From NCBI GenBank assembly GCA_036261625.1, contig DATAKL010000044.1, positions 72,352 through 136,351 on the forward strand: a stretch of DNA of 64,000 nt, given 5' to 3'. The position numbers and the translations under genes were made by a program. The notes beneath the pieces were generated by a model. That model made no database searches. It was not told the DNA's origin and saw only the letters and a list, made by a program, of their open reading frames with translations. This stretch comes from Ignavibacteriales bacterium. GTDB taxonomy: Bacteria; Bacteroidota; Ignavibacteria; Ignavibacteriales; SURF-24. Shown one piece after another: positions 1 through 64,000 of this stretch. Positions within the stretch are counted from its first letter, which is position 1, and every line of letters begins with the position of its first letter.

Positions 1-24
1 TAATGTTATTTTATAAATATTTAG

Positions 25-108
25 TGCGAGAACGGGGACTCGAACCCCGACACCGGTTAGGTACTAGATCCTAAGTCTAGCGCGTCTACCAAATTCCGCC
101 ATTCTCGC
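25..108 (-). tRNA. tRNA-Leu (anticodon UAG)
   Basis: The reverse complement folds as a class II tRNA. Acceptor stem is GCGAGAA/TTCTCGC. Anticodon stem is CTAGA/TCTAG with loop CT-TAG-GA. It has a long variable arm, T-arm CGGGG-TTCGAGT-CCCCG and discriminator A. No CCA is encoded. Confidence 0.9.
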
Positions 109-380
109 AAAGAAGAAAGAAAATGCTTGCTTTTTCATCCCATGGCGGCTGTTTAAGCAAGATATCAAGTAACCGCCAAAAATGAAAGACCAAAATATAC
201 GAAGAATTTGCCGAAAAAACACAATAAAATCGGAACTAAATATTAAAACTGTTTTTTCTTAAGGCCCTATAACGGGTGAAAATTTTAAGAGATTTATTTG
301 TACTTTATTTTGCCAAATGCAGAATTTTAGCATATATTATGATAAAATTTCGGAGTCGTCAGGTGAAAGTACTCTCATAT

Positions 381-884
381 ATGGTCGAAGCCCACATTTT
401 CAGGGAAGTGGACAATAAACTGGAGTTTCTGCTCTTAAAGCGCTCCGAAATGGAGATATTCCCGGGATTGTGGCAGATGGTTACAGGGTCTATTGACCAG
501 GGTGAAAAGGCTTTTGAAACGGCGTTCAGGGAAATAAGCGAGGAAACCGGACTCACACCGGAAAAATTGTGGCTCGTTCCCTATATAAATTCATTTTATT
601 CCTGGAGGCGGAACCATATCTGCATGGTGCCTGTATTTGTTGCCATGGTAAAGAACGATACCCCGGTAAGAATATCCCATGAGCATTCTGAATTCCAGTG
701 GGTAACGAGGGAAAAGGCGCTTGAGCTTCTGGCCTGGCCGGGGCAGAAGACTTCTGTTGATATTATCTGCGAATATTTTACCAAAGACCACAGCTTTCTC
801 TACTTCGAGGAGATAAGCATGAAAAGGTTTAAAGACAGGAATTTCCATCCTGCAAACAGAACCCCTCAGGCGGGGCTTAAGTAA
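381..884 (+). CDS. NUDIX hydrolase
   Basis: Nudix box GSIDQGEKAFETAFREISEETGL (GX5EX7REUXEEXGU). The ORF track opens at 276, but the conserved fold begins near MVEAHIF (ATG 381). ATG 339 and 276 are alternative starts. Confidence 0.8.
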   Translation: MVEAHIFREVDNKLEFLLLKRSEMEIFPGLWQMVTGSIDQGEKAFETAFREISEETGLTPEKLWLVPYINSFYSWRRNHICMVPVFVAMVKNDTPVRISHEHSEFQWVTREKALELLAWPGQKTSVDIICEYFTKDHSFLYFEEISMKRFKDRNFHPANRTPQAGLK

Positions 885-1069
885 GCCCGGGGCAAACTTT
901 TAAGAATCCTTTTGCCTCTTTCCTGCCCCCGCACGCACAGCATAAAGAATGCCTTATCAGTTCCGACAGAAGAAAGTTTCCCTTAAGGGGGGCTCGGTTT
1001 TTTGTTTCATTTCATTAAAGAATAGCTTAGTTTTGCACAATATCAAAATATAAAACAGGGAGTAAGTAA

Positions 1070-1987
1070 GTGGGTTTATTAATAGTCGGATCTATTGCAC
1101 TCGATACAGTTGCAACACCTTTTGACAGAATTGACAATGCACTTGGAGGTTCAGCTGTTTACGTTTCCTTGGCAGCCAGCTACTTTAGCGGACCTGTCTA
1201 TATGGTTGGTGTGGTTGGAGAGGATTTTGATAAGGAGCATATAAGGCTTCTTGAGGATCACCACATCGATCTTGAAGGTCTTAAGGTTGTAGAAGGAGGA
1301 AAGACTTTCCGCTGGTCCGGGAAGTATCACTACGACCTTAACGTGCGCGACACACTTCTGACAGAGCTGAATGTTTTTGCAGCTTTTGACCCGGTAATTC
1401 CGGAAAAATACAGAAAATCCAGGTTTGTACTGCTTGGTAATATTGATCCTGAATTGCAGCTTAAAGTGTTGGACCAGATGGAAAACCCGGGTTTTGTCAT
1501 ATGCGACACGATGAATTTCTGGATCGAAGGCAAAAAAGCCGAGCTTATGGAAGTGCTCAAGAAGGTCCACGTCCTCATTATAAATGATTCCGAAGCCCGC
1601 CTGCTAGCACAGGAACCGAACCTGATTAAAGCAGCCCGCATGATCAGAGCCATGGGTCCGGAGTACCTGATAATCAAAAAAGGGGAGCACGGTGCACTCC
1701 TGTTTTCTGATGATACCGTATTCTCAGCCCCTGCTTATCCGCTCGAGAACATTTACGACCCGACAGGTGCAGGCGATTCCTTTGCCGGCGGTTTCGTTGG
1801 CTACCTGCACAAGACACAGGACATTGGAATTGAAAACCTCAAGCGTGCGGTTGTCTTTGGAAGCGCAATGGCATCTTTCTGTGTTGAAAAATTCTCTACA
1901 AAGGGCCTGGAAAATCTGACATACCTTCAGGTACACGACAGGTTCAGAGAATTCCTTAAACTTTCAAAAGTTGACGACGAAGACTAA
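1070..1987 (+). CDS. PfkB-family carbohydrate/nucleoside kinase
   Basis: Ribokinase-superfamily C-terminal motif DPTGAGDSFAGGF and N-terminal GGSAVYVS region. GTG start. The stop lies 1 nt before the mtnA ATG. Confidence 0.8.
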   Translation: MGLLIVGSIALDTVATPFDRIDNALGGSAVYVSLAASYFSGPVYMVGVVGEDFDKEHIRLLEDHHIDLEGLKVVEGGKTFRWSGKYHYDLNVRDTLLTELNVFAAFDPVIPEKYRKSRFVLLGNIDPELQLKVLDQMENPGFVICDTMNFWIEGKKAELMEVLKKVHVLIINDSEARLLAQEPNLIKAARMIRAMGPEYLIIKKGEHGALLFSDDTVFSAPAYPLENIYDPTGAGDSFAGGFVGYLHKTQDIGIENLKRAVVFGSAMASFCVEKFSTKGLENLTYLQVHDRFREFLKLSKVDDED

Positions 1988-1988
1988 A

Positions 1989-2996
1989 ATGACAGGCATG
2001 AACTTCCGGACAGTTGAATTTAGCGATGACCATCTGATCTTCTTAGATCAGACGAAACTGCCGCTTATTGAAGAGTACGTCAGAACCGACAGCTATGAAA
2101 GAGTTGCCGGGGCAATCGAACGCCTTGAAGTAAGGGGCGCCCCGGCCATTGGCGTTGCTGCAGCATATGCCCTGGCCTTAAGTGTCAAGGGGAAAACTGA
2201 AGGCCTGGAGGATACATTTGAAAAGGCAAGAAAAAGGCTTGCCTCCACCAGGCCCACAGCGGTTAACCTTTTCTGGGCACTAAACGAAATTGACGAAGTC
2301 TTTAAGTCTATAAAGGGCAGAAGTGATGTTTATTCATGTCTTATCAGTAAAGCCCGGGAGATCCACCAGGATGATATTGAAAAGTGCGACGCCATCGCCC
2401 GAAACGGACTTCAGGTTTTCAAGGCAGGCTCTGTAGTCTTAACCCACTGCAACGCAGGCGCCCTTGCAACGGGCGGCAGCGGTACGGCACTTAATGTCAT
2501 TAAGGCGGGCTTTGACAATGGCCTTGTGAAATTTGTCTATTCCGATGAAACCAGGCCGCTATTCCAGGGATCCAGGCTTACTGCATTTGAATTAAGCAAA
2601 AACAATATTCCTTTTGCAATTAATACAGATTCCACGGCGGCATTTCTTATGCAGCAGAAGAAAATTGACCTCGTCATCACCGGCGCAGACAGGATTGCCT
2701 TAAACGGAGATACAGCCAACAAAATAGGAACCTATAATTTGGCTGTACTATGTTCTTATCATAATATACCTTTTTATATAGCTGCTCCCGAGACTACAGT
2801 TGACCGCAATTGCCTTAGTGGCAGCTCGATAAAGATCGAACTCAGACCAAAGGGTGAAGTTACGGTTTTTAAGGATGCCCGGATTACCTCGGATGAATAC
2901 GGGGTTTACTCTCCGGCTTTTGATGTGACCCCTGCGGAACTGATTTCGGGTATAATTACAGATAAGAAGCTTTATAAACCTCCTTACAATTTTTAA
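1989..2996 (+). CDS. mtnA: S-methyl-5-thioribose-1-phosphate isomerase (eIF-2B alpha/beta/delta family)
   Basis: Family motifs VRGAPAIGV, THCNAGALAT and GADRIALNGDTANKIGTY. I take ATG 1989 (MTGMNFRTVEF), just after the upstream stop at 1985-1987, rather than the ORF-track start at 1971. Confidence 0.85.
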   Translation: MTGMNFRTVEFSDDHLIFLDQTKLPLIEEYVRTDSYERVAGAIERLEVRGAPAIGVAAAYALALSVKGKTEGLEDTFEKARKRLASTRPTAVNLFWALNEIDEVFKSIKGRSDVYSCLISKAREIHQDDIEKCDAIARNGLQVFKAGSVVLTHCNAGALATGGSGTALNVIKAGFDNGLVKFVYSDETRPLFQGSRLTAFELSKNNIPFAINTDSTAAFLMQQKKIDLVITGADRIALNGDTANKIGTYNLAVLCSYHNIPFYIAAPETTVDRNCLSGSSIKIELRPKGEVTVFKDARITSDEYGVYSPAFDVTPAELISGIITDKKLYKPPYNF

Positions 2997-3736
2997 TGTC
3001 TGAAATAATCAAAACTGAAGCGGTAGTTCTCAGTAAAATGAACTACCGTGAAAGCAGTACAATTGCCTCTTTTTATACAAAAGACCTGGGCAGGATTTCA
3101 GGTATCATCAAGGGCGCACGCTCCCTGAAATCGCCCATAGGGCATAAAATAGATCTGTTTAATCACCTTCAGATTGTCCTCTATAAGAAAACCGGCCGTG
3201 AGATTCAGCTCGTAAGCCAGGCTGAAATTATCTCTTACTACCCCAGGATAAAGGAAGATCTCTTAAAGCTCAAGTACGCTTCTGCCGTTTTGGAACTCAT
3301 GCAGGCCATGACGCCTGAGGAAGAGACGCATGAAAAACTTTTCCGCGGCGTTATTAGAATCCTTAACCTTTTTGAATCATCCAACAGAAAACCGGGAGTA
3401 CTGCTCATAAGGTTTATCGTCTTCCTTCTGAAGGAAAGCGGCTTTGAGATACAGTTCGACCGGTGCAGCATCTGCGGCCGTGAGATCAGGCCGGAGGAGA
3501 AAAAGTTCTATTTTAACTTTGAGAGGGGAATAATCTGCTCCTCATGCAGTCATGATGTGGCGGGTTCACTTCCTCTTTCGCCGGAACTTTTTCAATTTAT
3601 TACTGGTCTAAATGACATAAGGAACGAGGATAAAATAGACTCCGGGGAAGCCGAGAAAATACTGAATTTTCTGGAAAAATATCTGAAGTACCACGTTCCT
3701 GAATTCAAGGGGATAAAATCAATTCACTTGTTTTAG
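2996..3736 (+). CDS. recO: DNA repair protein RecO
   Basis: Typical RecO N-terminal OB region (TEAVVLSKMNYRESSTIASFYTKDLGRISGIIKGARS) and zinc-finger CSICG...CSSC. The ATG overlaps the mtnA stop (TAATG). Confidence 0.85.
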   Translation: MSEIIKTEAVVLSKMNYRESSTIASFYTKDLGRISGIIKGARSLKSPIGHKIDLFNHLQIVLYKKTGREIQLVSQAEIISYYPRIKEDLLKLKYASAVLELMQAMTPEEETHEKLFRGVIRILNLFESSNRKPGVLLIRFIVFLLKESGFEIQFDRCSICGREIRPEEKKFYFNFERGIICSSCSHDVAGSLPLSPELFQFITGLNDIRNEDKIDSGEAEKILNFLEKYLKYHVPEFKGIKSIHLF

Positions 3737-3796
3737 TTCCAATAATTTTAGATCATACAAATATAGTATTAACAGGACAATCAGGAGGTTTTTTAA

Positions 3797-5290
3797 ATGA
3801 AAAACAGAAATTTGTTCGGTACTGTTGCATTGGTGGTAATTGGGGTGATCTTTGGGGCAGTTCTGGTTTCGGGGTTCGGATGGGTAAGACCAAGTTTAGC
3901 TGATATAACGATAGGAGCAAAAAATCCGCCGATTACAGACGTTGATGTTAATGCATTCAGCAAAGCATTCATTGAAGTTGCCAATAAGGTAACCCCCTCA
4001 ATAGTAAAAGTTACAGTTGTTTCAGAAACAAAAGGAAATCCGCACGAGGATCTTCCGTTTTTCTTCCCGTTCAAGGATGATGTTCCAAGGAAGGAAATGG
4101 GCTCAGGAAGCGGTGTCATTATTTCTGATGACGGATATATACTTACAAATAATCACGTGGTTGAAAACGCTACAAAAGTTGAGGTGAGCCTTTTCGACAG
4201 GCGCAACTTCGACGCCAAGGTCGTAGGAACAGACCCTCAGACAGATCTTGCGGTCATTAAAATTGATGCCTCCGGGCTTCCGGCGGCATATCTTGGCAAT
4301 TCGGATAATGTACAGGTCGGCCAGTGGGTAATGGCAATCGGCAACCCCCTTTCACTTGCCTCTACGGTTACAGCCGGAATCATCAGCGCCAAGGGAAGAA
4401 ACATAGGCATTATACGCGACAACTCGGGAGGAGGAATTGAGGATTTTCTGCAGACTGATGCCGTTATTAACCCGGGCAACAGCGGCGGGGCTCTTGTGGA
4501 TCTCTCGGGAGGCGTGATCGGCATTAACTCAGCCATTGCCACCTCGGGCATGACCAACAGCTACATAGGATACGGCTTTGCTATTCCAATTAACCTGGCA
4601 AAGAACGTCTCCAAAGAACTTATTGCCACGGGTAAAGTTAACCGCGGCTACATCGGAGTCCAGATAACCCCGGTTGACCCTGACCTGGCAAGGGCAGTAG
4701 GTCTCGATAAAGCACGCGGCATAATGGTTCAGGCTCTGACAAAGGGCGGAGCTGCCGAGAAGGCAGACATAAAAGAGCAGGACGTGATACTTAAAGTTGA
4801 CGGCCGCGATGTAAATGAGCCAGGTGAACTTCAGAGCTACGTTGCCTCCAAGAGCGCAGGCGACAAGGTTACGCTTACCATCTGGCGCGACGGCAAACAG
4901 ATCGAACGTACCGTTACACTCAAGTCAAGGGATGTCAGCGGCAAGGTTGAACCCGCTTCCGAAGGGAGTACCTCGGAAAATCCAAGGAAAGGACCTGCCA
5001 GCAGCATGACCTTTGACAATATAGGCCTGACTGTAAGGGATATGACATCTGATGAAAGAGATGCTTACAAGACAAATACAGGTGTAATGATACAGGACGT
5101 CAAGGAACTCAGCCCTGCATACAACCAGAACCTTGGAAAAGGGCTGGTTATAACACAGGTCGACAAGAAGAACATAAATTCTGTAAGCGACTTTGAAAAG
5201 GCAATTAAGGATAAAAAAGGGAAGGCAGTGCTCATGAAGGTAATCGACGGGCAGGGCAATGCACGATACGTGGGCCTTTCAATTCCTTGA
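3797..5290 (+). CDS. htrA: Periplasmic serine endoprotease, HtrA/DegP/DegQ family with PDZ domains
   Basis: N-terminal TM/signal segment. Catalytic triad context TNNHVV, DLAVIKI and GNSGGAL. Two C-terminal PDZ-like regions. AGGAGG RBS upstream of the ATG. Confidence 0.9.
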   Translation: MKNRNLFGTVALVVIGVIFGAVLVSGFGWVRPSLADITIGAKNPPITDVDVNAFSKAFIEVANKVTPSIVKVTVVSETKGNPHEDLPFFFPFKDDVPRKEMGSGSGVIISDDGYILTNNHVVENATKVEVSLFDRRNFDAKVVGTDPQTDLAVIKIDASGLPAAYLGNSDNVQVGQWVMAIGNPLSLASTVTAGIISAKGRNIGIIRDNSGGGIEDFLQTDAVINPGNSGGALVDLSGGVIGINSAIATSGMTNSYIGYGFAIPINLAKNVSKELIATGKVNRGYIGVQITPVDPDLARAVGLDKARGIMVQALTKGGAAEKADIKEQDVILKVDGRDVNEPGELQSYVASKSAGDKVTLTIWRDGKQIERTVTLKSRDVSGKVEPASEGSTSENPRKGPASSMTFDNIGLTVRDMTSDERDAYKTNTGVMIQDVKELSPAYNQNLGKGLVITQVDKKNINSVSDFEKAIKDKKGKAVLMKVIDGQGNARYVGLSIP

Positions 5291-5314
5291 AAATAAATAA
5301 AAAAAATGCGATAA

Positions 5315-5343
5315 AGCGTCCCGAATGTGGGGCGCTTTTTTTA
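5315..5343 (+). terminator. Rho-independent terminator after htrA
   Basis: Stem AGCGTCCC / GGGGCGCT (one G-U pair), 6-nt loop, followed by a T-run. Confidence 0.75.
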
Positions 5344-5375
5344 TATTTAAAGGTCAAAGAATAAAGGATTTTGTA

Positions 5376-6587
5376 ATGATCAGGTTTTTAACTTCCGGCG
5401 AGTCTCACGGCAAAGCTTTAACCACTATAGTTGAAGGCTTTCCCTCAAACCTTGAAATTGAAATTGAATACATAAACTATCACCTGAAGCGCCGCATGAT
5501 GGGCTACGGCAGAGGCGGGCGCATGAAGATTGAAACCGATGAGGCTGAAATACTCTCCGGTATTAGATTCGGGAAAACCATGGGAAGCCCCGTTGCAATT
5601 ATGATTTCAAACCGGGACTGGAAGAACTGGACTGAAAAGATGTCTTCGGCTAAGACGGAGACTGAGACAGAGAGGATAAGTGTTCCCCGTCCGGGCCACG
5701 CTGACCTGGTCGGGACACAGAAGTACGGATTTAACGACATCAGGAATTCCATCGAACGCTCGAGCGCAAGGGAAACAGCTTCCCGCGTTGCGGCCTGCTC
5801 TGTGGCTAGAAAATTCCTTGAGGAGTTCGGTATAAAAATCGGAAGCTATGTCGAGAGCATCGGCGGCATCTTCCCCAAAGACCCCTTCAAGGAGAAACTC
5901 TTCTTAAATGACCTGCCGGAGGATTTCGACGGCTGGAATCTCTCGCTTGCCTCCGATAAAAGCGAAGTGCGTGTGCTGGAACTGGAACAGGAAGAAAAAA
6001 TAAAAACAAGAATTCAGGAAACGAAGAAAAAGGGGGATACCTTAGGTGGCACTTTCCTTGTCGTTGCCACAGGGGTACCTTCCGGCCTGGGAAGCTTTGT
6101 GCATTACGACAGAAAACTCAGCACGGAGCTCTCGCAGTCCATTATGTCGATTAACGCTGTCAAGGCCATTGAGGTCGGCGACGGGTTCAGGAGCGCAGAA
6201 GTCTTCGGCTCCGAATTCCATGACGAGATTACCTTTTCAGGTGACCAGTTTTCCAGGAAAACCAACAGGGCGGGAGGAATTGAAGGCGGCATCTCGACCG
6301 GGCTTCCGATAATTCTAAGAGGAGCAATGAAGCCGATTGCCACACTGATGTCACCCATCGGAACCGTGGATCTTTCGACCATGCAGGCAGTTGAGGCAAG
6401 GCGCGAAAGAAGCGACTTTACAGCTGTGCCGGCCTGTGCTGTTATTGCTGAATCCATGATGGCATGGTCGCTGGCGAAATTCTTCCTGGAGAAGTTCGGC
6501 GGGGATTCATTGGAAGAAACAAAAGAAAACTTTGAGAATTACAGGAACAGGAATTTTTTGAGAACAAAAGAAAATTTTTCAAAATAA
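5376..6587 (+). CDS. aroC: Chorismate synthase
   Basis: MIRFLTSGESHGKAL N-terminus, plus GRGGRMKIETD and RPGHADL motifs. Start moved to ATG 5376, because the ORF-track start at 5325 lies inside the htrA terminator. Confidence 0.9.
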   Translation: MIRFLTSGESHGKALTTIVEGFPSNLEIEIEYINYHLKRRMMGYGRGGRMKIETDEAEILSGIRFGKTMGSPVAIMISNRDWKNWTEKMSSAKTETETERISVPRPGHADLVGTQKYGFNDIRNSIERSSARETASRVAACSVARKFLEEFGIKIGSYVESIGGIFPKDPFKEKLFLNDLPEDFDGWNLSLASDKSEVRVLELEQEEKIKTRIQETKKKGDTLGGTFLVVATGVPSGLGSFVHYDRKLSTELSQSIMSINAVKAIEVGDGFRSAEVFGSEFHDEITFSGDQFSRKTNRAGGIEGGISTGLPIILRGAMKPIATLMSPIGTVDLSTMQAVEARRERSDFTAVPACAVIAESMMAWSLAKFFLEKFGGDSLEETKENFENYRNRNFLRTKENFSK

Positions 6588-6607
6588 ATTGAGACCCGTG
6601 AGTCTTT

Positions 6608-7249
6608 ATGCTGAAGGTAGACCGCTTTATTTTTAATGCTTTTGCTGAGAACACCTATATTGTTTCTGATGAAGTTTCAAAAGAATCAATTATCGTTGAT
6701 CCCGGAATGAGCAGCAGTTTTGAAAAAGAAGCAATCAGCTCTTTTCTTGAAGCACAGGGGCTCAGGCTTAAGGCATTTATAAATACACACTGCCACATAG
6801 ATCACATTCTGGGCAACCGCTTCTTAAAGGAAACTTACGACGCCCGGTTCCTTGCGGCAGAAGAGGACCTGTTTTTACTTGAACTGATGCTTTCGGAGGC
6901 AGGGAAGTTCGGCTTTCTTATGGAGCCTTCGCCTGAACCGGATGTCATTATAAAGGAAGATCTCTATTTTGAGCTTGGCGGCCGTGAGGTAAATTTCCTC
7001 TTTACACCGGGGCATTCACCAGGAGGCTATTGCCTCTACTTCAGGGAGGATGGTATCTGCCTTACGGGAGACGTCCTCTTCCATGGAGGAATCGGGAGAA
7101 CCGACCTCTGGGGAGGAAATTACGACAGCCTCATCAGCTCAATTGAGGAAAAACTCTTCAGGCTTCCTGATGATGTGGTAATTTATCCCGGGCACGGAGA
7201 GAAAAGTACGATAGGGTATGAAAAGACACATAATCCCTTTTTAACGTAA
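6608..7249 (+). CDS. MBL-fold metallo-hydrolase (glyoxalase II-like)
   Basis: Metal-binding motif THCHIDH, downstream TPGHSPG and the GDVLF..GIGRTD pattern of the hydroxyacylglutathione hydrolase-like family. Confidence 0.8.
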   Translation: MLKVDRFIFNAFAENTYIVSDEVSKESIIVDPGMSSSFEKEAISSFLEAQGLRLKAFINTHCHIDHILGNRFLKETYDARFLAAEEDLFLLELMLSEAGKFGFLMEPSPEPDVIIKEDLYFELGGREVNFLFTPGHSPGGYCLYFREDGICLTGDVLFHGGIGRTDLWGGNYDSLISSIEEKLFRLPDDVVIYPGHGEKSTIGYEKTHNPFLT

Positions 7250-7334
7250 TTTTATTTGACATAGAAACCTCGTTTCAATATATTCCGAAAAAGAATCTCA
7301 GGAATTCACACAATAAAGCGGAGACCGGGACTTA

Positions 7335-8096
7335 ATGAGTGAGTACTTTTCAGAAAAGAGAAACTTTAGAAAGTATGCCTTGTTTTCAGGATATGTTCTG
7401 ATTTACATCCTTCTTTTTGAATTTATAATTCCTGCAGGCAGTTTCCTGCCGAAACCGTCCCTGGTCCTGGAGTCTTTTTCATCTTTACAGGTACATTACG
7501 GCTTTCTTGTAAACGCCCTTTATACTGTTTCAGGGATTTACCTTTCCATGGTCCTGGCCTATGGGATTATTTTTCTTCTCAGGGTGCCCCTGCTTGGACT
7601 TCTTTTGAAGAGAAGGGATTTTCTTGACTCACTTGGGCTCTTTAAGTACTTTACAGCCATCTCCTTTATTACTCTTTATGTCTATTGGTTCCCTGTTTCG
7701 AACCTGTCTGAAATCTTATTTACGTTTTTAGTTTGTTTGATCTTTCTTATAAACACAGTTTCGCTTTCGGCAGCGGGTGTAAAACGCTCATACATTGAAC
7801 CCTTCATTGCCCTTAAGGCAGAAGATTCATTCCTGTATGGAAATGTTTACTGGAAAGGTATAAAGCCTGGTTTATTTGCCTCCTTCGAAAGGCTGAACCT
7901 TTATCTCTGGTCAATTGTACTTTTCTTTGAATTTGTAAAAGGCTATATGGGGCTCGGCAACATTTACAGACTTGCACTTTCCTTTAAGGATCTCTCGGCG
8001 CTTTTGGCAGCCTCAGTGCTTGTTGCCGTAATGATTGCGCTTGGTGAACTAATCATTAAGCTCTTAAACAGAAAACTTATAACCTGGGAGAGCTGA
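7335..8096 (+). CDS. Polytopic membrane protein, divergent NitT/TauT-type ABC permease-like
   Basis: About 6 hydrophobic segments. The N-terminal FLPKPSLVLESF pattern and overall layout resemble SsuC/TauC-type permeases. Immediately followed by an ABC ATPase-like gene 2 nt later. Confidence 0.55.
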   Translation: MSEYFSEKRNFRKYALFSGYVLIYILLFEFIIPAGSFLPKPSLVLESFSSLQVHYGFLVNALYTVSGIYLSMVLAYGIIFLLRVPLLGLLLKRRDFLDSLGLFKYFTAISFITLYVYWFPVSNLSEILFTFLVCLIFLINTVSLSAAGVKRSYIEPFIALKAEDSFLYGNVYWKGIKPGLFASFERLNLYLWSIVLFFEFVKGYMGLGNIYRLALSFKDLSALLAASVLVAVMIALGELIIKLLNRKLITWES

Positions 8097-8098
8097 TT

Positions 8099-8884
8099 TT
8101 GGAAGACAGTAAAATAAAAGAAAGCAGCTTTATACTTAAGGCAGAGTGTATCTCCCAGACTTATCTAAACGAGGCCGGCGCCTCCTTGAGCCTAATTCAA
8201 GGGACCTCTTTTGAAGTTCAGGAGGGGGAAGTAGTTACAATACTGGGTGCCGCATCTTCAGGCAAAAGTGCTCTTTTAAGAATCATTGCTGGAATTGAAA
8301 AGCCTACGGCAGGCACAGTCACCTTCGCTCAGTATAAGGACTTAAGAACCGATGCTGCATTTATACCTACTGAGCCGTCTTCACTTCCATGGTTAAGCGT
8401 CAGCGATAACATCAGGTTCGCAGTCAAAGGTGAAAAGGATCCCGATCAGGTCAACAGCAGGATAAAGGAAGTAATAGAGGCTGTTGGTCTAAACGGGTAT
8501 GAAAACCACATCCCGGCAAATAAAAGCGCCGGCTTCAGGTTCAGGATAGCACTCGCCCGTGCCCTGGCATCGGAGGCGAAGGTAATCTTAATTGATGACC
8601 CGTTCCGGGATCTTCTTCCTGAAAGGAAAATGAATTACTACAGGCTCATCAGGGAAGTTTCAGCTAAAATGGATTTTAGTATTCTATGGGCTACGGCTGA
8701 CATAACTGAAGCACTCCTAATATCCGACAGGATACTTCTTCTGGCAAAAGAGCCGGGGGGAACACCGGGAGCAATAGTAAAGGAGTTCCGGCTTGAAAAG
8801 GGGAGAATGCCCGCAGTTTCACTTCTGGCATCTAAAGAATATGCTGAAATCAGGCATAGCATTGAACAGTCTCTTTATTCATAA
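8099..8884 (+). CDS. ABC ATPase-like protein with degenerate catalytic motifs
   Basis: Walker A GAASSGKS is intact. The signature is KSAGFRFR instead of LSGGQ. Walker B is ILIDDPF (Asp replaces the catalytic Glu). The H-loop is ATAD instead of THD. TTG start. Confidence 0.7.
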
Positions 8885-9008
8885 CCCCGGCTTAATACAG
8901 TATTTCGGCACACATACCCGGGCTATTTCTGCCATCCGGAGTTTTAGGGTAAAAAAACAGTATTATATTAAATTAATATTTTTATTTACGATAATCCGAA
9001 AGAGCGCA

Positions 9009-10553
9009 ATGAACGGTAAAATTGAAAAACTAAAGGAATTAAAGACAGCCGCCCTCTCAGGAGGGGGTTTAGACAAGATTCAGACACAGCACGACAAGGG
9101 AAAACTGACAGCAAGAGAAAGGATTGAACTCCTTGTCGACGAAGGGAGCTTTGAAGAAATTGACATGTTTGTCAAACACCGTTCGAAGGAATTCGGCATC
9201 GACAAGCTGCAGTACCCGGGTGACGGCGTTGTAACGGGATTTGCTAAGATAGAAGGCCGCCCGGTGGCCCTGTTCAGCCAGGACTTTACGGTCTTCGGGG
9301 GTTCGCTTTCGGAAGCTCATGCCGAAAAAATCTGCAAAATTATGGATATGGCCTTAAAGGTCGGAATTCCTGTAATCGGCCTTAACGATTCAGGAGGCGC
9401 CAGAATCCAGGAAGGTGTGGTTAGTCTTGGCGGTTACGCCGAGATATTCCTAAAGAATACGCTTTCCTCAGGTGTAATACCGCAGATTTCGGCCATTCTG
9501 GGTCCATGTGCAGGAGGTGCGGTTTATTCGCCTGCCATTACGGACTTTATCTTCATGGTCAAGCATACCAGTCATATGTTTGTTACCGGGCCCAGTGTGG
9601 TAAAGACGGTTACGCACGAGGAGGTCAGCTTTGAAGATCTTGGCGGAGCTGAAACTCATGCCGCAAAAAGCGGGGTTGCCCACTTTGCCTTCGAAAATGA
9701 AGTGGAAATTTTTGAGGGTATAAGAAAACTGATGAGCTTTTTACCTTTAAATTACAGGGACAGCGCTCCGGAACTTGAGTTTGACTTTAAGCAGGATCTG
9801 GCGATACCCAAATTGAATGAAATTGTTCCGGACAGCCCGAACAAGCCCTATGACATGAAGGAGATAATCCACCTTCTTGTGGATAACGGCGACTTTTTTG
9901 AGGTTCATAGAAATTATGCTGAAAACCTGATTGTAGGCTTCGGGCGCATAGGCGGTATGGCAGTAGGTATCGTAGCCAACCAGCCCAGGTTTCTTGCAGG
10001 CGTGCTTGACATTGCAGCCTCGGTAAAAGGGGCAAGATTTGTAAGATTTTGTGATGCATTTAACATTCCTCTTCTGGTCCTTGAGGATGTTCCGGGTTTT
10101 CTTCCGGGCACAGAGCAGGAGTGGAACGGTATCATTAAGCACGGTGCAAAGCTGCTTTTTGCATTCTGCGAGGCTACGGTTCCCAAGGTTACCGTAATTA
10201 CAAGAAAAGCCTATGGCGGGGCTTACGATGTAATGAACTCAAAGCACGTAAGGGGCGATTTTAACTTTGCATGGCCCTCGGCTGAAATTGCGGTCATGGG
10301 GCCCAAAGGGGCAGTGGAAATCATATTTAAGAAGGAGATCCAGGAGGCGGAAGATCCGGCTTTGAAAGCCTCGCAGAAGCTCTCGGAGTACATTGAAAAG
10401 TTTGCGAACCCTTATGCAGCTGCCGAAAGGGGATATGTCGATGACGTAATAATTCCCTCGGATACAAAAATAAAGCTGATAAATGCTTTTCAGCTCTTAA
10501 AGACGAAGGTGGATGCAAATCCTAAGAAAAAGCATTCAAACATCCCTTTGTAA
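9009..10553 (+). CDS. Acyl-CoA carboxylase carboxyltransferase subunit (propionyl-CoA carboxylase beta / methylmalonyl-CoA carboxyltransferase family)
   Basis: Strong family pattern throughout: [57 protein letters not shown]. Start set at ATG 9009 ([11 protein letters not shown]). The ORF-track start at 8793 overlaps the previous gene. Confidence 0.9.
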
Positions 10554-10677
10554 AAAGATATTTGAATTTAAAATAAAATTTTTAACTTAAAAAGAAAGGA
10601 GCCGGTCAACATTTAGCTTGACAATAAAGGCCTTTGAATTTAAATTGGTTCCCAAATTCATTAGATAAGGAGTACGA

Positions 10678-13647
10678 ATGAAAAAAGTTGTCCTATTTCT
10701 GTTTTTGATAAGTGTATCCTTTTTTGTTTCATCTTGCAGCTTGTCAAAAGTAGGTAGCGACGATAAACCTTCAACAACCAACACAAAAATCAAGGTTAAG
10801 CCGACTGTAATAGTAAGCGAACTCTTAGAAGAAGCCAGGCAGAACTACGTCAGCGCTCTGGCAAAGCAGGAGATCAACAGTACAACTGAGGCTATAAATT
10901 ATTATGAAGCAGCCCTTCGCATTCTTAATAATTTAAGCTATTATCCTGAAATCGACGATAATGAAGCTTACACACAGCTGGAAAAATCCATAACCGATGA
11001 TTATCAGAAGTTCGTTGACGGTTTATCGGAATTACCTGAAGGTGTCTCTTTTGCGGCTTTGGAAGAGTGGATGAAAAAGAGCATGCCGGAAATCAAAGTC
11101 AAACAAGAGACAATTCAGAAGCCCAACCAGGTTGTCATTGTTGCAGATTTTCCGCTGGAAGTCAACAGCTATGTTGACCAGTATATTGAAATTTTCCAGG
11201 GGAAATGGCGCAAGTACATGGAACTCTGGCTTTCACGCTCAGGAAAATACTTCCCGATGATGGCCAAAATCTTCCAGGAAGAGAAGGTGCCCACACAGCT
11301 CATCTTCTTAAGCATGGTTGAAAGCGGTGTTAACCCGATTGCAAAGTCCAGGGCAAAAGCTGTGGGCCTTTGGCAGTTTATGAGCTCAACAGGAAAACTC
11401 TACGGGCTTAACTCGGATATTTACTACGATGAAAGAAGAAATCCTGAAAAAGCCACCAGGGCTGCTGCCAGATATTTAAGAAATCTTTATAACATGTTCG
11501 GCGACTGGTACCTTTCACTTGCCTCATATAACTGCGGCGAAGGTAATGTAAAAAGAGTTGTAACCAGAACCGGGCTGAACACTTTCTGGGAAATCAGGGA
11601 CTATCTGCCGCGCGAAACACGCGACTATGTGCCCCAGTTTATTGCCGTTTCCCTTATTGCCAGCAACCCGGCCAAGTACGGTTTCGGAAACGTTATGTTC
11701 GAAAAACCGCTGGATTATGACACCTTTAAGGTCACTGAAGGTATCGACTTAAAGGTTCTGGCAAAGTGCGCCAACACGACGCTCGATCAGCTGGAGGATC
11801 TTAATCCGGAACTTACACAGCGATCGACCCCGCCGGATTACCCGGGAGGCTACCTGCTCAGAATTCCAAAGGGCACTAACGAAATGTTTGCTGCCAACTT
11901 CAAGAATATTCCCGACGAGGCAAAGGTCCAGTTTACACTGCACTATGTCAAAAGAGGGGAAACTGTTACTAAGGTCGCCAGAAAATATGGAATTTCTGCA
12001 GTTGAACTTGCCAGGGTTAACGGCATCTCCACAAGAACAAGACTTCCAAGGGGCGTTACCTTAAAGATCCCTGTCTCCGGATTTAATGATGCTGATTTCG
12101 TTGTCAATACAGATATGGCTCCTGCTGTGGATAAGAGTAATGCAAAGAGCCTGGAGGCACCTTACACAGTTCAAAGCCAGCACCCCGGTGCAGAACAGAA
12201 TACGGAACTGGCAGCTAACAGCAGCAAGACTGGCAGCCATCTTACCTCTGATAGCCAGGCTCCGGCCGACAGCCAGTCTAGCTCAGAAGGCCAGCTTCTG
12301 GCAGACAACCAGTCAACAGAAGATGAGCCGACAACAGACGAAAACCAGAATTCCAGCAGCGACACTCTGGACCAGTCTAACGTTGTCATCCGCCCCGAGG
12401 GGAAAGCCCTCGTTCAGTACAGCGTTAAGAAAAACGATAATCTTACTGAAATTGCCGACCTTTTTAATGTCAGGGTTTCCGACTTAAGAAACTGGAACAA
12501 TATATCCTACACCGATGCAATTCATGTCGGGCAGGCGCTGAACGTTTATGTTCCTGAAGAAAAGAAAGACTATTACGCCAGTCTGGACAACCAGACACAG
12601 GTGGAGAAAAGATCTCTTAAGAATACCCAGATTAAGAATAATGCCAAATGGGTAACTCACAGGGTAAGGCGGGGTGAGACTCTTGCCTCAATTTCTTCAA
12701 AGTATAATGTCACCATTTCGCAGATCAAGAAGTGGAACGGCCTGCATAAGAACAGAATAATTGGCGGAACAAGACTTAAAATTCTTGCCGAAAGCGGCAG
12801 CTCTTATCTTGCACAGAATCAGAAGAGCAACTATAAGAGGAGCGGCCTTACAAGATATAAAGTCAGGCGCGGCGATACGATTGGTGAAATTGCCGACAGG
12901 TTCGGAGTTACAGTCCAGCAGTTAAAAAGATGGAACAGGCTTCCTTCAAACAGGATTGCCGCAGGCAAAAGCCTTAAGATCTTTGGCAATGAAACTACAG
13001 CATCACTGGGCGACAATCTCAGCAAGGCTTCGGCTACCTTGAACTACTATAAGATAAAGCCGGGCGATGCCATCAGCAACATTGCCGACAGGTACCACGT
13101 TTCGGTTGCAAATCTGAAGAAATGGAACAAGCTCAACAGCAACAGGATCACTGCGGGCAGAACGCTTAAGATCTATTCAGATGAAGGTGAGCAGTATGCT
13201 TCAACAGATACAAAGCCTTTAAGAAGATCTAAACTGTCAGTAGAAAAAAATGCTTCAAATGAATCTGCCAATATTTCTAATGCAGGTGAACATGTTGTTA
13301 AAAGCGGCGAGACACTTGGCCATATTGCTGAACTCTATGGCGTGAGAGCCTCCGACTTAAGAAAGTGGAATCATATCTCCGGCAATAAAATTGTTGTTGG
13401 CGACAGATTAATAGTCAGCAGCGGAAGAAAGGGAGCGAAGCTGGAGAAAAGGTCTTCCCGCAAGGAGGAGCTGGTCCAGACCAAAAAGAGCAAAGTCAAA
13501 AAAGCCCAGACCCACAGGGTAAAAAGGGGTGAGACTTTATATGAAATTGCACAGAAGTATGACATGGATGTGCAGGATCTGAAGAGACTGAACAATATCA
13601 GAGGAAATAAACTGGTTGTAGGTCAAAAATTAAAGATTGACGACTAG
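10678..13647 (+). CDS. Lipoprotein lytic murein transglycosylase (MltD-like SLT domain) with seven LysM domains
   Basis: Lipobox-like FFVSSCS. SLT catalytic region MVESGVNPIAKSRAKAVGLWQFM...SYNCGEGNV. Seven LysM repeats with the pattern Y/H-x-V-K/R-x-G-D/E-T/N-L...W-N. There is an acidic S/Q/D-rich low-complexity linker. Confidence 0.85.
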   Translation: MKKVVLFLFLISVSFFVSSCSLSKVGSDDKPSTTNTKIKVKPTVIVSELLEEARQNYVSALAKQEINSTTEAINYYEAALRILNNLSYYPEIDDNEAYTQLEKSITDDYQKFVDGLSELPEGVSFAALEEWMKKSMPEIKVKQETIQKPNQVVIVADFPLEVNSYVDQYIEIFQGKWRKYMELWLSRSGKYFPMMAKIFQEEKVPTQLIFLSMVESGVNPIAKSRAKAVGLWQFMSSTGKLYGLNSDIYYDERRNPEKATRAAARYLRNLYNMFGDWYLSLASYNCGEGNVKRVVTRTGLNTFWEIRDYLPRETRDYVPQFIAVSLIASNPAKYGFGNVMFEKPLDYDTFKVTEGIDLKVLAKCANTTLDQLEDLNPELTQRSTPPDYPGGYLLRIPKGTNEMFAANFKNIPDEAKVQFTLHYVKRGETVTKVARKYGISAVELARVNGISTRTRLPRGVTLKIPVSGFNDADFVVNTDMAPAVDKSNAKSLEAPYTVQSQHPGAEQNTELAANSSKTGSHLTSDSQAPADSQSSSEGQLLADNQSTEDEPTTDENQNSSSDTLDQSNVVIRPEGKALVQYSVKKNDNLTEIADLFNVRVSDLRNWNNISYTDAIHVGQALNVYVPEEKKDYYASLDNQTQVEKRSLKNTQIKNNAKWVTHRVRRGETLASISSKYNVTISQIKKWNGLHKNRIIGGTRLKILAESGSSYLAQNQKSNYKRSGLTRYKVRRGDTIGEIADRFGVTVQQLKRWNRLPSNRIAAGKSLKIFGNETTASLGDNLSKASATLNYYKIKPGDAISNIADRYHVSVANLKKWNKLNSNRITAGRTLKIYSDEGEQYASTDTKPLRRSKLSVEKNASNESANISNAGEHVVKSGETLGHIAELYGVRASDLRKWNHISGNKIVVGDRLIVSSGRKGAKLEKRSSRKEELVQTKKSKVKKAQTHRVKRGETLYEIAQKYDMDVQDLKRLNNIRGNKLVVGQKLKIDD

Positions 13648-13703
13648 TTTAATTGAAAAATTGTTCTTATTTTTATAGTATTATTTTGAACTAACACGAA
13701 AGC

Positions 13704-13791
13704 CGACGTTAGGGGTGTCGCGGGATTATTTTCCGGCGGCTGAGATTATACCCTTAAACCTGATCTGGATAATGCCAGCGTAGGGAAACGA
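13704..13791 (+). promoter_or_regulatory. TPP (THI-box) riboswitch aptamer
   Basis: Near-consensus THI-box: AGGGGTG...GGCTGAGATTATACCCTTAAACCTGATCTGGATAATGCCAGCGTAGGGAAACG. P1 pairing is CGTT/AACG. Confidence 0.92.
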
Positions 13792-13819
13792 CTAAAGATA
13801 TAAGAGTAATTGTTACTTT

Positions 13820-13851
13820 TAGCCGTTTTCAAGAAAACGGCTTTCTTTTTT
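13820..13851 (+). terminator. Intrinsic terminator (expression platform of the TPP riboswitch)
   Basis: Perfect 9-bp stem AGCCGTTTT/AAAACGGCT with loop CAAG, followed by TTCTTTTTTT. It lies 15 nt before the receptor gene ATG. Confidence 0.8.
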
Positions 13852-13866
13852 TAAAAAGGAGAAACC

Positions 13867-16365
13867 ATGAAGTATATAATTATTCTTTTTTTATTTTTAA
13901 ACGGAATCATCCGGCCTCAGGAAGGCAGTCTTTCAGGTAGGGTAGTCGACCGGGAAACCTTAAAGCCTCTTGGACAGGCCAGCGTTACAGTAGAAGGCTC
14001 TGATATAAAAACCTTAACCGATGAAAAAGGTGCCTTCAGGCTCTCAGGCCAACTTCCTTCTTCAGGCGATCTGATTATCAGCTATATAGGCTACAGCGCA
14101 AAACGGGTCAGAATAGATACCCTTGTATCCTCCGGCGGGAGCATTACAGTCAGTCTTGAGCCCCAGATCATCTCTTCGCAAACCATTCTTGTCACAGGCA
14201 GTATAGGTAAGGAAGGCATAACCCCGCTTGCATTTTCCAAGGTAAGCAGGAGTAAAATTGAGGAGAAATATATGGAACAGGATGTGCCTGAATTTCTCTC
14301 CTCGCTTCCTTCAACTACTTTTTACTCCGAATCGGGCGGCAGCATAGGTTACAACTATTTAAGCATAAGAGGTTTCGACCAGCGCAGGATCTCGGTTTCA
14401 ATAAATGGAGTGCCGCAGAACGATCCTGAGGACCATAACGTCTACTGGCTCGATTTCCCGGATATACTCTCAAGCTCTGAACTCGTTCAGGTCCAAAGAG
14501 GAGCCGGTTCGGGAATAATCGGCTATCCTTCAATCGGCGGGTCGATCAACATTATTACCTCTTCCTTCAGCAATAAGGCCCAGTATGAATTCGGTGCCTT
14601 CACGGGAAGCTTTAATACAAGGAAATACAGCGCGAACTTCTCAAGCGGGCTGATTGACAATACCTATTCCATCCATACCATGCTCTCCAAAACGCTCAGT
14701 TCGGGCTACAGGAACTCTGCATGGGCAGACTATAATGCATACTATGTCTCAGCAGTCCGCTACGACAAAAATCTGACTACACAGGTCAATTTCTATGGCG
14801 GCCCGATTTCAGACGGCCTGGCCTATACGGGGCTGCCGAAGTTTACAATTAAGGATAAGACCTTAAGGAGGATGAACTATTCATACTGGGAAGCCTCCAA
14901 TGGGAAATTCGACTACACTTTAGAGCGCAGGCCTGAGGAGATAGAAAACTTCTCTCAGCCTCATTTTGAACTCTTGAATGAATACAACATAAACAGCCGC
15001 ATTTCATTTAACTCAGCTTTGTTTTTAGTCCTCGGCAACGGTTTTTTTGATTATGACGGCTCATGGGCCGATACTTCATACTTCAGGCTTACAAAAGACA
15101 ACGGCTTCAACGCCCAGGCAAACCCCTCAAATGCTCTTATTCGCGCACAGGTGGAAAACAGGCAGTACGGCTGGATACCGCGCCTTAGAATAGATCATGG
15201 CACAGGTGAGCTTATCCTTGGTGCCGAATTCCGTCTGCACCGCTCGCTGCACTGGGGTTCGATCAACTACGCAGACAACCTTCCTGAAGGTGTGGACAAA
15301 AACTACAGGTATTACCAGTACCGCGGGGGAAAAGATATCTTCAATGTCTTTGCACATGAAAGCTATAACATTTCACCCGTAATGAATCTTCTGGCAGAGC
15401 TTCAGCTGGCATACTTTAAGTACAGGCTTTATGATGAAAAATACCTGGGGACAGATTTTAAGGTCGGCAGCGTGTTCTTAAATCCCCGTCTGGGCCTCAA
15501 TTACAAATTAAGCACCAAATCGAATGTCTATCTTACTGCCGCAAGAGTCTCCCGAGAGCCGAGGCTTGTAAACTACTACGATGCCGCAGAATCGGGCGGG
15601 GGAGCTGAGCCGCAGTTTGCAAGAAATGAAAACGGAGCCTACGATTTTACGAATCCTTTGGTTAAACCTGAATCCATGAATGACCTGGAGGCCGGAACCT
15701 CATTCTTGGCAGATGGATATTCAGCCGGAGTGAACCTGTTCTATATGCTCTTTAGCGATGAGATCGTAAAAAACGGCAAGGTCGACCGCTTCGGCCAGCC
15801 CGTAACGGGCAATATGGATAAAACCGTGCACTCAGGAATCGAACTAAACGGACTTCTTAAGCTTAATGAGAACTTCGAACTGGCATTAAACGGAACCTAC
15901 AGCAGGAATTACATACTGAACGGAAAAACTTTTGTCTCTTACACAGACCCTGTGACAGGCGAAGACAAAGTAGGCGCACTCAAACTGGATGGAAACAGGA
16001 TCAGCGGATTTCCCGACTTCCTTCTTAACACCTCTCTGAAAATGAAACTGGGAGGAATGACTTCTATTCTGACAGCAAGGTACGTAGGTAAATTTTATTC
16101 CGACAATTACGATAAAAATCTTCAGTCGTATCTGGCATCTTACCCCGGATTTAACGATTATACAGACAACGTTGTTGACGCTTATTTTACGGCAGACATT
16201 TTTGCAAGCTATGAACTCCAGCTTCCTGAAATCTCAAAGACTCTGAAGGTCTCGGCCAGGGTAAACAATATTTTTGACAGCCTTTATGCCTCTTATGCAA
16301 TAGGGGGTGAATTCTTCCCGGCTGCAGAACGCAATTTTGTTGTGGGACTTCAGCTGGGATTATAA
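13867..16365 (+). CDS. TonB-dependent outer-membrane receptor (CarboxypepD_reg N-terminal domain)
   Basis: Signal peptide and GRVVD...PLGQASVTVEG carboxypeptidase-regulatory-like domain. Plug region SIRGFDQRRISVSINGVPQNDPE. Long beta-barrel with alternating aromatic pattern. RBS AGGAG. Confidence 0.85.
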   Translation: MKYIIILFLFLNGIIRPQEGSLSGRVVDRETLKPLGQASVTVEGSDIKTLTDEKGAFRLSGQLPSSGDLIISYIGYSAKRVRIDTLVSSGGSITVSLEPQIISSQTILVTGSIGKEGITPLAFSKVSRSKIEEKYMEQDVPEFLSSLPSTTFYSESGGSIGYNYLSIRGFDQRRISVSINGVPQNDPEDHNVYWLDFPDILSSSELVQVQRGAGSGIIGYPSIGGSINIITSSFSNKAQYEFGAFTGSFNTRKYSANFSSGLIDNTYSIHTMLSKTLSSGYRNSAWADYNAYYVSAVRYDKNLTTQVNFYGGPISDGLAYTGLPKFTIKDKTLRRMNYSYWEASNGKFDYTLERRPEEIENFSQPHFELLNEYNINSRISFNSALFLVLGNGFFDYDGSWADTSYFRLTKDNGFNAQANPSNALIRAQVENRQYGWIPRLRIDHGTGELILGAEFRLHRSLHWGSINYADNLPEGVDKNYRYYQYRGGKDIFNVFAHESYNISPVMNLLAELQLAYFKYRLYDEKYLGTDFKVGSVFLNPRLGLNYKLSTKSNVYLTAARVSREPRLVNYYDAAESGGGAEPQFARNENGAYDFTNPLVKPESMNDLEAGTSFLADGYSAGVNLFYMLFSDEIVKNGKVDRFGQPVTGNMDKTVHSGIELNGLLKLNENFELALNGTYSRNYILNGKTFVSYTDPVTGEDKVGALKLDGNRISGFPDFLLNTSLKMKLGGMTSILTARYVGKFYSDNYDKNLQSYLASYPGFNDYTDNVVDAYFTADIFASYELQLPEISKTLKVSARVNNIFDSLYASYAIGGEFFPAAERNFVVGLQLGL

Positions 16366-16384
16366 AAAATATTTTAGACTATAC

Positions 16385-17038
16385 ATGAAAAAATGCGTGA
16401 TAATTGCAAACGGAAAGGCTCCTAAGAAAAGTATCTTTCCTTTTCTTAAAAAGCAGGGATATACAACCTTGATCTGTGCCGACGGCGGAGCAAACAGCGC
16501 AAGGCGCCTTAAATTGATTCCTGACTTTATTTTAGGCGACCTGGACTCCATACATCCCGACACACTTAAGTTCTATGAGGATAAGGTTAAGGTCAAAAGA
16601 ATTAAAAGACAGGATGATACCGATGTAGAGAAATGCCTCAAGTTTGCCATTAATAACCGCTATAGTGAATGTGTCCTTACAGGCGTCATTGGCGACCGTC
16701 TGGACCATTCATTCAGCAATCTTGGAATTGTCCTGAGGTATTCAAGGCTGATTTCTCTTAAGGTAATAAGTGACAGATCTTTCCTTACGGTTCATAAAGG
16801 AAATTTCTGCCTCAGGACTGTTCCGGGTGAGACACTCTCAATTTATGCATTTGACAAAAAGACTAAAATAAGCTCAACGGGACTTAAATATGAGCTTCAG
16901 AACGACACTTTGCCCTATGGCTTAAGAGAAAGTACAAGCAACGAGGCTCTGCAGAGTGAAGTGCACCTCAAGGTAAAAGGAGGGCGTGTTTTTATTATAC
17001 GTGATTTTAATCTTGTAAGGACTCATGATCTCTTTTAA
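16385..17038 (+). CDS. thiN: Thiamine pyrophosphokinase
   Basis: TPK motifs CADGGAN, GDLDS and KRQDDTDVEKCL, plus a C-terminal thiamine-binding beta domain. Start set at ATG 16385 (MKKCVIIANG). The ORF-track start at 16307 overlaps the receptor gene. Confidence 0.85.
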   Translation: MKKCVIIANGKAPKKSIFPFLKKQGYTTLICADGGANSARRLKLIPDFILGDLDSIHPDTLKFYEDKVKVKRIKRQDDTDVEKCLKFAINNRYSECVLTGVIGDRLDHSFSNLGIVLRYSRLISLKVISDRSFLTVHKGNFCLRTVPGETLSIYAFDKKTKISSTGLKYELQNDTLPYGLRESTSNEALQSEVHLKVKGGRVFIIRDFNLVRTHDLF

Positions 17039-18440
17039 CTTTTGGGACATATTCATAATACTGGCTTTCTTTCTTGTAGTTATAATTATAGGATTCCTGC
17101 CGGAAAAAAAAGATACCGATTCAGCCGAGGGATACCTCCTCTCCGGAAGAAAGGTCGGGCTTTTTCTTTTCATACTGACCAATGTTTCCACCTGGTACGG
17201 CGGAATCTTAGGTGTAGGGGAGTTTACCTACCGCTACGGCATCTCGAGCTGGTTTACCCAGGGACTTCCTTACTACGTTTTTGCTTTCTTATTTGCACTT
17301 TTCTTTGCAAAGAAGATCCGCAGTGCCTCTTTGTTCACAATACCTGATAAGCTCAGAAGCGTCTACGGCGGCAAGGTTGCCACCTCGAGTGCAATACTGC
17401 TCTTTGTGCTTGTTTCTCCGGCACCTTACCTGCTTATGATAGGAAGTCTTATCAGCCTTATCTTCAAGATCAGTCTTTTCTGGAGCCTTGTCCTGGCAAC
17501 ACTGCTTTCAGCAATGTACCTCTTAAAAGGTGGCTACCGTTCGGATCTTCTGACCGATGCATTTGAGTTTTTTGTAATGTTTGCGGGCTTTATTGTAATA
17601 ATGTTTGCTGCTTATAATTCCCTTGGAAATTTTACATATCTGAAGGCTAATCTGCCCGAAGGGCACTTAAGCCTGAGCGGAGGGGCGTCTCCTGCATACA
17701 TACTTGTGTGGTTTTTAATAGCGCTATGGACGTTTACCGATCCCGGATTCCATCAGAGGTGCTACGCTGCAAAAGACGGAAAGACTGCCGTTAAAGGGAT
17801 TATAATATCCATATTCTTCTGGGCTCTGTTTGACTTTCTGACTACCTTTACGGGGCTTTATTCACGCGCAGCCCTGCCCAAAATGTCCACTCCTGTACTG
17901 TCTTTCCCCTTACTGGCCGAAAGGCTTCTGGGTCCCGGCTTGAAAGGCTTATTTTATTCAGCCATGTTCGCCACTATATTAAGCACTTCAAACAGCTTTT
18001 TCTTCCTTAGCGCAACGACATTCGGGCGTGACTTCCTTTTTAGAGGCAAAAAAACTGAAGATGAGTCGGTGCTGAAAAAATATACCATTGCGGGCTTAAT
18101 CGTTTCAGGAATAATTTCAATACTTTTGGCCTATATAATCCCTTCGGTAATCGATTTATGGTACACCATAGGCACCATCTGTATACCGGGCATAATAATG
18201 CCTGTAATATCAGCTTACTATCCAAAACTGAGGGTTAGTCCTACAATTGCGCTCATAGAGGTTACTTTATCCTGCCTTATAAGCCTCCTCTGGTACATAT
18301 TGAGGGCAGAATTCTCCAGTCTCCTTGTACTAAATGAAGTTGAACCTATGATTATGGGGCTCCTCTTTGCAGTTTTAATTCACTTTTCCGGCCTTATTTC
18401 CCAAAGGAATGCCCTTAGACGGGAGTCCTTAAGCAGGTAA
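17025..18440 (+). CDS. Sodium:solute symporter (SSS) family transporter, candidate thiamine/thiamine-precursor importer
   Basis: About 13 TM segments. SSS-like N-terminal pattern (YLLSGRKVGLFLFILTNVSTWYGGILGVGE). Overlaps the TPK gene by 14 nt. The substrate is inferred only from operon context. Confidence 0.65.
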   Translation: MISFNFWDIFIILAFFLVVIIIGFLPEKKDTDSAEGYLLSGRKVGLFLFILTNVSTWYGGILGVGEFTYRYGISSWFTQGLPYYVFAFLFALFFAKKIRSASLFTIPDKLRSVYGGKVATSSAILLFVLVSPAPYLLMIGSLISLIFKISLFWSLVLATLLSAMYLLKGGYRSDLLTDAFEFFVMFAGFIVIMFAAYNSLGNFTYLKANLPEGHLSLSGGASPAYILVWFLIALWTFTDPGFHQRCYAAKDGKTAVKGIIISIFFWALFDFLTTFTGLYSRAALPKMSTPVLSFPLLAERLLGPGLKGLFYSAMFATILSTSNSFFFLSATTFGRDFLFRGKKTEDESVLKKYTIAGLIVSGIISILLAYIIPSVIDLWYTIGTICIPGIIMPVISAYYPKLRVSPTIALIEVTLSCLISLLWYILRAEFSSLLVLNEVEPMIMGLLFAVLIHFSGLISQRNALRRESLSR

Positions 18441-18623
18441 TTTGCAATAATTGTCCATTTTTTTTCCCTGCAGGCGCTTTAAGGTAGAAGTTTATCATTT
18501 TTTTAGATAAATTTGAGTCCAACATTAATTATCATTCAGCACGTACAGTTCTCTGTTAAATCCCTGGGATTATTTCATTTTATATAGTAAAGGAATGTAG
18601 TAAAATTATGCATTCTTTATTAG

Positions 18624-21807
<3,184 letters not shown>

Positions 21808-21960
21808 ATAAAGCAGTGACGGCAGGGCAGAGGCCCTGCTGGCTGCGCCGGCATTTAAAGAGACTGCAAATGGGACAAACTTTTATTGTTTTTACCCTTT
21901 AGATTACATTGATTATTTTTATTTAAATGACTAACTTTCCAATCGTTAAAAAAGAAGGCA

Positions 21961-22587
21961 ATGTTTAAAATAGCGGTATTTGTCTCAGGAAGAGGCTCAA
22001 ATTTACAGGCAATTCTTGATGCAAAGTCAGGCGGAGACCTTAAGGCTGAGGTTGCAGCTGTTTTTACAGACAGGCCCGACAGCGGTGCAGCCGAAAGGGC
22101 AAGAGGCTATGGGATCCCGGTATGGTTCTTATGCAGGGAAAAGAAGAACCAGCCGGTTTCAAATGAAGTTTCCTATGAAGATTTAGCCGGTCTGCTTGAA
22201 AAGTTAAATTTGGATCTGATTGTTCTGGCTGGATTTCTGAAGCTTATACCTGAAGCCGTTATTGACCTTTTCCCAAATAAGATCGTAAATATTCATCCTG
22301 CACTTCTTCCATCCTTCGGGGGTAAAGGAATGTACGGAATGAATGTCCATAGGGCAGTGTTTAACTCCTCAGCTAAGATTTCAGGTCCGACGGTCCATTT
22401 TGTAGATAAGATTTATGACAATGGAAAGATCATAGCCCAGAGGGGTGTCGACATTTCAGATGCTGCCTCCCCGGAGGAAATTGCTGAGAGAGTTCTTAAA
22501 GTTGAACATGAAATTCTGCCTTTCGTCATCAGGAAATTTGAGGAAGGCAAAATTAAAATTATAAATGAACGTGTTGTTGTTTTTTAA
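21961..22587 (+). CDS. purN: Phosphoribosylglycinamide formyltransferase
   Basis: VFVSGRGSNLQAI N-terminus, NIHPALLPSFGG motif and GPTVHFVD. Confidence 0.9.
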   Translation: MFKIAVFVSGRGSNLQAILDAKSGGDLKAEVAAVFTDRPDSGAAERARGYGIPVWFLCREKKNQPVSNEVSYEDLAGLLEKLNLDLIVLAGFLKLIPEAVIDLFPNKIVNIHPALLPSFGGKGMYGMNVHRAVFNSSAKISGPTVHFVDKIYDNGKIIAQRGVDISDAASPEEIAERVLKVEHEILPFVIRKFEEGKIKIINERVVVF

Positions 22588-22605
22588 TAACATTTTGGTA
22601 GAACG

Positions 22606-24120
22606 TTGAAAAAACTCGCTTTAATTAGTGTATCAGATAAATCCAACATTGTTGAGTTTGCGCGTGAACTTTCCAGCCTGGATTACGAAATTCTGGCCAC
22701 AGGCAATACTGCAAAGCTTCTTCATCAGAATGAGATAAAGTGTACTGAGATCAGCGATTTTACAAAGTTTCCTGAGATATTCTCAGGCAGGGTAAAAACC
22801 CTTCAGCCCCGAATATTCGGGGGAATACTGATGAGGCGCGATAACAAGTCGGATATCTCAGAGGCTGAAAAAAATAATGTGCTTCCGATTGATATCGTTT
22901 GTGTGAATTTATATCCCTTCCCAAAAATTGTGGAGCAGGATGTAGAGCTTGAAGTCAAGATTGAAAACATCGACATCGGGGGACCGAGCCTTATAAGGGC
23001 AGCTTCCAAGAATTACGAGTACGTTTCTGTACTTACCGACCCTGACCAGTATGAAGAGTTTCTGGGGGAATTAAAAAAAGGACAGATATCGCTTCAGACC
23101 AGGCAGCGTCTTGCAGCTGCGGCCTTTTCCTACACATCTTTTTACGATACGCTTATTGCAAATTTTCTCGAAAAGGCTTTTCAGGTCCCAAAGACAAACC
23201 TGCGCCTTAATTATCCCGTTTCGCAGTCACTCCGTTACGGAGAGAATCCGCACCAGGAAGCAGCCTTATACGGAAACTTCAGCCGCTATTTTGAAATTGT
23301 GCACGGCAAGGAGATATCCTATAACAATATTATAGACCTTGTTGCTGCCGTCGAACTGGTCCAGGAGCTTGAAGGCACGGCATGTGCCGTAGTAAAGCAT
23401 ACAAACCCGTGCGGGGCAGCCGTGGGAAGTAGCGTTCTGGATGCCTACGAAAGAGCTTTATCTTCCGATCCTGTTTCAGCCTTTGGAGGCATTGTTTCCT
23501 TCAATAAGGAGGTTGACAAGGAAACAGCCGGGAAGTTAAATGAAATATTTTTAGAGATAGTTTGTGCTCCTTCTTTTACGGAAGAAGCCATGGAAATCCT
23601 GGTTAAAAAAAAGAACAGAAGGATTGTAAGAGTTCTAAGGTCACTCTCAGATGAGACAATGCTTTATAAGAGCGTTCCGGGAGGACTTATAGCACAGGCA
23701 AAGGACAATTCCATTCTCGACGTTGAGCAGACCAGGACAGTTACCAGGCGCCAGGTTTCTTCAGATGAGTGGACCGATCTTAAGCTTGCCTGGGTTGTCT
23801 GCAAGCACACAAAAAGCAATGCAATTGTCTTTGCAAAGGACCGTAAGATTCTAGGTGTCGGAGCCGGACAGATGTCGAGGGTAGACTCGGCAAGGCTGGC
23901 GGTCTTAAAGGCTAAGGAAAATGGGCACAATTTGGAAAATGCAGTGGCTGCTTCAGATGCATTTTTCCCATTTGCAGATGGAGTTATCGAAATAGCACAA
24001 AACGGTATAAATGTTGTCATTCAACCGGGTGGCTCTGTCAGAGATGATGAAGTTATAAAAGCAGCAGATGAAAATAATATAGCAATGGTATTTACCGGAA
24101 TAAGAAATTTTAAGCACTAA
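22606..24120 (+). CDS. purH: Bifunctional AICAR transformylase / IMP cyclohydrolase
   Basis: MGS-like N-terminus ALISVSDKSNIVEFA, VKTLQPRIFGGIL, KHTNPCGAA, and C-terminal VIQPGGSVRDDEVI. TTG start. Confidence 0.92.
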   Translation: MKKLALISVSDKSNIVEFARELSSLDYEILATGNTAKLLHQNEIKCTEISDFTKFPEIFSGRVKTLQPRIFGGILMRRDNKSDISEAEKNNVLPIDIVCVNLYPFPKIVEQDVELEVKIENIDIGGPSLIRAASKNYEYVSVLTDPDQYEEFLGELKKGQISLQTRQRLAAAAFSYTSFYDTLIANFLEKAFQVPKTNLRLNYPVSQSLRYGENPHQEAALYGNFSRYFEIVHGKEISYNNIIDLVAAVELVQELEGTACAVVKHTNPCGAAVGSSVLDAYERALSSDPVSAFGGIVSFNKEVDKETAGKLNEIFLEIVCAPSFTEEAMEILVKKKNRRIVRVLRSLSDETMLYKSVPGGLIAQAKDNSILDVEQTRTVTRRQVSSDEWTDLKLAWVVCKHTKSNAIVFAKDRKILGVGAGQMSRVDSARLAVLKAKENGHNLENAVAASDAFFPFADGVIEIAQNGINVVIQPGGSVRDDEVIKAADENNIAMVFTGIRNFKH

Positions 24121-24128
24121 GAGGTTAT

Positions 24129-25154
24129 ATGGGAATATTCGATTTTTTTTCAACAGACATCGCAATTGATTTAGGAACTGCAAATACCTTAATTTATCTC
24201 AAAGGCAAGGGTATTGTCTTAAATGAGCCGTCTATCGTTGCCTATGACAGAAACACCAAGAAAATTATCGCTCTTGGCAACAAGGCAAAGGAGATGCAGG
24301 GCAGGGAGCACAAGGAAATCCGCGTAACCCGTCCGATGCGCGATGGTGTTATTGCCGATTTTGAAATTGCCGAAGGGATGATTAAGGCTTTTATTAAGAA
24401 GGTCAGCAACGGTCCTATCTCCAGCAGAAGAATTATTATCGCTGTACCGAGCGGTGTAACAGAAGTTGAAAAAAGAGCTGTACGCGACAGTGCTGAGCAT
24501 GCTGGCGCAAAGGAAGTTCATCTGATTGCTGAGCCGATGGCTGCAGCCATTGGAATAGGAATTGACGTGGAGGCTCCTGTTGGAAGCATGATTATTGATA
24601 TCGGCGGCGGTACGACTGAAATTGCAGTAATTGCTCTTTCAGGTATTGTCAATGAAGAATCGATCAGGATTGCCGGCGATGAAATGAATAACGCTATAAT
24701 GCAGTTTTTCAAGAAAAACCACAACCTCCTCATCGGTGAAAGAACTGCTGAGGCAATTAAATGCGAGGTGGGCAGCGCAGTTCCTCTTAAGGAAGAAATT
24801 ACAGTCCAGGTTAAAGGACGCGATCTGGTGGGCGGCGTTCCCAAGACAGCCGAGGTTAGTTCGGTTGAAATCAGGGAAGCCCTCAATGAGAATGTTTCGC
24901 AGATAGTTGAAGCTGTAAAGCAGTCCTTAGAGCGTACTCCGCCTGAACTTTCTGCTGACATACTCGACCGCGGTGTTATGATTACAGGCGGCGGTGCCCT
25001 TCTTAAAGGCATAGACGAAAGAATCCGCATGGAAACCAATCTGCCGGTTCACGTGGCCGAGGACCCTTTGACAGCTGTAGCCAGAGGCGCTGGAAAGACT
25101 ATCGATAATTTAAATAAATATTCAAAAGTATTTATTCGCAATAGAAGATATTGA
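24129..25154 (+). CDS. mreB: Rod shape-determining protein MreB
   Basis: Actin-like ATPase motifs DLGTANTLIY, DIGGGTTEIAV and ITGGGALL. Confidence 0.95.
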   Translation: MGIFDFFSTDIAIDLGTANTLIYLKGKGIVLNEPSIVAYDRNTKKIIALGNKAKEMQGREHKEIRVTRPMRDGVIADFEIAEGMIKAFIKKVSNGPISSRRIIIAVPSGVTEVEKRAVRDSAEHAGAKEVHLIAEPMAAAIGIGIDVEAPVGSMIIDIGGGTTEIAVIALSGIVNEESIRIAGDEMNNAIMQFFKKNHNLLIGERTAEAIKCEVGSAVPLKEEITVQVKGRDLVGGVPKTAEVSSVEIREALNENVSQIVEAVKQSLERTPPELSADILDRGVMITGGGALLKGIDERIRMETNLPVHVAEDPLTAVARGAGKTIDNLNKYSKVFIRNRRY

Positions 25155-25987
25155 TGAAGGTTTTTTTTTCCAGATTCTGGTTTGGGTATAAAGAATATAT
25201 TATAGTAGTATTACTACTTGTCATAAGCCTTTCTGTACTTTCTCTGAACAGCAAACCGGGAATAAAGAAGGTGAAAGCCTATGCTTTTGGAGGGTTTGCT
25301 GTTTGTACTTCCGGTGTTTCTAAGATACTGGAACCTTTCAGTACCGCCTTTGAAGTTGAATCCTTAAGGGAGGAAAACGCCCGGCTTATGCTGCAGGTAA
25401 ACCGCTTAAGAGAGTACGGCCTTCAGAACGAGGAACTGAAAAAACAGCTCGCTCTTAAGGACTCCTCCCAGTATCCTTTGGTCTCAGCCAGGGTTGTCTC
25501 AAAGTTTGTATCTGCTTCACAGGGAAACTTTATCATTAATGCAGGCGATGACCGGAATATTAAAACCGGAATGCCTGTCATTAACAGCCAGGGACTCTTA
25601 GGTGTTGTTACAACTGTCTCAAAAGATTACTCGATCGTAAGGACACTCAGGAACCGGGAGCTGAAATTCGCTGTAAAAAACCAGAGAAGCCGCTTTGACG
25701 GGGTTTTGGAATGGAATGGAAAAGAACTGACCATTAAGAATGTGCCTAAGACATATGATATGGAAGTAGGGGACAGAATAGTAACCTCAGATTTCAGCAC
25801 GAAATTTCCTCCCTCTATTCCGGTCGGCGTCGTTGCAGGCGGCAACAGGGATAAGACAGGAATTTTCAATAATATAGTTGTCAGTCCCTATGCTGATTTT
25901 GTGCGTGTTGAGCATGTCTTTGTGATTGCTTTTGTTCCCAGCGTTCAGAAGAACAATTTAGAGTTAAATTTAATTAAAAATAACTGA
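25154..25987 (+). CDS. mreC: Rod shape-determining protein MreC
   Basis: N-terminal TM, coiled-coil (ENARLMLQVNRLRE) and beta-barrel domains (GMPVINSQGLLGVV). The ATG overlaps the mreB stop (TGATG). Position in the mre operon supports the call. Confidence 0.85.
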   Translation: MKVFFSRFWFGYKEYIIVVLLLVISLSVLSLNSKPGIKKVKAYAFGGFAVCTSGVSKILEPFSTAFEVESLREENARLMLQVNRLREYGLQNEELKKQLALKDSSQYPLVSARVVSKFVSASQGNFIINAGDDRNIKTGMPVINSQGLLGVVTTVSKDYSIVRTLRNRELKFAVKNQRSRFDGVLEWNGKELTIKNVPKTYDMEVGDRIVTSDFSTKFPPSIPVGVVAGGNRDKTGIFNNIVVSPYADFVRVEHVFVIAFVPSVQKNNLELNLIKNN

Positions 25988-26475
25988 TGCGTGCCGACTA
26001 TTTAATTGCAATTTTATTGCTGATACCGCTGACTATTATTCAGCTGACGGTAATTCCCCTGTTTTCATACAATCAGATAGCACCTGATCTTGTACTGATA
26101 CTTTTAGTCTATTATACTTTAAGAATGGGACAGATGCACGGGACTATTCTGGGCTTTATTTTCGGGCTTTTCTTTGACCTGGTTTCCGGCGGTATACTTG
26201 GAAGCGCCATGTTTTCAAAAACATTGAGCGGATTTCTTGCTGGATATTTTTATAATGAAAATAAAGTAGAGCTTAATCTTCATACTTTTATGTTTCTTTT
26301 TATTGTTCTTGTAATCGGGACCGTCGATTCTGTAACATATTCATTCTTCGGTTCGGCTGATACCAGTTCAAATATGTTGACACTTATTCTGGTACAGGGA
26401 CTTTTCCCTGCCATGTATTCGTCAGTTTTATCGTTACCTATGGTTATATTTCATTCAAGAAAGATATTCGCATGA
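25987..26475 (+). CDS. mreD: Rod shape-determining protein MreD
   Basis: Small polytopic membrane protein with the PDLVLILLVYY pattern. The call rests on position between mreC and PBP2. Start overlaps the mreC stop. Confidence 0.75.
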   Translation: MRADYLIAILLLIPLTIIQLTVIPLFSYNQIAPDLVLILLVYYTLRMGQMHGTILGFIFGLFFDLVSGGILGSAMFSKTLSGFLAGYFYNENKVELNLHTFMFLFIVLVIGTVDSVTYSFFGSADTSSNMLTLILVQGLFPAMYSSVLSLPMVIFHSRKIFA

Positions 26476-28385
26476 CCAACAGCAGAAAATTTGGAACTGA
26501 TGTAAGGAAAAGTATTTTATACTACATCCTTGTTTCCTTTTGTGCCGTTTTAGTATTTCAGCTGTTTAACATGCAGGTTATTAAGCATGAGTTTTTCGAC
26601 GAGAAATCAGCTGATAACAGCATTAAAGGAATAGTACAGACCCCCTTAAGGGGAGTGTTTTACGACAGAAATTATAAGATTGTTGTAAACAATAAGCCGT
26701 CCTATACTCTTCTTATTACGCCTTCTTCCTACAACAGGAAACTCAACAATGTAATTGAAACTGTTATCGGCGCCGAACCGGGATACATCGATGAGATCCT
26801 TGAGGACAATATCCAGTATTCCAAATATATCCCGATCCGCGTTCAGAGGGATGTCAGCTTCCAGGTCATAAGCTGGATCGAGGAGAACAAGGAACAGCTC
26901 CCGGGCGTAAGCTATATAGTGGACATGGAAAGGGAGTACCCCGACAGCATCATGGCTTCCCACATGTTCGGTTATACCAAGGAGATTTCCCGAAAGCAGC
27001 TAGAAGCCGATAAAGGCTATTACGACATGGGGGATTTCATAGGCAATAACGGCATTGAAAAGACCTATGAAAAATACCTGAGGGGAGTAAAAGGCGTAAA
27101 GTATATGCTCGTTGATTCCAGGAGAAGGGAAATCGGGCGCTTTAAGGACGGCCTTAACGACAAGGAATCCATTAAGGGTGACGACCTGGTCCTCACAATT
27201 GATGCAGATGCACAGAAAGCAGCCGAACGGGGCTTTAAGGGGCTCAAAGGGGCTCTCGTTGCAATTGAACCCAAAACGGGTGAGATTATTGCATTTGTGA
27301 GCTCTCCGGAGTACGACCTGAATAATTTTACAACCGTAACGCCAAAGGAGATCTGGAGAAACTTAAACAGCGACCCCGATAAGCCTCTTTACAACCGTGC
27401 CACACTTTCAGTTCTGCCTCCCGGGTCGACATTCAAGCCTTTGGCTGCAATTGCAGCCCTGGAAGAGGGAGTTATTACTCCGCAGACTGTAATTAACTGC
27501 CCGGGAGGGTTTTATTTCGGACGCTTCTTCAAGTGCCACGGAGGCCCCCATGGTCCAATGACAGTTGAGCATGCACTTGAGAAATCGTGCAATACTTTCT
27601 TCTATCAGCTGATTCTTAGGATAGGTCTGGACAAGTGGTCAGATTATGCAAAGAGGTTCGGCTTCGGTCACAAAACAGGCGTGGACATCAGCGAGGAGAA
27701 CAGAGGTATTGTTCCTTCAACGGAATATTACAATAAAAGATACGGTCCTAACGGCTGGACAAAAGGTTTCATAGTTTCTTTAGGTATAGGACAGGGGGAA
27801 CTCAGCGTAACCCCGATGCAGCTGGCGAAGTATGTCTCCTTAATTGCTAACGACGGCAAGTCGGTTAAGCCTCACCTGGTAAGAGGTTATATGGATCCTG
27901 AGACGAAGAAGCTGGTTCCATTCAAGTTTGACCCGATAGACACCAAGGTAAGCAAAAAAACAATGGAAATTGTAAAGCACGGCATGTACCTTGTGGTCAA
28001 CGGCGCCGGTACGGCAGGCAACGCAAAGATTCCCGGAATTACCGTTGCCGGAAAAACAGGAACCGCGCAGAACCCGCGTGGAAAGGATCATGCCTGGTTT
28101 ATGGGGTTCGCACCATATGAGGACCCGAAGATAGCAGTAGCCGTATTGGTCGAGAACGCTGGTTTCGGCGCCACCTGGGCCGCCCCGATTGCTAAGAGCG
28201 TAATGATGGCTTACCTGAATAAATCAAGTCTGCCGCAGAACCAGACCGTTTCAAAAGATTCCAATGGACTTAAAAATCAGAATGCATTAAAAGATCAGAA
28301 TGTGCCTAAAGTGCAGAATGGATCTAAAGAACAAAACAGACCTAAAGGTGAGGAGAAGATAGTTGCGGCCTCGATCAAGAATTGA
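26472..28385 (+). CDS. mrdA: Penicillin-binding protein 2 (elongasome transpeptidase)
   Basis: N-terminal TM and PBP dimerisation domain. Transpeptidase motifs STFKP (SxxK), SCN (SxN) and KTGTA (KTG). ATGA overlap with mreD. Confidence 0.9.
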
Positions 28386-29610
28386 TTATCAGTTAGAAGA
28401 CAAATTTGATGTAGTACTGTTTCTCTCGGTATTTTTACTGACAGGAATAGGCCTAGTTGCAATCTACAGCGCAACGCTGCATAATCCCTCTGCGAGCGGA
28501 AACTTCACAAAGCAGCTCTTTTGGGTTGGTGTTTCTACGACTATATTTTTTATTACCTATTTTGCCTCCCCAAGGAGCTTTAATTTGGTTTCCGTGCCGT
28601 CCTATATCTTTACCATACTTCTTCTTGTTGCGGTGCTTGTTATTGGAAAAAGGGTCTACGGTCAGAAGTGCTGGATTGATATCGGGCCTTTCAGCATGCA
28701 GCCATCCGAGTTTGCAAAGGTCGGTACGGTACTTTTCCTTTCTATGTTCTTAAGCCGTGAGAAAACAAACATTGAATCTATCTGGAGCATAATTACTGGT
28801 TTTGCTATCGGCTTCATACCCGTCATACTGATTCTTTTGGAGCCTGATATGGGCACGGCGCTGGTATTCCTTTCTCTGACAGTTGTACTTGTTTTCTGGA
28901 AGGGGATCAGCCTTTTCGGCCTGTTTACGATGATTTCGCCCGGGCTTGCTGTTTTTTCATCAATGTTCGGGACTGTACCTTTTATAATTTGCCTTGCTGC
29001 AGTTGCTGCCGGGCTTTTCTTTTTCAAAAAGAAACTGATCATAAGCGGCGCAATCTTTGCCATGAACCTTGGTGCCGGATTTATCTTTAACTTTGTATTT
29101 AAGTACTTAAGTCCGCACCAGAAACAGCTGATTGAAACCTTTGTCGACCCGAACAGTGATCCTCTTGGCGCCGGCTATAACGCAATTCAGGCTAAAGTCG
29201 CAATCGGTTCAGGCGGACTGTTGGGCAAGGGATACCTGATGGGAAACCAGACTCAGCTGAGGTTTATACCGGAGCAGTGGACAGACTTTATTTTCTGCGT
29301 TATCGGGGAGGAATTCGGCCTGATTGGAAGCCTTATTGTAGTCAGTCTCTTCTTTTTCCTTTTCTTCAGGCTTCTTAAAATAGCCTCTCAGGTACGGGAG
29401 AGAAACGAGTTTAACAGCTTTGTTGTCATAGGCACTCTGGCCGTGCTTTTTACCCACTTTGCAATTAATATCGGCATGACAGTCGGCCTTATGCCGATTA
29501 TAGGCGTTCCGCTTCCTTTCCTAAGCTATGGCGGAAGCTCGCTTATGGCAAATATGTTCCTCGTTGGAATTGTAGCCAATATTTACAAAAACAGAAAGCA
29601 GTATACCTGA
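28363..29610 (+). CDS. rodA: Peptidoglycan glycosyltransferase RodA (SEDS family)
   Basis: FtsW/RodA/SpoVE pattern with about 10 TM segments, [15 protein letters not shown] and [14 protein letters not shown] start with a GGTGAGGAG RBS. Confidence 0.88.
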
Positions 29611-29631
29611 TAACTTAAAAACCGGTTTAAC

Positions 29632-30441
29632 ATGACTTCACAGGAAAAACTTCAAAAAAAGCTGAATGAGGGAAAGCACATAACCGTCGGTCTGGATACC
29701 GATATAAAGAAAATCCCAAAGCATCTTTTAAGTGAAAAAGATCCCGTTCTGAAGTTCAACGAGATCATAATTGAAAATACCAGCCAATTTGCCTCATCCT
29801 ACAAACTGAACCTGGCATTCTATGAAAAAGAGGGAAGCCGGGGTCTGGAGCTCCTCCAGAAGACACTGGAACTTATCCCTAAGGACATTCTTACCATTGG
29901 AGACGCAAAAAGAGGGGACATTGGTAATACCAGCCAGATGTATGCCCAAAGCATATTCGAGCACTTTAAGTTTGATTCCGTGACCCTTCACCCGTATATG
30001 GGTTTTGACTCAGTGGAGCCCTTCCTTCAGTACGAGGAGAGGCTGAGTTTCATGCTCGCCCTTACATCCAACCCCGGATCGAAGGATTTTGAAAAGCTGG
30101 AGCTTAAAGACGGGCGCTACCTTTACCAGGAAGTGATCTCGAAGGTAAAAAAGTGGAACAGTAAGAATAACTGCGGCATAGTTTTCGGCGCTACAAATGA
30201 AAAAGAGCTTTCTGAGAACGTCGGTTCATTTGATGATCTCTTTGTGCTTCTTCCTGGCATCGGTGCCCAGGGGGGAAGTCTGGAGGCTGTGGTAGAGGCC
30301 TTTAAGGAAAGCAAAAAGGAAAAATTCCTCATCAATGTAAGCCGCGGGCTGATTTATAAGGACAATAGCCCGTCCTTCGGCAGAGCGGCCAAGGAAGAGA
30401 TCATCAGCCTTAACATCAAGGTTGCCGGGATCTGGAATTAA
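29632..30441 (+). CDS. pyrF: Orotidine 5'-phosphate decarboxylase (long, type 2 form)
   Basis: VGLDTD, KLNLAFYE, GDAKRGDIGNT and LPGIGAQGG motifs. Confidence 0.85.
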   Translation: MTSQEKLQKKLNEGKHITVGLDTDIKKIPKHLLSEKDPVLKFNEIIIENTSQFASSYKLNLAFYEKEGSRGLELLQKTLELIPKDILTIGDAKRGDIGNTSQMYAQSIFEHFKFDSVTLHPYMGFDSVEPFLQYEERLSFMLALTSNPGSKDFEKLELKDGRYLYQEVISKVKKWNSKNNCGIVFGATNEKELSENVGSFDDLFVLLPGIGAQGGSLEAVVEAFKESKKEKFLINVSRGLIYKDNSPSFGRAAKEEIISLNIKVAGIWN

Positions 30442-30484
30442 GAGGGAAAAAGGTTTCAGGTTGCTTAAAAATCGGTCAATTAAT

Positions 30485-30511
30485 AAAAAATGAGCTTCGG
30501 CTCATTTTTTA
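30485..30511 (+). terminator. Rho-independent terminator after pyrF
   Basis: AAAAAATGAGC-TTCG-GCTCATTTTTT, a perfect stem with a tetraloop and T-run. The flanking A-run makes it potentially bidirectional. Confidence 0.85.
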
Positions 30512-30606
30512 TTTGAAAAGCAGGATTTTAAGAAATAAATTTATATATTATATAGTCTCAGGTTCTCATATATCATCCGTATTGACCATAAAATTGAGGA
30601 TATCAT

Positions 30607-32103
30607 ATGAACCGTGTTACTAAAGTCACTGAAAAAGCCCTCTACGAAGTCTGGAAATCAGAGGACTTAAAAAAGCTGATAAGCACAATCGACGGTGAGT
30701 CGGTATCCATTATGGATGCCGGGTTCCACAATACAGACACCTCGGGTCCAGATTTTAAGAATGCCAGGATTCGAATAGGCAATCTGACCTATGTGGGGGA
30801 TGTTGAGATTGATGTTGACGTCAGTGACTGGCGCAGCCACGGGCACTATCAGGACCAAAAGTATACCAGTGTCATTCTTCATGTAGTTCTCAATAATAAA
30901 CACCGCCATCCGTTTGTTTACAGCTCAGATAAAAGAAAAATCCCGGTTCTCTGCATTACAGATTTCATAGACAGCAGCCTTTCCATCGAAGCCTTAGAGG
31001 AAGCTTCAAATGAAGCCGGCTCAGGAATCAACCATTTAAGATGCACACAGAAAAGCCAGAAGATAGAAAACAAATTAAAGATCGATTTTCTTTATAATCT
31101 GGGCATTCAACGTTTCCGTAAAAGATGCGATAAGATATATGCCAGGCTCAAGGAACTGGCTTATATTAAGGAACTTGACATGAAGGAGCCCGTAATAGGC
31201 TACGATCTGACGGAAGAGTTTCAGGCGAGGGAGTTTTCATTTAAGGATTTTAAGAATAAGGATCTCTGGCAGCAGCTTTTCTATGAATTTCTCTTCGAGG
31301 CCCTTGGCTACTCAAACAACAAGGCTATCATGCTTAAGCTCTCTCAGTCGGCTAATATCCGCTTCTTACGCTCAGCCGTCTATGAAGCAAATTCACTTGA
31401 TACAATAAGAGCCTGCCTATTTTACATTTCGGGGCTCATTTCCCCGGAGAAAACCTACAGCAATCCTGAAGTTTCAGAATATGCAGACAAAACAGTTAAG
31501 ATCTGGAATACAATAAAAGACCGCTACGACGGAAAGATCTACAGTGACGTCAGCTGGCACTTCTTCAAATTAAGACCTCAGAACTTTCCGACGATCCGTC
31601 TTGCCGGCGGCGCAGTGCTGCTGCACAGGATCATGTTTGAGGATATGCTGGGAAGAATGATCAAGAAATTTGAGGAGATAAAAAACAGGGAAGTTCTCCT
31701 CCGTTCGGTAAAATCCCTTTTTATAGTTCCTTCAGACGGCTTCTGGAAAAGCCACTATGTGCTGGACAAGACGGCCGAAGATGAAATAAAGTACTTTATC
31801 GGGGGCTCCAGAATAGATGATATTATCATAAATATTGTTCTGCCGTTTGTATCCATATATTCCGAAATTCACGGGAACAGGGATCTTTCAAGGAACGTTC
31901 TGCAGATATTCTCCTCGTACGTTCAGCCCGACAACAACAACATCGTAAAAACCGTAGCCAGTTCTCTCCAGGTTGAAGACTCATGGAAAAGGAGCGTACT
32001 CTCGCAGGGGATGATTGAGCTCTTCAGGAATTTCTGCTCCAGGGATAAGTGCCGCGAGTGCGAGATAGGGAAAGTGCTGACAGAAGAAGGAATTAAAAAT
32101 TAA
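30607..32103 (+). CDS. DUF2851-family protein (function unknown)
   Basis: The N-terminal block LYEVW...DG..V.I.D.G.HN.D.SGPDF.NARIRIG....VGDVEIDV.VSDWRSHGH..D..Y..VILHVV matches my recollection of DUF2851. C-terminal cysteine cluster CSRDKCRECEIG. Confidence 0.6.
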   Translation: MNRVTKVTEKALYEVWKSEDLKKLISTIDGESVSIMDAGFHNTDTSGPDFKNARIRIGNLTYVGDVEIDVDVSDWRSHGHYQDQKYTSVILHVVLNNKHRHPFVYSSDKRKIPVLCITDFIDSSLSIEALEEASNEAGSGINHLRCTQKSQKIENKLKIDFLYNLGIQRFRKRCDKIYARLKELAYIKELDMKEPVIGYDLTEEFQAREFSFKDFKNKDLWQQLFYEFLFEALGYSNNKAIMLKLSQSANIRFLRSAVYEANSLDTIRACLFYISGLISPEKTYSNPEVSEYADKTVKIWNTIKDRYDGKIYSDVSWHFFKLRPQNFPTIRLAGGAVLLHRIMFEDMLGRMIKKFEEIKNREVLLRSVKSLFIVPSDGFWKSHYVLDKTAEDEIKYFIGGSRIDDIIINIVLPFVSIYSEIHGNRDLSRNVLQIFSSYVQPDNNNIVKTVASSLQVEDSWKRSVLSQGMIELFRNFCSRDKCRECEIGKVLTEEGIKN

Positions 32104-32321
32104 AAATTAAAAAGCAGGGGCCGAGTGCTTTGGGGGCTTACATACCTCATATCTTAACCATAAGGGCTTACGATTGCTCACGAAAAGGCTTTTAGCCTGA
32201 AGAACAATTTGACTTCCTTTAATATTTTCTATAATCTTAAAATTTATTATAATTATTCTGATGCAATCGGTTTTGCAATAGAGTTCCTGTTTAATTATTG
32301 AAAATAAAAAGAGAGAATTAT

Positions 32322-33113
32322 ATGGATTTTCAGTTGAAAGACAAGACAGTACTTGTAACAGCTTCCAGTTCAGGTATAGGGCGTGCAGTGGCAGAGATTT
32401 TTGTGCAGGAGGGCTGCAATGTGGCTATCTGCGCGCGTACAAAAGAGAGCTTAATTAAAGCTGCAGATGAGATAAAGAAAGCCTACGGAGTTGAGCCTTT
32501 ATGGTGTGTATGCGATATAAATGCTGCAAAGGATATCAGTACGACAATCGATGTGGTAAATAAGAACTTCGGGCATATTGATATACTGGTCAATAACTGC
32601 GGTGGACCGGTGCCGGGCATTTTTGAAAATCTGAATGATGAGGAGTGGCAGTCGGCATTCGAACAGGTTCTTCTGAGCGTTGTAAGGTTCAGCCGGGCTG
32701 TCCTTCCGATGATGAAGGAACGCAGGTGGGGCAGGATCATTAATTTAACTTCAATTGCGGTCAAGCAGCCCCTGGAGAACCTCATGCTTTCAAACAGCCT
32801 TAGGAATGCGGTAATCGGATTTACCAAAACCCTCAGCAATGAAGCCGGTAAGTACAATGTAACGGTAAACAGCGTAGCCCCCGGCTACACGCTTACAAAA
32901 AGACTTTATGAGCTTTCCATTAACAGGGCAAAGCTAACAGGAGAAAGCCACGAGCATACACTGGCTGAGATGGCAAAGGAAGTGCCTCTTTCGCGCCTGG
33001 CCAGGCCTGACGAAATTGCCTCGGCAGTTGTATACCTGGCAAGTGAACAGGCCGGCTATATAACAGGCAATACGATCCAGGTCGACGGAGGCTTATATAA
33101 AGGGGTTTACTAG
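32322..33113 (+). CDS. SDR-family oxidoreductase, atypical (FabG-like fold without the canonical YxxxK)
   Basis: Rossmann TASSSGIGRAVA and NNCGG. Aligned by eye to FabG, the Y-x3-K positions read S-x3-R (MLSNSLRNAVIGF). Start set at ATG 32322 (MDFQLKDK). Confidence 0.75.
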   Translation: MDFQLKDKTVLVTASSSGIGRAVAEIFVQEGCNVAICARTKESLIKAADEIKKAYGVEPLWCVCDINAAKDISTTIDVVNKNFGHIDILVNNCGGPVPGIFENLNDEEWQSAFEQVLLSVVRFSRAVLPMMKERRWGRIINLTSIAVKQPLENLMLSNSLRNAVIGFTKTLSNEAGKYNVTVNSVAPGYTLTKRLYELSINRAKLTGESHEHTLAEMAKEVPLSRLARPDEIASAVVYLASEQAGYITGNTIQVDGGLYKGVY

Positions 33114-33223
33114 GAAAGGTCTTGGAAAGAAAGTCATATGTACGTAGTGTAAAAGGTTTGAACGGAATGATTCTTTTATGAATTATTAGTACATTTGACT
33201 TTCTTTTATTAAAAACGAACAAA

Positions 33224-34780
33224 ATGATAAAAAAGCTTGAACTTGCGGTTGAACCGGAAAAGATTTTAGATAATGACTACATAAAAAAAGCTGCCTCAGA
33301 GAAACTTCACGTCAGCCTCCAGGATATTACCACGGTCATTCAGGAAAGGCGTTCCATTGATGCCCGAAGCAGAAGGCCCGTATACAGGGTGACTGCCAGT
33401 GTGTTCATAAATGAAACCCCGCCTGAAATCTACCCTCACATAGATTACCAAAAGGTAAAAGGAAAGAAGAAGGTAATAATAGTAGGATTCGGCCCTGCCG
33501 GAATGTTTGCATCACTTAAGCTAATTGAACTCGGCATTAAGCCAATAGTTTTTGAAAGGGGCAAGGACGTGCAGTCAAGAAGGCGCGATCTTCGTGCAAT
33601 TCAGCAGTTCAGCGAGGTTGATCCCGATTCCAATTACTGTTTCGGGGAAGGGGGCGCCGGAACCTACAGCGACGGCAAGCTTTACACCAGAAGCAACAAA
33701 AGAGGCGACATAAAAAAGATTCTGGGAGTCCTGGTGCAGCACGGGGCAGATGAAAGCATAATGATTGAGGCACATCCGCACATCGGAAGCAACAAACTCC
33801 CCAAAATTGTTCAGGCCATAAGAGAGACTGTAATCAGTTCCGGCGGGGAGGTCTATTTTAACTCGAGGGTTACAGATTTTATTATTAAAGATGGCAGAAT
33901 TCTGGGAGTAATTGTAAACGGAGGCGCGGAGTTTATGGCCGATGCCGTAATCCTGGCTACGGGGCATTCGGCAAGGGACATATTCTATCTCCTGGACAGG
34001 CACAAACTTACAATTGAGGCCAAGCCTTTTGCCATGGGTGTCAGGATCGAGCACCCGCAGAGGATCATTGATGAGATTCAGTATCACTCAAAAGAAAGAA
34101 GCGCAGCGCTTCCGGCTGCAAGCTACAGCCTTACATGCCAGGTAGAGGAAAGGGGGGTATTCTCATTCTGCATGTGTCCTGGAGGAATAATAATTCCAGC
34201 CTCAACAAGTCAGGATGAGCTTGTATTAAACGGCATGTCGGTTTCAAGACGCGACTCAAAGTTTGCCAATTCTGGCTTTGTAGTAACGGTTAATGAAGAG
34301 GACTGGGCAAAGTATTCCTCACACGGTCCTTTTGCGGGTCTGGAATATCAGAAGGAAGTAGAAAAAATCGCATATGAGGCAGGCGGCAGAACTCAGAGGG
34401 CGCCGGCGCAGAGGGTGACAGATTTTGTGAATGGAAAGGTTTCAGCCACACTTCCCGAGACGTCTTATATACCGGGAATTACATCCTCTCCGCTTCACGA
34501 AGTGCTTCCCCTGGAGATCTCGAAGCGTCTTAAAGGGGCCCTTCTGGAATTCGGGAAGAAGATGAGAGGCTACTTTACCGAAGAAGCCCAGATGCTGGCA
34601 GCCGAGACCAGAACGAGCTCGCCTGTAAGGGTCCCGAGGGACAATGAGACATTTATGCATATTAATCTTCAAGGACTTTTCCCGAGCGGAGAAGGGGCAG
34701 GGTATGCCGGTGGCATTGTTTCGGCTGCAATGGACGGGGAGAACTGTGCCGAAGCCGCGGCAAAATATATAAAGATATAG
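33224..34780 (+). CDS. FAD-dependent protein (COG2509-like NAD(FAD)-utilising dehydrogenase)
   Basis: Dinucleotide fold VIIVGFGPAGMFASL..E.G, FGEGGAGTYSDGKLYTRS and C-terminal GEGAGYAGGIVSAAMDG. Confidence 0.75.
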   Translation: MIKKLELAVEPEKILDNDYIKKAASEKLHVSLQDITTVIQERRSIDARSRRPVYRVTASVFINETPPEIYPHIDYQKVKGKKKVIIVGFGPAGMFASLKLIELGIKPIVFERGKDVQSRRRDLRAIQQFSEVDPDSNYCFGEGGAGTYSDGKLYTRSNKRGDIKKILGVLVQHGADESIMIEAHPHIGSNKLPKIVQAIRETVISSGGEVYFNSRVTDFIIKDGRILGVIVNGGAEFMADAVILATGHSARDIFYLLDRHKLTIEAKPFAMGVRIEHPQRIIDEIQYHSKERSAALPAASYSLTCQVEERGVFSFCMCPGGIIIPASTSQDELVLNGMSVSRRDSKFANSGFVVTVNEEDWAKYSSHGPFAGLEYQKEVEKIAYEAGGRTQRAPAQRVTDFVNGKVSATLPETSYIPGITSSPLHEVLPLEISKRLKGALLEFGKKMRGYFTEEAQMLAAETRTSSPVRVPRDNETFMHINLQGLFPSGEGAGYAGGIVSAAMDGENCAEAAAKYIKI

Positions 34781-34858
34781 TTTGTCCTGAATTATTAAAT
34801 CGCTTATTTTTGTAATGTTAATGGGTTGGGAATTAATTCTTAAAATAGAGGAGTTGCC

Positions 34859-35374
34859 TTGAAAAACATTAAAATAATTTTATTTGCCTTTGTACTCTTT
34901 GCTCTTTACGCAACGGGTTATGCCCAGGAAGCCAAAACAGAGAAGGTTGAGAAGAATGCTTCAAACATAGAAAAGTTCGATCCCAAGAGGGATGCGGCAA
35001 AGGACATTGAAAACGCGGTAGTTGAAGCAAAGAAATCCGGGAAGAACATTCTTCTTGACGTAGGAGGCGAGTGGTGCCCCTGGTGCCGTGCCTTAAGCAA
35101 GCTTATGGCGGAGAACAAAGAAATAGCCGATTACATGAAAGCAAACTATGTAGTTGTAAAAGTAAATTTCAGCAAGGAAAACAAGAACGAGGCAGTGCTT
35201 TCAAAATATCCCAAGATCCCCGGATATCCTCATCTCTTTGTCCTCGACAGTGAAGGAAAGCTCCTGCACTCACAGGATACCGGAGTCCTAGAGTCAGGCA
35301 AAGGTCACGATCCGGAAAAGGTATTAAACTTCCTTAAAGAGTGGTCTCCAAAGAACGTAAAGAAAGCAAGCTGA
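34859..35374 (+). CDS. Secreted thioredoxin-fold protein (CPWC active site)
   Basis: Signal peptide. Thioredoxin-like LLDVGGEWCPWCRAL motif followed by YVVVKVNF. TTG start with an AGAGGAG RBS. Confidence 0.75.
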   Translation: MKNIKIILFAFVLFALYATGYAQEAKTEKVEKNASNIEKFDPKRDAAKDIENAVVEAKKSGKNILLDVGGEWCPWCRALSKLMAENKEIADYMKANYVVVKVNFSKENKNEAVLSKYPKIPGYPHLFVLDSEGKLLHSQDTGVLESGKGHDPEKVLNFLKEWSPKNVKKAS

Positions 35375-35396
35375 TAAAAAGACAGAATTGAATTAC

Positions 35397-35425
35397 AAAA
35401 GCCCTTAGCAATAAGGGCTTTTTGT
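35397..35425 (+). terminator. Rho-independent terminator after the thioredoxin-like gene
   Basis: AAAAGCCCTTA-GCAA-TAAGGGCTTTTT hairpin followed by a T-run. Confidence 0.85.
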
Positions 35426-35446
35426 TTATTACGGATGTATTCAAAT

Positions 35447-35531
35447 GCCGCGGTCAGCGGCATGGTATTGATAGCCTGGGGTGACAAATCCGTCTTTGAC
35501 GGATGCAGGAACCCCAGGGATAGGATCCCCC
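35447..35531 (+). repeat. GC-rich structured intergenic repeat, copy 1
   Basis: Small hairpin GCCGC-GGTCA-GCGGC, then ATGGTATTGATAGCC. Outer stem is CCTGGGG...CCCCAGG enclosing TGACAA and the inner hairpin ATCCGTC-TTT-GACGGAT, then GATAGGATCCCCC. Alignable by eye with copy 2. Confidence 0.7.
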
Positions 35532-35826
35532 ACCACACCCCCCGAGCCGCAGCAGCCGCGACATGCTCCGATCCCATGGCGCCCAAATTTTAGTGAATTT
35601 GGTTATGTTTTATGGGGCATGGGGTTTCCCCAATGAATTTCCGCCTATAAAATATGCAGCCGCCTGCGGGACCCCGTGTGTTAAAGATAATTCCGAAAAC
35701 GTTCCTGCTATCAAATATTTTCAAAGAATAGAGAATTATATGTTTGACAATAAATATAATTTTCCCAATTATTACTCTTGCCATTGTTTCCCATGTAGGG
35801 TTTAATTACTAATTAAGGGATATAAA

Positions 35827-36213
35827 ATGCCATTAGATTTGACTTTGTTCATTGTCCTTCTTGGAACGTTTGGACTTTGGATTTTTGGGATTAAGCGAGA
35901 GCTATTTATTAGACCAAAATCTTTTAAGTTAATTCTTATAATAAGCATAGTATTGTTTATTATGGCTTATGTTCTTCCTGTATTTGATGCTTTCAAAAAT
36001 AAACCGGTAAACATTCTTAAGTTGCCTATTTTAGCATTGTTTCTTTATAGAATCTTAAGAGCTTTCTTCAGGAAAATGAATGATCGCGAACCGAAAGACA
36101 CCTTCTGGGTAATGCACACCTGGGAAGGGATCTGGGCAGATACAGTATTTAATATATCATTTTGGCTAATACATGGCATTTTATTTATGCTTTTGCTTGC
36201 GGAGAAAATATAA
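35827..36213 (+). CDS. Hypothetical small membrane protein (about 4 TM)
   Basis: ORF with four hydrophobic segments in a visibly AT-rich stretch. I recognise no family. Confidence 0.5.
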   Translation: MPLDLTLFIVLLGTFGLWIFGIKRELFIRPKSFKLILIISIVLFIMAYVLPVFDAFKNKPVNILKLPILALFLYRILRAFFRKMNDREPKDTFWVMHTWEGIWADTVFNISFWLIHGILFMLLLAEKI

Positions 36214-36263
36214 ATGAAAAATGTTTAAGATATTTCAGAATATCCCTATTGGAGAAAATAGGC

Positions 36264-37007
36264 ATGAGATATGTTCTAATAATATTTTTATTCGTTAACA
36301 CTATAGTTTCAGCAGAAAAAAAGAGCTACGCGTTAACCGATATCAGAAACACAAGGAAATTTACTCTTACCATCGAGGAAGACTTAGTTGATGAGGTAAT
36401 GAAACTAGTTCTTTATGAAAAGAAAAAAGTCATCGATAGCCTTCAGGTCCCATATGTCAAGTACATTACGAATATTACTGAGTCACAGCGAAGTTTTCTG
36501 AAAGTGGAGTTCCGCAGAGGAGGAAGTTCAGGTGTGAAGATGCGTTTTACAAGCATCTTTTGTGCAGCGGATTCAAAGATAGTACCAAGCTTAACTCAAA
36601 TAAGTACTATATATTCTCATATAACAAAGACTTTTATTCCCAAATACGACAGCATTAAAGGTGTTAAATATCACGAGGATTATTCTATATACTATAATCT
36701 TCTGAAATCAGGAAGAGAATACTCAGTAAAGGTAAACGACAGTTACTTTCTCAAATCGATATTTGAATCTGACATTAATGAAAAATGGACAAATCGCCTG
36801 AATCTTAAATTCGACAAAGAACAATTTATATTTTATTCTGAGAAAAGGAAAGTTAAAGGTCATTTTCAGATTTATTATTTAAACGACTCTGAGGAATCCA
36901 AAGAACTCAACGGTGAATTCTGGGCTATTGAGATGAAAAGATTTACTTATCTCTGGATCAACTCAAGATGGTTTTATATTGCTAGAAATAAACTAAATGA
37001 AATATGA
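36264..37007 (+). CDS. Hypothetical secreted protein
   Basis: The internal ATG at 36264 gives a signal-peptide-like N-terminus (MRYVLIIFLFVNTIVSAEKK). K/Y/S-rich, AT-rich codons. I recognise no family. The ORF-track start at 36162 overlaps the previous gene. Confidence 0.5.
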   Translation: MRYVLIIFLFVNTIVSAEKKSYALTDIRNTRKFTLTIEEDLVDEVMKLVLYEKKKVIDSLQVPYVKYITNITESQRSFLKVEFRRGGSSGVKMRFTSIFCAADSKIVPSLTQISTIYSHITKTFIPKYDSIKGVKYHEDYSIYYNLLKSGREYSVKVNDSYFLKSIFESDINEKWTNRLNLKFDKEQFIFYSEKRKVKGHFQIYYLNDSEESKELNGEFWAIEMKRFTYLWINSRWFYIARNKLNEI

Positions 37008-37074
37008 CTAAGTTTCATGCATGAAGTTAATAATGGATGAGTTATTATTCGAGGATTTGTCAGATATTCATTGA

Positions 37075-37159
37075 GTCCGCTCTCACGGACGAAATGTTTG
37101 TAGCCCAGGGTGACAAATCCGCCTTGCGGATGCCGGAACCCCGGGAAAAGAATCCCCCC
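37075..37159 (+). repeat. GC-rich structured intergenic repeat, copy 2
   Basis: Small hairpin GTCCG-CTCTCA-CGGAC, then AAATGTTTGTAGCCCAGGGTGACAA. Inner hairpin ATCCGC-CTT-GCGGAT, then GCCGGAACCCCGGGAAAAGAATCCCCC. Same architecture and orientation as copy 1. Confidence 0.7.
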
Positions 37160-37236
37160 ATACATCAGAGCCCCGCAGGTGGCGGCATAATAAATTAATT
37201 TAATCCAAGTAAGTATTGATTTGTGTAACAGACATA

Positions 37237-37257
37237 AAACCACTGACGTGGTTTTTT
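37237..37257. terminator. Bidirectional hairpin terminator (serves the minus-strand GH13 gene; also part of a truncated repeat copy)
   Basis: AAAACCAC-TGAC-GTGGTTTTTT. The perfect stem is flanked by an A-run and a T-run, so it can terminate in either direction. Confidence 0.6.
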
Positions 37258-37262
37258 AGGGA

Positions 37263-37345
37263 GGGGATTCCATACCCAGGGTTACATCACCCCCTACGGG
37301 GGAGTGTAACCCTGGGCTACAGACATGGAACCACTCCGTGGTTCC
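37263..37345 (-). repeat. GC-rich structured intergenic repeat, copy 3 (inverted orientation)
   Basis: The minus strand reads GGAACCAC-GGA-GTGGTTCC, then ATGTCTGTAGCCCAGGGTTACA. Inner hairpin CTCCCCC-GTA-GGGGGTG, then ATGTAACCCTGGGTATGGAATCCCC. Flanks match copy 2, but the inner hairpin has a different sequence that still pairs. Confidence 0.7.
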
Positions 37346-37370
37346 GGACTATTCTTAAGCCGCCTGAATG

Positions 37371-40300
37371 TTAAACGGTTGCGGCCGTAAGGTTAGCTTT
37401 CAGATTGTTCAGTTTGTATTCTGACATGTCGGAAACCTCTTTCAGGTAACGGTTCATGTAGTAGCTGTCCCTGATATAATTGAAAAGGGCGGTGTTCTTT
37501 TCCGTTATATCCTCCAGGCCGCACAGGTAATTCATAATCCTAAGCGTTAGGCGCCAGTTGCCAAGCTCTTCAAGGTTTTCTTTGCTGTAATACCATTCGC
37601 CTTCATAGTAATTGGCCCCAATAAAGGACTTTACTTCTTCATCACTAAGGAGCTTCTCGATCATCTCTTTTTCTTCTTTTTCAAGCTGACTCTTTACACC
37701 AGTTGTAACATTCGTATCAGCTGCAGCACTGGATTTTACTTTTCCCTTAGCTGTTTTCTTTTCTTCCGTAACAGCGGCTGGCTTTCTTGAAAGCGTGGAC
37801 TTGTTCTTTAGAAGAACCCTTACAAGCTTTATAACCTGATCCACTTCGTAGGCACTTCCTCCCAGGCGGTGCAGCACCTGCTGCAAAGGTTTTGTGAGAT
37901 ATAACTCATCAAAAAGTTCAATCGTGCGCGCACCTGTGTCGTCTTTCTGCCTTAAAATGCCTATGTCCTTAATACTTAACCACAGTGCATAGATGAGCAG
38001 GTTCCTGGGATAGTTGGATTCACGGCTTAAGAGGAAAGACCTTCTGAAGTCGTCTGTAACGGATTCATTTTCTACAACTACTTCGTTATCTGTAAGAAGA
38101 TCGTTAATCGATTTAATTGCATCCAGTCCGTTTGTAAAATTGCTTATCAGAACGGGCATGCTGCCGTCTGCCTGAATATGGTCTTTTACCTGATTGATGA
38201 AATACTCGTAGCGGCTGATTATAGACTTCAGCGTGCTTTCTGTATTCTTAATTTCTTTGTCTTTTACAAAGAGGTCTGTTACCAGTTCAATTGACCTGTT
38301 GTCAAAAAGATTTAAGAGCGCTTCATGCACTGAAGAAAGCCTCTGTTCAACTAAAGCCTGTTCGATGCTTGGAACACCGGAGCCGTTAAGAGATCTCCAG
38401 ATCTCTTCATACTCTCCGTTTACGTCATAGACCTCCCTGAAATCCAGAAATACATGATACTTAAACGGCTTCAGATGAATAAACAAACCCTTTTCACCCA
38501 GCTCACGCCCGAGCCTTATGTATTCCAGGTTATTTACAAGATCGCGGTAGATGTAGAAATATTTGTCCTCTGTCCTTAAACCCAGGGCAGGCACAAGGCT
38601 GGAATAAATTGTTGTCCTTTCCTCACCCACTCCTGTCGGGATTGATTTTCCGGTCGTGCGGTTAATCCAGCCCGTAGTCTCAGCGAATTTATTGTTGTAA
38701 ACTACAATTGCTCTTTCGTCGCCGAATTTATTGGTATATGCAAAGACATTCTGGTTCACATTGCCGTCGTTGGTATAGAAGTCGTAGAACCAGAAGTTAT
38801 CCACCTGACTGAACATGTATCTTTTTTTCATGAGGGGGAATATTTCTCTTCTGTGGCGATCGACGAGATACTCATTTACAAACTCGTTGTAGTATGCTCT
38901 CTTGTATTCCATGCCGTACTTCTCGGAATAGCCTTCAACCTGCCCGTGCGCAAACATCGGGAGTCCGGGCAATGTAACCATTAGAGTAGCAACTCCGAAG
39001 TACTTGTCGTCTGTTCCGAACTGCCTTATTGCAGTCTCCTCGTCGGGATTACTCATGAAGTTGACGTAGCGCTTTAATATCTCGGGGTTAAACTCCAGCG
39101 TGCTGGAGATGACCTTGCGGTACTTCTCGTTTTCCTCCTTCATCATCATGTGCATGAAGGCGCTGTTATAAACCCTGTGCATGCCGAGCGTGCGCACGAA
39201 GTAGCCTTCCATGAGCCAGAAGGCTTCTGCCAGGAGGAGTGTATCCGGCATCTCCTCGTTAATCCTGTCTACAACTTCCCTCCAGAATTCCTTAGGGAAG
39301 AGCTGATCGAATTCTTCTACTCTTAAGCCGTAATCGCTTCTTGAAGGTATGTCGCCACCGGATCCCGGCTGCGGGTACCAAAGGCGGTGGAAGTGACGTT
39401 TGGCCAAAGTCATTGCGGCATCAAAGCGTATAATGGAAGTTTTCCTTGCAACGTGGAATATAGTCTGGATTACGGCCTCGCGCACATAATCCTTTAACAG
39501 GTCCAGCTGAGCCGTATCGTTCCACGGCATGTTGGTGCCGTCGTTGCCGTGATAAATGTAGCGCACCTCACCAGAATTATTGTCTATTCTCTGGAACACA
39601 ACAGCGGCATCGGTTTTTGACCAGTATCCGTCTTCAATCCTTAGCTGAACGCTTGGGTCTTCCGACAAGTCGGGTCCCGTAAATCTGTAGTTAGGGAAGG
39701 GGCTGTATGGGCTCTGTATAAAATAGTCCGGGTGCTCAATTACCCATTTGGAATAGATACCCATATGGTTGGGGACCATATCGCTTGCAAGCCTTATTCC
39801 TCTTTGGCGGCAGCGGTAGTTCAGGTTCTGGAATGCGTGCTCACCCCCTAAGTCGTATGCAATTACGTAGTCGTAGACCGAATAAGCCGAAGGAACGGCC
39901 TCGGGGTTTCCGGTCATCTGTTTAATTCTCTGTGAAGCGCGGCTCCTCTCCCAAAGACCTATAAGCCAGAGCCCTGTAAAGTTAAAGCCAGCAATCATAT
40001 CCAGCTCTTCGTCCGGTATCTGATCCAGGTGGGCTATATGCCTGGAGTATTTTCTTGAAAGCTGGTCGAGCCATACGTAGACGTTTTTAGCCAGCAGGAC
40101 CACCTGGGGCATCCAGTGCACGTCGGGCGTAAATCGTTCGCCTTCAAGAAAGTCCAGGTGAGCGTCGCGTCCGTATCTGTAGCCCGATTTGCCGAGCGTA
40201 AGATAATCCAGATCGCCGGCTCCTGCCTTGTAGCGGGGGACAGCCGTAGGGGCACCGCCTCCCATACCCCAGGCGCCAAGGCGGTAGTCTTCCTTAATCA

Positions 40301-41099
40301 TGTCCACGCCGCGGAGGATCTTATCCAGATACCTTAAGTCGAGTATAATCGACCAGCGGTTTGCAATAAACTTCAGCTGATCTTCCAGGCTTTCGGGGTT
40401 TGCAATAATTGGTGTCCTTAACAGATCAAATATCGGCTGGTCATCCGGGCCGTACTTCTTTTCATTTAAGAAGAAGTCCTCAAGCTGATTTATAATTTTA
40501 CTGTATGAAGTCAGCACCGTGAGCTCCTCGTCGTTAAAGAGCTCCTTAAAGTCGCGGTTTGCAGGGTTATAATTGGCAAAGAAAAGGAGAATTAGTTCCT
40601 CCAGGGCCACTTCAGTATTGGGTTTGCCTTCATGATAGTCTCTTAAGTACTCTTCCGGGTCCTGTTTGTTTTTATAGACTTCCATCGGGGGGAACTGTCT
40701 TACAAAGCTGAGGAGAGTGCGTCTTAGCTCTTCTTCTCCGGAATACCTCTTTACGTGCTCAAGGGCACGCCTGAAGACCTCCGGGTTAGCCTTGTTTTCA
40801 TATTCCCGTAATATGTAGTGGTAAATTTCATCTATCAGCCCCATGGCGTTTATCTGGCCGGCCTTGACAGAATTTTCCGGCGTTCTCAATTCATTTAATT
40901 TCTGTGCGAACAGGCGCGAGGCGTGAAAGTTGGCAAAAACAACATTCCCGTTAAAAGAGAAAATTGATTCATCAAAATTGTATTTTTCCCTGACTCTTGC
41001 TGAAATATGAAATTCAAAGCCCCGGCGTAAACCCTGGATTTCATCCTGCTTATCAGTCAGCCGTACAGGAATATTCAAATTCCCATTTTTTTTATGCAT
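37371..41099 (-). CDS. Large multidomain alpha-amylase-superfamily (GH13-like) glucan-active enzyme
   Basis: GH13 conserved regions recognisable by eye: I ASDMVPNHMG, II IIRFDAAMTL, III LLLAEAFW, IV FMSNPDE (His position is Pro). About 400 aa N-terminal and about 450 aa C-terminal extensions have no family I recognise. Confidence 0.7.
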   Translation of the reverse strand: MHKKNGNLNIPVRLTDKQDEIQGLRRGFEFHISARVREKYNFDESIFSFNGNVVFANFHASRLFAQKLNELRTPENSVKAGQINAMGLIDEIYHYILREYENKANPEVFRRALEHVKRYSGEEELRRTLLSFVRQFPPMEVYKNKQDPEEYLRDYHEGKPNTEVALEELILLFFANYNPANRDFKELFNDEELTVLTSYSKIINQLEDFFLNEKKYGPDDQPIFDLLRTPIIANPESLEDQLKFIANRWSIILDLRYLDKILRGVDMIKEDYRLGAWGMGGGAPTAVPRYKAGAGDLDYLTLGKSGYRYGRDAHLDFLEGERFTPDVHWMPQVVLLAKNVYVWLDQLSRKYSRHIAHLDQIPDEELDMIAGFNFTGLWLIGLWERSRASQRIKQMTGNPEAVPSAYSVYDYVIAYDLGGEHAFQNLNYRCRQRGIRLASDMVPNHMGIYSKWVIEHPDYFIQSPYSPFPNYRFTGPDLSEDPSVQLRIEDGYWSKTDAAVVFQRIDNNSGEVRYIYHGNDGTNMPWNDTAQLDLLKDYVREAVIQTIFHVARKTSIIRFDAAMTLAKRHFHRLWYPQPGSGGDIPSRSDYGLRVEEFDQLFPKEFWREVVDRINEEMPDTLLLAEAFWLMEGYFVRTLGMHRVYNSAFMHMMMKEENEKYRKVISSTLEFNPEILKRYVNFMSNPDEETAIRQFGTDDKYFGVATLMVTLPGLPMFAHGQVEGYSEKYGMEYKRAYYNEFVNEYLVDRHRREIFPLMKKRYMFSQVDNFWFYDFYTNDGNVNQNVFAYTNKFGDERAIVVYNNKFAETTGWINRTTGKSIPTGVGEERTTIYSSLVPALGLRTEDKYFYIYRDLVNNLEYIRLGRELGEKGLFIHLKPFKYHVFLDFREVYDVNGEYEEIWRSLNGSGVPSIEQALVEQRLSSVHEALLNLFDNRSIELVTDLFVKDKEIKNTESTLKSIISRYEYFINQVKDHIQADGSMPVLISNFTNGLDAIKSINDLLTDNEVVVENESVTDDFRRSFLLSRESNYPRNLLIYALWLSIKDIGILRQKDDTGARTIELFDELYLTKPLQQVLHRLGGSAYEVDQVIKLVRVLLKNKSTLSRKPAAVTEEKKTAKGKVKSSAAADTNVTTGVKSQLEKEEKEMIEKLLSDEEVKSFIGANYYEGEWYYSKENLEELGNWRLTLRIMNYLCGLEDITEKNTALFNYIRDSYYMNRYLKEVSDMSEYKLNNLKANLTAATV

Positions 41100-41403
41100 A
41101 AATCTTCCTGTCCCTTATAATTAGAAGAAAAAACTAAAGATATCTTTCGATGACAAACAAGTAAAACGGGCAGACTGCGGGAAAACCGCACAACTGCTAA
41201 TATTTCAATTAAGCAACCCTAAAATGAAAATCAATTAACAATAAATTACCAAATTCCGGCTAAACTGTCTATTGTTAATTATTCATGAAAAAGGGGAGTG
41301 AAAAGATATTCCGGTCAATGGAGAATATATCCAGAATAAACGGGCTAAAAATTGATATTATTTGCATATTAAAGTATATTTTTGAATAAAAAATAAAGGT
41401 TTT

Positions 41404-44016
41404 ATGTCAACCCCCTTAATGTCGCAATACCATAAGATAAAGGAAAGTCATCCCGATACGATACTCCTCTTCAGGGTAGGTGATTTTTTTGAAACATTTG
41501 AAGAAGACGCAAAAATTGCTTCAAAAGTGCTTGGAATTACCCTGACTAAAAGGTCTAACGGCTCTTCCGGAGATACGCCGCTTGCGGGTTTCCCTTTTCA
41601 TGCATTGGACGCCTACCTGCCCAAACTGGTTAGAAGCGGCTACAGGGTTGCTGTATGCGAACAGATTGAAAACCCGAAGTTTGCAAAGGGAATTGTAAAA
41701 AGGGAAGTAATTGAAGTTGTTACGCCCGGCGTGGCGCTCTCGGATAAACTTCTGGATCATAAGAAAAATAACTATCTTGCCTCCTTATGCCTTAAGGATG
41801 GAATGGCAGGCATATCATTCTGCGACATATCGACGGGTGAGTTCTTTACATATGAAGTTTCCTCAGACAGCATACTAAGCCAGCTGGAGCTGATAAGTCC
41901 AGCGGAAATACTCGTTCAGAAGAAAGATAAAGAGGAGGTCCAGAGGCTAACCGAACGCTGGAACCAGTCTGTAAGGTTTACAAAGATGGACGACTGGATC
42001 TTTAACTTTGAGTACTGCCGCGATAACCTCTTAGGACATTTTAAGACCGTAAGCCTGAAGGGCTTTGGAATAGACCACCTTACCACAGGCATAATTGCAG
42101 CCGGCGTGATACTGCAGTACCTGCAGGATACGCAGAAGGTTAATCTTACACACTTAAGCAAAATCGCCAGGTACAACCCTTCAGAATATATGATGCTCGA
42201 TTCGGCAACTAAGAGGAATCTTGAGATCACATATACCATGAATGACGGGGCCCGCGAGGGATCCTTAATATCCATAATGGATAAGACTGAGACCGCAATG
42301 GGCGGCCGCATGCTGAAGAAATGGATATCGGCCCCATTAAGGAAGCTTGAACCCATTCTTCAGCGCCAGGAATGCATAGAGGAATTCTTCCAGAATAAAA
42401 ACTTAAGAAACAGTTTAACATCTGAACTAAAAGAAGTGGGGGACCTGGAGCGCCTCATTTCAAAAGTCTGCACCGGGAAAGCCAACCCGAGAGAAATTGT
42501 TGCACTTAAGAACTCGCTGAAGAAAATTCCTCTTATAAAGGATCTTCTTTCTGTGGCAGCTTCTCCTGTCTTAAGTAAAATATCCTCCCGCCTTGAAAGC
42601 CTGGAGAAAACAGTTTCCCTGGTGGAAGAGGCAATTTCAGAATATCCTCCTTTAGCTCTAAGCGACGGGGGCGTAATTGCATACGGGTTTAATCCCGAGT
42701 TAGATGAACTGCGGGACTTGTCCAAAAACGCAAAGAGCTGGATTGCTAACCTGCAGAAAAGTGAAAGGGAGAGAACCGGGATCTCATCACTAAAGGTTAG
42801 CTACAATAAGGTCTTCGGCTATTACATTGAAATCAGTAATGCCAACTTAAGCAAAATTCCCGATGACTACATCCGCAAACAGACGCTTGTAAACGGGGAG
42901 AGGTTTATTACGCCTGAACTTAAGACTTATGAGGACAAGATATTAAACGCTGAGGAGAAGATAGCCGACCTGGAGTATCAGCTTTTTAACGAAATCAGGC
43001 AGTCGGTTTCATTTCAGGCCGAAGCCATTCAGATGAATGCGCAGATGATTGCCATGCTCGACTGCTACTTGTCTTTTGCCGAGTGTGCCGTTCAGTATAA
43101 TTATGTAAAGCCCATGGTAAACGATTCCGAGGGTATCAGTATTTTAGAGGGGCGTCATCCGGTGGTGGAAAGAATACTTAAGCCGGGAGAAAAGTTTACC
43201 CCTAACAGCTACCACCTGGATAACGAGGACACACAGATAATTGTTCTGACCGGTCCCAATATGGCAGGCAAATCCGTATACTTAAGGCAGCTTGGGCTTA
43301 TTGTTCTTTTAGCCCAGGTGGGCTCTTTTGTGCCGGCTAAGGAAGCTTCAATCGGCCTTGTGGATAAAATATATACTCGCGTCGGGGCTAGCGACAACAT
43401 ATCGGCCGGCGAGAGCACATTCCTTGTTGAAATGCAGGAGGCTGCAAACATACTTAACAATGCAACCAGCAAAAGCCTTATTCTCTTAGATGAGATCGGG
43501 CGAGGCACGAGCACATTTGACGGAATTTCAATTGCATGGGCAATTACAGAATATCTTCATGAAAATCCGGACCTGTCGGCTAAAACGCTCTTTGCAACGC
43601 ATTATCATGAGCTGAATGAAATGGCTTCAATATTCCCAAGAATTAAAAATTTCAAGGTGGAGGTAAGGGAATATGGCGACAAGGTTATCTTCCTTCACAA
43701 GGTTACTCCCGGCGGGGCCGACCACAGCTACGGCATTCAGGTGGCTCAGATGGCAGGACTTCCGGAGTTTGTAACCAAAAGGGCCAAGGAGATACTTCAG
43801 AACCTGGAGGGCAAAGAACTCACCCCGATGGAAGTTAAGAAGGCACGCATGGCCAAAATGAAGGCTAAGGATGAGATGCAGTTCAGCTTGTTTGAAGTTA
43901 AAGACGATTCCATTCGTCAGGCCATTTCAGAAATGCAGATTGATAACATCACTCCCATCGAGGCCCTCAATAAGCTTAATGAGCTGAAAAGGAAAGTCCA
44001 GGGGAATGAAAATTAA
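41404..44016 (+). CDS. mutS: DNA mismatch repair protein MutS
   Basis: N-terminal TPLMSQY..K......LLFRVGDFFE, Walker A GPNMAGKS, STFLVEM, and DEIGRGTSTFDG. Confidence 0.95.
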   Translation: MSTPLMSQYHKIKESHPDTILLFRVGDFFETFEEDAKIASKVLGITLTKRSNGSSGDTPLAGFPFHALDAYLPKLVRSGYRVAVCEQIENPKFAKGIVKREVIEVVTPGVALSDKLLDHKKNNYLASLCLKDGMAGISFCDISTGEFFTYEVSSDSILSQLELISPAEILVQKKDKEEVQRLTERWNQSVRFTKMDDWIFNFEYCRDNLLGHFKTVSLKGFGIDHLTTGIIAAGVILQYLQDTQKVNLTHLSKIARYNPSEYMMLDSATKRNLEITYTMNDGAREGSLISIMDKTETAMGGRMLKKWISAPLRKLEPILQRQECIEEFFQNKNLRNSLTSELKEVGDLERLISKVCTGKANPREIVALKNSLKKIPLIKDLLSVAASPVLSKISSRLESLEKTVSLVEEAISEYPPLALSDGGVIAYGFNPELDELRDLSKNAKSWIANLQKSERERTGISSLKVSYNKVFGYYIEISNANLSKIPDDYIRKQTLVNGERFITPELKTYEDKILNAEEKIADLEYQLFNEIRQSVSFQAEAIQMNAQMIAMLDCYLSFAECAVQYNYVKPMVNDSEGISILEGRHPVVERILKPGEKFTPNSYHLDNEDTQIIVLTGPNMAGKSVYLRQLGLIVLLAQVGSFVPAKEASIGLVDKIYTRVGASDNISAGESTFLVEMQEAANILNNATSKSLILLDEIGRGTSTFDGISIAWAITEYLHENPDLSAKTLFATHYHELNEMASIFPRIKNFKVEVREYGDKVIFLHKVTPGGADHSYGIQVAQMAGLPEFVTKRAKEILQNLEGKELTPMEVKKARMAKMKAKDEMQFSLFEVKDDSIRQAISEMQIDNITPIEALNKLNELKRKVQGNEN

Positions 44017-44066
44017 AAATTAAAAATTAAAAATTAAAAAGTAAGACAATAAAAAAAGAAAATTAG

Positions 44067-44714
44067 ATGGCAAATAATTCTAAGCCAAAGTACCTTATTA
44101 TAGCAGCTGTGGTAATGGCAGCTATTGTTGTAATTTTCCTAAGTGGAGTATTTTCAAGGCATTATACTGCGGAAGAAAAGCAGTATATTGCGGAAATTGA
44201 AAAGCTTAGACAACAGAAGGATTACGAGATGCAGAGCGATCCGCAATCCCCGTTTAATTTCAAAGGAAAGATCCATTTTGAACCTTTGAAGTATTTTGAT
44301 GTGGATCCATCCTATGTCTTTAAGACGAAGCTCTTTGAGTACGGCAATAAAGATACCGTTACGGTCTATGGTACAAAAGGGGAGCCGAGGAAAGCCGTGA
44401 GGTTCGGCTATGTAAAGTTTAATTTTGACGGGAAAAATATAAAAATGAATGTCTACAAAGGCGTTACGCGTACGGGTCAGGAATACTACAGCATCTGGTT
44501 TACAGACCGTACGACAAACAATGAATCCTACGGCGTGGGCAGATATCTGGATTTTGAGAAAGTGGATAATCCGGATTATATTTATACAGTTGATTTCAAC
44601 CAGGCATATAATCCATATTGTGCATACAGCCCTAACTACAGCTGCGCAATTCCGACAAAAGATGACTATGTGGATATTGGAATAAAGGCCGGTGAAAAAA
44701 AGTTTCATAATTAA
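44067..44714 (+). CDS. DUF1684 domain-containing protein
   Basis: N-terminal TM anchor. DUF1684-like blocks DPQSPF, YGVGRYLDF, and DFNQAYNPYCAYSPNYSCAIP....V...IKAGEKKF. Confidence 0.7.
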   Translation: MANNSKPKYLIIAAVVMAAIVVIFLSGVFSRHYTAEEKQYIAEIEKLRQQKDYEMQSDPQSPFNFKGKIHFEPLKYFDVDPSYVFKTKLFEYGNKDTVTVYGTKGEPRKAVRFGYVKFNFDGKNIKMNVYKGVTRTGQEYYSIWFTDRTTNNESYGVGRYLDFEKVDNPDYIYTVDFNQAYNPYCAYSPNYSCAIPTKDDYVDIGIKAGEKKFHN

Positions 44715-44725
44715 GGGAGTCAGAA

Positions 44726-45739
44726 GTGGTAGTAGTCTTAGAAAAAAATGTATCAGATGAGCAAATAGAAGAGATCATCAGGCACCTGGTGGATTTTGGC
44801 TTTGATGTTCATAAATCAACCGGAGTTGAACAGATTGTGCTCGGTGCAATAGGGGTCAAACCCGATTTTGATATAAGAAAAGTAAAGGTTCTGGACGGCG
44901 TTCATGAAGTATATAGAATTACCGACCCGTTCAAGCTTGCCAGCCGCAGCTTTAAGAAAGAAAATACGGTAATAGATATAAACGGCGTTAAAATAGGCGG
45001 CAATGAGATAGTTGTTATGGCAGGTCCCTGTTCGGTTGAAAATGAGGATCAGATTTTCAGCCTGGCTGAAATTGTGGCAAAGAATGGCGGCAGGATCTTA
45101 AGAGGCGGCGCCTTTAAGCCGAGAACTTCCCCGTACTCATTTCAGGGACTTGGGGAAGAGGGCTTAAAGATGATGAGGCGGGCGGCAGATAAGAATAATC
45201 TCCTCGTAATAACAGAAGTAATGCAGATCGAGCAGATCGCTTTAATTGAAGAATATGCTGATATTCTTCAGGTAGGTGCCCGTAATATGCAGAACTACCC
45301 CTTCTTAAAGGAACTGGGCAAGTCCACCAAGCCGATAATGCTTAAAAGAGGTCTTGCTGCAACCATTGAAGAATGGATGATGTCGGCTGAATATATACTT
45401 GCCAGCGGCAATAAGGATGTAATCCTTTGTGAAAGAGGGATCAGGACATTTGAGACATATACAAGAAATACGTTTGATCTTTCTGCAATTCCTGTAGTTC
45501 ATAAAAGAAGCCATCTGCCTGTAGTTGCCGATCCTTCACACGCAACAGGATACAGGGACCAGGTAATCCCGATGGCAAGGGCCGCCGTGGCTGCCGGGGC
45601 TGACGCTCTGATGGTGGAAATTCATAACGATCCCGAAAAGGCACTTTCAGACGGCCCGCAGTCGCTATACCCCGAGCAGTACGAAAGAATGATGCTGGAA
45701 TGCAAGGCAATTGCTCAGGCCATCGGCAGAACCATATAG
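44726..45739 (+). CDS. aroF: 3-deoxy-7-phosphoheptulonate (DAHP) synthase, type I-beta with N-terminal regulatory domain
   Basis: About 338 aa, similar in size to the Thermotoga-type enzyme. N-terminal ferredoxin-like domain, then MAGPCSVE, LRGGAFKPRTSPYSFQG, LQVGARNMQN, KRG and DPSHATG motifs. GTG start with a GGGAG RBS. Confidence 0.88.
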   Translation: MVVVLEKNVSDEQIEEIIRHLVDFGFDVHKSTGVEQIVLGAIGVKPDFDIRKVKVLDGVHEVYRITDPFKLASRSFKKENTVIDINGVKIGGNEIVVMAGPCSVENEDQIFSLAEIVAKNGGRILRGGAFKPRTSPYSFQGLGEEGLKMMRRAADKNNLLVITEVMQIEQIALIEEYADILQVGARNMQNYPFLKELGKSTKPIMLKRGLAATIEEWMMSAEYILASGNKDVILCERGIRTFETYTRNTFDLSAIPVVHKRSHLPVVADPSHATGYRDQVIPMARAAVAAGADALMVEIHNDPEKALSDGPQSLYPEQYERMMLECKAIAQAIGRTI

Positions 45740-45789
45740 CACTTAAAAGGCAGCGTTAGATATTCATTAACTTTAAGAGTGGTAGAAAA

Positions 45790-46860
45790 CTGAATATTTC
45801 AATTTTAGGTCTCGGTTTAATTGGCGGATCAATTGCAAAAAACCTTAGCAGAAGCGCTCCTGAGGTCACTTTAAGCGCATGGGATATCGATGAGGTACTT
45901 AGTAAAGCACTTGAAGAGAAGGTTATAAGCAATAAACTGAAGTCTCTGGAAGATGCACTTTCAAGTGAAGTCATTTTCCTCTGCCTTCCTGTTGAAGAAT
46001 CGATAAGAGCCTTTGAAACGCTTGCCCCGAAGCTTAAAAGCGGCACTCTAATTACCGATGTATGCGGTGTGAAGGGAAGGTTTGAGGATCTCTGGAAAAC
46101 CTATAAAAGTCAGGGGATGTACATCGGCGGCCACCCGATGACGGGCAAGGAAAAAGGGGGCTTCATGAATTCCGATCCTCTGCTTTTTGAAAATGCCGTC
46201 TATATAGTTTCTCAAACAGGAAAGACCAGCCCGGGCATTAAGAAACTGCTGGAATTACTTTCCACATTGGGCGCCAGAGCGGTTTACCTGGATCCATACC
46301 TGCACGACAGGGTTGTAGCCAGCGTGAGTCATCTGCCGCAGCTTGCCTCAGTGGCCCTGGTAAATGCTGTAGCAAAGAATTCATCCGGAGTGGATAATCT
46401 GGATTTTGCCGCCGGGGGCTTCCGCGATATGACGCGCATCGCCTCAAGCAGCTTTAATATATGGAAGGATGTAGTAAGCCTTAATAAAAATGAGATAATT
46501 TCTGCGCTTGATCTTTTTATAGGTGAACTTGGCCGTTTGAAACAGGAGATCAGTGAGGGTAATTCCAAAGCCCTGGAAGATGCTTTCAACTCCGCCAGGG
46601 TGATGAGGGAGAGGATTCCTAAAGTAAACAAGGGATTCATAACCCCGCTTTTTTATATATCTGTCTTTATTAAAGATGAGCCGGGCTCCATCAGCCGGAT
46701 CTCTACGGCACTGTTCAAAGAGTCTATTAATATTAAGGATATAGAACTGCTCAAGTTTCGGGAAGGATCCGGGGGTACATTTCAGATGGCCTTCGAATCA
46801 GAAGCCGAAAGCCTCAGGGCAGGACAGATTCTTAAAAGTGCCGGGCTTGATGTTTACTAA
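45790..46860 (+). CDS. tyrA: Prephenate dehydrogenase with C-terminal ACT domain; start codon non-canonical or uncertain
   Basis: My own translation of 45790-46068, in the same frame as ORF 46069..46860, gives LNISILGLGLIGGSIAKNL...VIFLCLPV...LITDVCGVKG (the Rossmann N-terminus). It continues into GGHPMTGKE and a C-terminal ACT-like domain. The frame is open from 45760 but has no ATG/GTG/TTG before 46069. Confidence 0.8.
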   Translation: MNISILGLGLIGGSIAKNLSRSAPEVTLSAWDIDEVLSKALEEKVISNKLKSLEDALSSEVIFLCLPVEESIRAFETLAPKLKSGTLITDVCGVKGRFEDLWKTYKSQGMYIGGHPMTGKEKGGFMNSDPLLFENAVYIVSQTGKTSPGIKKLLELLSTLGARAVYLDPYLHDRVVASVSHLPQLASVALVNAVAKNSSGVDNLDFAAGGFRDMTRIASSSFNIWKDVVSLNKNEIISALDLFIGELGRLKQEISEGNSKALEDAFNSARVMRERIPKVNKGFITPLFYISVFIKDEPGSISRISTALFKESINIKDIELLKFREGSGGTFQMAFESEAESLRAGQILKSAGLDVY

Positions 46861-46908
46861 ACCTTTGCTTTAGCTAATATTTGTTTTTTAGCTGACACTT
46901 GTATCTAG

Positions 46909-47136
46909 CTAATATTTGTAATAGATCAGTTTCTTGATCGTCTCAAAACAAAGATCCGGGAACTCCTCTAAGAGCATTCCAAGGGCTGCATGGGTTGAGA
47001 CTTCCAGAGATTTCAGCTGACGGTACTTGGTTATTATCTGATACTCTCTGACTTTTTTCTTATTTAAGAGACCTTCTTTGCTTAATAATTCAAAAGTTTC
47101 TTTGCTGATAAGATCTTCTAAGGGGTTAATTGACAT
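46909..47136 (-). CDS. Hypothetical small protein (75 aa), possibly HTH-like
   Basis: Isolated minus-strand ORF between convergent and divergent neighbours. The C-terminal pattern (REYQIITKYRQLK..STHAALGMLLEEF......IKKLIY) loosely resembles small Mor/sigma-r4-like HTH proteins. This is weak evidence. Confidence 0.35.
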   Translation of the reverse strand: MSINPLEDLISKETFELLSKEGLLNKKKVREYQIITKYRQLKSLEVSTHAALGMLLEEFPDLCFETIKKLIYYKY

Positions 47137-47344
47137 TTTTTATCCTGCTGTTCCCGAATATTAATTTATTTTCTACATGATTATCGGCTTTTTTCAATTA
47201 TATTACACTGAAATTACAGGTATAAATTTTGGGATAATCAGAGTTTAAAGGAGCTATTTCCCCGATTTATTGCATTTTGGCATTATTTTGACTCTTATCA
47301 CTTGATTGATGCAAATCATTTTATATCTTTATTAGAGACTTTCT

Positions 47345-49027
47345 ATGATCCGTAACATTCTTATTTATCTGCTCAGAAAAGTTAAAATCCATATAAATTT
47401 AAGTTTTATCCTTCTGACAGTCCCTTTTTTTAATATAAATTCAGCTGAAAGTGTTTATATTCGTGTAAACCAGGTAGGCTTTCTTCCCGGGGAGATCAAG
47501 ACGGCTGTTGTAATGTCTGAGGGTGATATCTCAGGCAGTGAGTTCAGGCTTATTAAAAAAGATGACAAAAAGACTGTCTTTACAGGCCGGCTGCCCGCGG
47601 CTTTAAGAGGAGAAGGAAAGTTTAAGAACAACTGCATCATAGATTTTTCAGCCTTAAGAAAGCCGGGCAGATATATAATAGAGTGCAGAGGTGCCCGGTC
47701 GCATCCTTTTTCTGTAGGAAATGACATCTATAACGGCATTGCTGATTCACTCTTAATGTTCTTTAAGGTACAGAGATGCGGCTATACAGATCCTTTTCTG
47801 CACAAGGTCTGTCACATTGCCGATGCAACGGCTTTAATTCCCCGAGGGCAGAGGGCTAAACATGACGTTACAGGGGGATGGCACGATGCAGGGGATTACA
47901 TTAAATTCTTTAATACGACGGCTTTTTCAACTTATTTGCTCCTGTTTTCATATGAATTTGATCCCCTGAAGTTCAGTTTCGATACTAACGGCAACAATGT
48001 TCCCGACATACTGGAGGAAGCAAAAATCGGGCTGGACTGGCTTTTAAGAAGCCGCCTCGCGGCCGGTAGTTTTATTATCCAGGTGCAGGATCTAAGGGAT
48101 CACGACGAGGGCTGGCGTCTTCCTGAGGATGACAAACTCACTTTCGACCGTCCGGCCTTTACAGGCGGAGGAAAGAATAGTGCGGGAATATACAGCGCCG
48201 TTATGGCCCTGGCATACAGGATTTGGAAAGAAAGGCTCCATTATGATGAATTTGCTCTTCGATGCCTGAAGGAGGCCAGGACATGCTACTCTGAGGCCGA
48301 CAGGATGCCTGAGGTCGATCATAGCGGCACCGGGATGTACCTGGATTCAAAGTATGAAGGGAAAATGGCCCTCGGTGCAATTGAGCTCTACGAGAGTACA
48401 AAAGATGAAGGCTACTTAAAAGATGCCGCCAGTTTTGCTTCTAAAGCGCAGTCTGATTACTGGTGGAGCTGGGGCGATATGAACTCCATTGCAGATTTCA
48501 AAATTGCAAAGCACAGGCCCGAATTTAAAGACTATTTACTGAATAACCTGAAAAATTTTAATGATATAAAAAATAAAAATGTTTTCGGGGAGGCGGCCAA
48601 AAACACCTGGGGCTCTAATACGGCGCTTATGGGGGCAGCTCTGCAGGCAATATTATGGAAAAATCTTACAGGCTCGGGCAGTTTTGATTCTTTAATGGTT
48701 TTTGAGCGGGATTATATACTTGGAAAAAATCAGTGGGGAGTAAGTTTTATCTATAATATCGGCAGTGTATTTTCAAAAAACTTTCATTCACAGGTGGGAT
48801 TTTTAAGGAATGGATATCTGCCCGGAGCTGTGGCGGCAGGCCCGATAAGCAGGAAAAAACTTGAAACTTTTAAGGTAAGTTTCCCCGGCAGGGACCCATT
48901 GCGCGATTTTCAGACAGATTCAGCGGTTTATCAGGACTTAAAGGAGGATTATGTGACAAATGAGCCTTCGATCTCAACAAATGTCACCGCCTTGTTTTTA
49001 ATGGGGTATTTTGCCCAAAGGCATTAG
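47345..49027 (+). CDS. Glycoside hydrolase family 9 endoglucanase with N-terminal Ig-like (CelD_N) domain
   Basis: N-terminal signal/anchor. IRVNQVGFLPGEIKTAVV (Ig-like module typical of GH9). GH9 signature HDVTGGWHDAGDYIKF and C-terminal DYVTNEPSISTN. Confidence 0.85.
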   Translation: MIRNILIYLLRKVKIHINLSFILLTVPFFNINSAESVYIRVNQVGFLPGEIKTAVVMSEGDISGSEFRLIKKDDKKTVFTGRLPAALRGEGKFKNNCIIDFSALRKPGRYIIECRGARSHPFSVGNDIYNGIADSLLMFFKVQRCGYTDPFLHKVCHIADATALIPRGQRAKHDVTGGWHDAGDYIKFFNTTAFSTYLLLFSYEFDPLKFSFDTNGNNVPDILEEAKIGLDWLLRSRLAAGSFIIQVQDLRDHDEGWRLPEDDKLTFDRPAFTGGGKNSAGIYSAVMALAYRIWKERLHYDEFALRCLKEARTCYSEADRMPEVDHSGTGMYLDSKYEGKMALGAIELYESTKDEGYLKDAASFASKAQSDYWWSWGDMNSIADFKIAKHRPEFKDYLLNNLKNFNDIKNKNVFGEAAKNTWGSNTALMGAALQAILWKNLTGSGSFDSLMVFERDYILGKNQWGVSFIYNIGSVFSKNFHSQVGFLRNGYLPGAVAAGPISRKKLETFKVSFPGRDPLRDFQTDSAVYQDLKEDYVTNEPSISTNVTALFLMGYFAQRH

Positions 49028-49160
49028 TGTATTGGAATGGCACAGGAGGGAAATATTTCTCAAAATGAGACGCCCGGGAGTTGGCGATGATGTATTATGT
49101 TTAGAAACAGTGGCCTTTTAACGGCATAAAAATTGCATAAAATTAAAAAACGGGTAGAAT

Positions 49161-50462
49161 ATGAAAAGAAATATACAATTAGTACAAACGGGACTGCCCC
49201 TGATTGATCAGGCCTGGGGAGGATTTTACAAGGGGGGCACATATTTGCTTATAGGACCTAAAAAGTCCGGGCGCACACTTCTGGGTCTGCAGTATGCAAT
49301 GCAGTCTGCAAGGCAGAAGGAGGTCTGCTTGTATTTTACAAATATGAGACCCAAGGACCTTATGATTCATGCAGCCAGCATAGATTTTGACATTCAGACA
49401 TACATGAATCAGAATCTGATTGTTGTCGTGCGTGTGACCCCGCCGGTTGATCTCTACGACCTGCGTGATCCGGATGAATATCTCATTGAATATCTGAAAG
49501 ATATTGTTACAGTTGTTGAGCAGTTTGCTCCCAAGAGAATAATTTTTGATGAACTTACGCCATATATAGGCTTCAGCAACCTGAATCTGCTCAGGGAGTC
49601 TTTCCTTGAGACCCTGGAAAATATTGAGCAGAGAGATGTTACAAGTCTTTTTACAATCGGAGAGCCTGCAACGCCGGTTGCCCAGTCAATTGTTGATGAG
49701 CTTGTTCAGCATGTGACGGCTACAATTTACCTTCAGAAAAAGACTCTTTCCGGCGATTTTAAGCCGCAAACAGGCAAGATGACGATTACCCCAAATATCG
49801 GGCACACAGAAGGGCAGTTTACTGCTAACTATTCAATTGAGCCTTATAAGGGGATAGTTACAGATTTTAAGCCCGCGTTTCCGCAGGCTGATTCTCAGGC
49901 TTCACCTTCTTCGGAACTTCTAAGGGCGCCTCAGCAGCAGCAGCAGATTCCTGAGAGCCGCTACCAGTCGCTCTCAAGCATTGAAACGTTCCAGGAGCCC
50001 TATTCGTTTTCAAATTTTTACGAGTACAACGATTTCCTTTTACTTTTGAATAATCAGATCGCATTATACAAAAGCACGGGACAGATATTTTCCCTTGTCT
50101 CATTTAAGCTTGATACTGCGGCCGAGCGCGAGCGTCTGCTTACAATAAATCAGCTCCAGAATGCAGTCCGCCTTGCAACTGACAGGAAGGACAAAATCTG
50201 CGTTTATGATAATAAGGTAATCGTACTTTTAATACGCAGTGATGCTAAAAGCCTTGCGGGACTGGTTTCAAAGATTCAGGCCAATTTGCCAAGCAGCGAT
50301 CCTAATTATATAAAAACTGTACTGCAGTACATTTCAGTTTTATCTGTTGAAGTTGATGAACAGGTTGAAAATGCAGAATCGATTATGAAGTATGTTCTTG
50401 GTGAAGAATTCCGCAGCGATAAAAATAGTGACTCATTTAACAGGTATAACCCGAATTACTGA
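49161..50462 (+). CDS. Cytosolic protein: degenerate RecA/KaiC-like ATPase domain + Q/P/S-rich linker + degenerate GGDEF-like domain
   Basis: N-terminus follows the KaiC/RadA pattern (VQTGLPLIDQAWGGFYKGGTYLLIGPKKSGRTLLGLQY...RIIFDEL...VTSLFT). Walker A is GPKKSGRT (Lys to Arg). The linker contains PQQQQQIP. The C-terminus follows the GGDEF-fold pattern (FSLVSFKLD...LQNAVRLATDRKDKICVYDNKVIVLLIRSD), with VYDNK in place of GGDEF/GGEEF. Confidence 0.6.
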   Translation: MKRNIQLVQTGLPLIDQAWGGFYKGGTYLLIGPKKSGRTLLGLQYAMQSARQKEVCLYFTNMRPKDLMIHAASIDFDIQTYMNQNLIVVVRVTPPVDLYDLRDPDEYLIEYLKDIVTVVEQFAPKRIIFDELTPYIGFSNLNLLRESFLETLENIEQRDVTSLFTIGEPATPVAQSIVDELVQHVTATIYLQKKTLSGDFKPQTGKMTITPNIGHTEGQFTANYSIEPYKGIVTDFKPAFPQADSQASPSSELLRAPQQQQQIPESRYQSLSSIETFQEPYSFSNFYEYNDFLLLLNNQIALYKSTGQIFSLVSFKLDTAAERERLLTINQLQNAVRLATDRKDKICVYDNKVIVLLIRSDAKSLAGLVSKIQANLPSSDPNYIKTVLQYISVLSVEVDEQVENAESIMKYVLGEEFRSDKNSDSFNRYNPNY

Positions 50463-53323
50463 TGAAAAAAATTATTCTTCTTTTATTCTTTTTGTCTGCA
50501 GCTTTAGCCACTATATCTGCGCAGCCAGGCCAGGCGACGCTTAAATCCGAAGCGTTGAAGCAGATACAGGCAGGCAGCTTTGGCGAGGCCATAGACCTGC
50601 TGAACAAATACATTTCTGCTTATCCACACTTGTCCGACGGTCTGAATCTGCGCGGCTACTGCTTTGAAAAAAGAGGACAGTATGGCGATGCCGTGCTGGA
50701 CTACAAACGTGCACTTATGATAAGTCCCAATAATTCCGAAATACAGAAAAATCTCTCGCGGGCAGAAACTGTGTGGCATTCTCTCTTAAATAGAAAGATT
50801 GAAGGCTATAAAAGGGAAATTGCCATTAACCCGCAGAACGCTGTAAACTACCTTGAGATCGGCAAGTGTATGAAAGACCTGGGAAGGTGGGCTGATGCCG
50901 AAGTCTGGTACGATGACTACCTCAAACGAGAGGCTGCTTCTCCGGATGAAATTATTAGATACAGCGAAATTCTGGCCCATAACAATCAGCTCGTCAAGGG
51001 GGAGAAAGTCCTCAAAAGCTATACTGAACATTATCCGAATGATCACAGGCTCTGGAGCCGATACGGATTCTTTACAATGTGGCTCGGCAAGTTTAAGATT
51101 GCAATTAAAGCCTTTGAAAATGCACTCGCAATTAAACCTTTCTTCAAGGAAGCACAGGACGGACTCGACCAGGCAAAAGGACAGGCATATACTTTTGAGT
51201 GGACAGACACAACGGCCAGGCACAGGCGGAATCAGCCCGTTAAGGAATATGCAATTGACAGGTACTACAGAATCATCAGGAAAAAGCCATCAGATGAAAA
51301 AACCCGCTTCCTGCTGATTGATGAACTCGTTAAGGTAAAAAGATATGAGGAAGCTTACCAGCAGCTCCAGGTCCTCTCTAGAACTCACACCGATGACGAG
51401 AAATTCCAGCAGCTTTATGACAATGTTACTGCCACCAGGGATAGCCTAATGCAGATCAAAATTGAAAGCTATAAAGCCCGTATTGAAAAGAACCCTAAAG
51501 ATAAGGCAGCCGTAATGGCTCTTGCCGACAGCTACAGCGGACTTTTTGATTATGACAGCGCAGTTAAGGTGCTCGAAGACTATCTTGCTGCCTCAGGCAG
51601 TGAAGAGAACAATGACGTCAGGTTCAAAATAGCGCAGTATGCCGGATGGAACAGGGATTTCGGAAGATCCCTGGAGCAGGTTAACTTCCTTCTCGGGAAA
51701 GATCCTGATAACCTAAAATACCAGCTCTTAAGATCACAGCTTGCCGTATGGACAAGCCAGGACTACGATATAGCTGAAAAACTTCTGGGAAATGTGGTCC
51801 GGAAGGAACCTGAGAACATAGACGCACTGCTGGCCTTTGGAACGCTCAGGACAAACCAGGAAAAATTTGACGAGGCAAAGAAATACCTGGATCTGGCCCG
51901 CCAGGTCGATTCCACGAGCAAATATGTGGAACAGCTTGATGCTTACCTCTCCGGTCAGATATCCAGAGCCGAGGAAAGAAAAATATTTGAGATTTTGGAG
52001 GAGGGAAGAAAAATTCTCGTTGAGACTCACGACTGCGAGCAGGCTCTTCAGAAATACGACGAGTATTATTCCAAAGCCACTGTAAACCGGCTTTTCCTCC
52101 TGGAATATGCAGAAGTTTATGCATGCGTTAAAAACTATCCGAGGGCTATTGAACTCTACACACAGGCCTTAAACGAGGAATACAGCTTTGATGGGGCTTA
52201 TGGAAGGGCAAAGGCATACCTCTGGGGAAAAGACTCTCTGAATGCACTCATTGAGTTTAAGAAACTTGCCCAGGAGGCCCCAGATAACTTTGAAGTTCAT
52301 ATGCTCCTTGGCGACTCGTATCTGGAAATGCACCAGTATGATGAGGCCAGAGCTGTTTACGACAGTCTGATGGAAAGGACGACTGACTCGGCTCAGGTGG
52401 CACTTCTTAAGCCAAGATTCAGCTGGATACCCTCTTCGGGGTTCGGAGCGTTTTTTGCAACTTTCCCGAACTATATCGGGCTGGCCCCTCAGTTTAACTA
52501 CTATTCCGATAATATGAACCTGAGTTTTCAGAACTCGGGAGCAAGGCTTGAACTGGGACTCACAAGCATTATATCGGCCGGGGTGACTTTTACCCGCGGA
52601 AGCCTCAGTTCAAGAACCGCATCGCGAAACTATTCGACTCTCGAGGGAAGTCTTTACTTCAGGCTTTCGCGCTACATGATTCTGTCAGGCGGCTATGGAA
52701 ATATGACATACAAAGGGACACGCAATACACCTGTTTCCGATGCAAGCCTGCGTTACGACAGGGAGAATAAAGACAACCAGATCAACATTAACGCAATCTA
52801 TCAGAGAACTGATGCCGGTATTATACTTTTTTCAACGCGTCTTATTGATTACAGGATTCAGTCAGATTTATTCCGCTTTAACGGAAGCTTTAAGAAGAAA
52901 AACGGTCTTAAACTCTCAGGCATGTTCGACTACCTGAAGCTCTCAGACGGCAATGCAGCCAACGACCTGCAGCTAAGGCTCGGCAAGGCTTTTGAAGAGG
53001 ATATTACAGTCGGCTACGAATATGCCTACTCTAACTATTCCAGGAAGAGCAACTATTACTATTCACCCAAAAACTTTGAATCGCACAGCCTCTGGGGAGA
53101 ATGGATGCTTGCGAAGAGTTCGGAGCTCCAGTTAACGCTCGGCGCAAAACTGGGCTACGTTCCGATGAGCGATTTTATTACGAGGGAGATTTCAGCCTCG
53201 GCTGACTACAAGATCTTCGGCTCGCTGACCATAATGGGAAGGCTTACAGCCGGCGGAACATACCGCTACGACGCCCAATATAACTACGTCTCAGGCACAG
53301 TTTCAGCTTTCTGGTCGCTCTGA
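50462..53323 (+). CDS. Outer-membrane protein: signal peptide + about 640 aa of TPR repeats + about 300 aa C-terminal beta-barrel-like domain
   Basis: Signal peptide MKKIILLLFFLSAALATISAQ. Many TPR-like repeats. The C-terminal third has alternating hydrophobic/polar strands rich in Y/G/S/N and ends SAFWSL. The ATG overlaps the stop of the upstream gene (TGATG). Confidence 0.65.
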   Translation: MKKIILLLFFLSAALATISAQPGQATLKSEALKQIQAGSFGEAIDLLNKYISAYPHLSDGLNLRGYCFEKRGQYGDAVLDYKRALMISPNNSEIQKNLSRAETVWHSLLNRKIEGYKREIAINPQNAVNYLEIGKCMKDLGRWADAEVWYDDYLKREAASPDEIIRYSEILAHNNQLVKGEKVLKSYTEHYPNDHRLWSRYGFFTMWLGKFKIAIKAFENALAIKPFFKEAQDGLDQAKGQAYTFEWTDTTARHRRNQPVKEYAIDRYYRIIRKKPSDEKTRFLLIDELVKVKRYEEAYQQLQVLSRTHTDDEKFQQLYDNVTATRDSLMQIKIESYKARIEKNPKDKAAVMALADSYSGLFDYDSAVKVLEDYLAASGSEENNDVRFKIAQYAGWNRDFGRSLEQVNFLLGKDPDNLKYQLLRSQLAVWTSQDYDIAEKLLGNVVRKEPENIDALLAFGTLRTNQEKFDEAKKYLDLARQVDSTSKYVEQLDAYLSGQISRAEERKIFEILEEGRKILVETHDCEQALQKYDEYYSKATVNRLFLLEYAEVYACVKNYPRAIELYTQALNEEYSFDGAYGRAKAYLWGKDSLNALIEFKKLAQEAPDNFEVHMLLGDSYLEMHQYDEARAVYDSLMERTTDSAQVALLKPRFSWIPSSGFGAFFATFPNYIGLAPQFNYYSDNMNLSFQNSGARLELGLTSIISAGVTFTRGSLSSRTASRNYSTLEGSLYFRLSRYMILSGGYGNMTYKGTRNTPVSDASLRYDRENKDNQININAIYQRTDAGIILFSTRLIDYRIQSDLFRFNGSFKKKNGLKLSGMFDYLKLSDGNAANDLQLRLGKAFEEDITVGYEYAYSNYSRKSNYYYSPKNFESHSLWGEWMLAKSSELQLTLGAKLGYVPMSDFITREISASADYKIFGSLTIMGRLTAGGTYRYDAQYNYVSGTVSAFWSL

Positions 53324-53349
53324 GATCAATTAAATCAGAACTTTTCATG

Positions 53350-53386
53350 AAAAAGCCGGTTACCTCAGAGGGCGCCGGCTTTTTTT
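53350..53386 (+). terminator. Rho-independent terminator after the TPR/barrel gene
   Basis: AAAAGCCGG...CCGGCTTTTTTT, a GC stem with a large loop and a T-run. Confidence 0.6.
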
Positions 53387-53420
53387 AGTTCTCATTATTT
53401 TTACCTCGCATCCTGACAAC

Positions 53421-53535
53421 CTGATCCCTGATGTCTCCTGATCCCAGATGTCTCCTGATCCCAGATGTCTCCTGATCCCTGATGTCTCCTGATCCCAGAT
53501 GTCTCCTGATCCCAGATGTCTTCTGATCCCTGATT
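53421..53535. repeat. 17-bp tandem repeat, about 6.8 copies, with a 51-bp higher-order period
   Basis: The unit CTGATCCC[T/A]GATGTCTC repeats head-to-tail. The variable base follows T,A,A,T,A,A,T. There are no spacers. Confidence 0.95.
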
Positions 53536-53624
53536 ACTCCTTCTGAATCGGCTTTTCATTAGAAATAATTTTGTGCTATATTATAATTATGCATCAATAT
53601 TACCCTTTATTATAGGAGACTTAA

Positions 53625-53816
53625 ATGCAGAATGAAATCAGAAATAAATTTTTCTGGACATGGCTGACCAGCATTATAATCGGCATAATACTAATATTAA
53701 GCATCTTTTTTATGGAAGAAAGACACAACAGCGCCCAGCCCTCAACACAAGGCACTGCCGGCACAAACCCGCAAAGTATTCAGAAACAGGATTCAGTGGG
53801 GCAGATCAGCAAGTAG
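53625..53816 (+). CDS. Hypothetical small single-TM protein (63 aa)
   Basis: AGGAG RBS 8 nt upstream. One TM segment (FFWTWLTSIIIGIILILSIFF) and a polar Q/S/T-rich tail. Confidence 0.45.
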   Translation: MQNEIRNKFFWTWLTSIIIGIILILSIFFMEERHNSAQPSTQGTAGTNPQSIQKQDSVGQISK

Positions 53817-53878
53817 AGTCTGTTTTTTAAGGTTAAGTTCTGAATGTTATTCTCAGCTAAAAGAGGAGAAACTATGCT

Positions 53879-54082
53879 ATGAAGCCGATATGGTTTTTTG
53901 TCGGACTGCTCCTATTGGTAATGGGGCTGATTATTCTTGCAGCCGGAATATACTATATCTTTCATCCTGAAGATAACACTACTGTTCTCAGACAGTTACA
54001 TCCGGCCATTTGGTGGGGCGGCCTTATGACTGCCTCGGGCATACTGTTTGTACTGGTAAATAAAAACAAAGTAGTGCAGTAA
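53879..54082 (+). CDS. Hypothetical small two-TM protein (67 aa)
   Basis: GAGGAG RBS upstream. Two clear TM helices. Confidence 0.5.
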   Translation: MKPIWFFVGLLLLVMGLIILAAGIYYIFHPEDNTTVLRQLHPAIWWGGLMTASGILFVLVNKNKVVQ

Positions 54083-54293
54083 CTTCCGGATAGAGTAAAG
54101 GTTACGGGTACTTCTGTTTTAGTTCCGTATCAAATTAACCTTTCCCCAGGGAAAAAGGGGGCTTCTGTAATAAACTTTTCAAAAGCTGCTCCTGACTGCC
54201 GGTTATTCAATTGTGGATTGCTTGTATTTAAGGAATCAGTAAGTTATTATTGGTGAATATCTTTCTTTTCTGCCGGATTATCCAAAGGATGAG

Positions 54294-56417
54294 GTGGGAC
54301 ATTTAATAAGAAATATATTGCTGATATGGCTCCTGGCATCTGCTTCGGCAGCTGCTCAGAGTATGCCTGCAGGAGAAAACTCTTTTTACTTAAAAGGACT
54401 GGAGTGCCTTAAACACCACGACTCAGAAGGAGCGGAGCATATGTTTAAGGAATCCGTAAAAGAGTTTTCCGATGCCCCCTCTATGTTTGAGCTTGCAAAG
54501 CTCTACCGCGATAAGAACACCATCTCGGGGCGCGACCGCGCAAGAAGCCTTATACAGAAAGCCATCTGGAAAGAGCCTAAGAATATTGAATACAGAATGC
54601 TCCAGGCATCTTTAATGGAAAAGTTCGGCCTTAAGATGGCCTTTGACATCTACGAGGAGATTACTGAAGTTGACAGCACGTGTGCCAGGGCATGGTTTAA
54701 TATGGGAAAGATCAAAGAGGCCGATTTTAATGAGTACCATAATTCGGTTTTTATGGATAATTACAGCGACCCGCTCCTGAGTTACGAAAAATTTGCAATG
54801 GAAGATATGCAGGAGGCTGAAGGCTGCTTCAGGAAAGCCCTGCGTTTTGATCCCCGGAACCAGGAGGCAAGGCTTCATATGGCTTTTCTCTACGAGGACG
54901 CAGGACTTCCGGACAAGGCCATACCGCTCCTGGAGGAGATGATTAAAATTGATTCTTCAAATAAGGATGCACACCTCTATCTGGGACTGGTTTACTATAA
55001 AACCTCAAAGATTAAAAAATCCTACGCGGAGTATAAAAAAGCCTTAAGGTTCATGTCGTACAAAGAAGAGGTCGACTTTACATTTAACTCTGTAAAGGCT
55101 CTTCTGGAGCCTCTTTTGGGGGATGCCTATAAGAAATATTCCACGGATGAGTTAAAGGAGATTATTGATCTTTACTGGAGGGCTAACGACCCCTTAAATC
55201 TTACTGAATATAATGAACGTCTGCTGGAGCATTATTCCCGCGTAGCCTATGCAAACCTCCGGTTTACGACAAAGACGGACAGTACTCCGGGCTGGAAGAC
55301 TGACAGGGGGGAGGTTGTAATGCGCTATGGTGAACCATTAAGCCGCCTGCGCTATAGACCGCATCTGAATTTAGGCGAAAGGGCAACGATGAAAGTTAAG
55401 ACCGACGTCTGGATGTACAACGGACTTACATTCGGTTTTACAGATGAATATCTTTCGGGCAACTACCGCTTCAGCGTGCCTGAAATGGGCGGCATGTTCC
55501 TGCCTCAGTACGGCGGGGATTCACAAAGGCTGATGGATTATTTAAGAAAAGTAAAGTATGAGGACTATACTCCGAAGTACGACGGTCCGGCATTTAACAT
55601 GCCTTTCTATATAGCGCAATTCAAGAGCACGGGGGAGAAGACCGATATTGTTATCAGCTACGGGCTTTCTTTTCCTGACAGTATAGTTAAAGATATAAAG
55701 TTTTCCAGCAGTCACGACTACGGCATCTTCTTTACTGATAAGTATTATGAACCGGTCTTCCAGAAAAAAAGCAGCATGAGTAATGTTCCTGAAGAATGGA
55801 AAATCAGGCGCCCGGATGGAGAAATCTGCTACGTAAATGCCGTTTGCCTTTCAGCCTGGCCTGACTCCGGAATGATTGCGCTTGAAGTCTTAAGAAAAAT
55901 AGATAACGGCGTGGCTTCAAACCATAAACGCTTTAAGATCAGGCATTTTTATCCCGGTCAGTTTGCAATGAGTGATCTTCTTCTGGCTTCAAAAGCTGCA
56001 GCCGGAGACGCAGCGGGCGCTCCGGTAAAAAGAGGGGACATCAGCATAATTCCAAATCCGTTAAATGCTTTTTCAGACAGGGAAGATCTTTACCTTTATT
56101 ATGAGGTATATAATCTTGCATTGAATAAAGATCAGAAGACAGACTTTGAACAGAAGATCATTATCAGGAGTGCGGAAGAAGAGTCGGGAATAAAAAAAAT
56201 ATTTAGTGCGGTTACCGGTTTCTTAGGCTTCAGGAGCTCAAAGAAAGAGGTGTCGCTTACTTCAAGATATCAGACAGGTGATAAAGATCCTAAGATGTAC
56301 ATTCAGCTGGATATGAGTGAATATGAAGCGGGGGATTATTTTGTTGAGACAGTTATAAAAGATAACTTAAGTCAGAAGGAGACCAGAGCAGAAGCCATAC
56401 TGCACTGGCGGCAGTAA
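54294..56417 (+). CDS. GWxTD domain-containing protein with N-terminal TPR repeats
   Basis: Signal peptide, TPR region and the family-defining motif PGWKTDRGEVVMRYGEP. GTG start. Confidence 0.75.
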   Translation: MGHLIRNILLIWLLASASAAAQSMPAGENSFYLKGLECLKHHDSEGAEHMFKESVKEFSDAPSMFELAKLYRDKNTISGRDRARSLIQKAIWKEPKNIEYRMLQASLMEKFGLKMAFDIYEEITEVDSTCARAWFNMGKIKEADFNEYHNSVFMDNYSDPLLSYEKFAMEDMQEAEGCFRKALRFDPRNQEARLHMAFLYEDAGLPDKAIPLLEEMIKIDSSNKDAHLYLGLVYYKTSKIKKSYAEYKKALRFMSYKEEVDFTFNSVKALLEPLLGDAYKKYSTDELKEIIDLYWRANDPLNLTEYNERLLEHYSRVAYANLRFTTKTDSTPGWKTDRGEVVMRYGEPLSRLRYRPHLNLGERATMKVKTDVWMYNGLTFGFTDEYLSGNYRFSVPEMGGMFLPQYGGDSQRLMDYLRKVKYEDYTPKYDGPAFNMPFYIAQFKSTGEKTDIVISYGLSFPDSIVKDIKFSSSHDYGIFFTDKYYEPVFQKKSSMSNVPEEWKIRRPDGEICYVNAVCLSAWPDSGMIALEVLRKIDNGVASNHKRFKIRHFYPGQFAMSDLLLASKAAAGDAAGAPVKRGDISIIPNPLNAFSDREDLYLYYEVYNLALNKDQKTDFEQKIIIRSAEEESGIKKIFSAVTGFLGFRSSKKEVSLTSRYQTGDKDPKMYIQLDMSEYEAGDYFVETVIKDNLSQKETRAEAILHWRQ

Positions 56418-56623
56418 ACTTTCCCATGGCAGTAAACTTTCCCATGGCAGTATATCTTCCCGCAGTTTGATTTACATCACTTCAGTTAAAAAGCTGAATA
56501 ATTTTATTTTGAAAAGACCAGGGTTTATTTGATTCTTATATCCCTTTTTAGTATCAATACCTTAGATACTCACCTAAAACCGCATTTTTCTAAAATGATC
56601 CGATTTTTAAGGCAATAGTAACT

Positions 56624-57250
56624 ATGATTATTTTAATCCTGATCTTCTTAGTCTTTCAGCCTCCGGCAGTATATTCACAGTCCGCCAAAGAGTTTCTTCA
56701 AAGAGGAACCGTTCTCTTTGAAAAAGGCGACCTGAAAAGGGCAATTGACCGGTTTTCAAGATCGATCGAGATGGATTCAGCACTCTCAGAGGCTTACATC
56801 AAAAGGGGCGACTCAAAACGAATGCTTGAGGACTATAAGGGGGCAGTTGAGGACTATAATAAGGCCCTGCTCCAGAAAAAAGATGACTTCAGGGGATATT
56901 TTAAGAGAGCAATTGCAGAATGCCTAATGAAGAATTACCAGGATGCCTTAAAGGACTATAATACTGCAGTAAAATTAAAGCCCAATAATGCTGAAGCTAT
57001 TTTCGGCCGCGGATGCACAAAATACCTAATGAAGGATTTTGAAGGAGCAATAAGCGACTTTTCGGAAGCCCTGGAATTAAATTCCGCTAATGAGCTCATT
57101 GCATTCAGCCGGGGGGCGGCTAAGGAAGAAACAGGCGATATTACGGGTGCTGTTTCGGACTATAAGCTTGCAGCTTCCTTAAACCCCCGGTTTAAGGTAA
57201 CCGACTACTTTATAAAGAGAGCTGAAGGAAGACTAAAACCTGAAAAATAA
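56624..57250 (+). CDS. Secreted TPR-repeat protein (208 aa)
   Basis: Signal-like N-terminus. About five tandem 34-aa TPR units (A..Y..A..L.P....A...RG pattern). Confidence 0.7.
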   Translation: MIILILIFLVFQPPAVYSQSAKEFLQRGTVLFEKGDLKRAIDRFSRSIEMDSALSEAYIKRGDSKRMLEDYKGAVEDYNKALLQKKDDFRGYFKRAIAECLMKNYQDALKDYNTAVKLKPNNAEAIFGRGCTKYLMKDFEGAISDFSEALELNSANELIAFSRGAAKEETGDITGAVSDYKLAASLNPRFKVTDYFIKRAEGRLKPEK

Positions 57251-57488
57251 CCGTGCCTTTTTCCTCAAAACTCGTCTGCTATCCTAATAAGGAATCTCCG
57301 GATATTTTTGACCCTCCTTTATCAGTGTGCCAAAATGTGATAGCTATCATTTGTTTTTATCATTATGAGACACCTGTAAAAAGAAACGTTAAAAAAATGT
57401 GCTCTAAATCAACAAAATCGCGCTGTTTTACTTTGGCACTCAATTTGGATTTCCTTTAGTCCAATTAAATATTACAAATGGTGGAGAA

Positions 57489-59093
57489 ATGTTCAGAGAT
57501 ACTTTTCACGAAAACAAATTACTTGACACTTTAGTTTTCCCGATTCTTGACTCAAGCGAAATCGGAATCTGCATAATAGGGAAAAACGGCATCATTCACG
57601 AAATCAATGACGCTTTCATAAAGCTCTTCGGTTACAGCAGAAGTGAAGTGCTGAACAAGCATTTTTCCACCATCATCATGGAAGAGAATAGGGAATATTC
57701 TCTCAAACAGCACCAGGATTTTATGGAAAACGGCTACTTCGATAAAAGAGAAGTACTCCTGAGGCGAAAAAGCGGACAATTCTTCTTTGCACAGCTTACC
57801 GATCTGAAGATCAACGATGAAGCAGGCAATCTCTACAGAATAACTACATTTCTGGATGTTACAGAAAAGAAGCACAATGATCTGGTTAAGTCGATCCTGG
57901 GCAAGCTCCCCTCTGAGGCCGAAGTGGCAGATACTTTCGAGTCGATGTTCAGAATAGTTCATGCTTCAACTGAACAGCTCATGCCTGCCTGCAACTTTTA
58001 TGCTGCCCTCTGCGACGAAGGCGGCGATACCGTCAGTTACCTTTATAAAGCAAATGAGCTCTTTGACGCTGAGAACGATAAAAGAAATACCAGGCTTTAT
58101 GATGAGCTGATCCGATATACGTTTAACAGCGGGAGACCGGTTCTCCTGAAGGGTGAAGACCTGAAGAAACTCTTTGAAGAGAAACTTCCTGACGAGGATT
58201 TAATGCCGAGAGTTGTACTGGGAGCAGTCCTTAAAATCAAAGGGAAAAATGCAGGAGTAATCATCCTTCCCAACTTCGAGGATAAGAATGCCTTCAACGA
58301 ATGCCATCTCTCAGTAATAGGGCGCCTTTCGGAAACGGTTTCAGCAATAATGGAAAGAAGAAAGTATGAAGAGCAGCTTACAATTACTATAGAGAAAGCT
58401 GAAGAATCCAACAGAATGAAGACCGCTTTTCTGGCACAGATGTCGCATGAAATCAGGACTCCAATAAACACAATACTTTCCTTTACTTCGCTTCTGAAGG
58501 AAAAATGCGAAGGCATTCTTGAAGAAGAGTTAAAGGAAAGCTTTAACATAATTGAAAGCGGTGGCAGAAGACTAATAAGGACTATAGATATGATCTTAAA
58601 TATGTCGCAGCTGCAGAGCGAATGCCTGGACTTAGAGCCCCAGGAACTGGATCTTTCAACAGATATCATTGCCCCTGTAATGAAGGATTTCTACGCCTCT
58701 GCAAAAGCAAAAAACCTGAGCTTCTCGTTTAATAATCAGGTGGTGGGCGAAAAGGTCGTTGGCGACCAGAGTACAATAAGACAGATATTCGAACAGCTCA
58801 TTGACAATGCCATTAAGTATACCAGAACAGGCAAAGTTGAAATTACACAACACCTTAATTCCATGGGAAGGGTCTGTGTGGCAGTTAAGGATACAGGCAT
58901 TGGAATTTCAAAGGAGTATATGCCGAAACTCTTTACCGCATTTTCACAGGAAGAGATGGGCTACACAAGAAGGTTTGAAGGCAACGGCCTCGGCCTTGCA
59001 ATGGTGAAAAAATATGCCGAGCTGAATAACGCAATGATTATGGTGGAAAGCGAAAAAGGGCAGGGGGCAACTTTTACGGTAGTTTTTCCTTAA
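57489..59093 (+). CDS. Cytoplasmic sensor histidine kinase (PAS - GAF-like - HisKA - HATPase_c)
   Basis: PAS block (GICIIGKNGIIHEINDAFIKLFGYSRSEVL), GAF-like middle region, H-box FLAQMSHEIRTPIN, N/G boxes DNAIKYT, DTGIGI and GNGLGLAMV. No TM segment and no adjacent response regulator. Confidence 0.85.
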   Translation: MFRDTFHENKLLDTLVFPILDSSEIGICIIGKNGIIHEINDAFIKLFGYSRSEVLNKHFSTIIMEENREYSLKQHQDFMENGYFDKREVLLRRKSGQFFFAQLTDLKINDEAGNLYRITTFLDVTEKKHNDLVKSILGKLPSEAEVADTFESMFRIVHASTEQLMPACNFYAALCDEGGDTVSYLYKANELFDAENDKRNTRLYDELIRYTFNSGRPVLLKGEDLKKLFEEKLPDEDLMPRVVLGAVLKIKGKNAGVIILPNFEDKNAFNECHLSVIGRLSETVSAIMERRKYEEQLTITIEKAEESNRMKTAFLAQMSHEIRTPINTILSFTSLLKEKCEGILEEELKESFNIIESGGRRLIRTIDMILNMSQLQSECLDLEPQELDLSTDIIAPVMKDFYASAKAKNLSFSFNNQVVGEKVVGDQSTIRQIFEQLIDNAIKYTRTGKVEITQHLNSMGRVCVAVKDTGIGISKEYMPKLFTAFSQEEMGYTRRFEGNGLGLAMVKKYAELNNAMIMVESEKGQGATFTVVFP

Positions 59094-59109
59094 ATTTAAT
59101 GCACTGACA

Positions 59110-59156
59110 AAAAAAACGGGCGGACTCTGAGTAATGACAGAGCCCGCCCGTTTTTA
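59110..59156 (+). terminator. Rho-independent terminator after the histidine kinase gene
   Basis: Long stem ACGGGCGG.CTCTG / CAGAG.CCGCCCGT flanked by an A-run and a T-run. Confidence 0.85.
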
Positions 59157-59296
59157 TTTTTAAAACGGCTTCACTTTGAGAGTGATTTAAGTTATTTTTG
59201 CTGATTATTATACATTCTTTTTTAGAAACATTTACTGTTAAAATTCAGTATAAGAAGCATTCAATAATTCTGTTTTGCTTTCTCGAGGTTGCTAAT

Positions 59297-60751
59297 ATGA
59301 TTGATTCTGTTGCTCTGTTTTTCGGAGATTTAATTAAAAATATACGCTTTGCCGATCTTATTGACATAGCTATCGTTTCTTTCTTTTTATATACGTTTAT
59401 AAACTGGTTCAGGAAAAGTGCTTCCAGAAGACTATTAATTGCAGTTACTATTTTTGTAGTTGTTTATCTTCTGGCAAGAATATTCGGGCTTTACCTTACC
59501 GAAATGCTCATTAAAATAGTTATCGGCGTAATACTGATTGCAGCAATTATGCTCTTCCAGTCGGATATCAGGCGCCTGATAGACCTCTTCGGTACCTGGG
59601 GAGGCATAAGGGGACAAAAGAGAACGGGCATACTTAATTCCACGGTTGATGTCATCACATCGGCCTGCACAAAAATGGCAGAAAACCATACAGGTGCTCT
59701 TATTGCAATAAGGGGGCGTGAAATCTGGGATAACTGCATAAACGGCGGAATAGAATTAGACGGAAGATTAAGCCAGCCCCTTATATTCAGCATATTTAAC
59801 ACCAAGTCTCCCGGGCACGACGGCGCAATACTCGTTGAAGACAACAGGATTATTAAGTTCGGGGCCCACCTGACACTTTCTACAAATCTTAAGGAGATCG
59901 GCCCGGGCGGAACCCGCCATGCCGCGGCACTTGGACTTTCAGAAAAGTGCGACGCACTTGTAATTGCAGTTTCTGAAGAAAGGGGAACCATTAGTGTGGC
60001 TGAAGACGGCAGACTGAGTCTTCTTACTTCAAGCAGCGAACTTAAGGAAAGAATTGAGCGCTTCTGGGAGAGAAATTATCAGAAAAAGCAGGAAACCGCG
60101 GCAAAATGGTGGAAAAGCAAAAGCCTGCAGACGGCTCTTGTTGCTGTATTTCTTTCGGTTACATTCTGGGCACTGTTTGCAAATCAGTCCGATAAGGTCT
60201 ACAGAAGCTACACCGTACCAATTGAATTCCGTAATCTGAGGCCCGATCTGGCGCTCGAGGATCCGGTCCCGATGGAAGGAAGAGTTACACTTGCAGGTTC
60301 TGAACAGGCATTCAGGCTTTTTAATCCTTCTAATCTCATCATCTCCATTAACATGGAACGCCTTGAAAAAGGGGATAATGAGATCATGGTGGCACGCGAC
60401 AACCTGGAACTCCCCTCCGGTGTGGACCTGTACAGGGTGGAACCCAGGGTCCTAAAGTTAAAGGCCGATGCAATGAAACTTGTGCGTGTACCGGTAAGGG
60501 TGCAGACCATGGGAAGTGCCTCCGGAAATGTGAGATTTGTGAAACTGAATGCCGAACCTTCATCTGTAATGCTCCGCGTTCCCGATAACAGCTACAGCGT
60601 GCCGAAATACGTTTCTACAGAACCTATTGATCTTTCAGACGTAAGGGAGTCTTCTGCAATTCCAAGCAGGCTTATTCCCCCAAAGAAGACAAGGCTTCTT
60701 CCTGAACAGAGCCCGGAGATAATGGTAAAGGTCCAGGTTCCAAAAAAGTAA
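59297..60751 (+). CDS. cdaA: Diadenylate cyclase CdaA fused to a TM segment and YbbR (CdaR)-like repeats
   Basis: Three N-terminal TM segments. DisA_N/DAC domain (TGALIAI...SPGHDGAILVEDNRI...GTRHAAALGLSE..DALVIAVSEERGTISV). Then a TM segment (LQTALVAVFLSVTFWALF) and YbbR-like beta repeats (YTVPIEFRNLRPDL...; VRVPVRVQTMG). Start set at ATG 59297. Confidence 0.8.
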   Translation: MIDSVALFFGDLIKNIRFADLIDIAIVSFFLYTFINWFRKSASRRLLIAVTIFVVVYLLARIFGLYLTEMLIKIVIGVILIAAIMLFQSDIRRLIDLFGTWGGIRGQKRTGILNSTVDVITSACTKMAENHTGALIAIRGREIWDNCINGGIELDGRLSQPLIFSIFNTKSPGHDGAILVEDNRIIKFGAHLTLSTNLKEIGPGGTRHAAALGLSEKCDALVIAVSEERGTISVAEDGRLSLLTSSSELKERIERFWERNYQKKQETAAKWWKSKSLQTALVAVFLSVTFWALFANQSDKVYRSYTVPIEFRNLRPDLALEDPVPMEGRVTLAGSEQAFRLFNPSNLIISINMERLEKGDNEIMVARDNLELPSGVDLYRVEPRVLKLKADAMKLVRVPVRVQTMGSASGNVRFVKLNAEPSSVMLRVPDNSYSVPKYVSTEPIDLSDVRESSAIPSRLIPPKKTRLLPEQSPEIMVKVQVPKK

Positions 60752-60855
60752 GCCCGGGGAAACAGAGAGTTACGCAATTTCAGTATTTTATTTTTGAAGT
60801 CCCTTAAATATTTTTAGTCTGCTAATTTTTTAACAGGCAGAACGGACATTTAACC

Positions 60856-63174
60856 TTGGCAGACCAGGCGAAAGTTTTTATTTTGACAGGCGAACACCAG
60901 GATCTCAAGACTGGTAATACCCTGAGATATTGGGGCATTTCGGATGACGGGATGCCTGTGGAATTCATAATAGACAGTGTCAGACCTGTATTCTTTACAA
61001 ACAGGGAAAACACCTCCCTAAGCCTGCCCATCCAGTACACGCGCAAAGAGGTTAAACTAAAGTCTTTTGACTTCAGGGATGTTGATGCCCTGTACTTCAG
61101 GACACAGAAGGATTTAAGATCTGCTGCTGAAATCCTGCGTTCACTCGGCATTACAACCTATGAGTCGGATGTAGATCCTGTAAGAAGATTTCTTATGGAG
61201 CGCTTTATTCATGTACAGCTTACCTTAACAGGTGAATGCGTGAATCTGGGCCATAGCCTCAGGTTTATTAACCCTAAAGTTGAGCCGTGCGAATTCGACC
61301 CTAAGTTTAAGGTTGCTTCCATTGATATTGAAACCGGCATTAAGGACGGCACCTTATATTCCATTGCCGTACATCTGAGTGGAAGAAACAGTGAAGAAGA
61401 AAAAATTGTGTTCATGCTGGCAGATGATGCTTTGGATGATGGACAGTTAAAGCTCTTCAGAACTCAAAAGGATCTCCTGCAGAGTTTCCTCAACTGGTTT
61501 AAGTGGGCCGATCCCGACCTCATCATCGGCTGGCATGTGATCGGCTTCGACCTGATGTTTCTGGAAAATAAAGCCCGTGAGCTTCACATTCCATTCGACA
61601 TTTCAAGGGGCGGCGGGAGAACTTCTCTTGTACAAAGAAAATCGGGAGGCTACTTTGCCTATATCCCGGGCCGGGTAGTCCTTGACGGGCCTCCGGCGCT
61701 AAGGAGCGCATTTTATTCATTTGAAGATTTCAGGCTTGAGACCGTTTCTCAGGAGCTTTTGGGCAGGGGAAAGACCATAACTCCGGATGAGGACAAAATA
61801 GGCGAAATTGAGAAATTCTTCAGCCAGGATAAACATAAGCTTGCCGAGTACAACCTTCAGGATGCCGTACTCGTAAGCGAGATCTTTGCTAAGACGGGAC
61901 TAATTGACCTGTGCGTAAAAAGATCACAGATCTCGGGACTTTTTATGGACCAGCTCTCAAAGATGACTCAGGCTTTTGACAACTTCTACCTTCCACGGCT
62001 CCACAGGGCAGGCTTTGTGGCTCCGGAGAGCGACATGACCAGAACGACGGAAAATCTTGCCGGGGGATACGTTATTGACCCTAGACCTGGCATTTATGAC
62101 AATGTAGTTGTAATGGATTATAAGAGCCTTTATCCTTCAATTATCGAAACCTTCAAGATCGATCCTCTTTCAAAGATCACCTCTGAAGAAGATACGATCC
62201 TGACGCCGGGCGGATATAAATTCTCCAGAACCAGGCACATTCTGCCTGAATACATTGGCTCCCTCATGCATAAAAGAGCCGGGGCTAAAAGAAGTAAAAA
62301 CAAGCACTTAGCTCAGGCAATTAAAATTCTGATGAACAGTTTCTACGGCGTCATGGGCGCCTACGGCTGCAGGTTCTTCGACCCCTATCTTCCCAATTCA
62401 ATTACTAGTACCGGGCAGTGGATCTTGCTCGAAAGCAAACGGTTCCTAGAAGAAAAGGGATATGAAATTGTCTACGGGGATACAGATTCACTCTTTATAA
62501 AGCTTAAGAAAGGTGAATCTGAAAAGGCCGCCCTTCTTGGCGAAGAGCTTGCCCGGGAGATGAATCTTTACTGGAAGGAAAGACTGCTGAAGGAATTTTC
62601 CCTCGAATCGTTTCTGGAAATTGAATTTGAAAAACACTACAGCCGCTTCATACTAACGACTGCGCGCGGCGGCGGGGGAGAAGCAGGAGCAAAAAAGCGT
62701 TACGCAGGTTTGATTGAAACCGGGGGCCGACGTCATCTGGAGTTTACAGGTATGGAAATAGTGCGCTCCGATTGGACACGCCTGGCAAAGGAATTTCAGC
62801 AGGAGCTATACAGCAGGATTTTTAATAGTGAGGATGCCGACGGCTGGATAAGAAGTTTTGTCGAAGAGGTAACCCGCGGCCTGCATGACGAGAAACTGGT
62901 ATACAGAAAAAGGCTTAGGAAAGACGTCGACCTGTACACAAAAAACACACCTCCGCACGTGAAGGCTGCAAGGCTTACTAATACTTCTTCAGGAATTATT
63001 AAGTACGTGATGACAAAAAGAGGACCTGTTCCTGTTGAACTGGGGCAAAGGGACTTTGACTACCAGCACTACATTGATAAACAGATAAAACCGATTGCCG
63101 ATTCGGTACTGGGACTTCTTGGGCGGTCATTCGATGAGCTCTTTAAGCCCACGCAGCTGAATTTCTTTTCCTAG
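60856..63174 (+). CDS. polB: DNA polymerase II (family B)
   Basis: Exo I ASIDIETG. Motif A DYKSLYPSII, motif B KILMNSFYGVMG, motif C YGDTDSLF. The N-terminus and YESDVDPVRRFLMERFI resemble E. coli Pol II. TTG start. Confidence 0.9.
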   Translation: MADQAKVFILTGEHQDLKTGNTLRYWGISDDGMPVEFIIDSVRPVFFTNRENTSLSLPIQYTRKEVKLKSFDFRDVDALYFRTQKDLRSAAEILRSLGITTYESDVDPVRRFLMERFIHVQLTLTGECVNLGHSLRFINPKVEPCEFDPKFKVASIDIETGIKDGTLYSIAVHLSGRNSEEEKIVFMLADDALDDGQLKLFRTQKDLLQSFLNWFKWADPDLIIGWHVIGFDLMFLENKARELHIPFDISRGGGRTSLVQRKSGGYFAYIPGRVVLDGPPALRSAFYSFEDFRLETVSQELLGRGKTITPDEDKIGEIEKFFSQDKHKLAEYNLQDAVLVSEIFAKTGLIDLCVKRSQISGLFMDQLSKMTQAFDNFYLPRLHRAGFVAPESDMTRTTENLAGGYVIDPRPGIYDNVVVMDYKSLYPSIIETFKIDPLSKITSEEDTILTPGGYKFSRTRHILPEYIGSLMHKRAGAKRSKNKHLAQAIKILMNSFYGVMGAYGCRFFDPYLPNSITSTGQWILLESKRFLEEKGYEIVYGDTDSLFIKLKKGESEKAALLGEELAREMNLYWKERLLKEFSLESFLEIEFEKHYSRFILTTARGGGGEAGAKKRYAGLIETGGRRHLEFTGMEIVRSDWTRLAKEFQQELYSRIFNSEDADGWIRSFVEEVTRGLHDEKLVYRKRLRKDVDLYTKNTPPHVKAARLTNTSSGIIKYVMTKRGPVPVELGQRDFDYQHYIDKQIKPIADSVLGLLGRSFDELFKPTQLNFFS

Positions 63175-63313
63175 GCTGGCCGCCTCTTTTTCAATAGCCG
63201 GTTCATTCTTTTAGGCCTCAACTCTTTTTCAGTTTTATAACAAATAAGCTTGTTTTTATCGCTAATAATTTTTATTCTCACTATCAATATAATTACTTAT
63301 TATTTGAGGGCTT

Positions 63314-64000
63314 ATGAACACTTTGGAAGTAAGGAATTTAAGCAAATCCTTCGGGGAGATCCGCGCAGTGGATGACGTGTCGTTCGCTGTGCCGGAGGGT
63401 TCTGTCTTCGGACTTATAGGCCGGAACGGCGCCGGGAAAACCACTACAATCAGAATGATGATGAATATCTACCTGCCCGACAAGGGTGAGGTTCTTCTCC
63501 GGGGAAATAAAATTGGAAGTGATTTTAAGAACCTGGTAGGCTACCTGCCCGAGGAAAGAGGCTTGTATAAGAAAATGAAAGTCCTTGAGACCCTCATGTA
63601 TTTTGCAGAAATAAAAGGGAAGACGGGACCTTCAGTTGAAAAAAAAGCCCTTGAGTATCTCTCTAAGTTTCAGCTTTCGGAGAGGAAGAATTCCAAAATT
63701 GAGGATCTCTCAAAGGGTAACCAGCAGAAAATCCAGTTCATAACCACAGTTCTCCACGACCCCGATTTTGTAATTCTGGATGAACCTTTCTCAGGGCTCG
63801 ATCCGGTCAATACAAATACACTTAAAGAGATAATCCTTGAGATGAAAAACCGGGGCAAGGTCATTATTCTTTCGACGCACCTCATGGACTTTGCAGAAAA
63901 GATGTGCGACCACCTGGCTATGATCGAAAAGGGAAAAATAATACTGGAAGGATCCTTAAGCGACATTAAGACCCGCTACGCACAAAAGAATGTAAGTATT
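63314..64000 (+). CDS. ABC transporter ATP-binding protein (ABC-2/NatA-like), 3' end outside the window
   Basis: My own translation from ATG 63314 gives MNTLEVRNLSKSFGEIRAVDDVSF...GLIGRNGAGKTT (Walker A), LSKGNQQK (signature) and VILDEPFSGLD (Walker B). It is absent from the ORF track because no stop occurs before the window end. Confidence 0.85.
   Translation, partial: MNTLEVRNLSKSFGEIRAVDDVSFAVPEGSVFGLIGRNGAGKTTTIRMMMNIYLPDKGEVLLRGNKIGSDFKNLVGYLPEERGLYKKMKVLETLMYFAEIKGKTGPSVEKKALEYLSKFQLSERKNSKIEDLSKGNQQKIQFITTVLHDPDFVILDEPFSGLDPVNTNTLKEIILEMKNRGKVIILSTHLMDFAEKMCDHLAMIEKGKIILEGSLSDIKTRYAQKNVSI

Follow-up and report, generated by a model that had tools for sequence, protein, structure and literature searches.

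A probable REP/REPIN-like repeat family with Y1 transposase partners at a lineage-specific insertion in an Ignavibacteriales genome

Among bacterial mobile elements that persist for long and are inherited vertically, REP/REPIN-RAYT systems are the best known, and to our knowledge they have been studied almost exclusively in Proteobacteria and with class 2 RAYTs. The TnpA proteins of IS608 and ISDra2 as well as the E. coli RAYT act on a folded hairpin in single-stranded DNA. As references for GTAG-type REPs, REPINs, BIMEs and REPtrons we used the REPs of E. coli and Pseudomonas with their RAYT/TnpA-REP proteins (PMC2817692, PMC3116915, PMC3733652). In the survey of Y1 transposases by Quentin et al. 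(2018), subclass 1.2 is found mostly in Cyanobacteria and Bacteroidetes, is characterised by a low copy number and a lack of IS properties, and is assigned the entry 'REP: no' (PMC6006769).

The stretch of DNA analyzed here (the window, 64 kb of an Ignavibacteriales genome) contains repeats that most probably belong to a REP/REPIN-like, non-autonomous DNA element. Within the 64 kb, a conserved box (TAGCCYRGGGTKACA) has three occurrences compared to a chance expectation of 0.53, at 35472 and 37101 on the forward strand and at 37305-37319 on the reverse strand. A covariance model built from 59 members of the family and searched without filters recovered the same three copies in full, and no others; they score 53-61 bits (E 1e-13 to 1e-15) and all sit at one site. 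The initial annotation had described three full copies and a truncated fourth; all four pieces were found where it had placed them and every hairpin that it named was confirmed by folding, but the fourth piece (37236-37255) is the H3 hairpin of copy 3 and not an independent copy, since most family members carry a second short hairpin approximately 20 nt downstream of the core. The three copies have the following parts in common: H1, a hairpin of variable sequence; a linker that is conserved; (G)TAG-CC; a long hairpin, conserved at its foot; and a tail rich in C. The tetranucleotide at the foot reads GTAG in copies 2 and 3 and ATAG in copy 1. One arm of the element runs, 5' to 3', from H1 over a linker of about 8 nt and (G)TAG-CC into a long imperfect palindrome, followed by the C-rich tail and a second short GC-rich box. 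Within the palindrome the foot (CCNNGGGT/ACCCNNGG) and the internal loop (GACA../..GGA) are conserved while the tip varies. Two facing arms make up a doublet, and an autonomous-looking version holds a Y1/HUH gene (140-167 aa) in between.

Copy 1, on the forward strand, opens with an H1 (ATGCCGC-GGTCA-GCGGCAT; 35445-35463) to which near-identical counterparts exist at loci L041, L018 and L176. It is followed by the linker (GGTATTGA) with the invariant TAGCC foot (35464-35476), the core hairpin (35475-35518; P1 CCTGGGGT/ACCCCAGG, internal loop GACAA/GCAGGA, P2 ATCCGTC/GACGGAT), and the C-rich tail (GATAGGATCCCCCACCACACCCCCC) together with an inner GC-rich box (GAGCCGCAGCAGCCGCGACATG) at 35519-35565. 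While the location originally given for this copy (35447-35531) was right, its extent was not, as homology to full-length doublets elsewhere runs on to about 35680-35690, leading from the GC-rich box through an AT-rich central region into a second box. The central region (35566-35651) has same-orientation homology to the centres of full doublets at L027, L030, L064 and L095, and the second box (ATATGCAGCCGCCTGCGGGACCCCG...; 35652-35685) is the inner GC-rich box of a right arm whose inverted core is absent, the full-doublet homology stopping there. Copy 1 is accordingly a truncated doublet extending from 35445 to about 35685-35690 and missing its inverted right arm. Short-read assemblies of the same sample were observed to break within copy 1.

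Copies 2 and 3 form a single complete inverted doublet (37075-37345), and the distance between their arms was measured as 105 nt, in agreement with the inverted arrangement about 100 bp apart that had been proposed for them. Copy 2, on the forward strand, consists of H1 (GTCCG-CTCTCA-CGGAC; 37075-37090), the linker (GAAATGTTTG), TAGCC and core hairpin (37091-37145; P1 CCCAGGGT/ACCCCGGG with one A.C mismatch, P2 ATCCGC/GCGGAT), and the C-rich tail (AAAAGAATCCCCCCATACATCA) with the inner GC-rich box (GAGCCCCGCAGGTGGCGGCAT) at 37146-37188. A short AT-rich spacer (37189-37235) separates it from copy 3, which lies on the reverse strand and comprises H1 (GGAACCAC-GGA-GTGGTTCC; 37327-37345), the linker, TAGCC (37315-37319 in forward-strand numbering), core hairpin and tail (together 37256-37325), and the inner hairpin H3 (AAAACCAC-GTCA-GTGGTTTT; 37236-37255), after which a linker remnant (ATGTCTGT) follows on the same strand. 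The core hairpin of copy 3 (37275-37316) is a near-perfect palindrome with 19-bp arms.

A pattern scan of genome representatives identified 87 loci, about 55 of which exhibited the full architecture and were distributed over Planctomycetota, Acidobacteriota, Chitinophagales, Opitutales, Parachlamydiaceae and low-GC Ignavibacteria-like contigs. The covariance model returned 116 matches on these loci, the majority of them in inverted pairs about 150 nt apart. The earlier proposal of a REP/MITE-like family is supported by this multi-copy occurrence in other genomes, mostly as inverted doublets, by the (G)TAG foot, and by the Y1 HUH gene that is flanked in many lineages as detailed below. A phage origin was considered and rejected, with three pattern matches among 2.9 million viral contigs.

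The TAG of the foot was invariant (59/59 copies) and mostly preceded by G. In the foot stem, the two positions that are free to vary were paired in 54 of 59 copies with all four Watson-Crick pair types represented, and wobble in this stem was limited to four A.C and one U.G. A second, independent set comprised 54 copies; here all cells paired (100%), both sides had changed in five of eight pairs, and the score was matched by 0 of 500 shuffles. In 197 of 258 copies, H1 was a perfect hairpin with a stem of 5 bp or more whose end lay 5-12 nt ahead of TAGCC, compared to 12.5 in shuffled sequence, and 96 different H1 stems were encountered in this larger set. The initial annotation had taken the compensated stems as a sign of selection on RNA or single-stranded DNA structure; the covariation was confirmed, but is by itself no proof of selection on RNA, and the data speak for an element at the level of DNA.

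Several features would suit a structured RNA family instead, in which the copies act as a 3'-UTR stabiliser or terminator or as a small RNA and the compensation reflects selection on RNA folding. All three window copies immediately follow a gene, in its sense orientation, their hairpins fold more stably than shuffled sequence (z-scores of -3.5, -2.2 and -5.1 on the element strand), the internal loop could, judging from its sequence, form tandem G.A pairs, and REPs of other bacteria are known to have a secondary role in mRNA stability (PMC3733652). This explanation nevertheless appears quite unlikely. Rfam 15 held no family over the element, either for the whole window at the gathering threshold or for 35300-37500 at E values of up to 10. 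A position near gene 3' ends, which the initial annotation had proposed to check, applies to the three window copies but does not extend to the low-GC subfamily, in which copies were also detected beside gene 5' ends and between divergent genes; since several copies take the latter position, a 3'-UTR reading does not fit this subfamily. Wobble statistics favour neither strand, and folds of the whole hairpin were mixed, with the energy favouring the TAG strand, yet a much larger number of G.T pairs falling on its complement. Inverted doublets, transposase genes flanked on two sides at a fixed distance, and syntenic presence/absence are moreover properties of mobile DNA, and the small-RNA alternative of the initial annotation finds no support in the Rfam result, the gene positions or the wobble counts. 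A promoter/terminator scan, which is ill-suited to Bacteroidota-type promoters, gave counts no higher than those in shuffled sequence.

The REP/REPIN-like reading of the repeat follows from inward-facing copies flanking a Y1_Tnp gene in relatives. Starting from the repeat, a Y1 gene was found between inward-facing copies at L029, L028, L003, L015, L057 and L075, and its protein matched PF01797 (Y1_Tnp) with an E value of 6.7e-20. Starting from the protein, an inward-facing copy was present within 300 nt of the gene end at 45 of 80 metagenome loci that had been picked by Y1 protein similarity alone, on both sides at 16 of them, with 45-70 nt as the commonest gap between repeat and gene end. At the Ignavibacteria locus L176, the arms on either side of the Y1 gene P0130 match copy 1 in H1 (ATGCCGCGGACAGCGGCAT) and in the GATAGCC foot; compared to the window copies these arms differ in the core (CCCCGGGGCGCAGCCCCGCGGGG) but agree in H1, foot and linker as well as in the tail and the inner box. 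No Y1 gene was detected in the 64-kb window. The Y1 protein P0128 (HEX2865857.1), 96% identical to that of L041, very probably belongs to the MAG of the window itself, as judged by the proximity of its accession to that of the island protein (HEX2867538.1), both being labelled 'MAG TPA Ignavibacteriales bacterium'.

The Y1 proteins share the motifs DH[VL]H, WQ and YIxNQEEHH, a length of 141-167 aa and a conserved C-terminal tail (...F/YDERYL), and occur with this signature on contigs of Planctomycetota, Acidobacteriota and Ignavibacteria. The transposase of the element therefore likely carries the class 1.2 signature (Y...Q..HH), going by these motifs. A flanking protein of the E. coli RAYT type was ruled out: with 18.3 bits the Y1 protein fails the cutoff of 80 of the NCBIfam model REP_Tyr_transpos (RAYT, NF047646), and tblastn with an approximate E. 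coli YafM query gave nothing significant in the window or the loci.

The Y1 unit may be a genuine insertion sequence accompanied by miniature derivatives, and not a domesticated RAYT. A stricter version of this view takes the Y1 gene with its arms as an ordinary autonomous IS of the IS200/IS605 type and the window copies as its decayed ends or MITEs, without any long-term association of the REP/RAYT kind. The protein is annotated as an IS200/IS605 family transposase by PGAP and NCBIfam, it narrowly passes the IS200 model NF033573 (56.7 bits, cutoff 55), and among solved structures the ISDra2 and IS608 TnpA proteins come closest, with the E. coli RAYT absent from the PDB matches. We consider an ordinary IS unlikely, however, as the known IS200/IS605 elements (IS608, ISDra2), with which the family shares the Y1 HUH transposase and the recognition in that group of DNA hairpins near the ends, terminate in two different hairpins on the same strand, whereas the ends here are inverted copies of one architecture. 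IS200/IS605 elements are also multi-copy as whole units and often include tnpB, while no tnpB adjoins the Y1 gene and the gene-plus-arms unit was found at one locus in metagenome contigs: P0130 has identical neighbours, a heavy-metal ATPase and a 118-aa ORF, at all six places shown of 18 contigs, and is for this reason counted as one locus rather than many. The repeats furthermore far outnumber the gene, a Fimbriiglobus MAG containing 14 repeat-bearing loci with about 20 copies and a Y1 gene at none of them, and the motif set matches subclass 1.2, which is low-copy and has no IS properties (PMC6006769).

The REP/REPIN-like family that we favour has several features in common with GTAG-type REPs, REPINs/BIMEs and REPtrons: an imperfect palindrome that bears a conserved (G)TAG where its 5' foot lies, the intergenic location, the frequent inverted doublets, the Y1/HUH gene between inward-facing copies and the many repeats per single gene locus. 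It departs from them in its partner protein, which is no class 2 RAYT and has Y...Q..HH instead of Y...NP, and from classical REPs of 20-40 nt in its composite arm of about 110 nt, which includes a C-rich tail and two additional short hairpins or boxes of high GC content. Classical REP families are also mostly specific to a species or genus, whereas the foot and internal-loop sequence is conserved here across phyla. Length, DH[VL]H, WQ, YIxNQEEHH, the C-terminal tail and the low copy number all agree with TnpAY1 subclass 1.2, but the structured inverted repeats at 45 of the 80 protein-selected loci do not agree with its published entry (PMC6006769). A further resemblance exists to the TIRtrons with their TIRYT proteins, in which longer inverted repeats flank Y1 genes and some families are moderately abundant and form dimers (PMC3733652). 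The TIR motif GGGGWSAS given there fits GGGGTGAC in many cores, a short match of the published motif, and not of TIR sequences, that may be coincidental. Most published TIRYTs were placed by Quentin et al. in subclass 2.1, with about 238 aa, a helix-turn-helix tail and Y...NP (PMC6006769), and thus represent a different protein group.

The site of the repeats in the window is polymorphic among relatives. In three of them (L091, L092 and L093), whose GH13 genes are 89%, 85% and 72% identical to that of the window, the thioredoxin-like and GH13 genes are adjacent and separated by 85, 115 and 47 nt, respectively, without repeats or island, compared to 1996 nt in the window. Repeats and AT-rich island are therefore a lineage-specific insertion, which upholds the earlier suggestion that the bracketed segment may have been acquired. 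The block of 1.96 kb, composed of a truncated doublet, a complete short doublet and two orphan genes, sits in a terminator shared by two convergent genes. Its left edge is marked by a terminator-like hairpin (AAAAGCCCTTAGCAATAAGGGCTTTT plus T-run; 35397-35422, forward strand) that is absent from the relatives' junction, and its right edge by AAGCCGCC (37357-37364, forward strand), the right half kept from the ancestral bidirectional terminator, which reads GGCGGCTG...CAGCCGCC in the relatives. The Rfam scans gave weak matches only, to the thioredoxin-gene terminator. No obvious target-site duplication was detected at the edges of the block, while inverted arms are present.

The island (35690-37060, forward strand) is AT-richer than its surroundings, as had been noted before, with a GC content of about 0.30-0.36, and of 0.29-0.36 over the bracketed segment, compared to 0.41-0.53 in the flanking genes. 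For ORF1 (35827-36213, forward strand; 128 aa) no close homologue was found, and ORF2 (36264-37007, forward strand; 247 aa) belongs to an orphan family of six proteins, all from Ignavibacteria or unlabelled. Searches of both against Pfam, NCBIfam, PHROGs and PADLOC gave nothing except a sub-threshold DUF4181 match for ORF1. One ORF2 homologue resides on a contig with family repeats at either end, and another (L094) has an rve integrase adjoining it. This integrase and the foldable direct repeats around a two-gene, AT-rich segment missing in relatives might suggest an integron-like or other site-specific gene cassette with copies 1 and 2 as recombination sites. Such a cassette is extremely improbable, however, given that attC core sites (RYYYAAC/GTTRRRY) are absent from the copies, no integrase gene was found near the block, between 32 and 41 kb, and no transposase in the window, the repeat family is tied to Y1 transposases, and L094 has no family repeats nearby.

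The outermost arms of the block (copy 1 on the forward and copy 3 on the reverse strand) face inward, as they do around the Y1 gene. They may conceivably delimit one mobile unit with orphan cargo in place of the Y1 gene, a 'REPIN-borne gene cassette', although we regard this as doubtful, and serial insertion accounts for the layout of the block equally well as mobilisation by the repeats.

Under the REP/REPIN-like explanation, the Y1 enzyme would recognise the folded hairpin and the TAG foot on single-stranded DNA and would cut and rejoin there, so that arms and doublets spread between genes. Recognition would be restricted to copies with an intact fold, which would produce the paired stem changes, and hairpin-templated repair may add to this effect. 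At the window site, the block entered the terminator common to the two convergent genes; the order of the insertion events is inferred.

Should this be confirmed, subclass 1.2 would gain a function and directly testable DNA substrates. A repeat family of REP logic appears, from the protein motifs, to partner a different Y1 lineage (class 1.2, Y...Q..HH), a subclass to which the survey assigns no repeats (PMC6006769), and if so the REP lifestyle would have arisen more than once within Y1 transposases or would predate class 2. If the cargo-unit reading were true, a Y1 enzyme could move passenger genes between REP-like arms in trans, and class 1.2 Y1 proteins would be the drivers of a pan-phylum REP family. 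For annotators, the family explains GC-rich, assembly-breaking intergenic hairpins in such genomes, and the block at 35.4-37.4 kb is flagged as recently acquired DNA.

The 64-kb window contains three occurrences of the conserved box TAGCCYRGGGTKACA against a chance expectation of 0.53, at 35472-35486 on the plus strand (copy 1), 37101-37115 on the plus strand (copy 2) and 37305-37319 on the minus strand (copy 3), and a long hairpin starts at every one of these boxes. The foot of this core hairpin (CCNNGGGT/ACCCNNGG) is conserved across the copies, while its inner stem varies in sequence from copy to copy with pairing kept. A short hairpin (H1), different in sequence in each copy, precedes each box by 8-10 nt, and the core is followed by a C-rich tail, GRATCCCC... 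The boxes, paired variable stems and linker/tail layout that the initial annotation described were therefore recovered, within 35300-37500, but its separate truncated fourth copy was not, since the hairpin at 37236-37255 belongs to copy 3 as the second small hairpin found about 20 nt past the core in most family members. Copy 1 was correctly located and proved longer than described, extending to about 35685 by two GC-rich boxes with an AT-rich centre between them; this extension is homologous to full inverted doublets (two facing arms) elsewhere, with the inverted right arm missing. Copies 2 and 3 are inverted relative to each other at a separation of 105 nt, in line with the roughly 100 bp proposed, and the DNA that copies 1 and 2 bracket is indeed AT-richer (GC 0.29-0.36 versus 0.41-0.53 in neighbouring genes).

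On the minus strand at 37236-37262, as well as at about 1530-1570 of locus L018, the linker ATGTYTGT(AG) recurs after the inner hairpin and similarity then ends. To judge from the sequence, this recurrence resembles a second unit cut directly after GTAG and may mark where the element is cut or joined. In sample SRR13766244, short-read Logan assemblies are continuous through copies 2 and 3 and broken inside copy 1, where one contig (L001) ends at window position ~35465 and another (L089) starts at ~35502, which suggests that this community holds the copy-1 core sequence at other places as well.

When one genome of each species was scanned for the pattern, 87 loci were found, about 55 of which carried the full architecture; these belonged to Planctomycetota, Acidobacteriota, Chitinophagales, Opitutales and Parachlamydiaceae as well as to a set of low-GC contigs (GC 0.43-0.46; window 0.44). 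The two foot positions left unconstrained by the search pattern were paired in 54 of 59 copies, with all four Watson-Crick pair types represented, and 197 of 258 copies, compared with 12.5 in shuffles, had a perfectly paired H1 hairpin at least 5 bp long whose end lay 5-12 nt ahead of TAGCC. The pattern first noted for the window, in which conserved flanks enclose stems that vary yet remain compensated, is thus real and general. H1 comprised 96 different stem sequences with loops mostly of the form G(G/A/T)A; H1 and the inner GC-rich box keep their position and loop while their stem sequence is free, which suggests a putative structural binding site and not a target sequence. The family covariance model, a step proposed in the initial annotation, returned 116 matches in the pattern-scan loci, mostly inverted pairs about 150 nt apart, and only copies 1-3 in the window with filters off. 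In the window-like subfamily the full element measures about 330 bp, with an oriented AT-rich centre between two arms of about 110 nt in inverted orientation. Parts of the element were amplified in tandem in three loci, namely several repeats of a 21-nt unit (ACGAGGGGTGATAACCCCGGG) at 7414-7800 of L026 (Chitinophaga filiformis DSM 527), AAAGCTGGAACCCCGGG present three times at 3975-4010 of L060, and a six-unit CCCCAAA run in the tail at ~4230-4290 of L055.

The search of Rfam 15 gave no family matching the element, whether the gathering threshold was applied or E values up to 10 were allowed. Elsewhere in the window it identified a TPP riboswitch (RF00059, 13701-13803, plus strand; 70.2 bits versus a gathering score of 54.3) and, near the window edge, a tRNA gene of 84 nt (RF00005, 25-108, minus strand; 57.7 bits) whose variable arm is long.

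A 142-aa ORF enclosed by two inward-facing copies in locus L029 encodes a Y1 single-strand-DNA (HUH) transposase (Y1_Tnp, PF01797, E 6.7e-20), and further homologues, located between copies or next to them, occur in L028, L003, L015, L057, L075, L049, L025 and L041. In the reverse test, 80 metagenome loci were picked solely by similarity to the Y1 proteins, and 45 of them had an inward-facing model match at most 300 nt from a Y1 gene end (upstream in 31, downstream in 30, on both sides in 16), the commonest gap being 45-70 nt on either side. In this independent set of copies the foot stem was paired in 100% of cells, five of eight pairs were changed on both sides, and the covariation score was reached by none of 500 shuffles. 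The inverted doublets and this flanking of Y1 genes, together with the Rfam result, argue against the small-RNA alternative of the initial annotation; an RNA function is possible as a secondary property and fits poorly as the primary explanation. The REP/MITE-like reading was instead supported and sharpened, and a REP/REPIN-like, non-autonomous DNA element is the best-supported interpretation.

In L176, which is of the window's own lineage, the Y1 gene P0130 lies between arms that agree with copy 1 in their H1 (ATGCCGCGGACAGCGGCAT), GATAGCC foot, tail and inner box; sample SRR24085893 is the source of both L176 and L091, the window's closest relative. Among 18 contigs read, the neighbours of P0130 (a heavy-metal ATPase and a 118-aa ORF) were identical at the six places shown, which indicates that P0130 resides at one locus and not many. 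An ordinary IS200/IS605 element, which would also bring a Y1 gene, is contradicted by this single locus, by the inverted arms and by the absence of tnpB. The cognate-transposase search suggested at the outset very probably also reached the organism itself: P0128 (HEX2865857.1) is 96% and a second paralogue, P0133 (HEX2868437.1), 59% identical to the L041 Y1 fragment, and both, like the island ORF2 (HEX2867538.1), are labelled 'MAG TPA Ignavibacteriales bacterium'. The closeness of the accession numbers places all three very probably in one MAG. The probable MAG of the window hence seems to have genes for two Y1 proteins of class 1.2 type, which might serve different repeat subfamilies, e.g. 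GATAGCC versus TGTAGCC arms.

Window-like repeats at GC 0.43-0.46 were observed in contigs of JBLNAZ01 'Syntrophomonadaceae MAG164' (L018, L027, L064, L005) and JBLMYS01 'Acidobacteriota MAG223' (L030, L037, L041, L055, L060, L007). Their Y1 protein is 95-100% identical to one labelled Ignavibacteriales, and the source project, PRJNA951521, also gave an Ignavibacteriales MAG (L093). These contigs may be mis-binned, so the phylum labels of the window-like subfamily are not to be trusted.

The Y1 proteins (141-167 aa) share the motifs DH[VL]H, WQ and YIxNQEEHH and a conserved C-terminal tail, motifs that form the TnpAY1 subclass 1.2 signature in Table 1 of Quentin et al. (PMC6006769). They scored just above the cutoff of the NCBIfam IS200 model (56.7 versus 55) and far below that of the RAYT model (18 versus 80); the nearest solved structures were ISDra2 and IS608 TnpA, and E. 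coli RAYT was not among the solved-structure matches. Quentin et al. describe subclass 1.2 as low-copy, without IS200-type ends, 'REP: no', and hosted mostly by Cyanobacteria and Bacteroidetes (PMC6006769). GTAG-tagged REPs have been reported in the PVC group, among other phyla (Di Nocera et al., PMC3733652), and the study also describes 'TIRtrons', in which the inverted repeats have the motif GGGGWSAS in common. GGGGTGAC, found in many of the present cores, fits this motif as given there, whereas the published TIRYT proteins are mostly of subclass 2.1 (PMC6006769) and the Y1 proteins here carry the subclass 1.2 signature. A full-text literature search of incomplete coverage yielded no description of repeats around subclass 1.2 genes.

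The window is assigned to an Ignavibacteriales MAG, and three relatives (L091, L092 and L093; GH13 89%, 85% and 72% identical) share its gene order over more than 10 kb. Their convergent thioredoxin-like and GH13 genes are separated by 85, 115 and 47 nt, a gap consisting of one bidirectional terminator hairpin, compared with 1996 nt in the window, and the covariance model found no copies in about 55 kb of their syntenic DNA. Homology on the left stops near 35396, and the right half of the ancestral terminator (AAGCCGCC, 37357-37364) is retained. The gap and these homology edges identify the whole block at ~35397-37355, in which a new terminator-like hairpin is followed by the copy-1 element, then by two ORFs and finally by the copy 2/3 doublet, as lineage-specific. 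An integron-like cassette could also account for such a block, but the copies contain no attC core sites and no integrase lies beside it. A phage origin of the repeats was considered unlikely.

Neither ORF1 (35827-36213) nor ORF2 (36264-37007) matched Pfam, NCBIfam, PHROGs or PADLOC, and no relatives of ORF1 were detected in the fetched loci. The ORF2 family comprises six proteins among 5.8 billion, the labelled ones all from Ignavibacteria. One homologue (68% identity) is on a 4.3-kb contig with family repeats at both ends; another (55%) adjoins an rve-family integrase at 4724-6744 of L094, with no family repeats nearby. The latter stands at the edge of a run of some eight small genes, of which nearly all lack a Pfam match, and this run looks like a variable or mobile region of another Ignavibacteria MAG. 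Of the proposal that the segment was acquired or mobilised through the repeats, acquisition is well supported by its absence from the three relatives, while mobilisation is only suggested, by the inward-facing outer arms and the repeats recurring near an ORF2 homologue.

IS608/ISDra2 TnpA and E. coli RAYT recognise folded hairpins on single-stranded DNA, and from these enzymes we infer hairpin recognition by subclass 1.2 Y1 proteins. By this analogy, a Y1/HUH enzyme probably copies the element, recognising the folded hairpin with its TAG foot on single-stranded DNA; stem compensation would then be needed for the DNA fold to be recognised, and hairpin-templated repair may add to it. The family follows REP/REPtron logic with composite arms and a partner Y1 subclass not previously linked to repeats. 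Its relevance lies mainly with researchers of REPIN-RAYT systems and single-strand transposases, for whom the repeat arms are directly testable substrates.

Follow-up and report, generated by a model that had tools for sequence, protein, structure and literature searches.

The published parts list of synthase-dependent secretion systems comprises a synthase, a co-polymerase, a c-di-GMP sensor, a TPR scaffold, a periplasmic hydrolase and a porin (PMC8892547). One regulator in such systems, BcsE, combines a degenerate GGDEF domain with a RecA-like N-terminal domain (NTD) that was modelled on KaiC (PMC7439463), and the sequence-only reading of the DNA studied here had described this architecture accurately. 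Here we analyse an overlapping gene pair in the window, the whole stretch of 64,000 nucleotides from an Ignavibacteriales bacterium. On balance, we consider the pair to be part of a conserved, previously undescribed Ignavibacteria gene set for surface-polysaccharide secretion.

All features of the window described below lie on the forward strand. The first gene (49161..50462) encodes a protein of 433 aa with no TM segment and no signal peptide, which is predicted to be cytoplasmic, and the second (50462..53323) encodes a putative outer-membrane protein of 953 aa with a signal peptide, a TPR array and a C-terminal beta-barrel region. The names KaiCL and TPROMP, respectively, were coined for this analysis. 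Both ORFs lie where the sequence-only reading had placed them, joined by the sequence TGATG (50460..50464), in which the TGA at 50460-50462 and the ATG at 50462-50464 have 1 nt in common. Synteny was compared in 79 Ignavibacteria loci from different species. The porin gene follows the regulator gene in 72 of the 79 loci, the exceptions being mostly contig ends, and each protein has hundreds of full-length homologs, so the pair is not a chance arrangement. A conservation check proposed with the earlier reading thus found the two genes co-conserved and tightly joined: among 66 regulator-porin junctions, 30 have a 1-nt overlap, 12 a 4-nt overlap and 16 a gap of 3-14 nt, such that roughly 58 of them overlap or are separated by no more than 14 nt. 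In one locus (L034), the regulator and the porin have been duplicated together as one unit.

The N-terminal part of KaiCL (49182..49862, aa 8-234) is a KaiC/RecA-like domain. PF06745 (KaiC/ATPase) matches aa 8-198 with an E-value of 4.6e-23, the KaiCL family profile finds KaiC among PDB sequences at E 7e-20, and the top 50 Foldseek hits of the full-length model are all KaiC, with a moderate model confidence for this domain (pLDDT 50-88). The Walker A motif, GPKKSGRT (49254..49277, aa 32-39), aligns to GTPGTGKT in KaiC, and Arg38 replaces the P-loop lysine. The same replacement is seen in 84% of the family (GRT in 154/184, GKT in 27/184), while the canonical GK[TS] occurs in 15% and in some distant relatives, such as P0286, P0291 and P0295, which have GK[ST]. 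According to the HMM alignment, the site of the catalytic Glu-Glu in KaiC (VTfEEsP) is occupied by T60-N-M-R-P64 (49338..49352); the position of the pair reads [S/N/L/T/I]-Met in the family, and glutamic acid is found in none of the 184 members. The Walker B residues Asp130-Glu131 (IIFDELT, 49548..49553), which align to the VVIDS motif of KaiC, are retained, with DE in 179/184 members, and are invariant in alignment A1. The domain is thus KaiC-type and catalytically degenerate, as had been proposed. The further description of the protein as doubly degenerate has to be qualified with respect to the Walker B D-E and to the 15% of members and some distant relatives with a canonical GK[TS]. Because these are kept, the KaiC-like domain may, judging from its motifs, still bind nucleotide.

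A Q/P/S-rich linker (49875..50006, aa 239-282) follows, which is predicted to be disordered (pLDDT <50), varies in length and sequence, and is gappy and unconserved in the family alignment. The C-terminal domain (50013..50405, aa 285-415) has the helix/strand order of the cyclase type. There was no Pfam match on the C-terminal ~150 aa and no PDB sequence match for this domain, no homology of KaiCL to BcsE, GIL or GGDEF was detected at the sequence or HMM level, and a search of 1.84 billion proteins with the domain profile yielded just 61 matching representatives. When the domain was modelled alone with AF2 (pLDDT 83, core >90), the top 50 Foldseek hits in PDB were all GGDEF domains, including the degenerate receptors LapD and PelD (4dmz, rank 49), and the best hit was 3ign (E 1.4e-5, TM 0.62). 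The position of GG[DE]EF corresponds to a beta-hairpin, V348-Y-D-N-K352 (50202..50216, aa 348-352), which lacks the catalytic motif and whose residues differ between family members. As modelled, the domain therefore has a GGDEF fold of the inactivated diguanylate-cyclase type, which agrees with the dead active site suggested previously. The same reading had proposed a search for an I-site-like RxxD, and none is conserved across the KaiCL family. The equivalent loop, T340-D-R-K-D-K345 (50178..50195), placed at the I-site position by a low-confidence global hhalign alignment, is the most conserved loop of the domain; it follows the pattern [TS]x[KR]KDK, with K343, D344 and K345 invariant. The ligand of KaiCL may be c-di-GMP, c-di-AMP, ATP or none.

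TPROMP begins with the signal peptide MKKIILLLFFLSAALATISA, followed by QP (50462..50521), as read from the sequence, with a hydrophobic segment at aa 4-22. The TPR repeat region (50540..52411, approximately aa 27-650) matches many TPR families, for example TPR_19 at 3.7e-37, and presumably forms a periplasmic scaffold. A Pfam search with the full 953 aa gave TPR families only, confined to this region, and the NCBIfam matches to PrsT, PgaA and BcsC were TPR-driven and below threshold. The remaining C-terminal region (52424..53320, approximately aa 655-953), which ends in SAFWSL, contains about 16 predicted amphipathic beta segments. BCSC_C is the sole Pfam family matched in this region by several TPROMP members (4/37, best 0.0029), with none of the 37 reaching the Pfam threshold. 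A comparison in hhalign with a BcsC C-terminal profile of eight sequences gave a probability of 91.6% (E 8e-7, 168 columns), versus 0.2% for the reversed control and 2.9% for PgaA. The motif YYSPKNFES (53057..53083, aa 866-874) is common to the BcsC barrel, where it reads GGYYSPQxYxS, and alignment A3 shows almost no variation at Y233 and P236. The architecture of signal peptide, TPR array and C-terminal barrel proposed earlier therefore holds, and the profile comparison identifies the predicted barrel as BcsC_C-like specifically.

The gene directly upstream (47345..49027) encodes a GH9 endoglucanase-family hydrolase (Pfam Glyco_hydro_9 3.1e-70, CelD_N 4.3e-20) with a signal-like N-terminus, an N-terminal CelD Ig-like domain, and the catalytic motifs DAGD and NEP. 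It lies upstream of the regulator gene in 71 of the 79 loci and is part of one conserved unit with the pair, so that this unit extends beyond 49161-53323. The GH9 protein is a candidate periplasmic polymer trimmer, a role held elsewhere by BcsZ, PgaB and PelA. Directly downstream of the pair, a processive GT2 synthase resembling PgaC occurs in 57 of the 79 loci, along with three uncharacterised envelope proteins; loci lacking GH9, porin or GT2 are mostly contig ends. The full conserved set consists of GH9, the KaiC*-GGDEF* protein, the porin, sometimes an SGNH/GDSL protein, GT2, u164, u633 and an fn3 lipoprotein. The synthase has invariant DGD, AED and QRYRW motifs and 5-6 TM helices, lacks PilZ, and matches NCBIfam PgaC_IcaA at 1.7e-61 with 208 bits, which is below the PgaC equivalog cutoff of 422; hhalign gave 99.9% to PgaC and 97.8% to BcsA. 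The u164 protein is small, crosses the membrane once and has a conserved cytoplasmic tail, and u633 is a membrane-anchored periplasmic protein of 632 aa; profile comparisons showed no similarity of either to PgaD, BcsB, PgaB or YbcH. In the lineage of the window, the gene set has come apart, with the synthase block on a separate contig: locus L091, which holds the block, is from the same assembly as locus L003, and HEX2865512.1 of the block bears the same MAG label as HEX2867546/7 of the window. The GH9-regulator-porin trio stays together when apart from the synthase block and could have its own function. The earlier statement that no synthase or partner is adjacent, leaving the locus unrecognisable, applies to this lineage only, and even here GH9 is directly upstream.

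We judge it moderately probable that the first gene of the pair provides a regulatory or assembly subunit in the cytoplasm and the second an export channel in the outer membrane, both belonging to an exopolysaccharide secretion system of the synthase-dependent type that occurs throughout Ignavibacteria, and the match of the gene set to the published parts list (PMC8892547) supports this explanation. Points against it are the unconserved RxxD, the missing HMM-level link of KaiCL to GGDEF, GIL or BcsE, the absence of GG[DE]EF-motif ORFs from the biased sample of loci described below, the dissimilarity of u164 and u633 to PgaD, BcsB, PgaB and YbcH, and the cohesion of the trio when apart from the synthase block. 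The GT2 would polymerise a beta-linked glycan, probably beta-1,4 because a GH9 enzyme is in the set, and translocate it over the inner membrane. In the periplasm, the TPR array would take up the chain, GH9 would trim it, and the BcsC-like barrel would export it. KaiCL would work at the cytoplasmic face, like BcsE and PelD, with the hydrolysis-dead KaiC-like domain binding nucleotide and oligomerising, and the GGDEF-derived domain binding a ligand or partner via the invariant KDK loop. Together, the two domains would activate the PilZ-less synthase or stabilise it, perhaps while held at the membrane by the tail of u164, as BcsE is by BcsF, and the conserved stop/start overlap would allow regulator and porin to be co-produced in fixed proportion. 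Of the proposal that a second-messenger regulator is wired to an outer-membrane channel, the pairing of the two genes is supported by their co-conservation and the channel by its BcsC_C-like barrel region, while second-messenger sensing is hypothetical, with no conserved RxxD.

An unlikely but serious alternative is that KaiCL acts in the same secretion system as a scaffold or assembly factor rather than a sensor, with GGDEF* as a protein-protein module and the KaiC-like domain as an oligomerisation module, and no second messenger. It would account for the unconserved RxxD and the variable hairpin, and no GG[DE]EF-motif ORFs were seen in the window or in 1.35 Mb of related Ignavibacteria loci, a biased sample. 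The GGDEF* domain of BcsE binds BcsQ without c-di-GMP and its NTD drives homo-oligomerisation (PMC7439463), and the conserved cytoplasmic peptide of u164 is a possible binding partner. However, the invariant K-D-K loop at the I-site-equivalent position, and the Walker motifs that are retained, G..KSG[RK]T for A and D-E for B, look like selected nucleotide- or phosphate-binding features.

Two other explanations take the pair out of polysaccharide secretion. The trio might serve beta-glucan or cellulose uptake and degradation, with TPROMP capturing glucan chains and importing them to a periplasmic GH9 under the regulation of the cytoplasmic protein. Some Ignavibacteria, such as Melioribacter, degrade polysaccharides, GH9 is a classical cellulase family with its catalytic motifs intact here, and the trio is intact in the lineage of the window, though unlinked from the synthase block. 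This is nevertheless quite improbable, given that the trio leads straight into the same-strand processive synthase block in most genomes, that the barrel is homologous to an export porin, that none of the neighbours conserved in the 79 loci is a SusC/SusD-like or TonB-dependent partner, and that periplasmic hydrolases are standard in export systems (PMC8892547). It is hardly plausible that TPROMP translocates surface proteins or lipoproteins, in the manner of Slam or otherwise, or serves as an envelope scaffold, with no relation to polysaccharide and in a coincidental neighbourhood: the weak TPR_Slam match (3e-5, under the Pfam threshold) and the fn3 lipoprotein conserved in the synthase block would fit, but the DUF560/Slam barrel was not matched in Pfam, the barrel matches BcsC_C specifically, and the gene order shared with GH9 and GT2 recurs too regularly for coincidence.

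Returning to the exopolysaccharide secretion explanation, the N-domain of KaiCL has the same fold and family as the KaiC-like ATPases (PF06745; KaiC, RadA/Sms, archaeal ArlH and the like), but KaiCL has a single KaiC domain, has lost the Glu pair and mostly has arginine for the Walker lysine, is fused to a GGDEF fold, and occurs in the context of envelope polysaccharide rather than clock or DNA repair. The c-di-GMP-controlled NfrA/NfrB/YbcH system of E. coli is similarly compact, with a GT2 synthase, a large outer-membrane protein and local nucleotide control, although there is no profile similarity to NfrA, NfrB or YbcH, and NfrB senses c-di-GMP via a fused MshEN domain (PMC8669469). As in pgaABCD (PNAG), whose PgaC/IcaA is nearest to the short, PilZ-less GT2, there is a porin with TPR and barrel, and u164 holds the position after GT2 that PgaD has after PgaC. 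However, neither u164 and PgaD nor the TPROMP barrel and PgaA are related, the hydrolase is GH9 instead of the PgaB-type CE4/GH153, and nothing in pga corresponds to the KaiC*-GGDEF* subunit. TPROMP resembles BcsC, the outer-membrane channel of cellulose synthase (BCSC_C, PF05420), in its signal peptide, long TPR array and C-terminal barrel, the adjacent endoglucanase gene, the profile-profile match and the common YYSPQ motif, but it is shorter (953 versus 1157 aa) and paired with a PgaC-like synthase, not with BcsA/BcsB. PelD is also a degenerate GGDEF fold in an EPS-system regulator, and Pel has a porin with TPR and barrel (PelB); PelD has a membrane anchor and a GAF domain, and a conserved RxxD is its c-di-GMP-binding site, whereas KaiCL has a KaiC-like partner domain, and neither a TM segment nor RxxD. 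In comparison with BcsE, the regulator of cellulose secretion of the E. coli type (GIL, PF10995), there is no sequence or profile similarity (GIL is unmatched in KaiCL, hhalign 0.2%), the middle REC* domain is replaced by the disordered linker, KaiCL lacks the RxxD I-site and has an N-domain that genuinely belongs to the KaiC family of Pfam, the synthase it is paired with is PgaC-like and has no PilZ, BcsQ/R/F/G are absent, and the host phylum is distant. Yet both proteins are cytoplasmic and combine a degenerate RecA-like N-domain with a catalytically dead C-terminal GGDEF fold, and both loci point to synthase-dependent beta-glycan secretion with a TPR/barrel porin and an endoglucanase, a resemblance that may be convergent.

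The 433-aa regulator, which combines a KaiC-like N-terminal domain with a GGDEF-like C-terminal domain, and the 953-aa TPR/barrel outer-membrane protein, here called the porin, are encoded by consecutive ORFs on the plus strand (49161..50462 and 50462..53323, respectively). As the sequence-only reading had it, the two ORFs have one base in common, which belongs both to the TGA stop codon of the regulator gene (50460-50462) and to the ATG start codon of the porin gene (50462-50464). This tight junction is common among the relatives: in the 66 regulator/porin junctions examined, the genes overlap by 1 nt in 30 cases and by 4 nt in 12, and lie 3-14 nt apart in 16. The pair is present as a tandem duplicate in the related locus L034, where the two genes were copied together (giving the order GH9, pair, GDSL, pair, GT2), and additional or fragmentary copies of the regulator gene are found in three other loci (L062, L072 and L055). 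A scan for sigma-70 promoters and terminators was uninformative for this phylum. About 100 nt past the stop codon of the porin gene, inside an otherwise ORF-poor gap of 970 nt, there is a perfect-looking tandem array of the 17-nt unit CCTGATCCCAGATGTCT (53420-53534; 6.8 copies, 94% matches), which is absent from all 93 related loci compared.

Residues 8-198 of the regulator match the KaiC/ATPase family PF06745 in Pfam with an E-value of 4.6e-23 and a score of 82.2 bits, well above the gathering cutoff of 26.6. The profile of the regulator family likewise matches KaiC among the PDB sequences (E 7e-20), and the top 50 Foldseek matches of the full-length AlphaFold model are all to KaiC (top E ~1e-13). 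The model (pLDDT 71) consists of a RecA-like N-domain, a disordered linker at residues 239-282 and a confidently predicted C-domain. More than 1000 homologs of the regulator were identified, and the best 120 of these are full-length proteins from Ignavibacteria-type genomes that are 55-90% identical to the regulator and annotated merely as “RAD55 family ATPase” or “KaiC”.

The profile alignment with KaiC places the Walker A sequence GPKKSGRT opposite GTPGTGKT, which means that the P-loop lysine of the GxxxxGK[ST] motif is replaced by an arginine. Arginine (GRT) is present at this site in 154 of 184 distinct family sequences and lysine (GKT) in 27. The catalytic Glu-Glu pair of KaiC, E77/E78 (VTfEEsP), corresponds to T-N-M-R-P in the regulator, at N61-M62, and the position is occupied by [S/N/L/T/I]-Met in the family, with a glutamic acid in none of the 184 sequences. 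The Walker B aspartic acid, D130 (IIFDE), is kept and nearly invariant, D-E being present in 179 of the 184 sequences, and the more distant members of the same architecture (26-42% identical) often contain the canonical GK[ST]. Based on this residue pattern, including that of the distant members, the N-domain is a KaiC-family domain in which hydrolysis has almost certainly been lost, and it may have retained nucleotide binding. The alternative of an ordinary active KaiC paralog was rejected because of the lost catalytic residues. The P-loop (49254-49277) also contains an extra lysine at position 35 that is invariant in the family alignment (G-P-[KR]-K-S-G-[RK]-T) and may replace the classical Walker lysine, and both arginine and lysine are found at position 38 among members that are 57-68% identical to the regulator in the window.

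The C-domain has no recognizable relatives at the sequence level outside its own family. There is no Pfam match in the last ~150 residues of the regulator in the window, where PF00990 is not detected at E<=1, and no GGDEF match at E<=10 in the C-domains of 40 family members. The C-domain profile retrieved nothing meaningful from the PDB sequences, and its comparison by hhalign with an alignment of eight GGDEF sequences gave 0.3-0.7%, which is not significant. A search with the same profile against 1.84 billion representative proteins yielded just 61 matches, nearly all of which are KaiC-N proteins of ~360-450 aa with a regulator-type C-domain, or fragments thereof, and none of which is a true GGDEF protein. 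The matches include two proteins of ~1,390 aa, one of which (P0298) looks spurious. In the other, P0287 (1389 aa, no Pfam match), residues 917-993 match the first ~90 positions of the profile at E 9.5e-10, and this protein may represent a different architecture that bears the regulator C-domain.

Since the full-length model gave only KaiC matches in Foldseek, a separate model was made of the C-domain (pLDDT 83, core >90), and it displays helices and strands in the order typical of the cyclases. The top 50 Foldseek matches to this model in the PDB are all GGDEF domains with TM-scores of ~0.6 (best 3ign, E 1.4e-5, TM 0.62), including PleD, WspR and DosC as well as the degenerate receptors PelD and LapD. 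The predicted structure settles the assignment of the C-domain to the GGDEF/class III cyclase-type fold. The hairpin located at the place of the catalytic GG[DE]EF motif reads VYDNK in the window, the family pattern being xx[ND]K[VI]. No pair of alignment columns contains, in more than 30% of the members, the RxxD of an I-site, the inhibitory c-di-GMP-binding site that normally precedes the motif by five residues. The description of this domain as a degenerate GGDEF domain therefore stands with regard to the fold and the lost catalysis, as judged from the model and the VYDNK hairpin, whereas the canonical signature for c-di-GMP binding is missing. The most conserved element of the C-domain is instead a loop, [T/S]x[K/R]-K-D-K, just ahead of strand 2, which is placed at the position of the I-site by a global alignment of low confidence.

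The porin contains a signal peptide (ending in …ATISA and followed by QP), ~620 aa of TPR repeats and a final segment of ~300 aa with many alternating aromatic and hydrophobic residues, which terminates in …SAFWSL. Pfam identifies TPR families alone, at about residues 27-650, and no barrel family, while the NCBIfam matches to PrsT, PgaA and BcsC are sub-threshold and driven by the TPR repeats. For the PgaA equivalog TIGR03939, the score is 59 bits compared to a cutoff of 366, again from the TPR repeats only. A crude amphipathicity scan averaged over the alignment indicated ~16 beta segments in the C-terminal region, and the protein has the BcsC-type architecture of a signal peptide, a TPR array and a predicted C-terminal barrel. 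BCSC_C (PF05420) is the sole family matched by several of 37 C-terminal regions (4/37, best E 0.0029), although none of the 37 reaches the Pfam threshold.

For comparison at the profile level, a BcsC C-terminal profile was constructed from the E. coli gene and a diverse set of seven BcsC genes carried on plasmids. It matches the Ignavibacteria barrel profile in hhalign at 91.6% (E 8e-7) over 168 columns centered on a common (G)YYSPQxYxS motif, compared to 0.2% for the reversed BcsC profile. There is no match between the Ignavibacteria barrel profile and the barrels of PgaA (2.9%) or NfrA (0.3%), nor between the BcsC profile and PgaA (1.6%) or NfrA (0.3%). Given the match to BcsC and the clean controls, the predicted barrel region appears to be specifically BcsC-like and probably represents a distant BcsC_C relative below the Pfam threshold. 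With TPR_Slam the porin scored 24.8 bits, below the cutoff of 35.2. A Slam-type translocon, which shares the general layout of TPR repeats followed by a barrel, was rejected because a DUF560 signal is absent from the porin and from the 37 barrel regions and because the barrel specifically matches BcsC_C. The barrel profile identified nothing meaningful among the PDB sequences, and the matches of the C-domain and barrel profiles to AP-2 and Eap in that database have E>0.01 and look like chance.

When one genome per species was scanned, 299 stretches turned out to contain relatives of the regulator. All of the 79 loci retained are from genomes of Ignavibacteria or of the Melioribacter type. The genes are present in cultured strains of Melioribacter and Rosettibacter. 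The order of the neighboring genes was determined by tblastn and all-against-all clustering of ORFs. On the same strand, a GH9 glucanase (71/79 loci; 47345..49027 in the window) is followed by the regulator (79/79), the porin (72/79), an SGNH/GDSL-like protein (25 loci), a ~470-aa GT2 protein (57/79), a ~164-aa protein called u164 (56/79), a ~632-aa protein called u633 (55/79) and an fn3 lipoprotein (36/79). Where genes are missing, this is mostly due to contig ends.

The GT2 protein matches PgaC_IcaA in NCBIfam at 1.7e-61, below the equivalog cutoff, and the hhalign probabilities are 99.9% for PgaC of E. coli and 97.8% for BcsA, while hyaluronan and cellulose synthases were matched among the PDB sequences. 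It contains invariant DGD, AED and QRYRW motifs, two N-terminal and three to four C-terminal transmembrane helices and no PilZ domain, and is, as judged from its sequence, a processive membrane synthase. It resembles PgaC more than BcsA, does not match NfrB, and no BcsB homolog accompanies it in the gene set. The u164 protein (for example, L008:7382-7870; not in the window) has one N-terminal transmembrane helix, a Q/P-rich stretch of low complexity and, at the C-terminus, the strongly conserved peptide KFMKYTSEGY[IV]P...W[RK]. Neither Pfam nor NCBIfam contains a match to u164, which may be a membrane partner similar to BcsF or PgaD, or the site at which the regulator docks. The u633 protein has an N-terminal anchor followed by a large body, which is presumably periplasmic. 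No similarity was detected by hhalign between u164 and PgaD, between u633 and BcsB, PgaB or YbcH, between the fn3 protein and BcsB or YbcH, or between the GDSL protein and BcsG. Neither was there any between GH9 and BcsZ, as expected because BcsZ is a GH8 enzyme. Of the generic constituents of a synthase-dependent EPS system, the gene set includes a processive GT2, a glycoside hydrolase (the GH9 enzyme) and a TPR scaffold with a porin (the TPR/BcsC-like protein).

Neither in the window nor in the relatives nearest to it (L001-L006) is the synthase block, which consists of GT2, u164, u633 and the fn3 lipoprotein, located downstream of the porin, and tblastn did not detect the block anywhere within the 64 kb. 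In this lineage the block is split off, not lost. In the assembly JBLMYS01, the genes for GH9, the regulator and the porin are on contig 39 (L003), while the genes for GT2, a u146 protein, a u632 protein and the fn3 protein are on contig 361 (L091). For the MAG of the window, in which the regulator and the porin are HEX2867546.1 and HEX2867547.1, a 464-aa GT2 protein with the same organism label, HEX2865512.1, is encoded on a contig of 223,511 bp. From the proximity of the accessions and the identical label, along with the case of JBLMYS01, we infer that it belongs to this MAG. The relocated block (L089:3184-7973 and L091:8001-12780) encodes GT2, proteins of 146-150 aa and 632 aa, and a 322-aa fn3 protein. 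It adjoins molybdenum-cofactor genes, and is itself followed by a gene for a 1108-aa PAS/HisKA/receiver hybrid kinase. In place of the synthase block, the window contains a gene for a 707-aa secreted protein with TPR repeats and a GWxTD domain downstream of the porin (54294-56417), followed by genes for a TPR protein of 208 aa and a PAS histidine kinase, an arrangement seen only in the window and L001-L003.

Elsewhere in the window, a TPP riboswitch (13701-13803; Rfam RF00059, 70 bits) is located directly upstream of a gene for a TonB-dependent receptor with a CarboxypepD_reg domain (13867-16365), which suggests that thiamine, or a precursor of it, is taken up across the outer membrane under the control of the riboswitch. 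The window also encodes a lytic transglycosylase (SLT) of 989 aa that contains seven LysM repeats (10678-13647), a family-B DNA polymerase (60856-63174) and, on the minus strand at its start, a tRNA-Leu (24-108).

Because the list of parts matches that of synthase-dependent systems and the regulator parallels BcsE, we interpret the regulator as the cytoplasmic subunit for regulation or assembly, and the porin as the export channel, of a synthase-dependent EPS system. The regulator would bind a nucleotide, activate GT2 and dock to u164. The GH9 enzyme and the BcsC-type pore point to a beta-1,4-linked glucan or glucosaminoglycan as the probable polymer, although the synthase is nearer to PgaC. 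With its predicted GGDEF fold, the regulator is the candidate for a second-messenger receptor in the gene set. No known binding motif was found in it, and the sensing of a second messenger, as proposed in the sequence-only reading, is so far unsupported. No ORF with a GG[DE]EF motif was identified in 1.35 Mb of related loci, a biased sample.

A more specific proposal, which we regard as rather improbable, is that the regulator evolved independently of BcsE, converging with it, and serves as an allosteric switch of a processive glycan synthase that lacks PilZ, responding to a signal other than c-di-GMP and relaying it to the membrane complex via the conserved cytoplasmic tail of u164. The Arg-type P-loop could bind ATP/ADP as this signal, or the invariant K-D-K loop of the GGDEF-derived domain could bind c-di-AMP or (p)ppGpp. 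A CdaA-type diadenylate cyclase with a CdaA_N transmembrane domain and a DAC domain (2.9e-34), fused to a YbbR-like domain, is encoded 6 kb downstream (59198-60751), and since the window contains this gene, its genome is predicted to make c-di-AMP, which makes this molecule a candidate ligand of the regulator. The CdaA-type gene is near the pair solely in the closest relatives (L002 and L003). Such a switch, if real, would represent a new class of nucleotide receptors made from two dead enzymes.

Synthase-dependent secretion, as in the production of cellulose, PNAG, Pel and alginate, is the best-understood route to the biofilm matrix in Gram-negative bacteria, and nearly all knowledge about it comes from the Proteobacteria. 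Sediments, bioreactors and hot springs are common habitats of Ignavibacteria, and we know of no account of how EPS production is regulated in this phylum. The regulator displays the unusual design of BcsE, a dead RecA-like ATPase joined to a dead diguanylate cyclase, with no detectable homology to it. The recurrence of this design and the missing I-site, both deduced computationally, may come as a surprise to specialists. If the function is confirmed, the pairing of degenerate RecA-like and GGDEF domains would be an ancient or recurrent solution for the control of glycan synthases, and the system would offer a tractable entry to the biology of EPS and aggregation in Ignavibacteria. Since the canonical I-site is absent, the regulator is also a useful test of the range of ligands bound by degenerate GGDEF domains.

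In synthase-dependent EPS systems as defined in the literature (PMC8892547), a processive synthase and an inner-membrane co-polymerase are combined with a nucleotide sensor, a TPR scaffold, a periplasmic hydrolase and an outer-membrane porin. In BcsE, the N-terminal domain is predicted to be RecA-like and has been overlaid on KaiC, the C-terminal degenerate GGDEF domain binds c-di-GMP and BcsQ, and the closest structural relative is PelD (PMC7439463). Both BcsE and the regulator combine a RecA-like domain with a degenerate GGDEF domain, but the regulator has a disordered linker of 44 aa instead of the degenerate REC domain. The GIL family (PF10995) does not match the regulator in the window, hhalign gave 0.2% for the family against E. 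coli BcsE, and the comparison of the C-domain with BcsE was not significant. By analogy, the regulator would work like BcsE or PelD, yet it is not a member of either family, since it has no profile similarity to them and lacks a degenerate REC domain, a GAF domain and an RxxD. The gene set as a whole is a mosaic, in which a porin of the BcsC type is combined with a PgaC-type synthase that lacks PilZ and with a GH9 enzyme, and it is not a bcs, pga or pel locus. The usual hydrolases of synthase-dependent systems are GH8 or CE4/GH153 enzymes, rather than GH9 as here, and three envelope proteins in the set have no known relatives. The database names are generic, and no description of the locus or the regulator family was found in the literature. 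Compared with the known systems, the locus would thus be a synthase-dependent EPS system, conserved across the class, that includes three orphan envelope proteins and a subunit, not described before, composed of degenerate KaiC and GGDEF domains.
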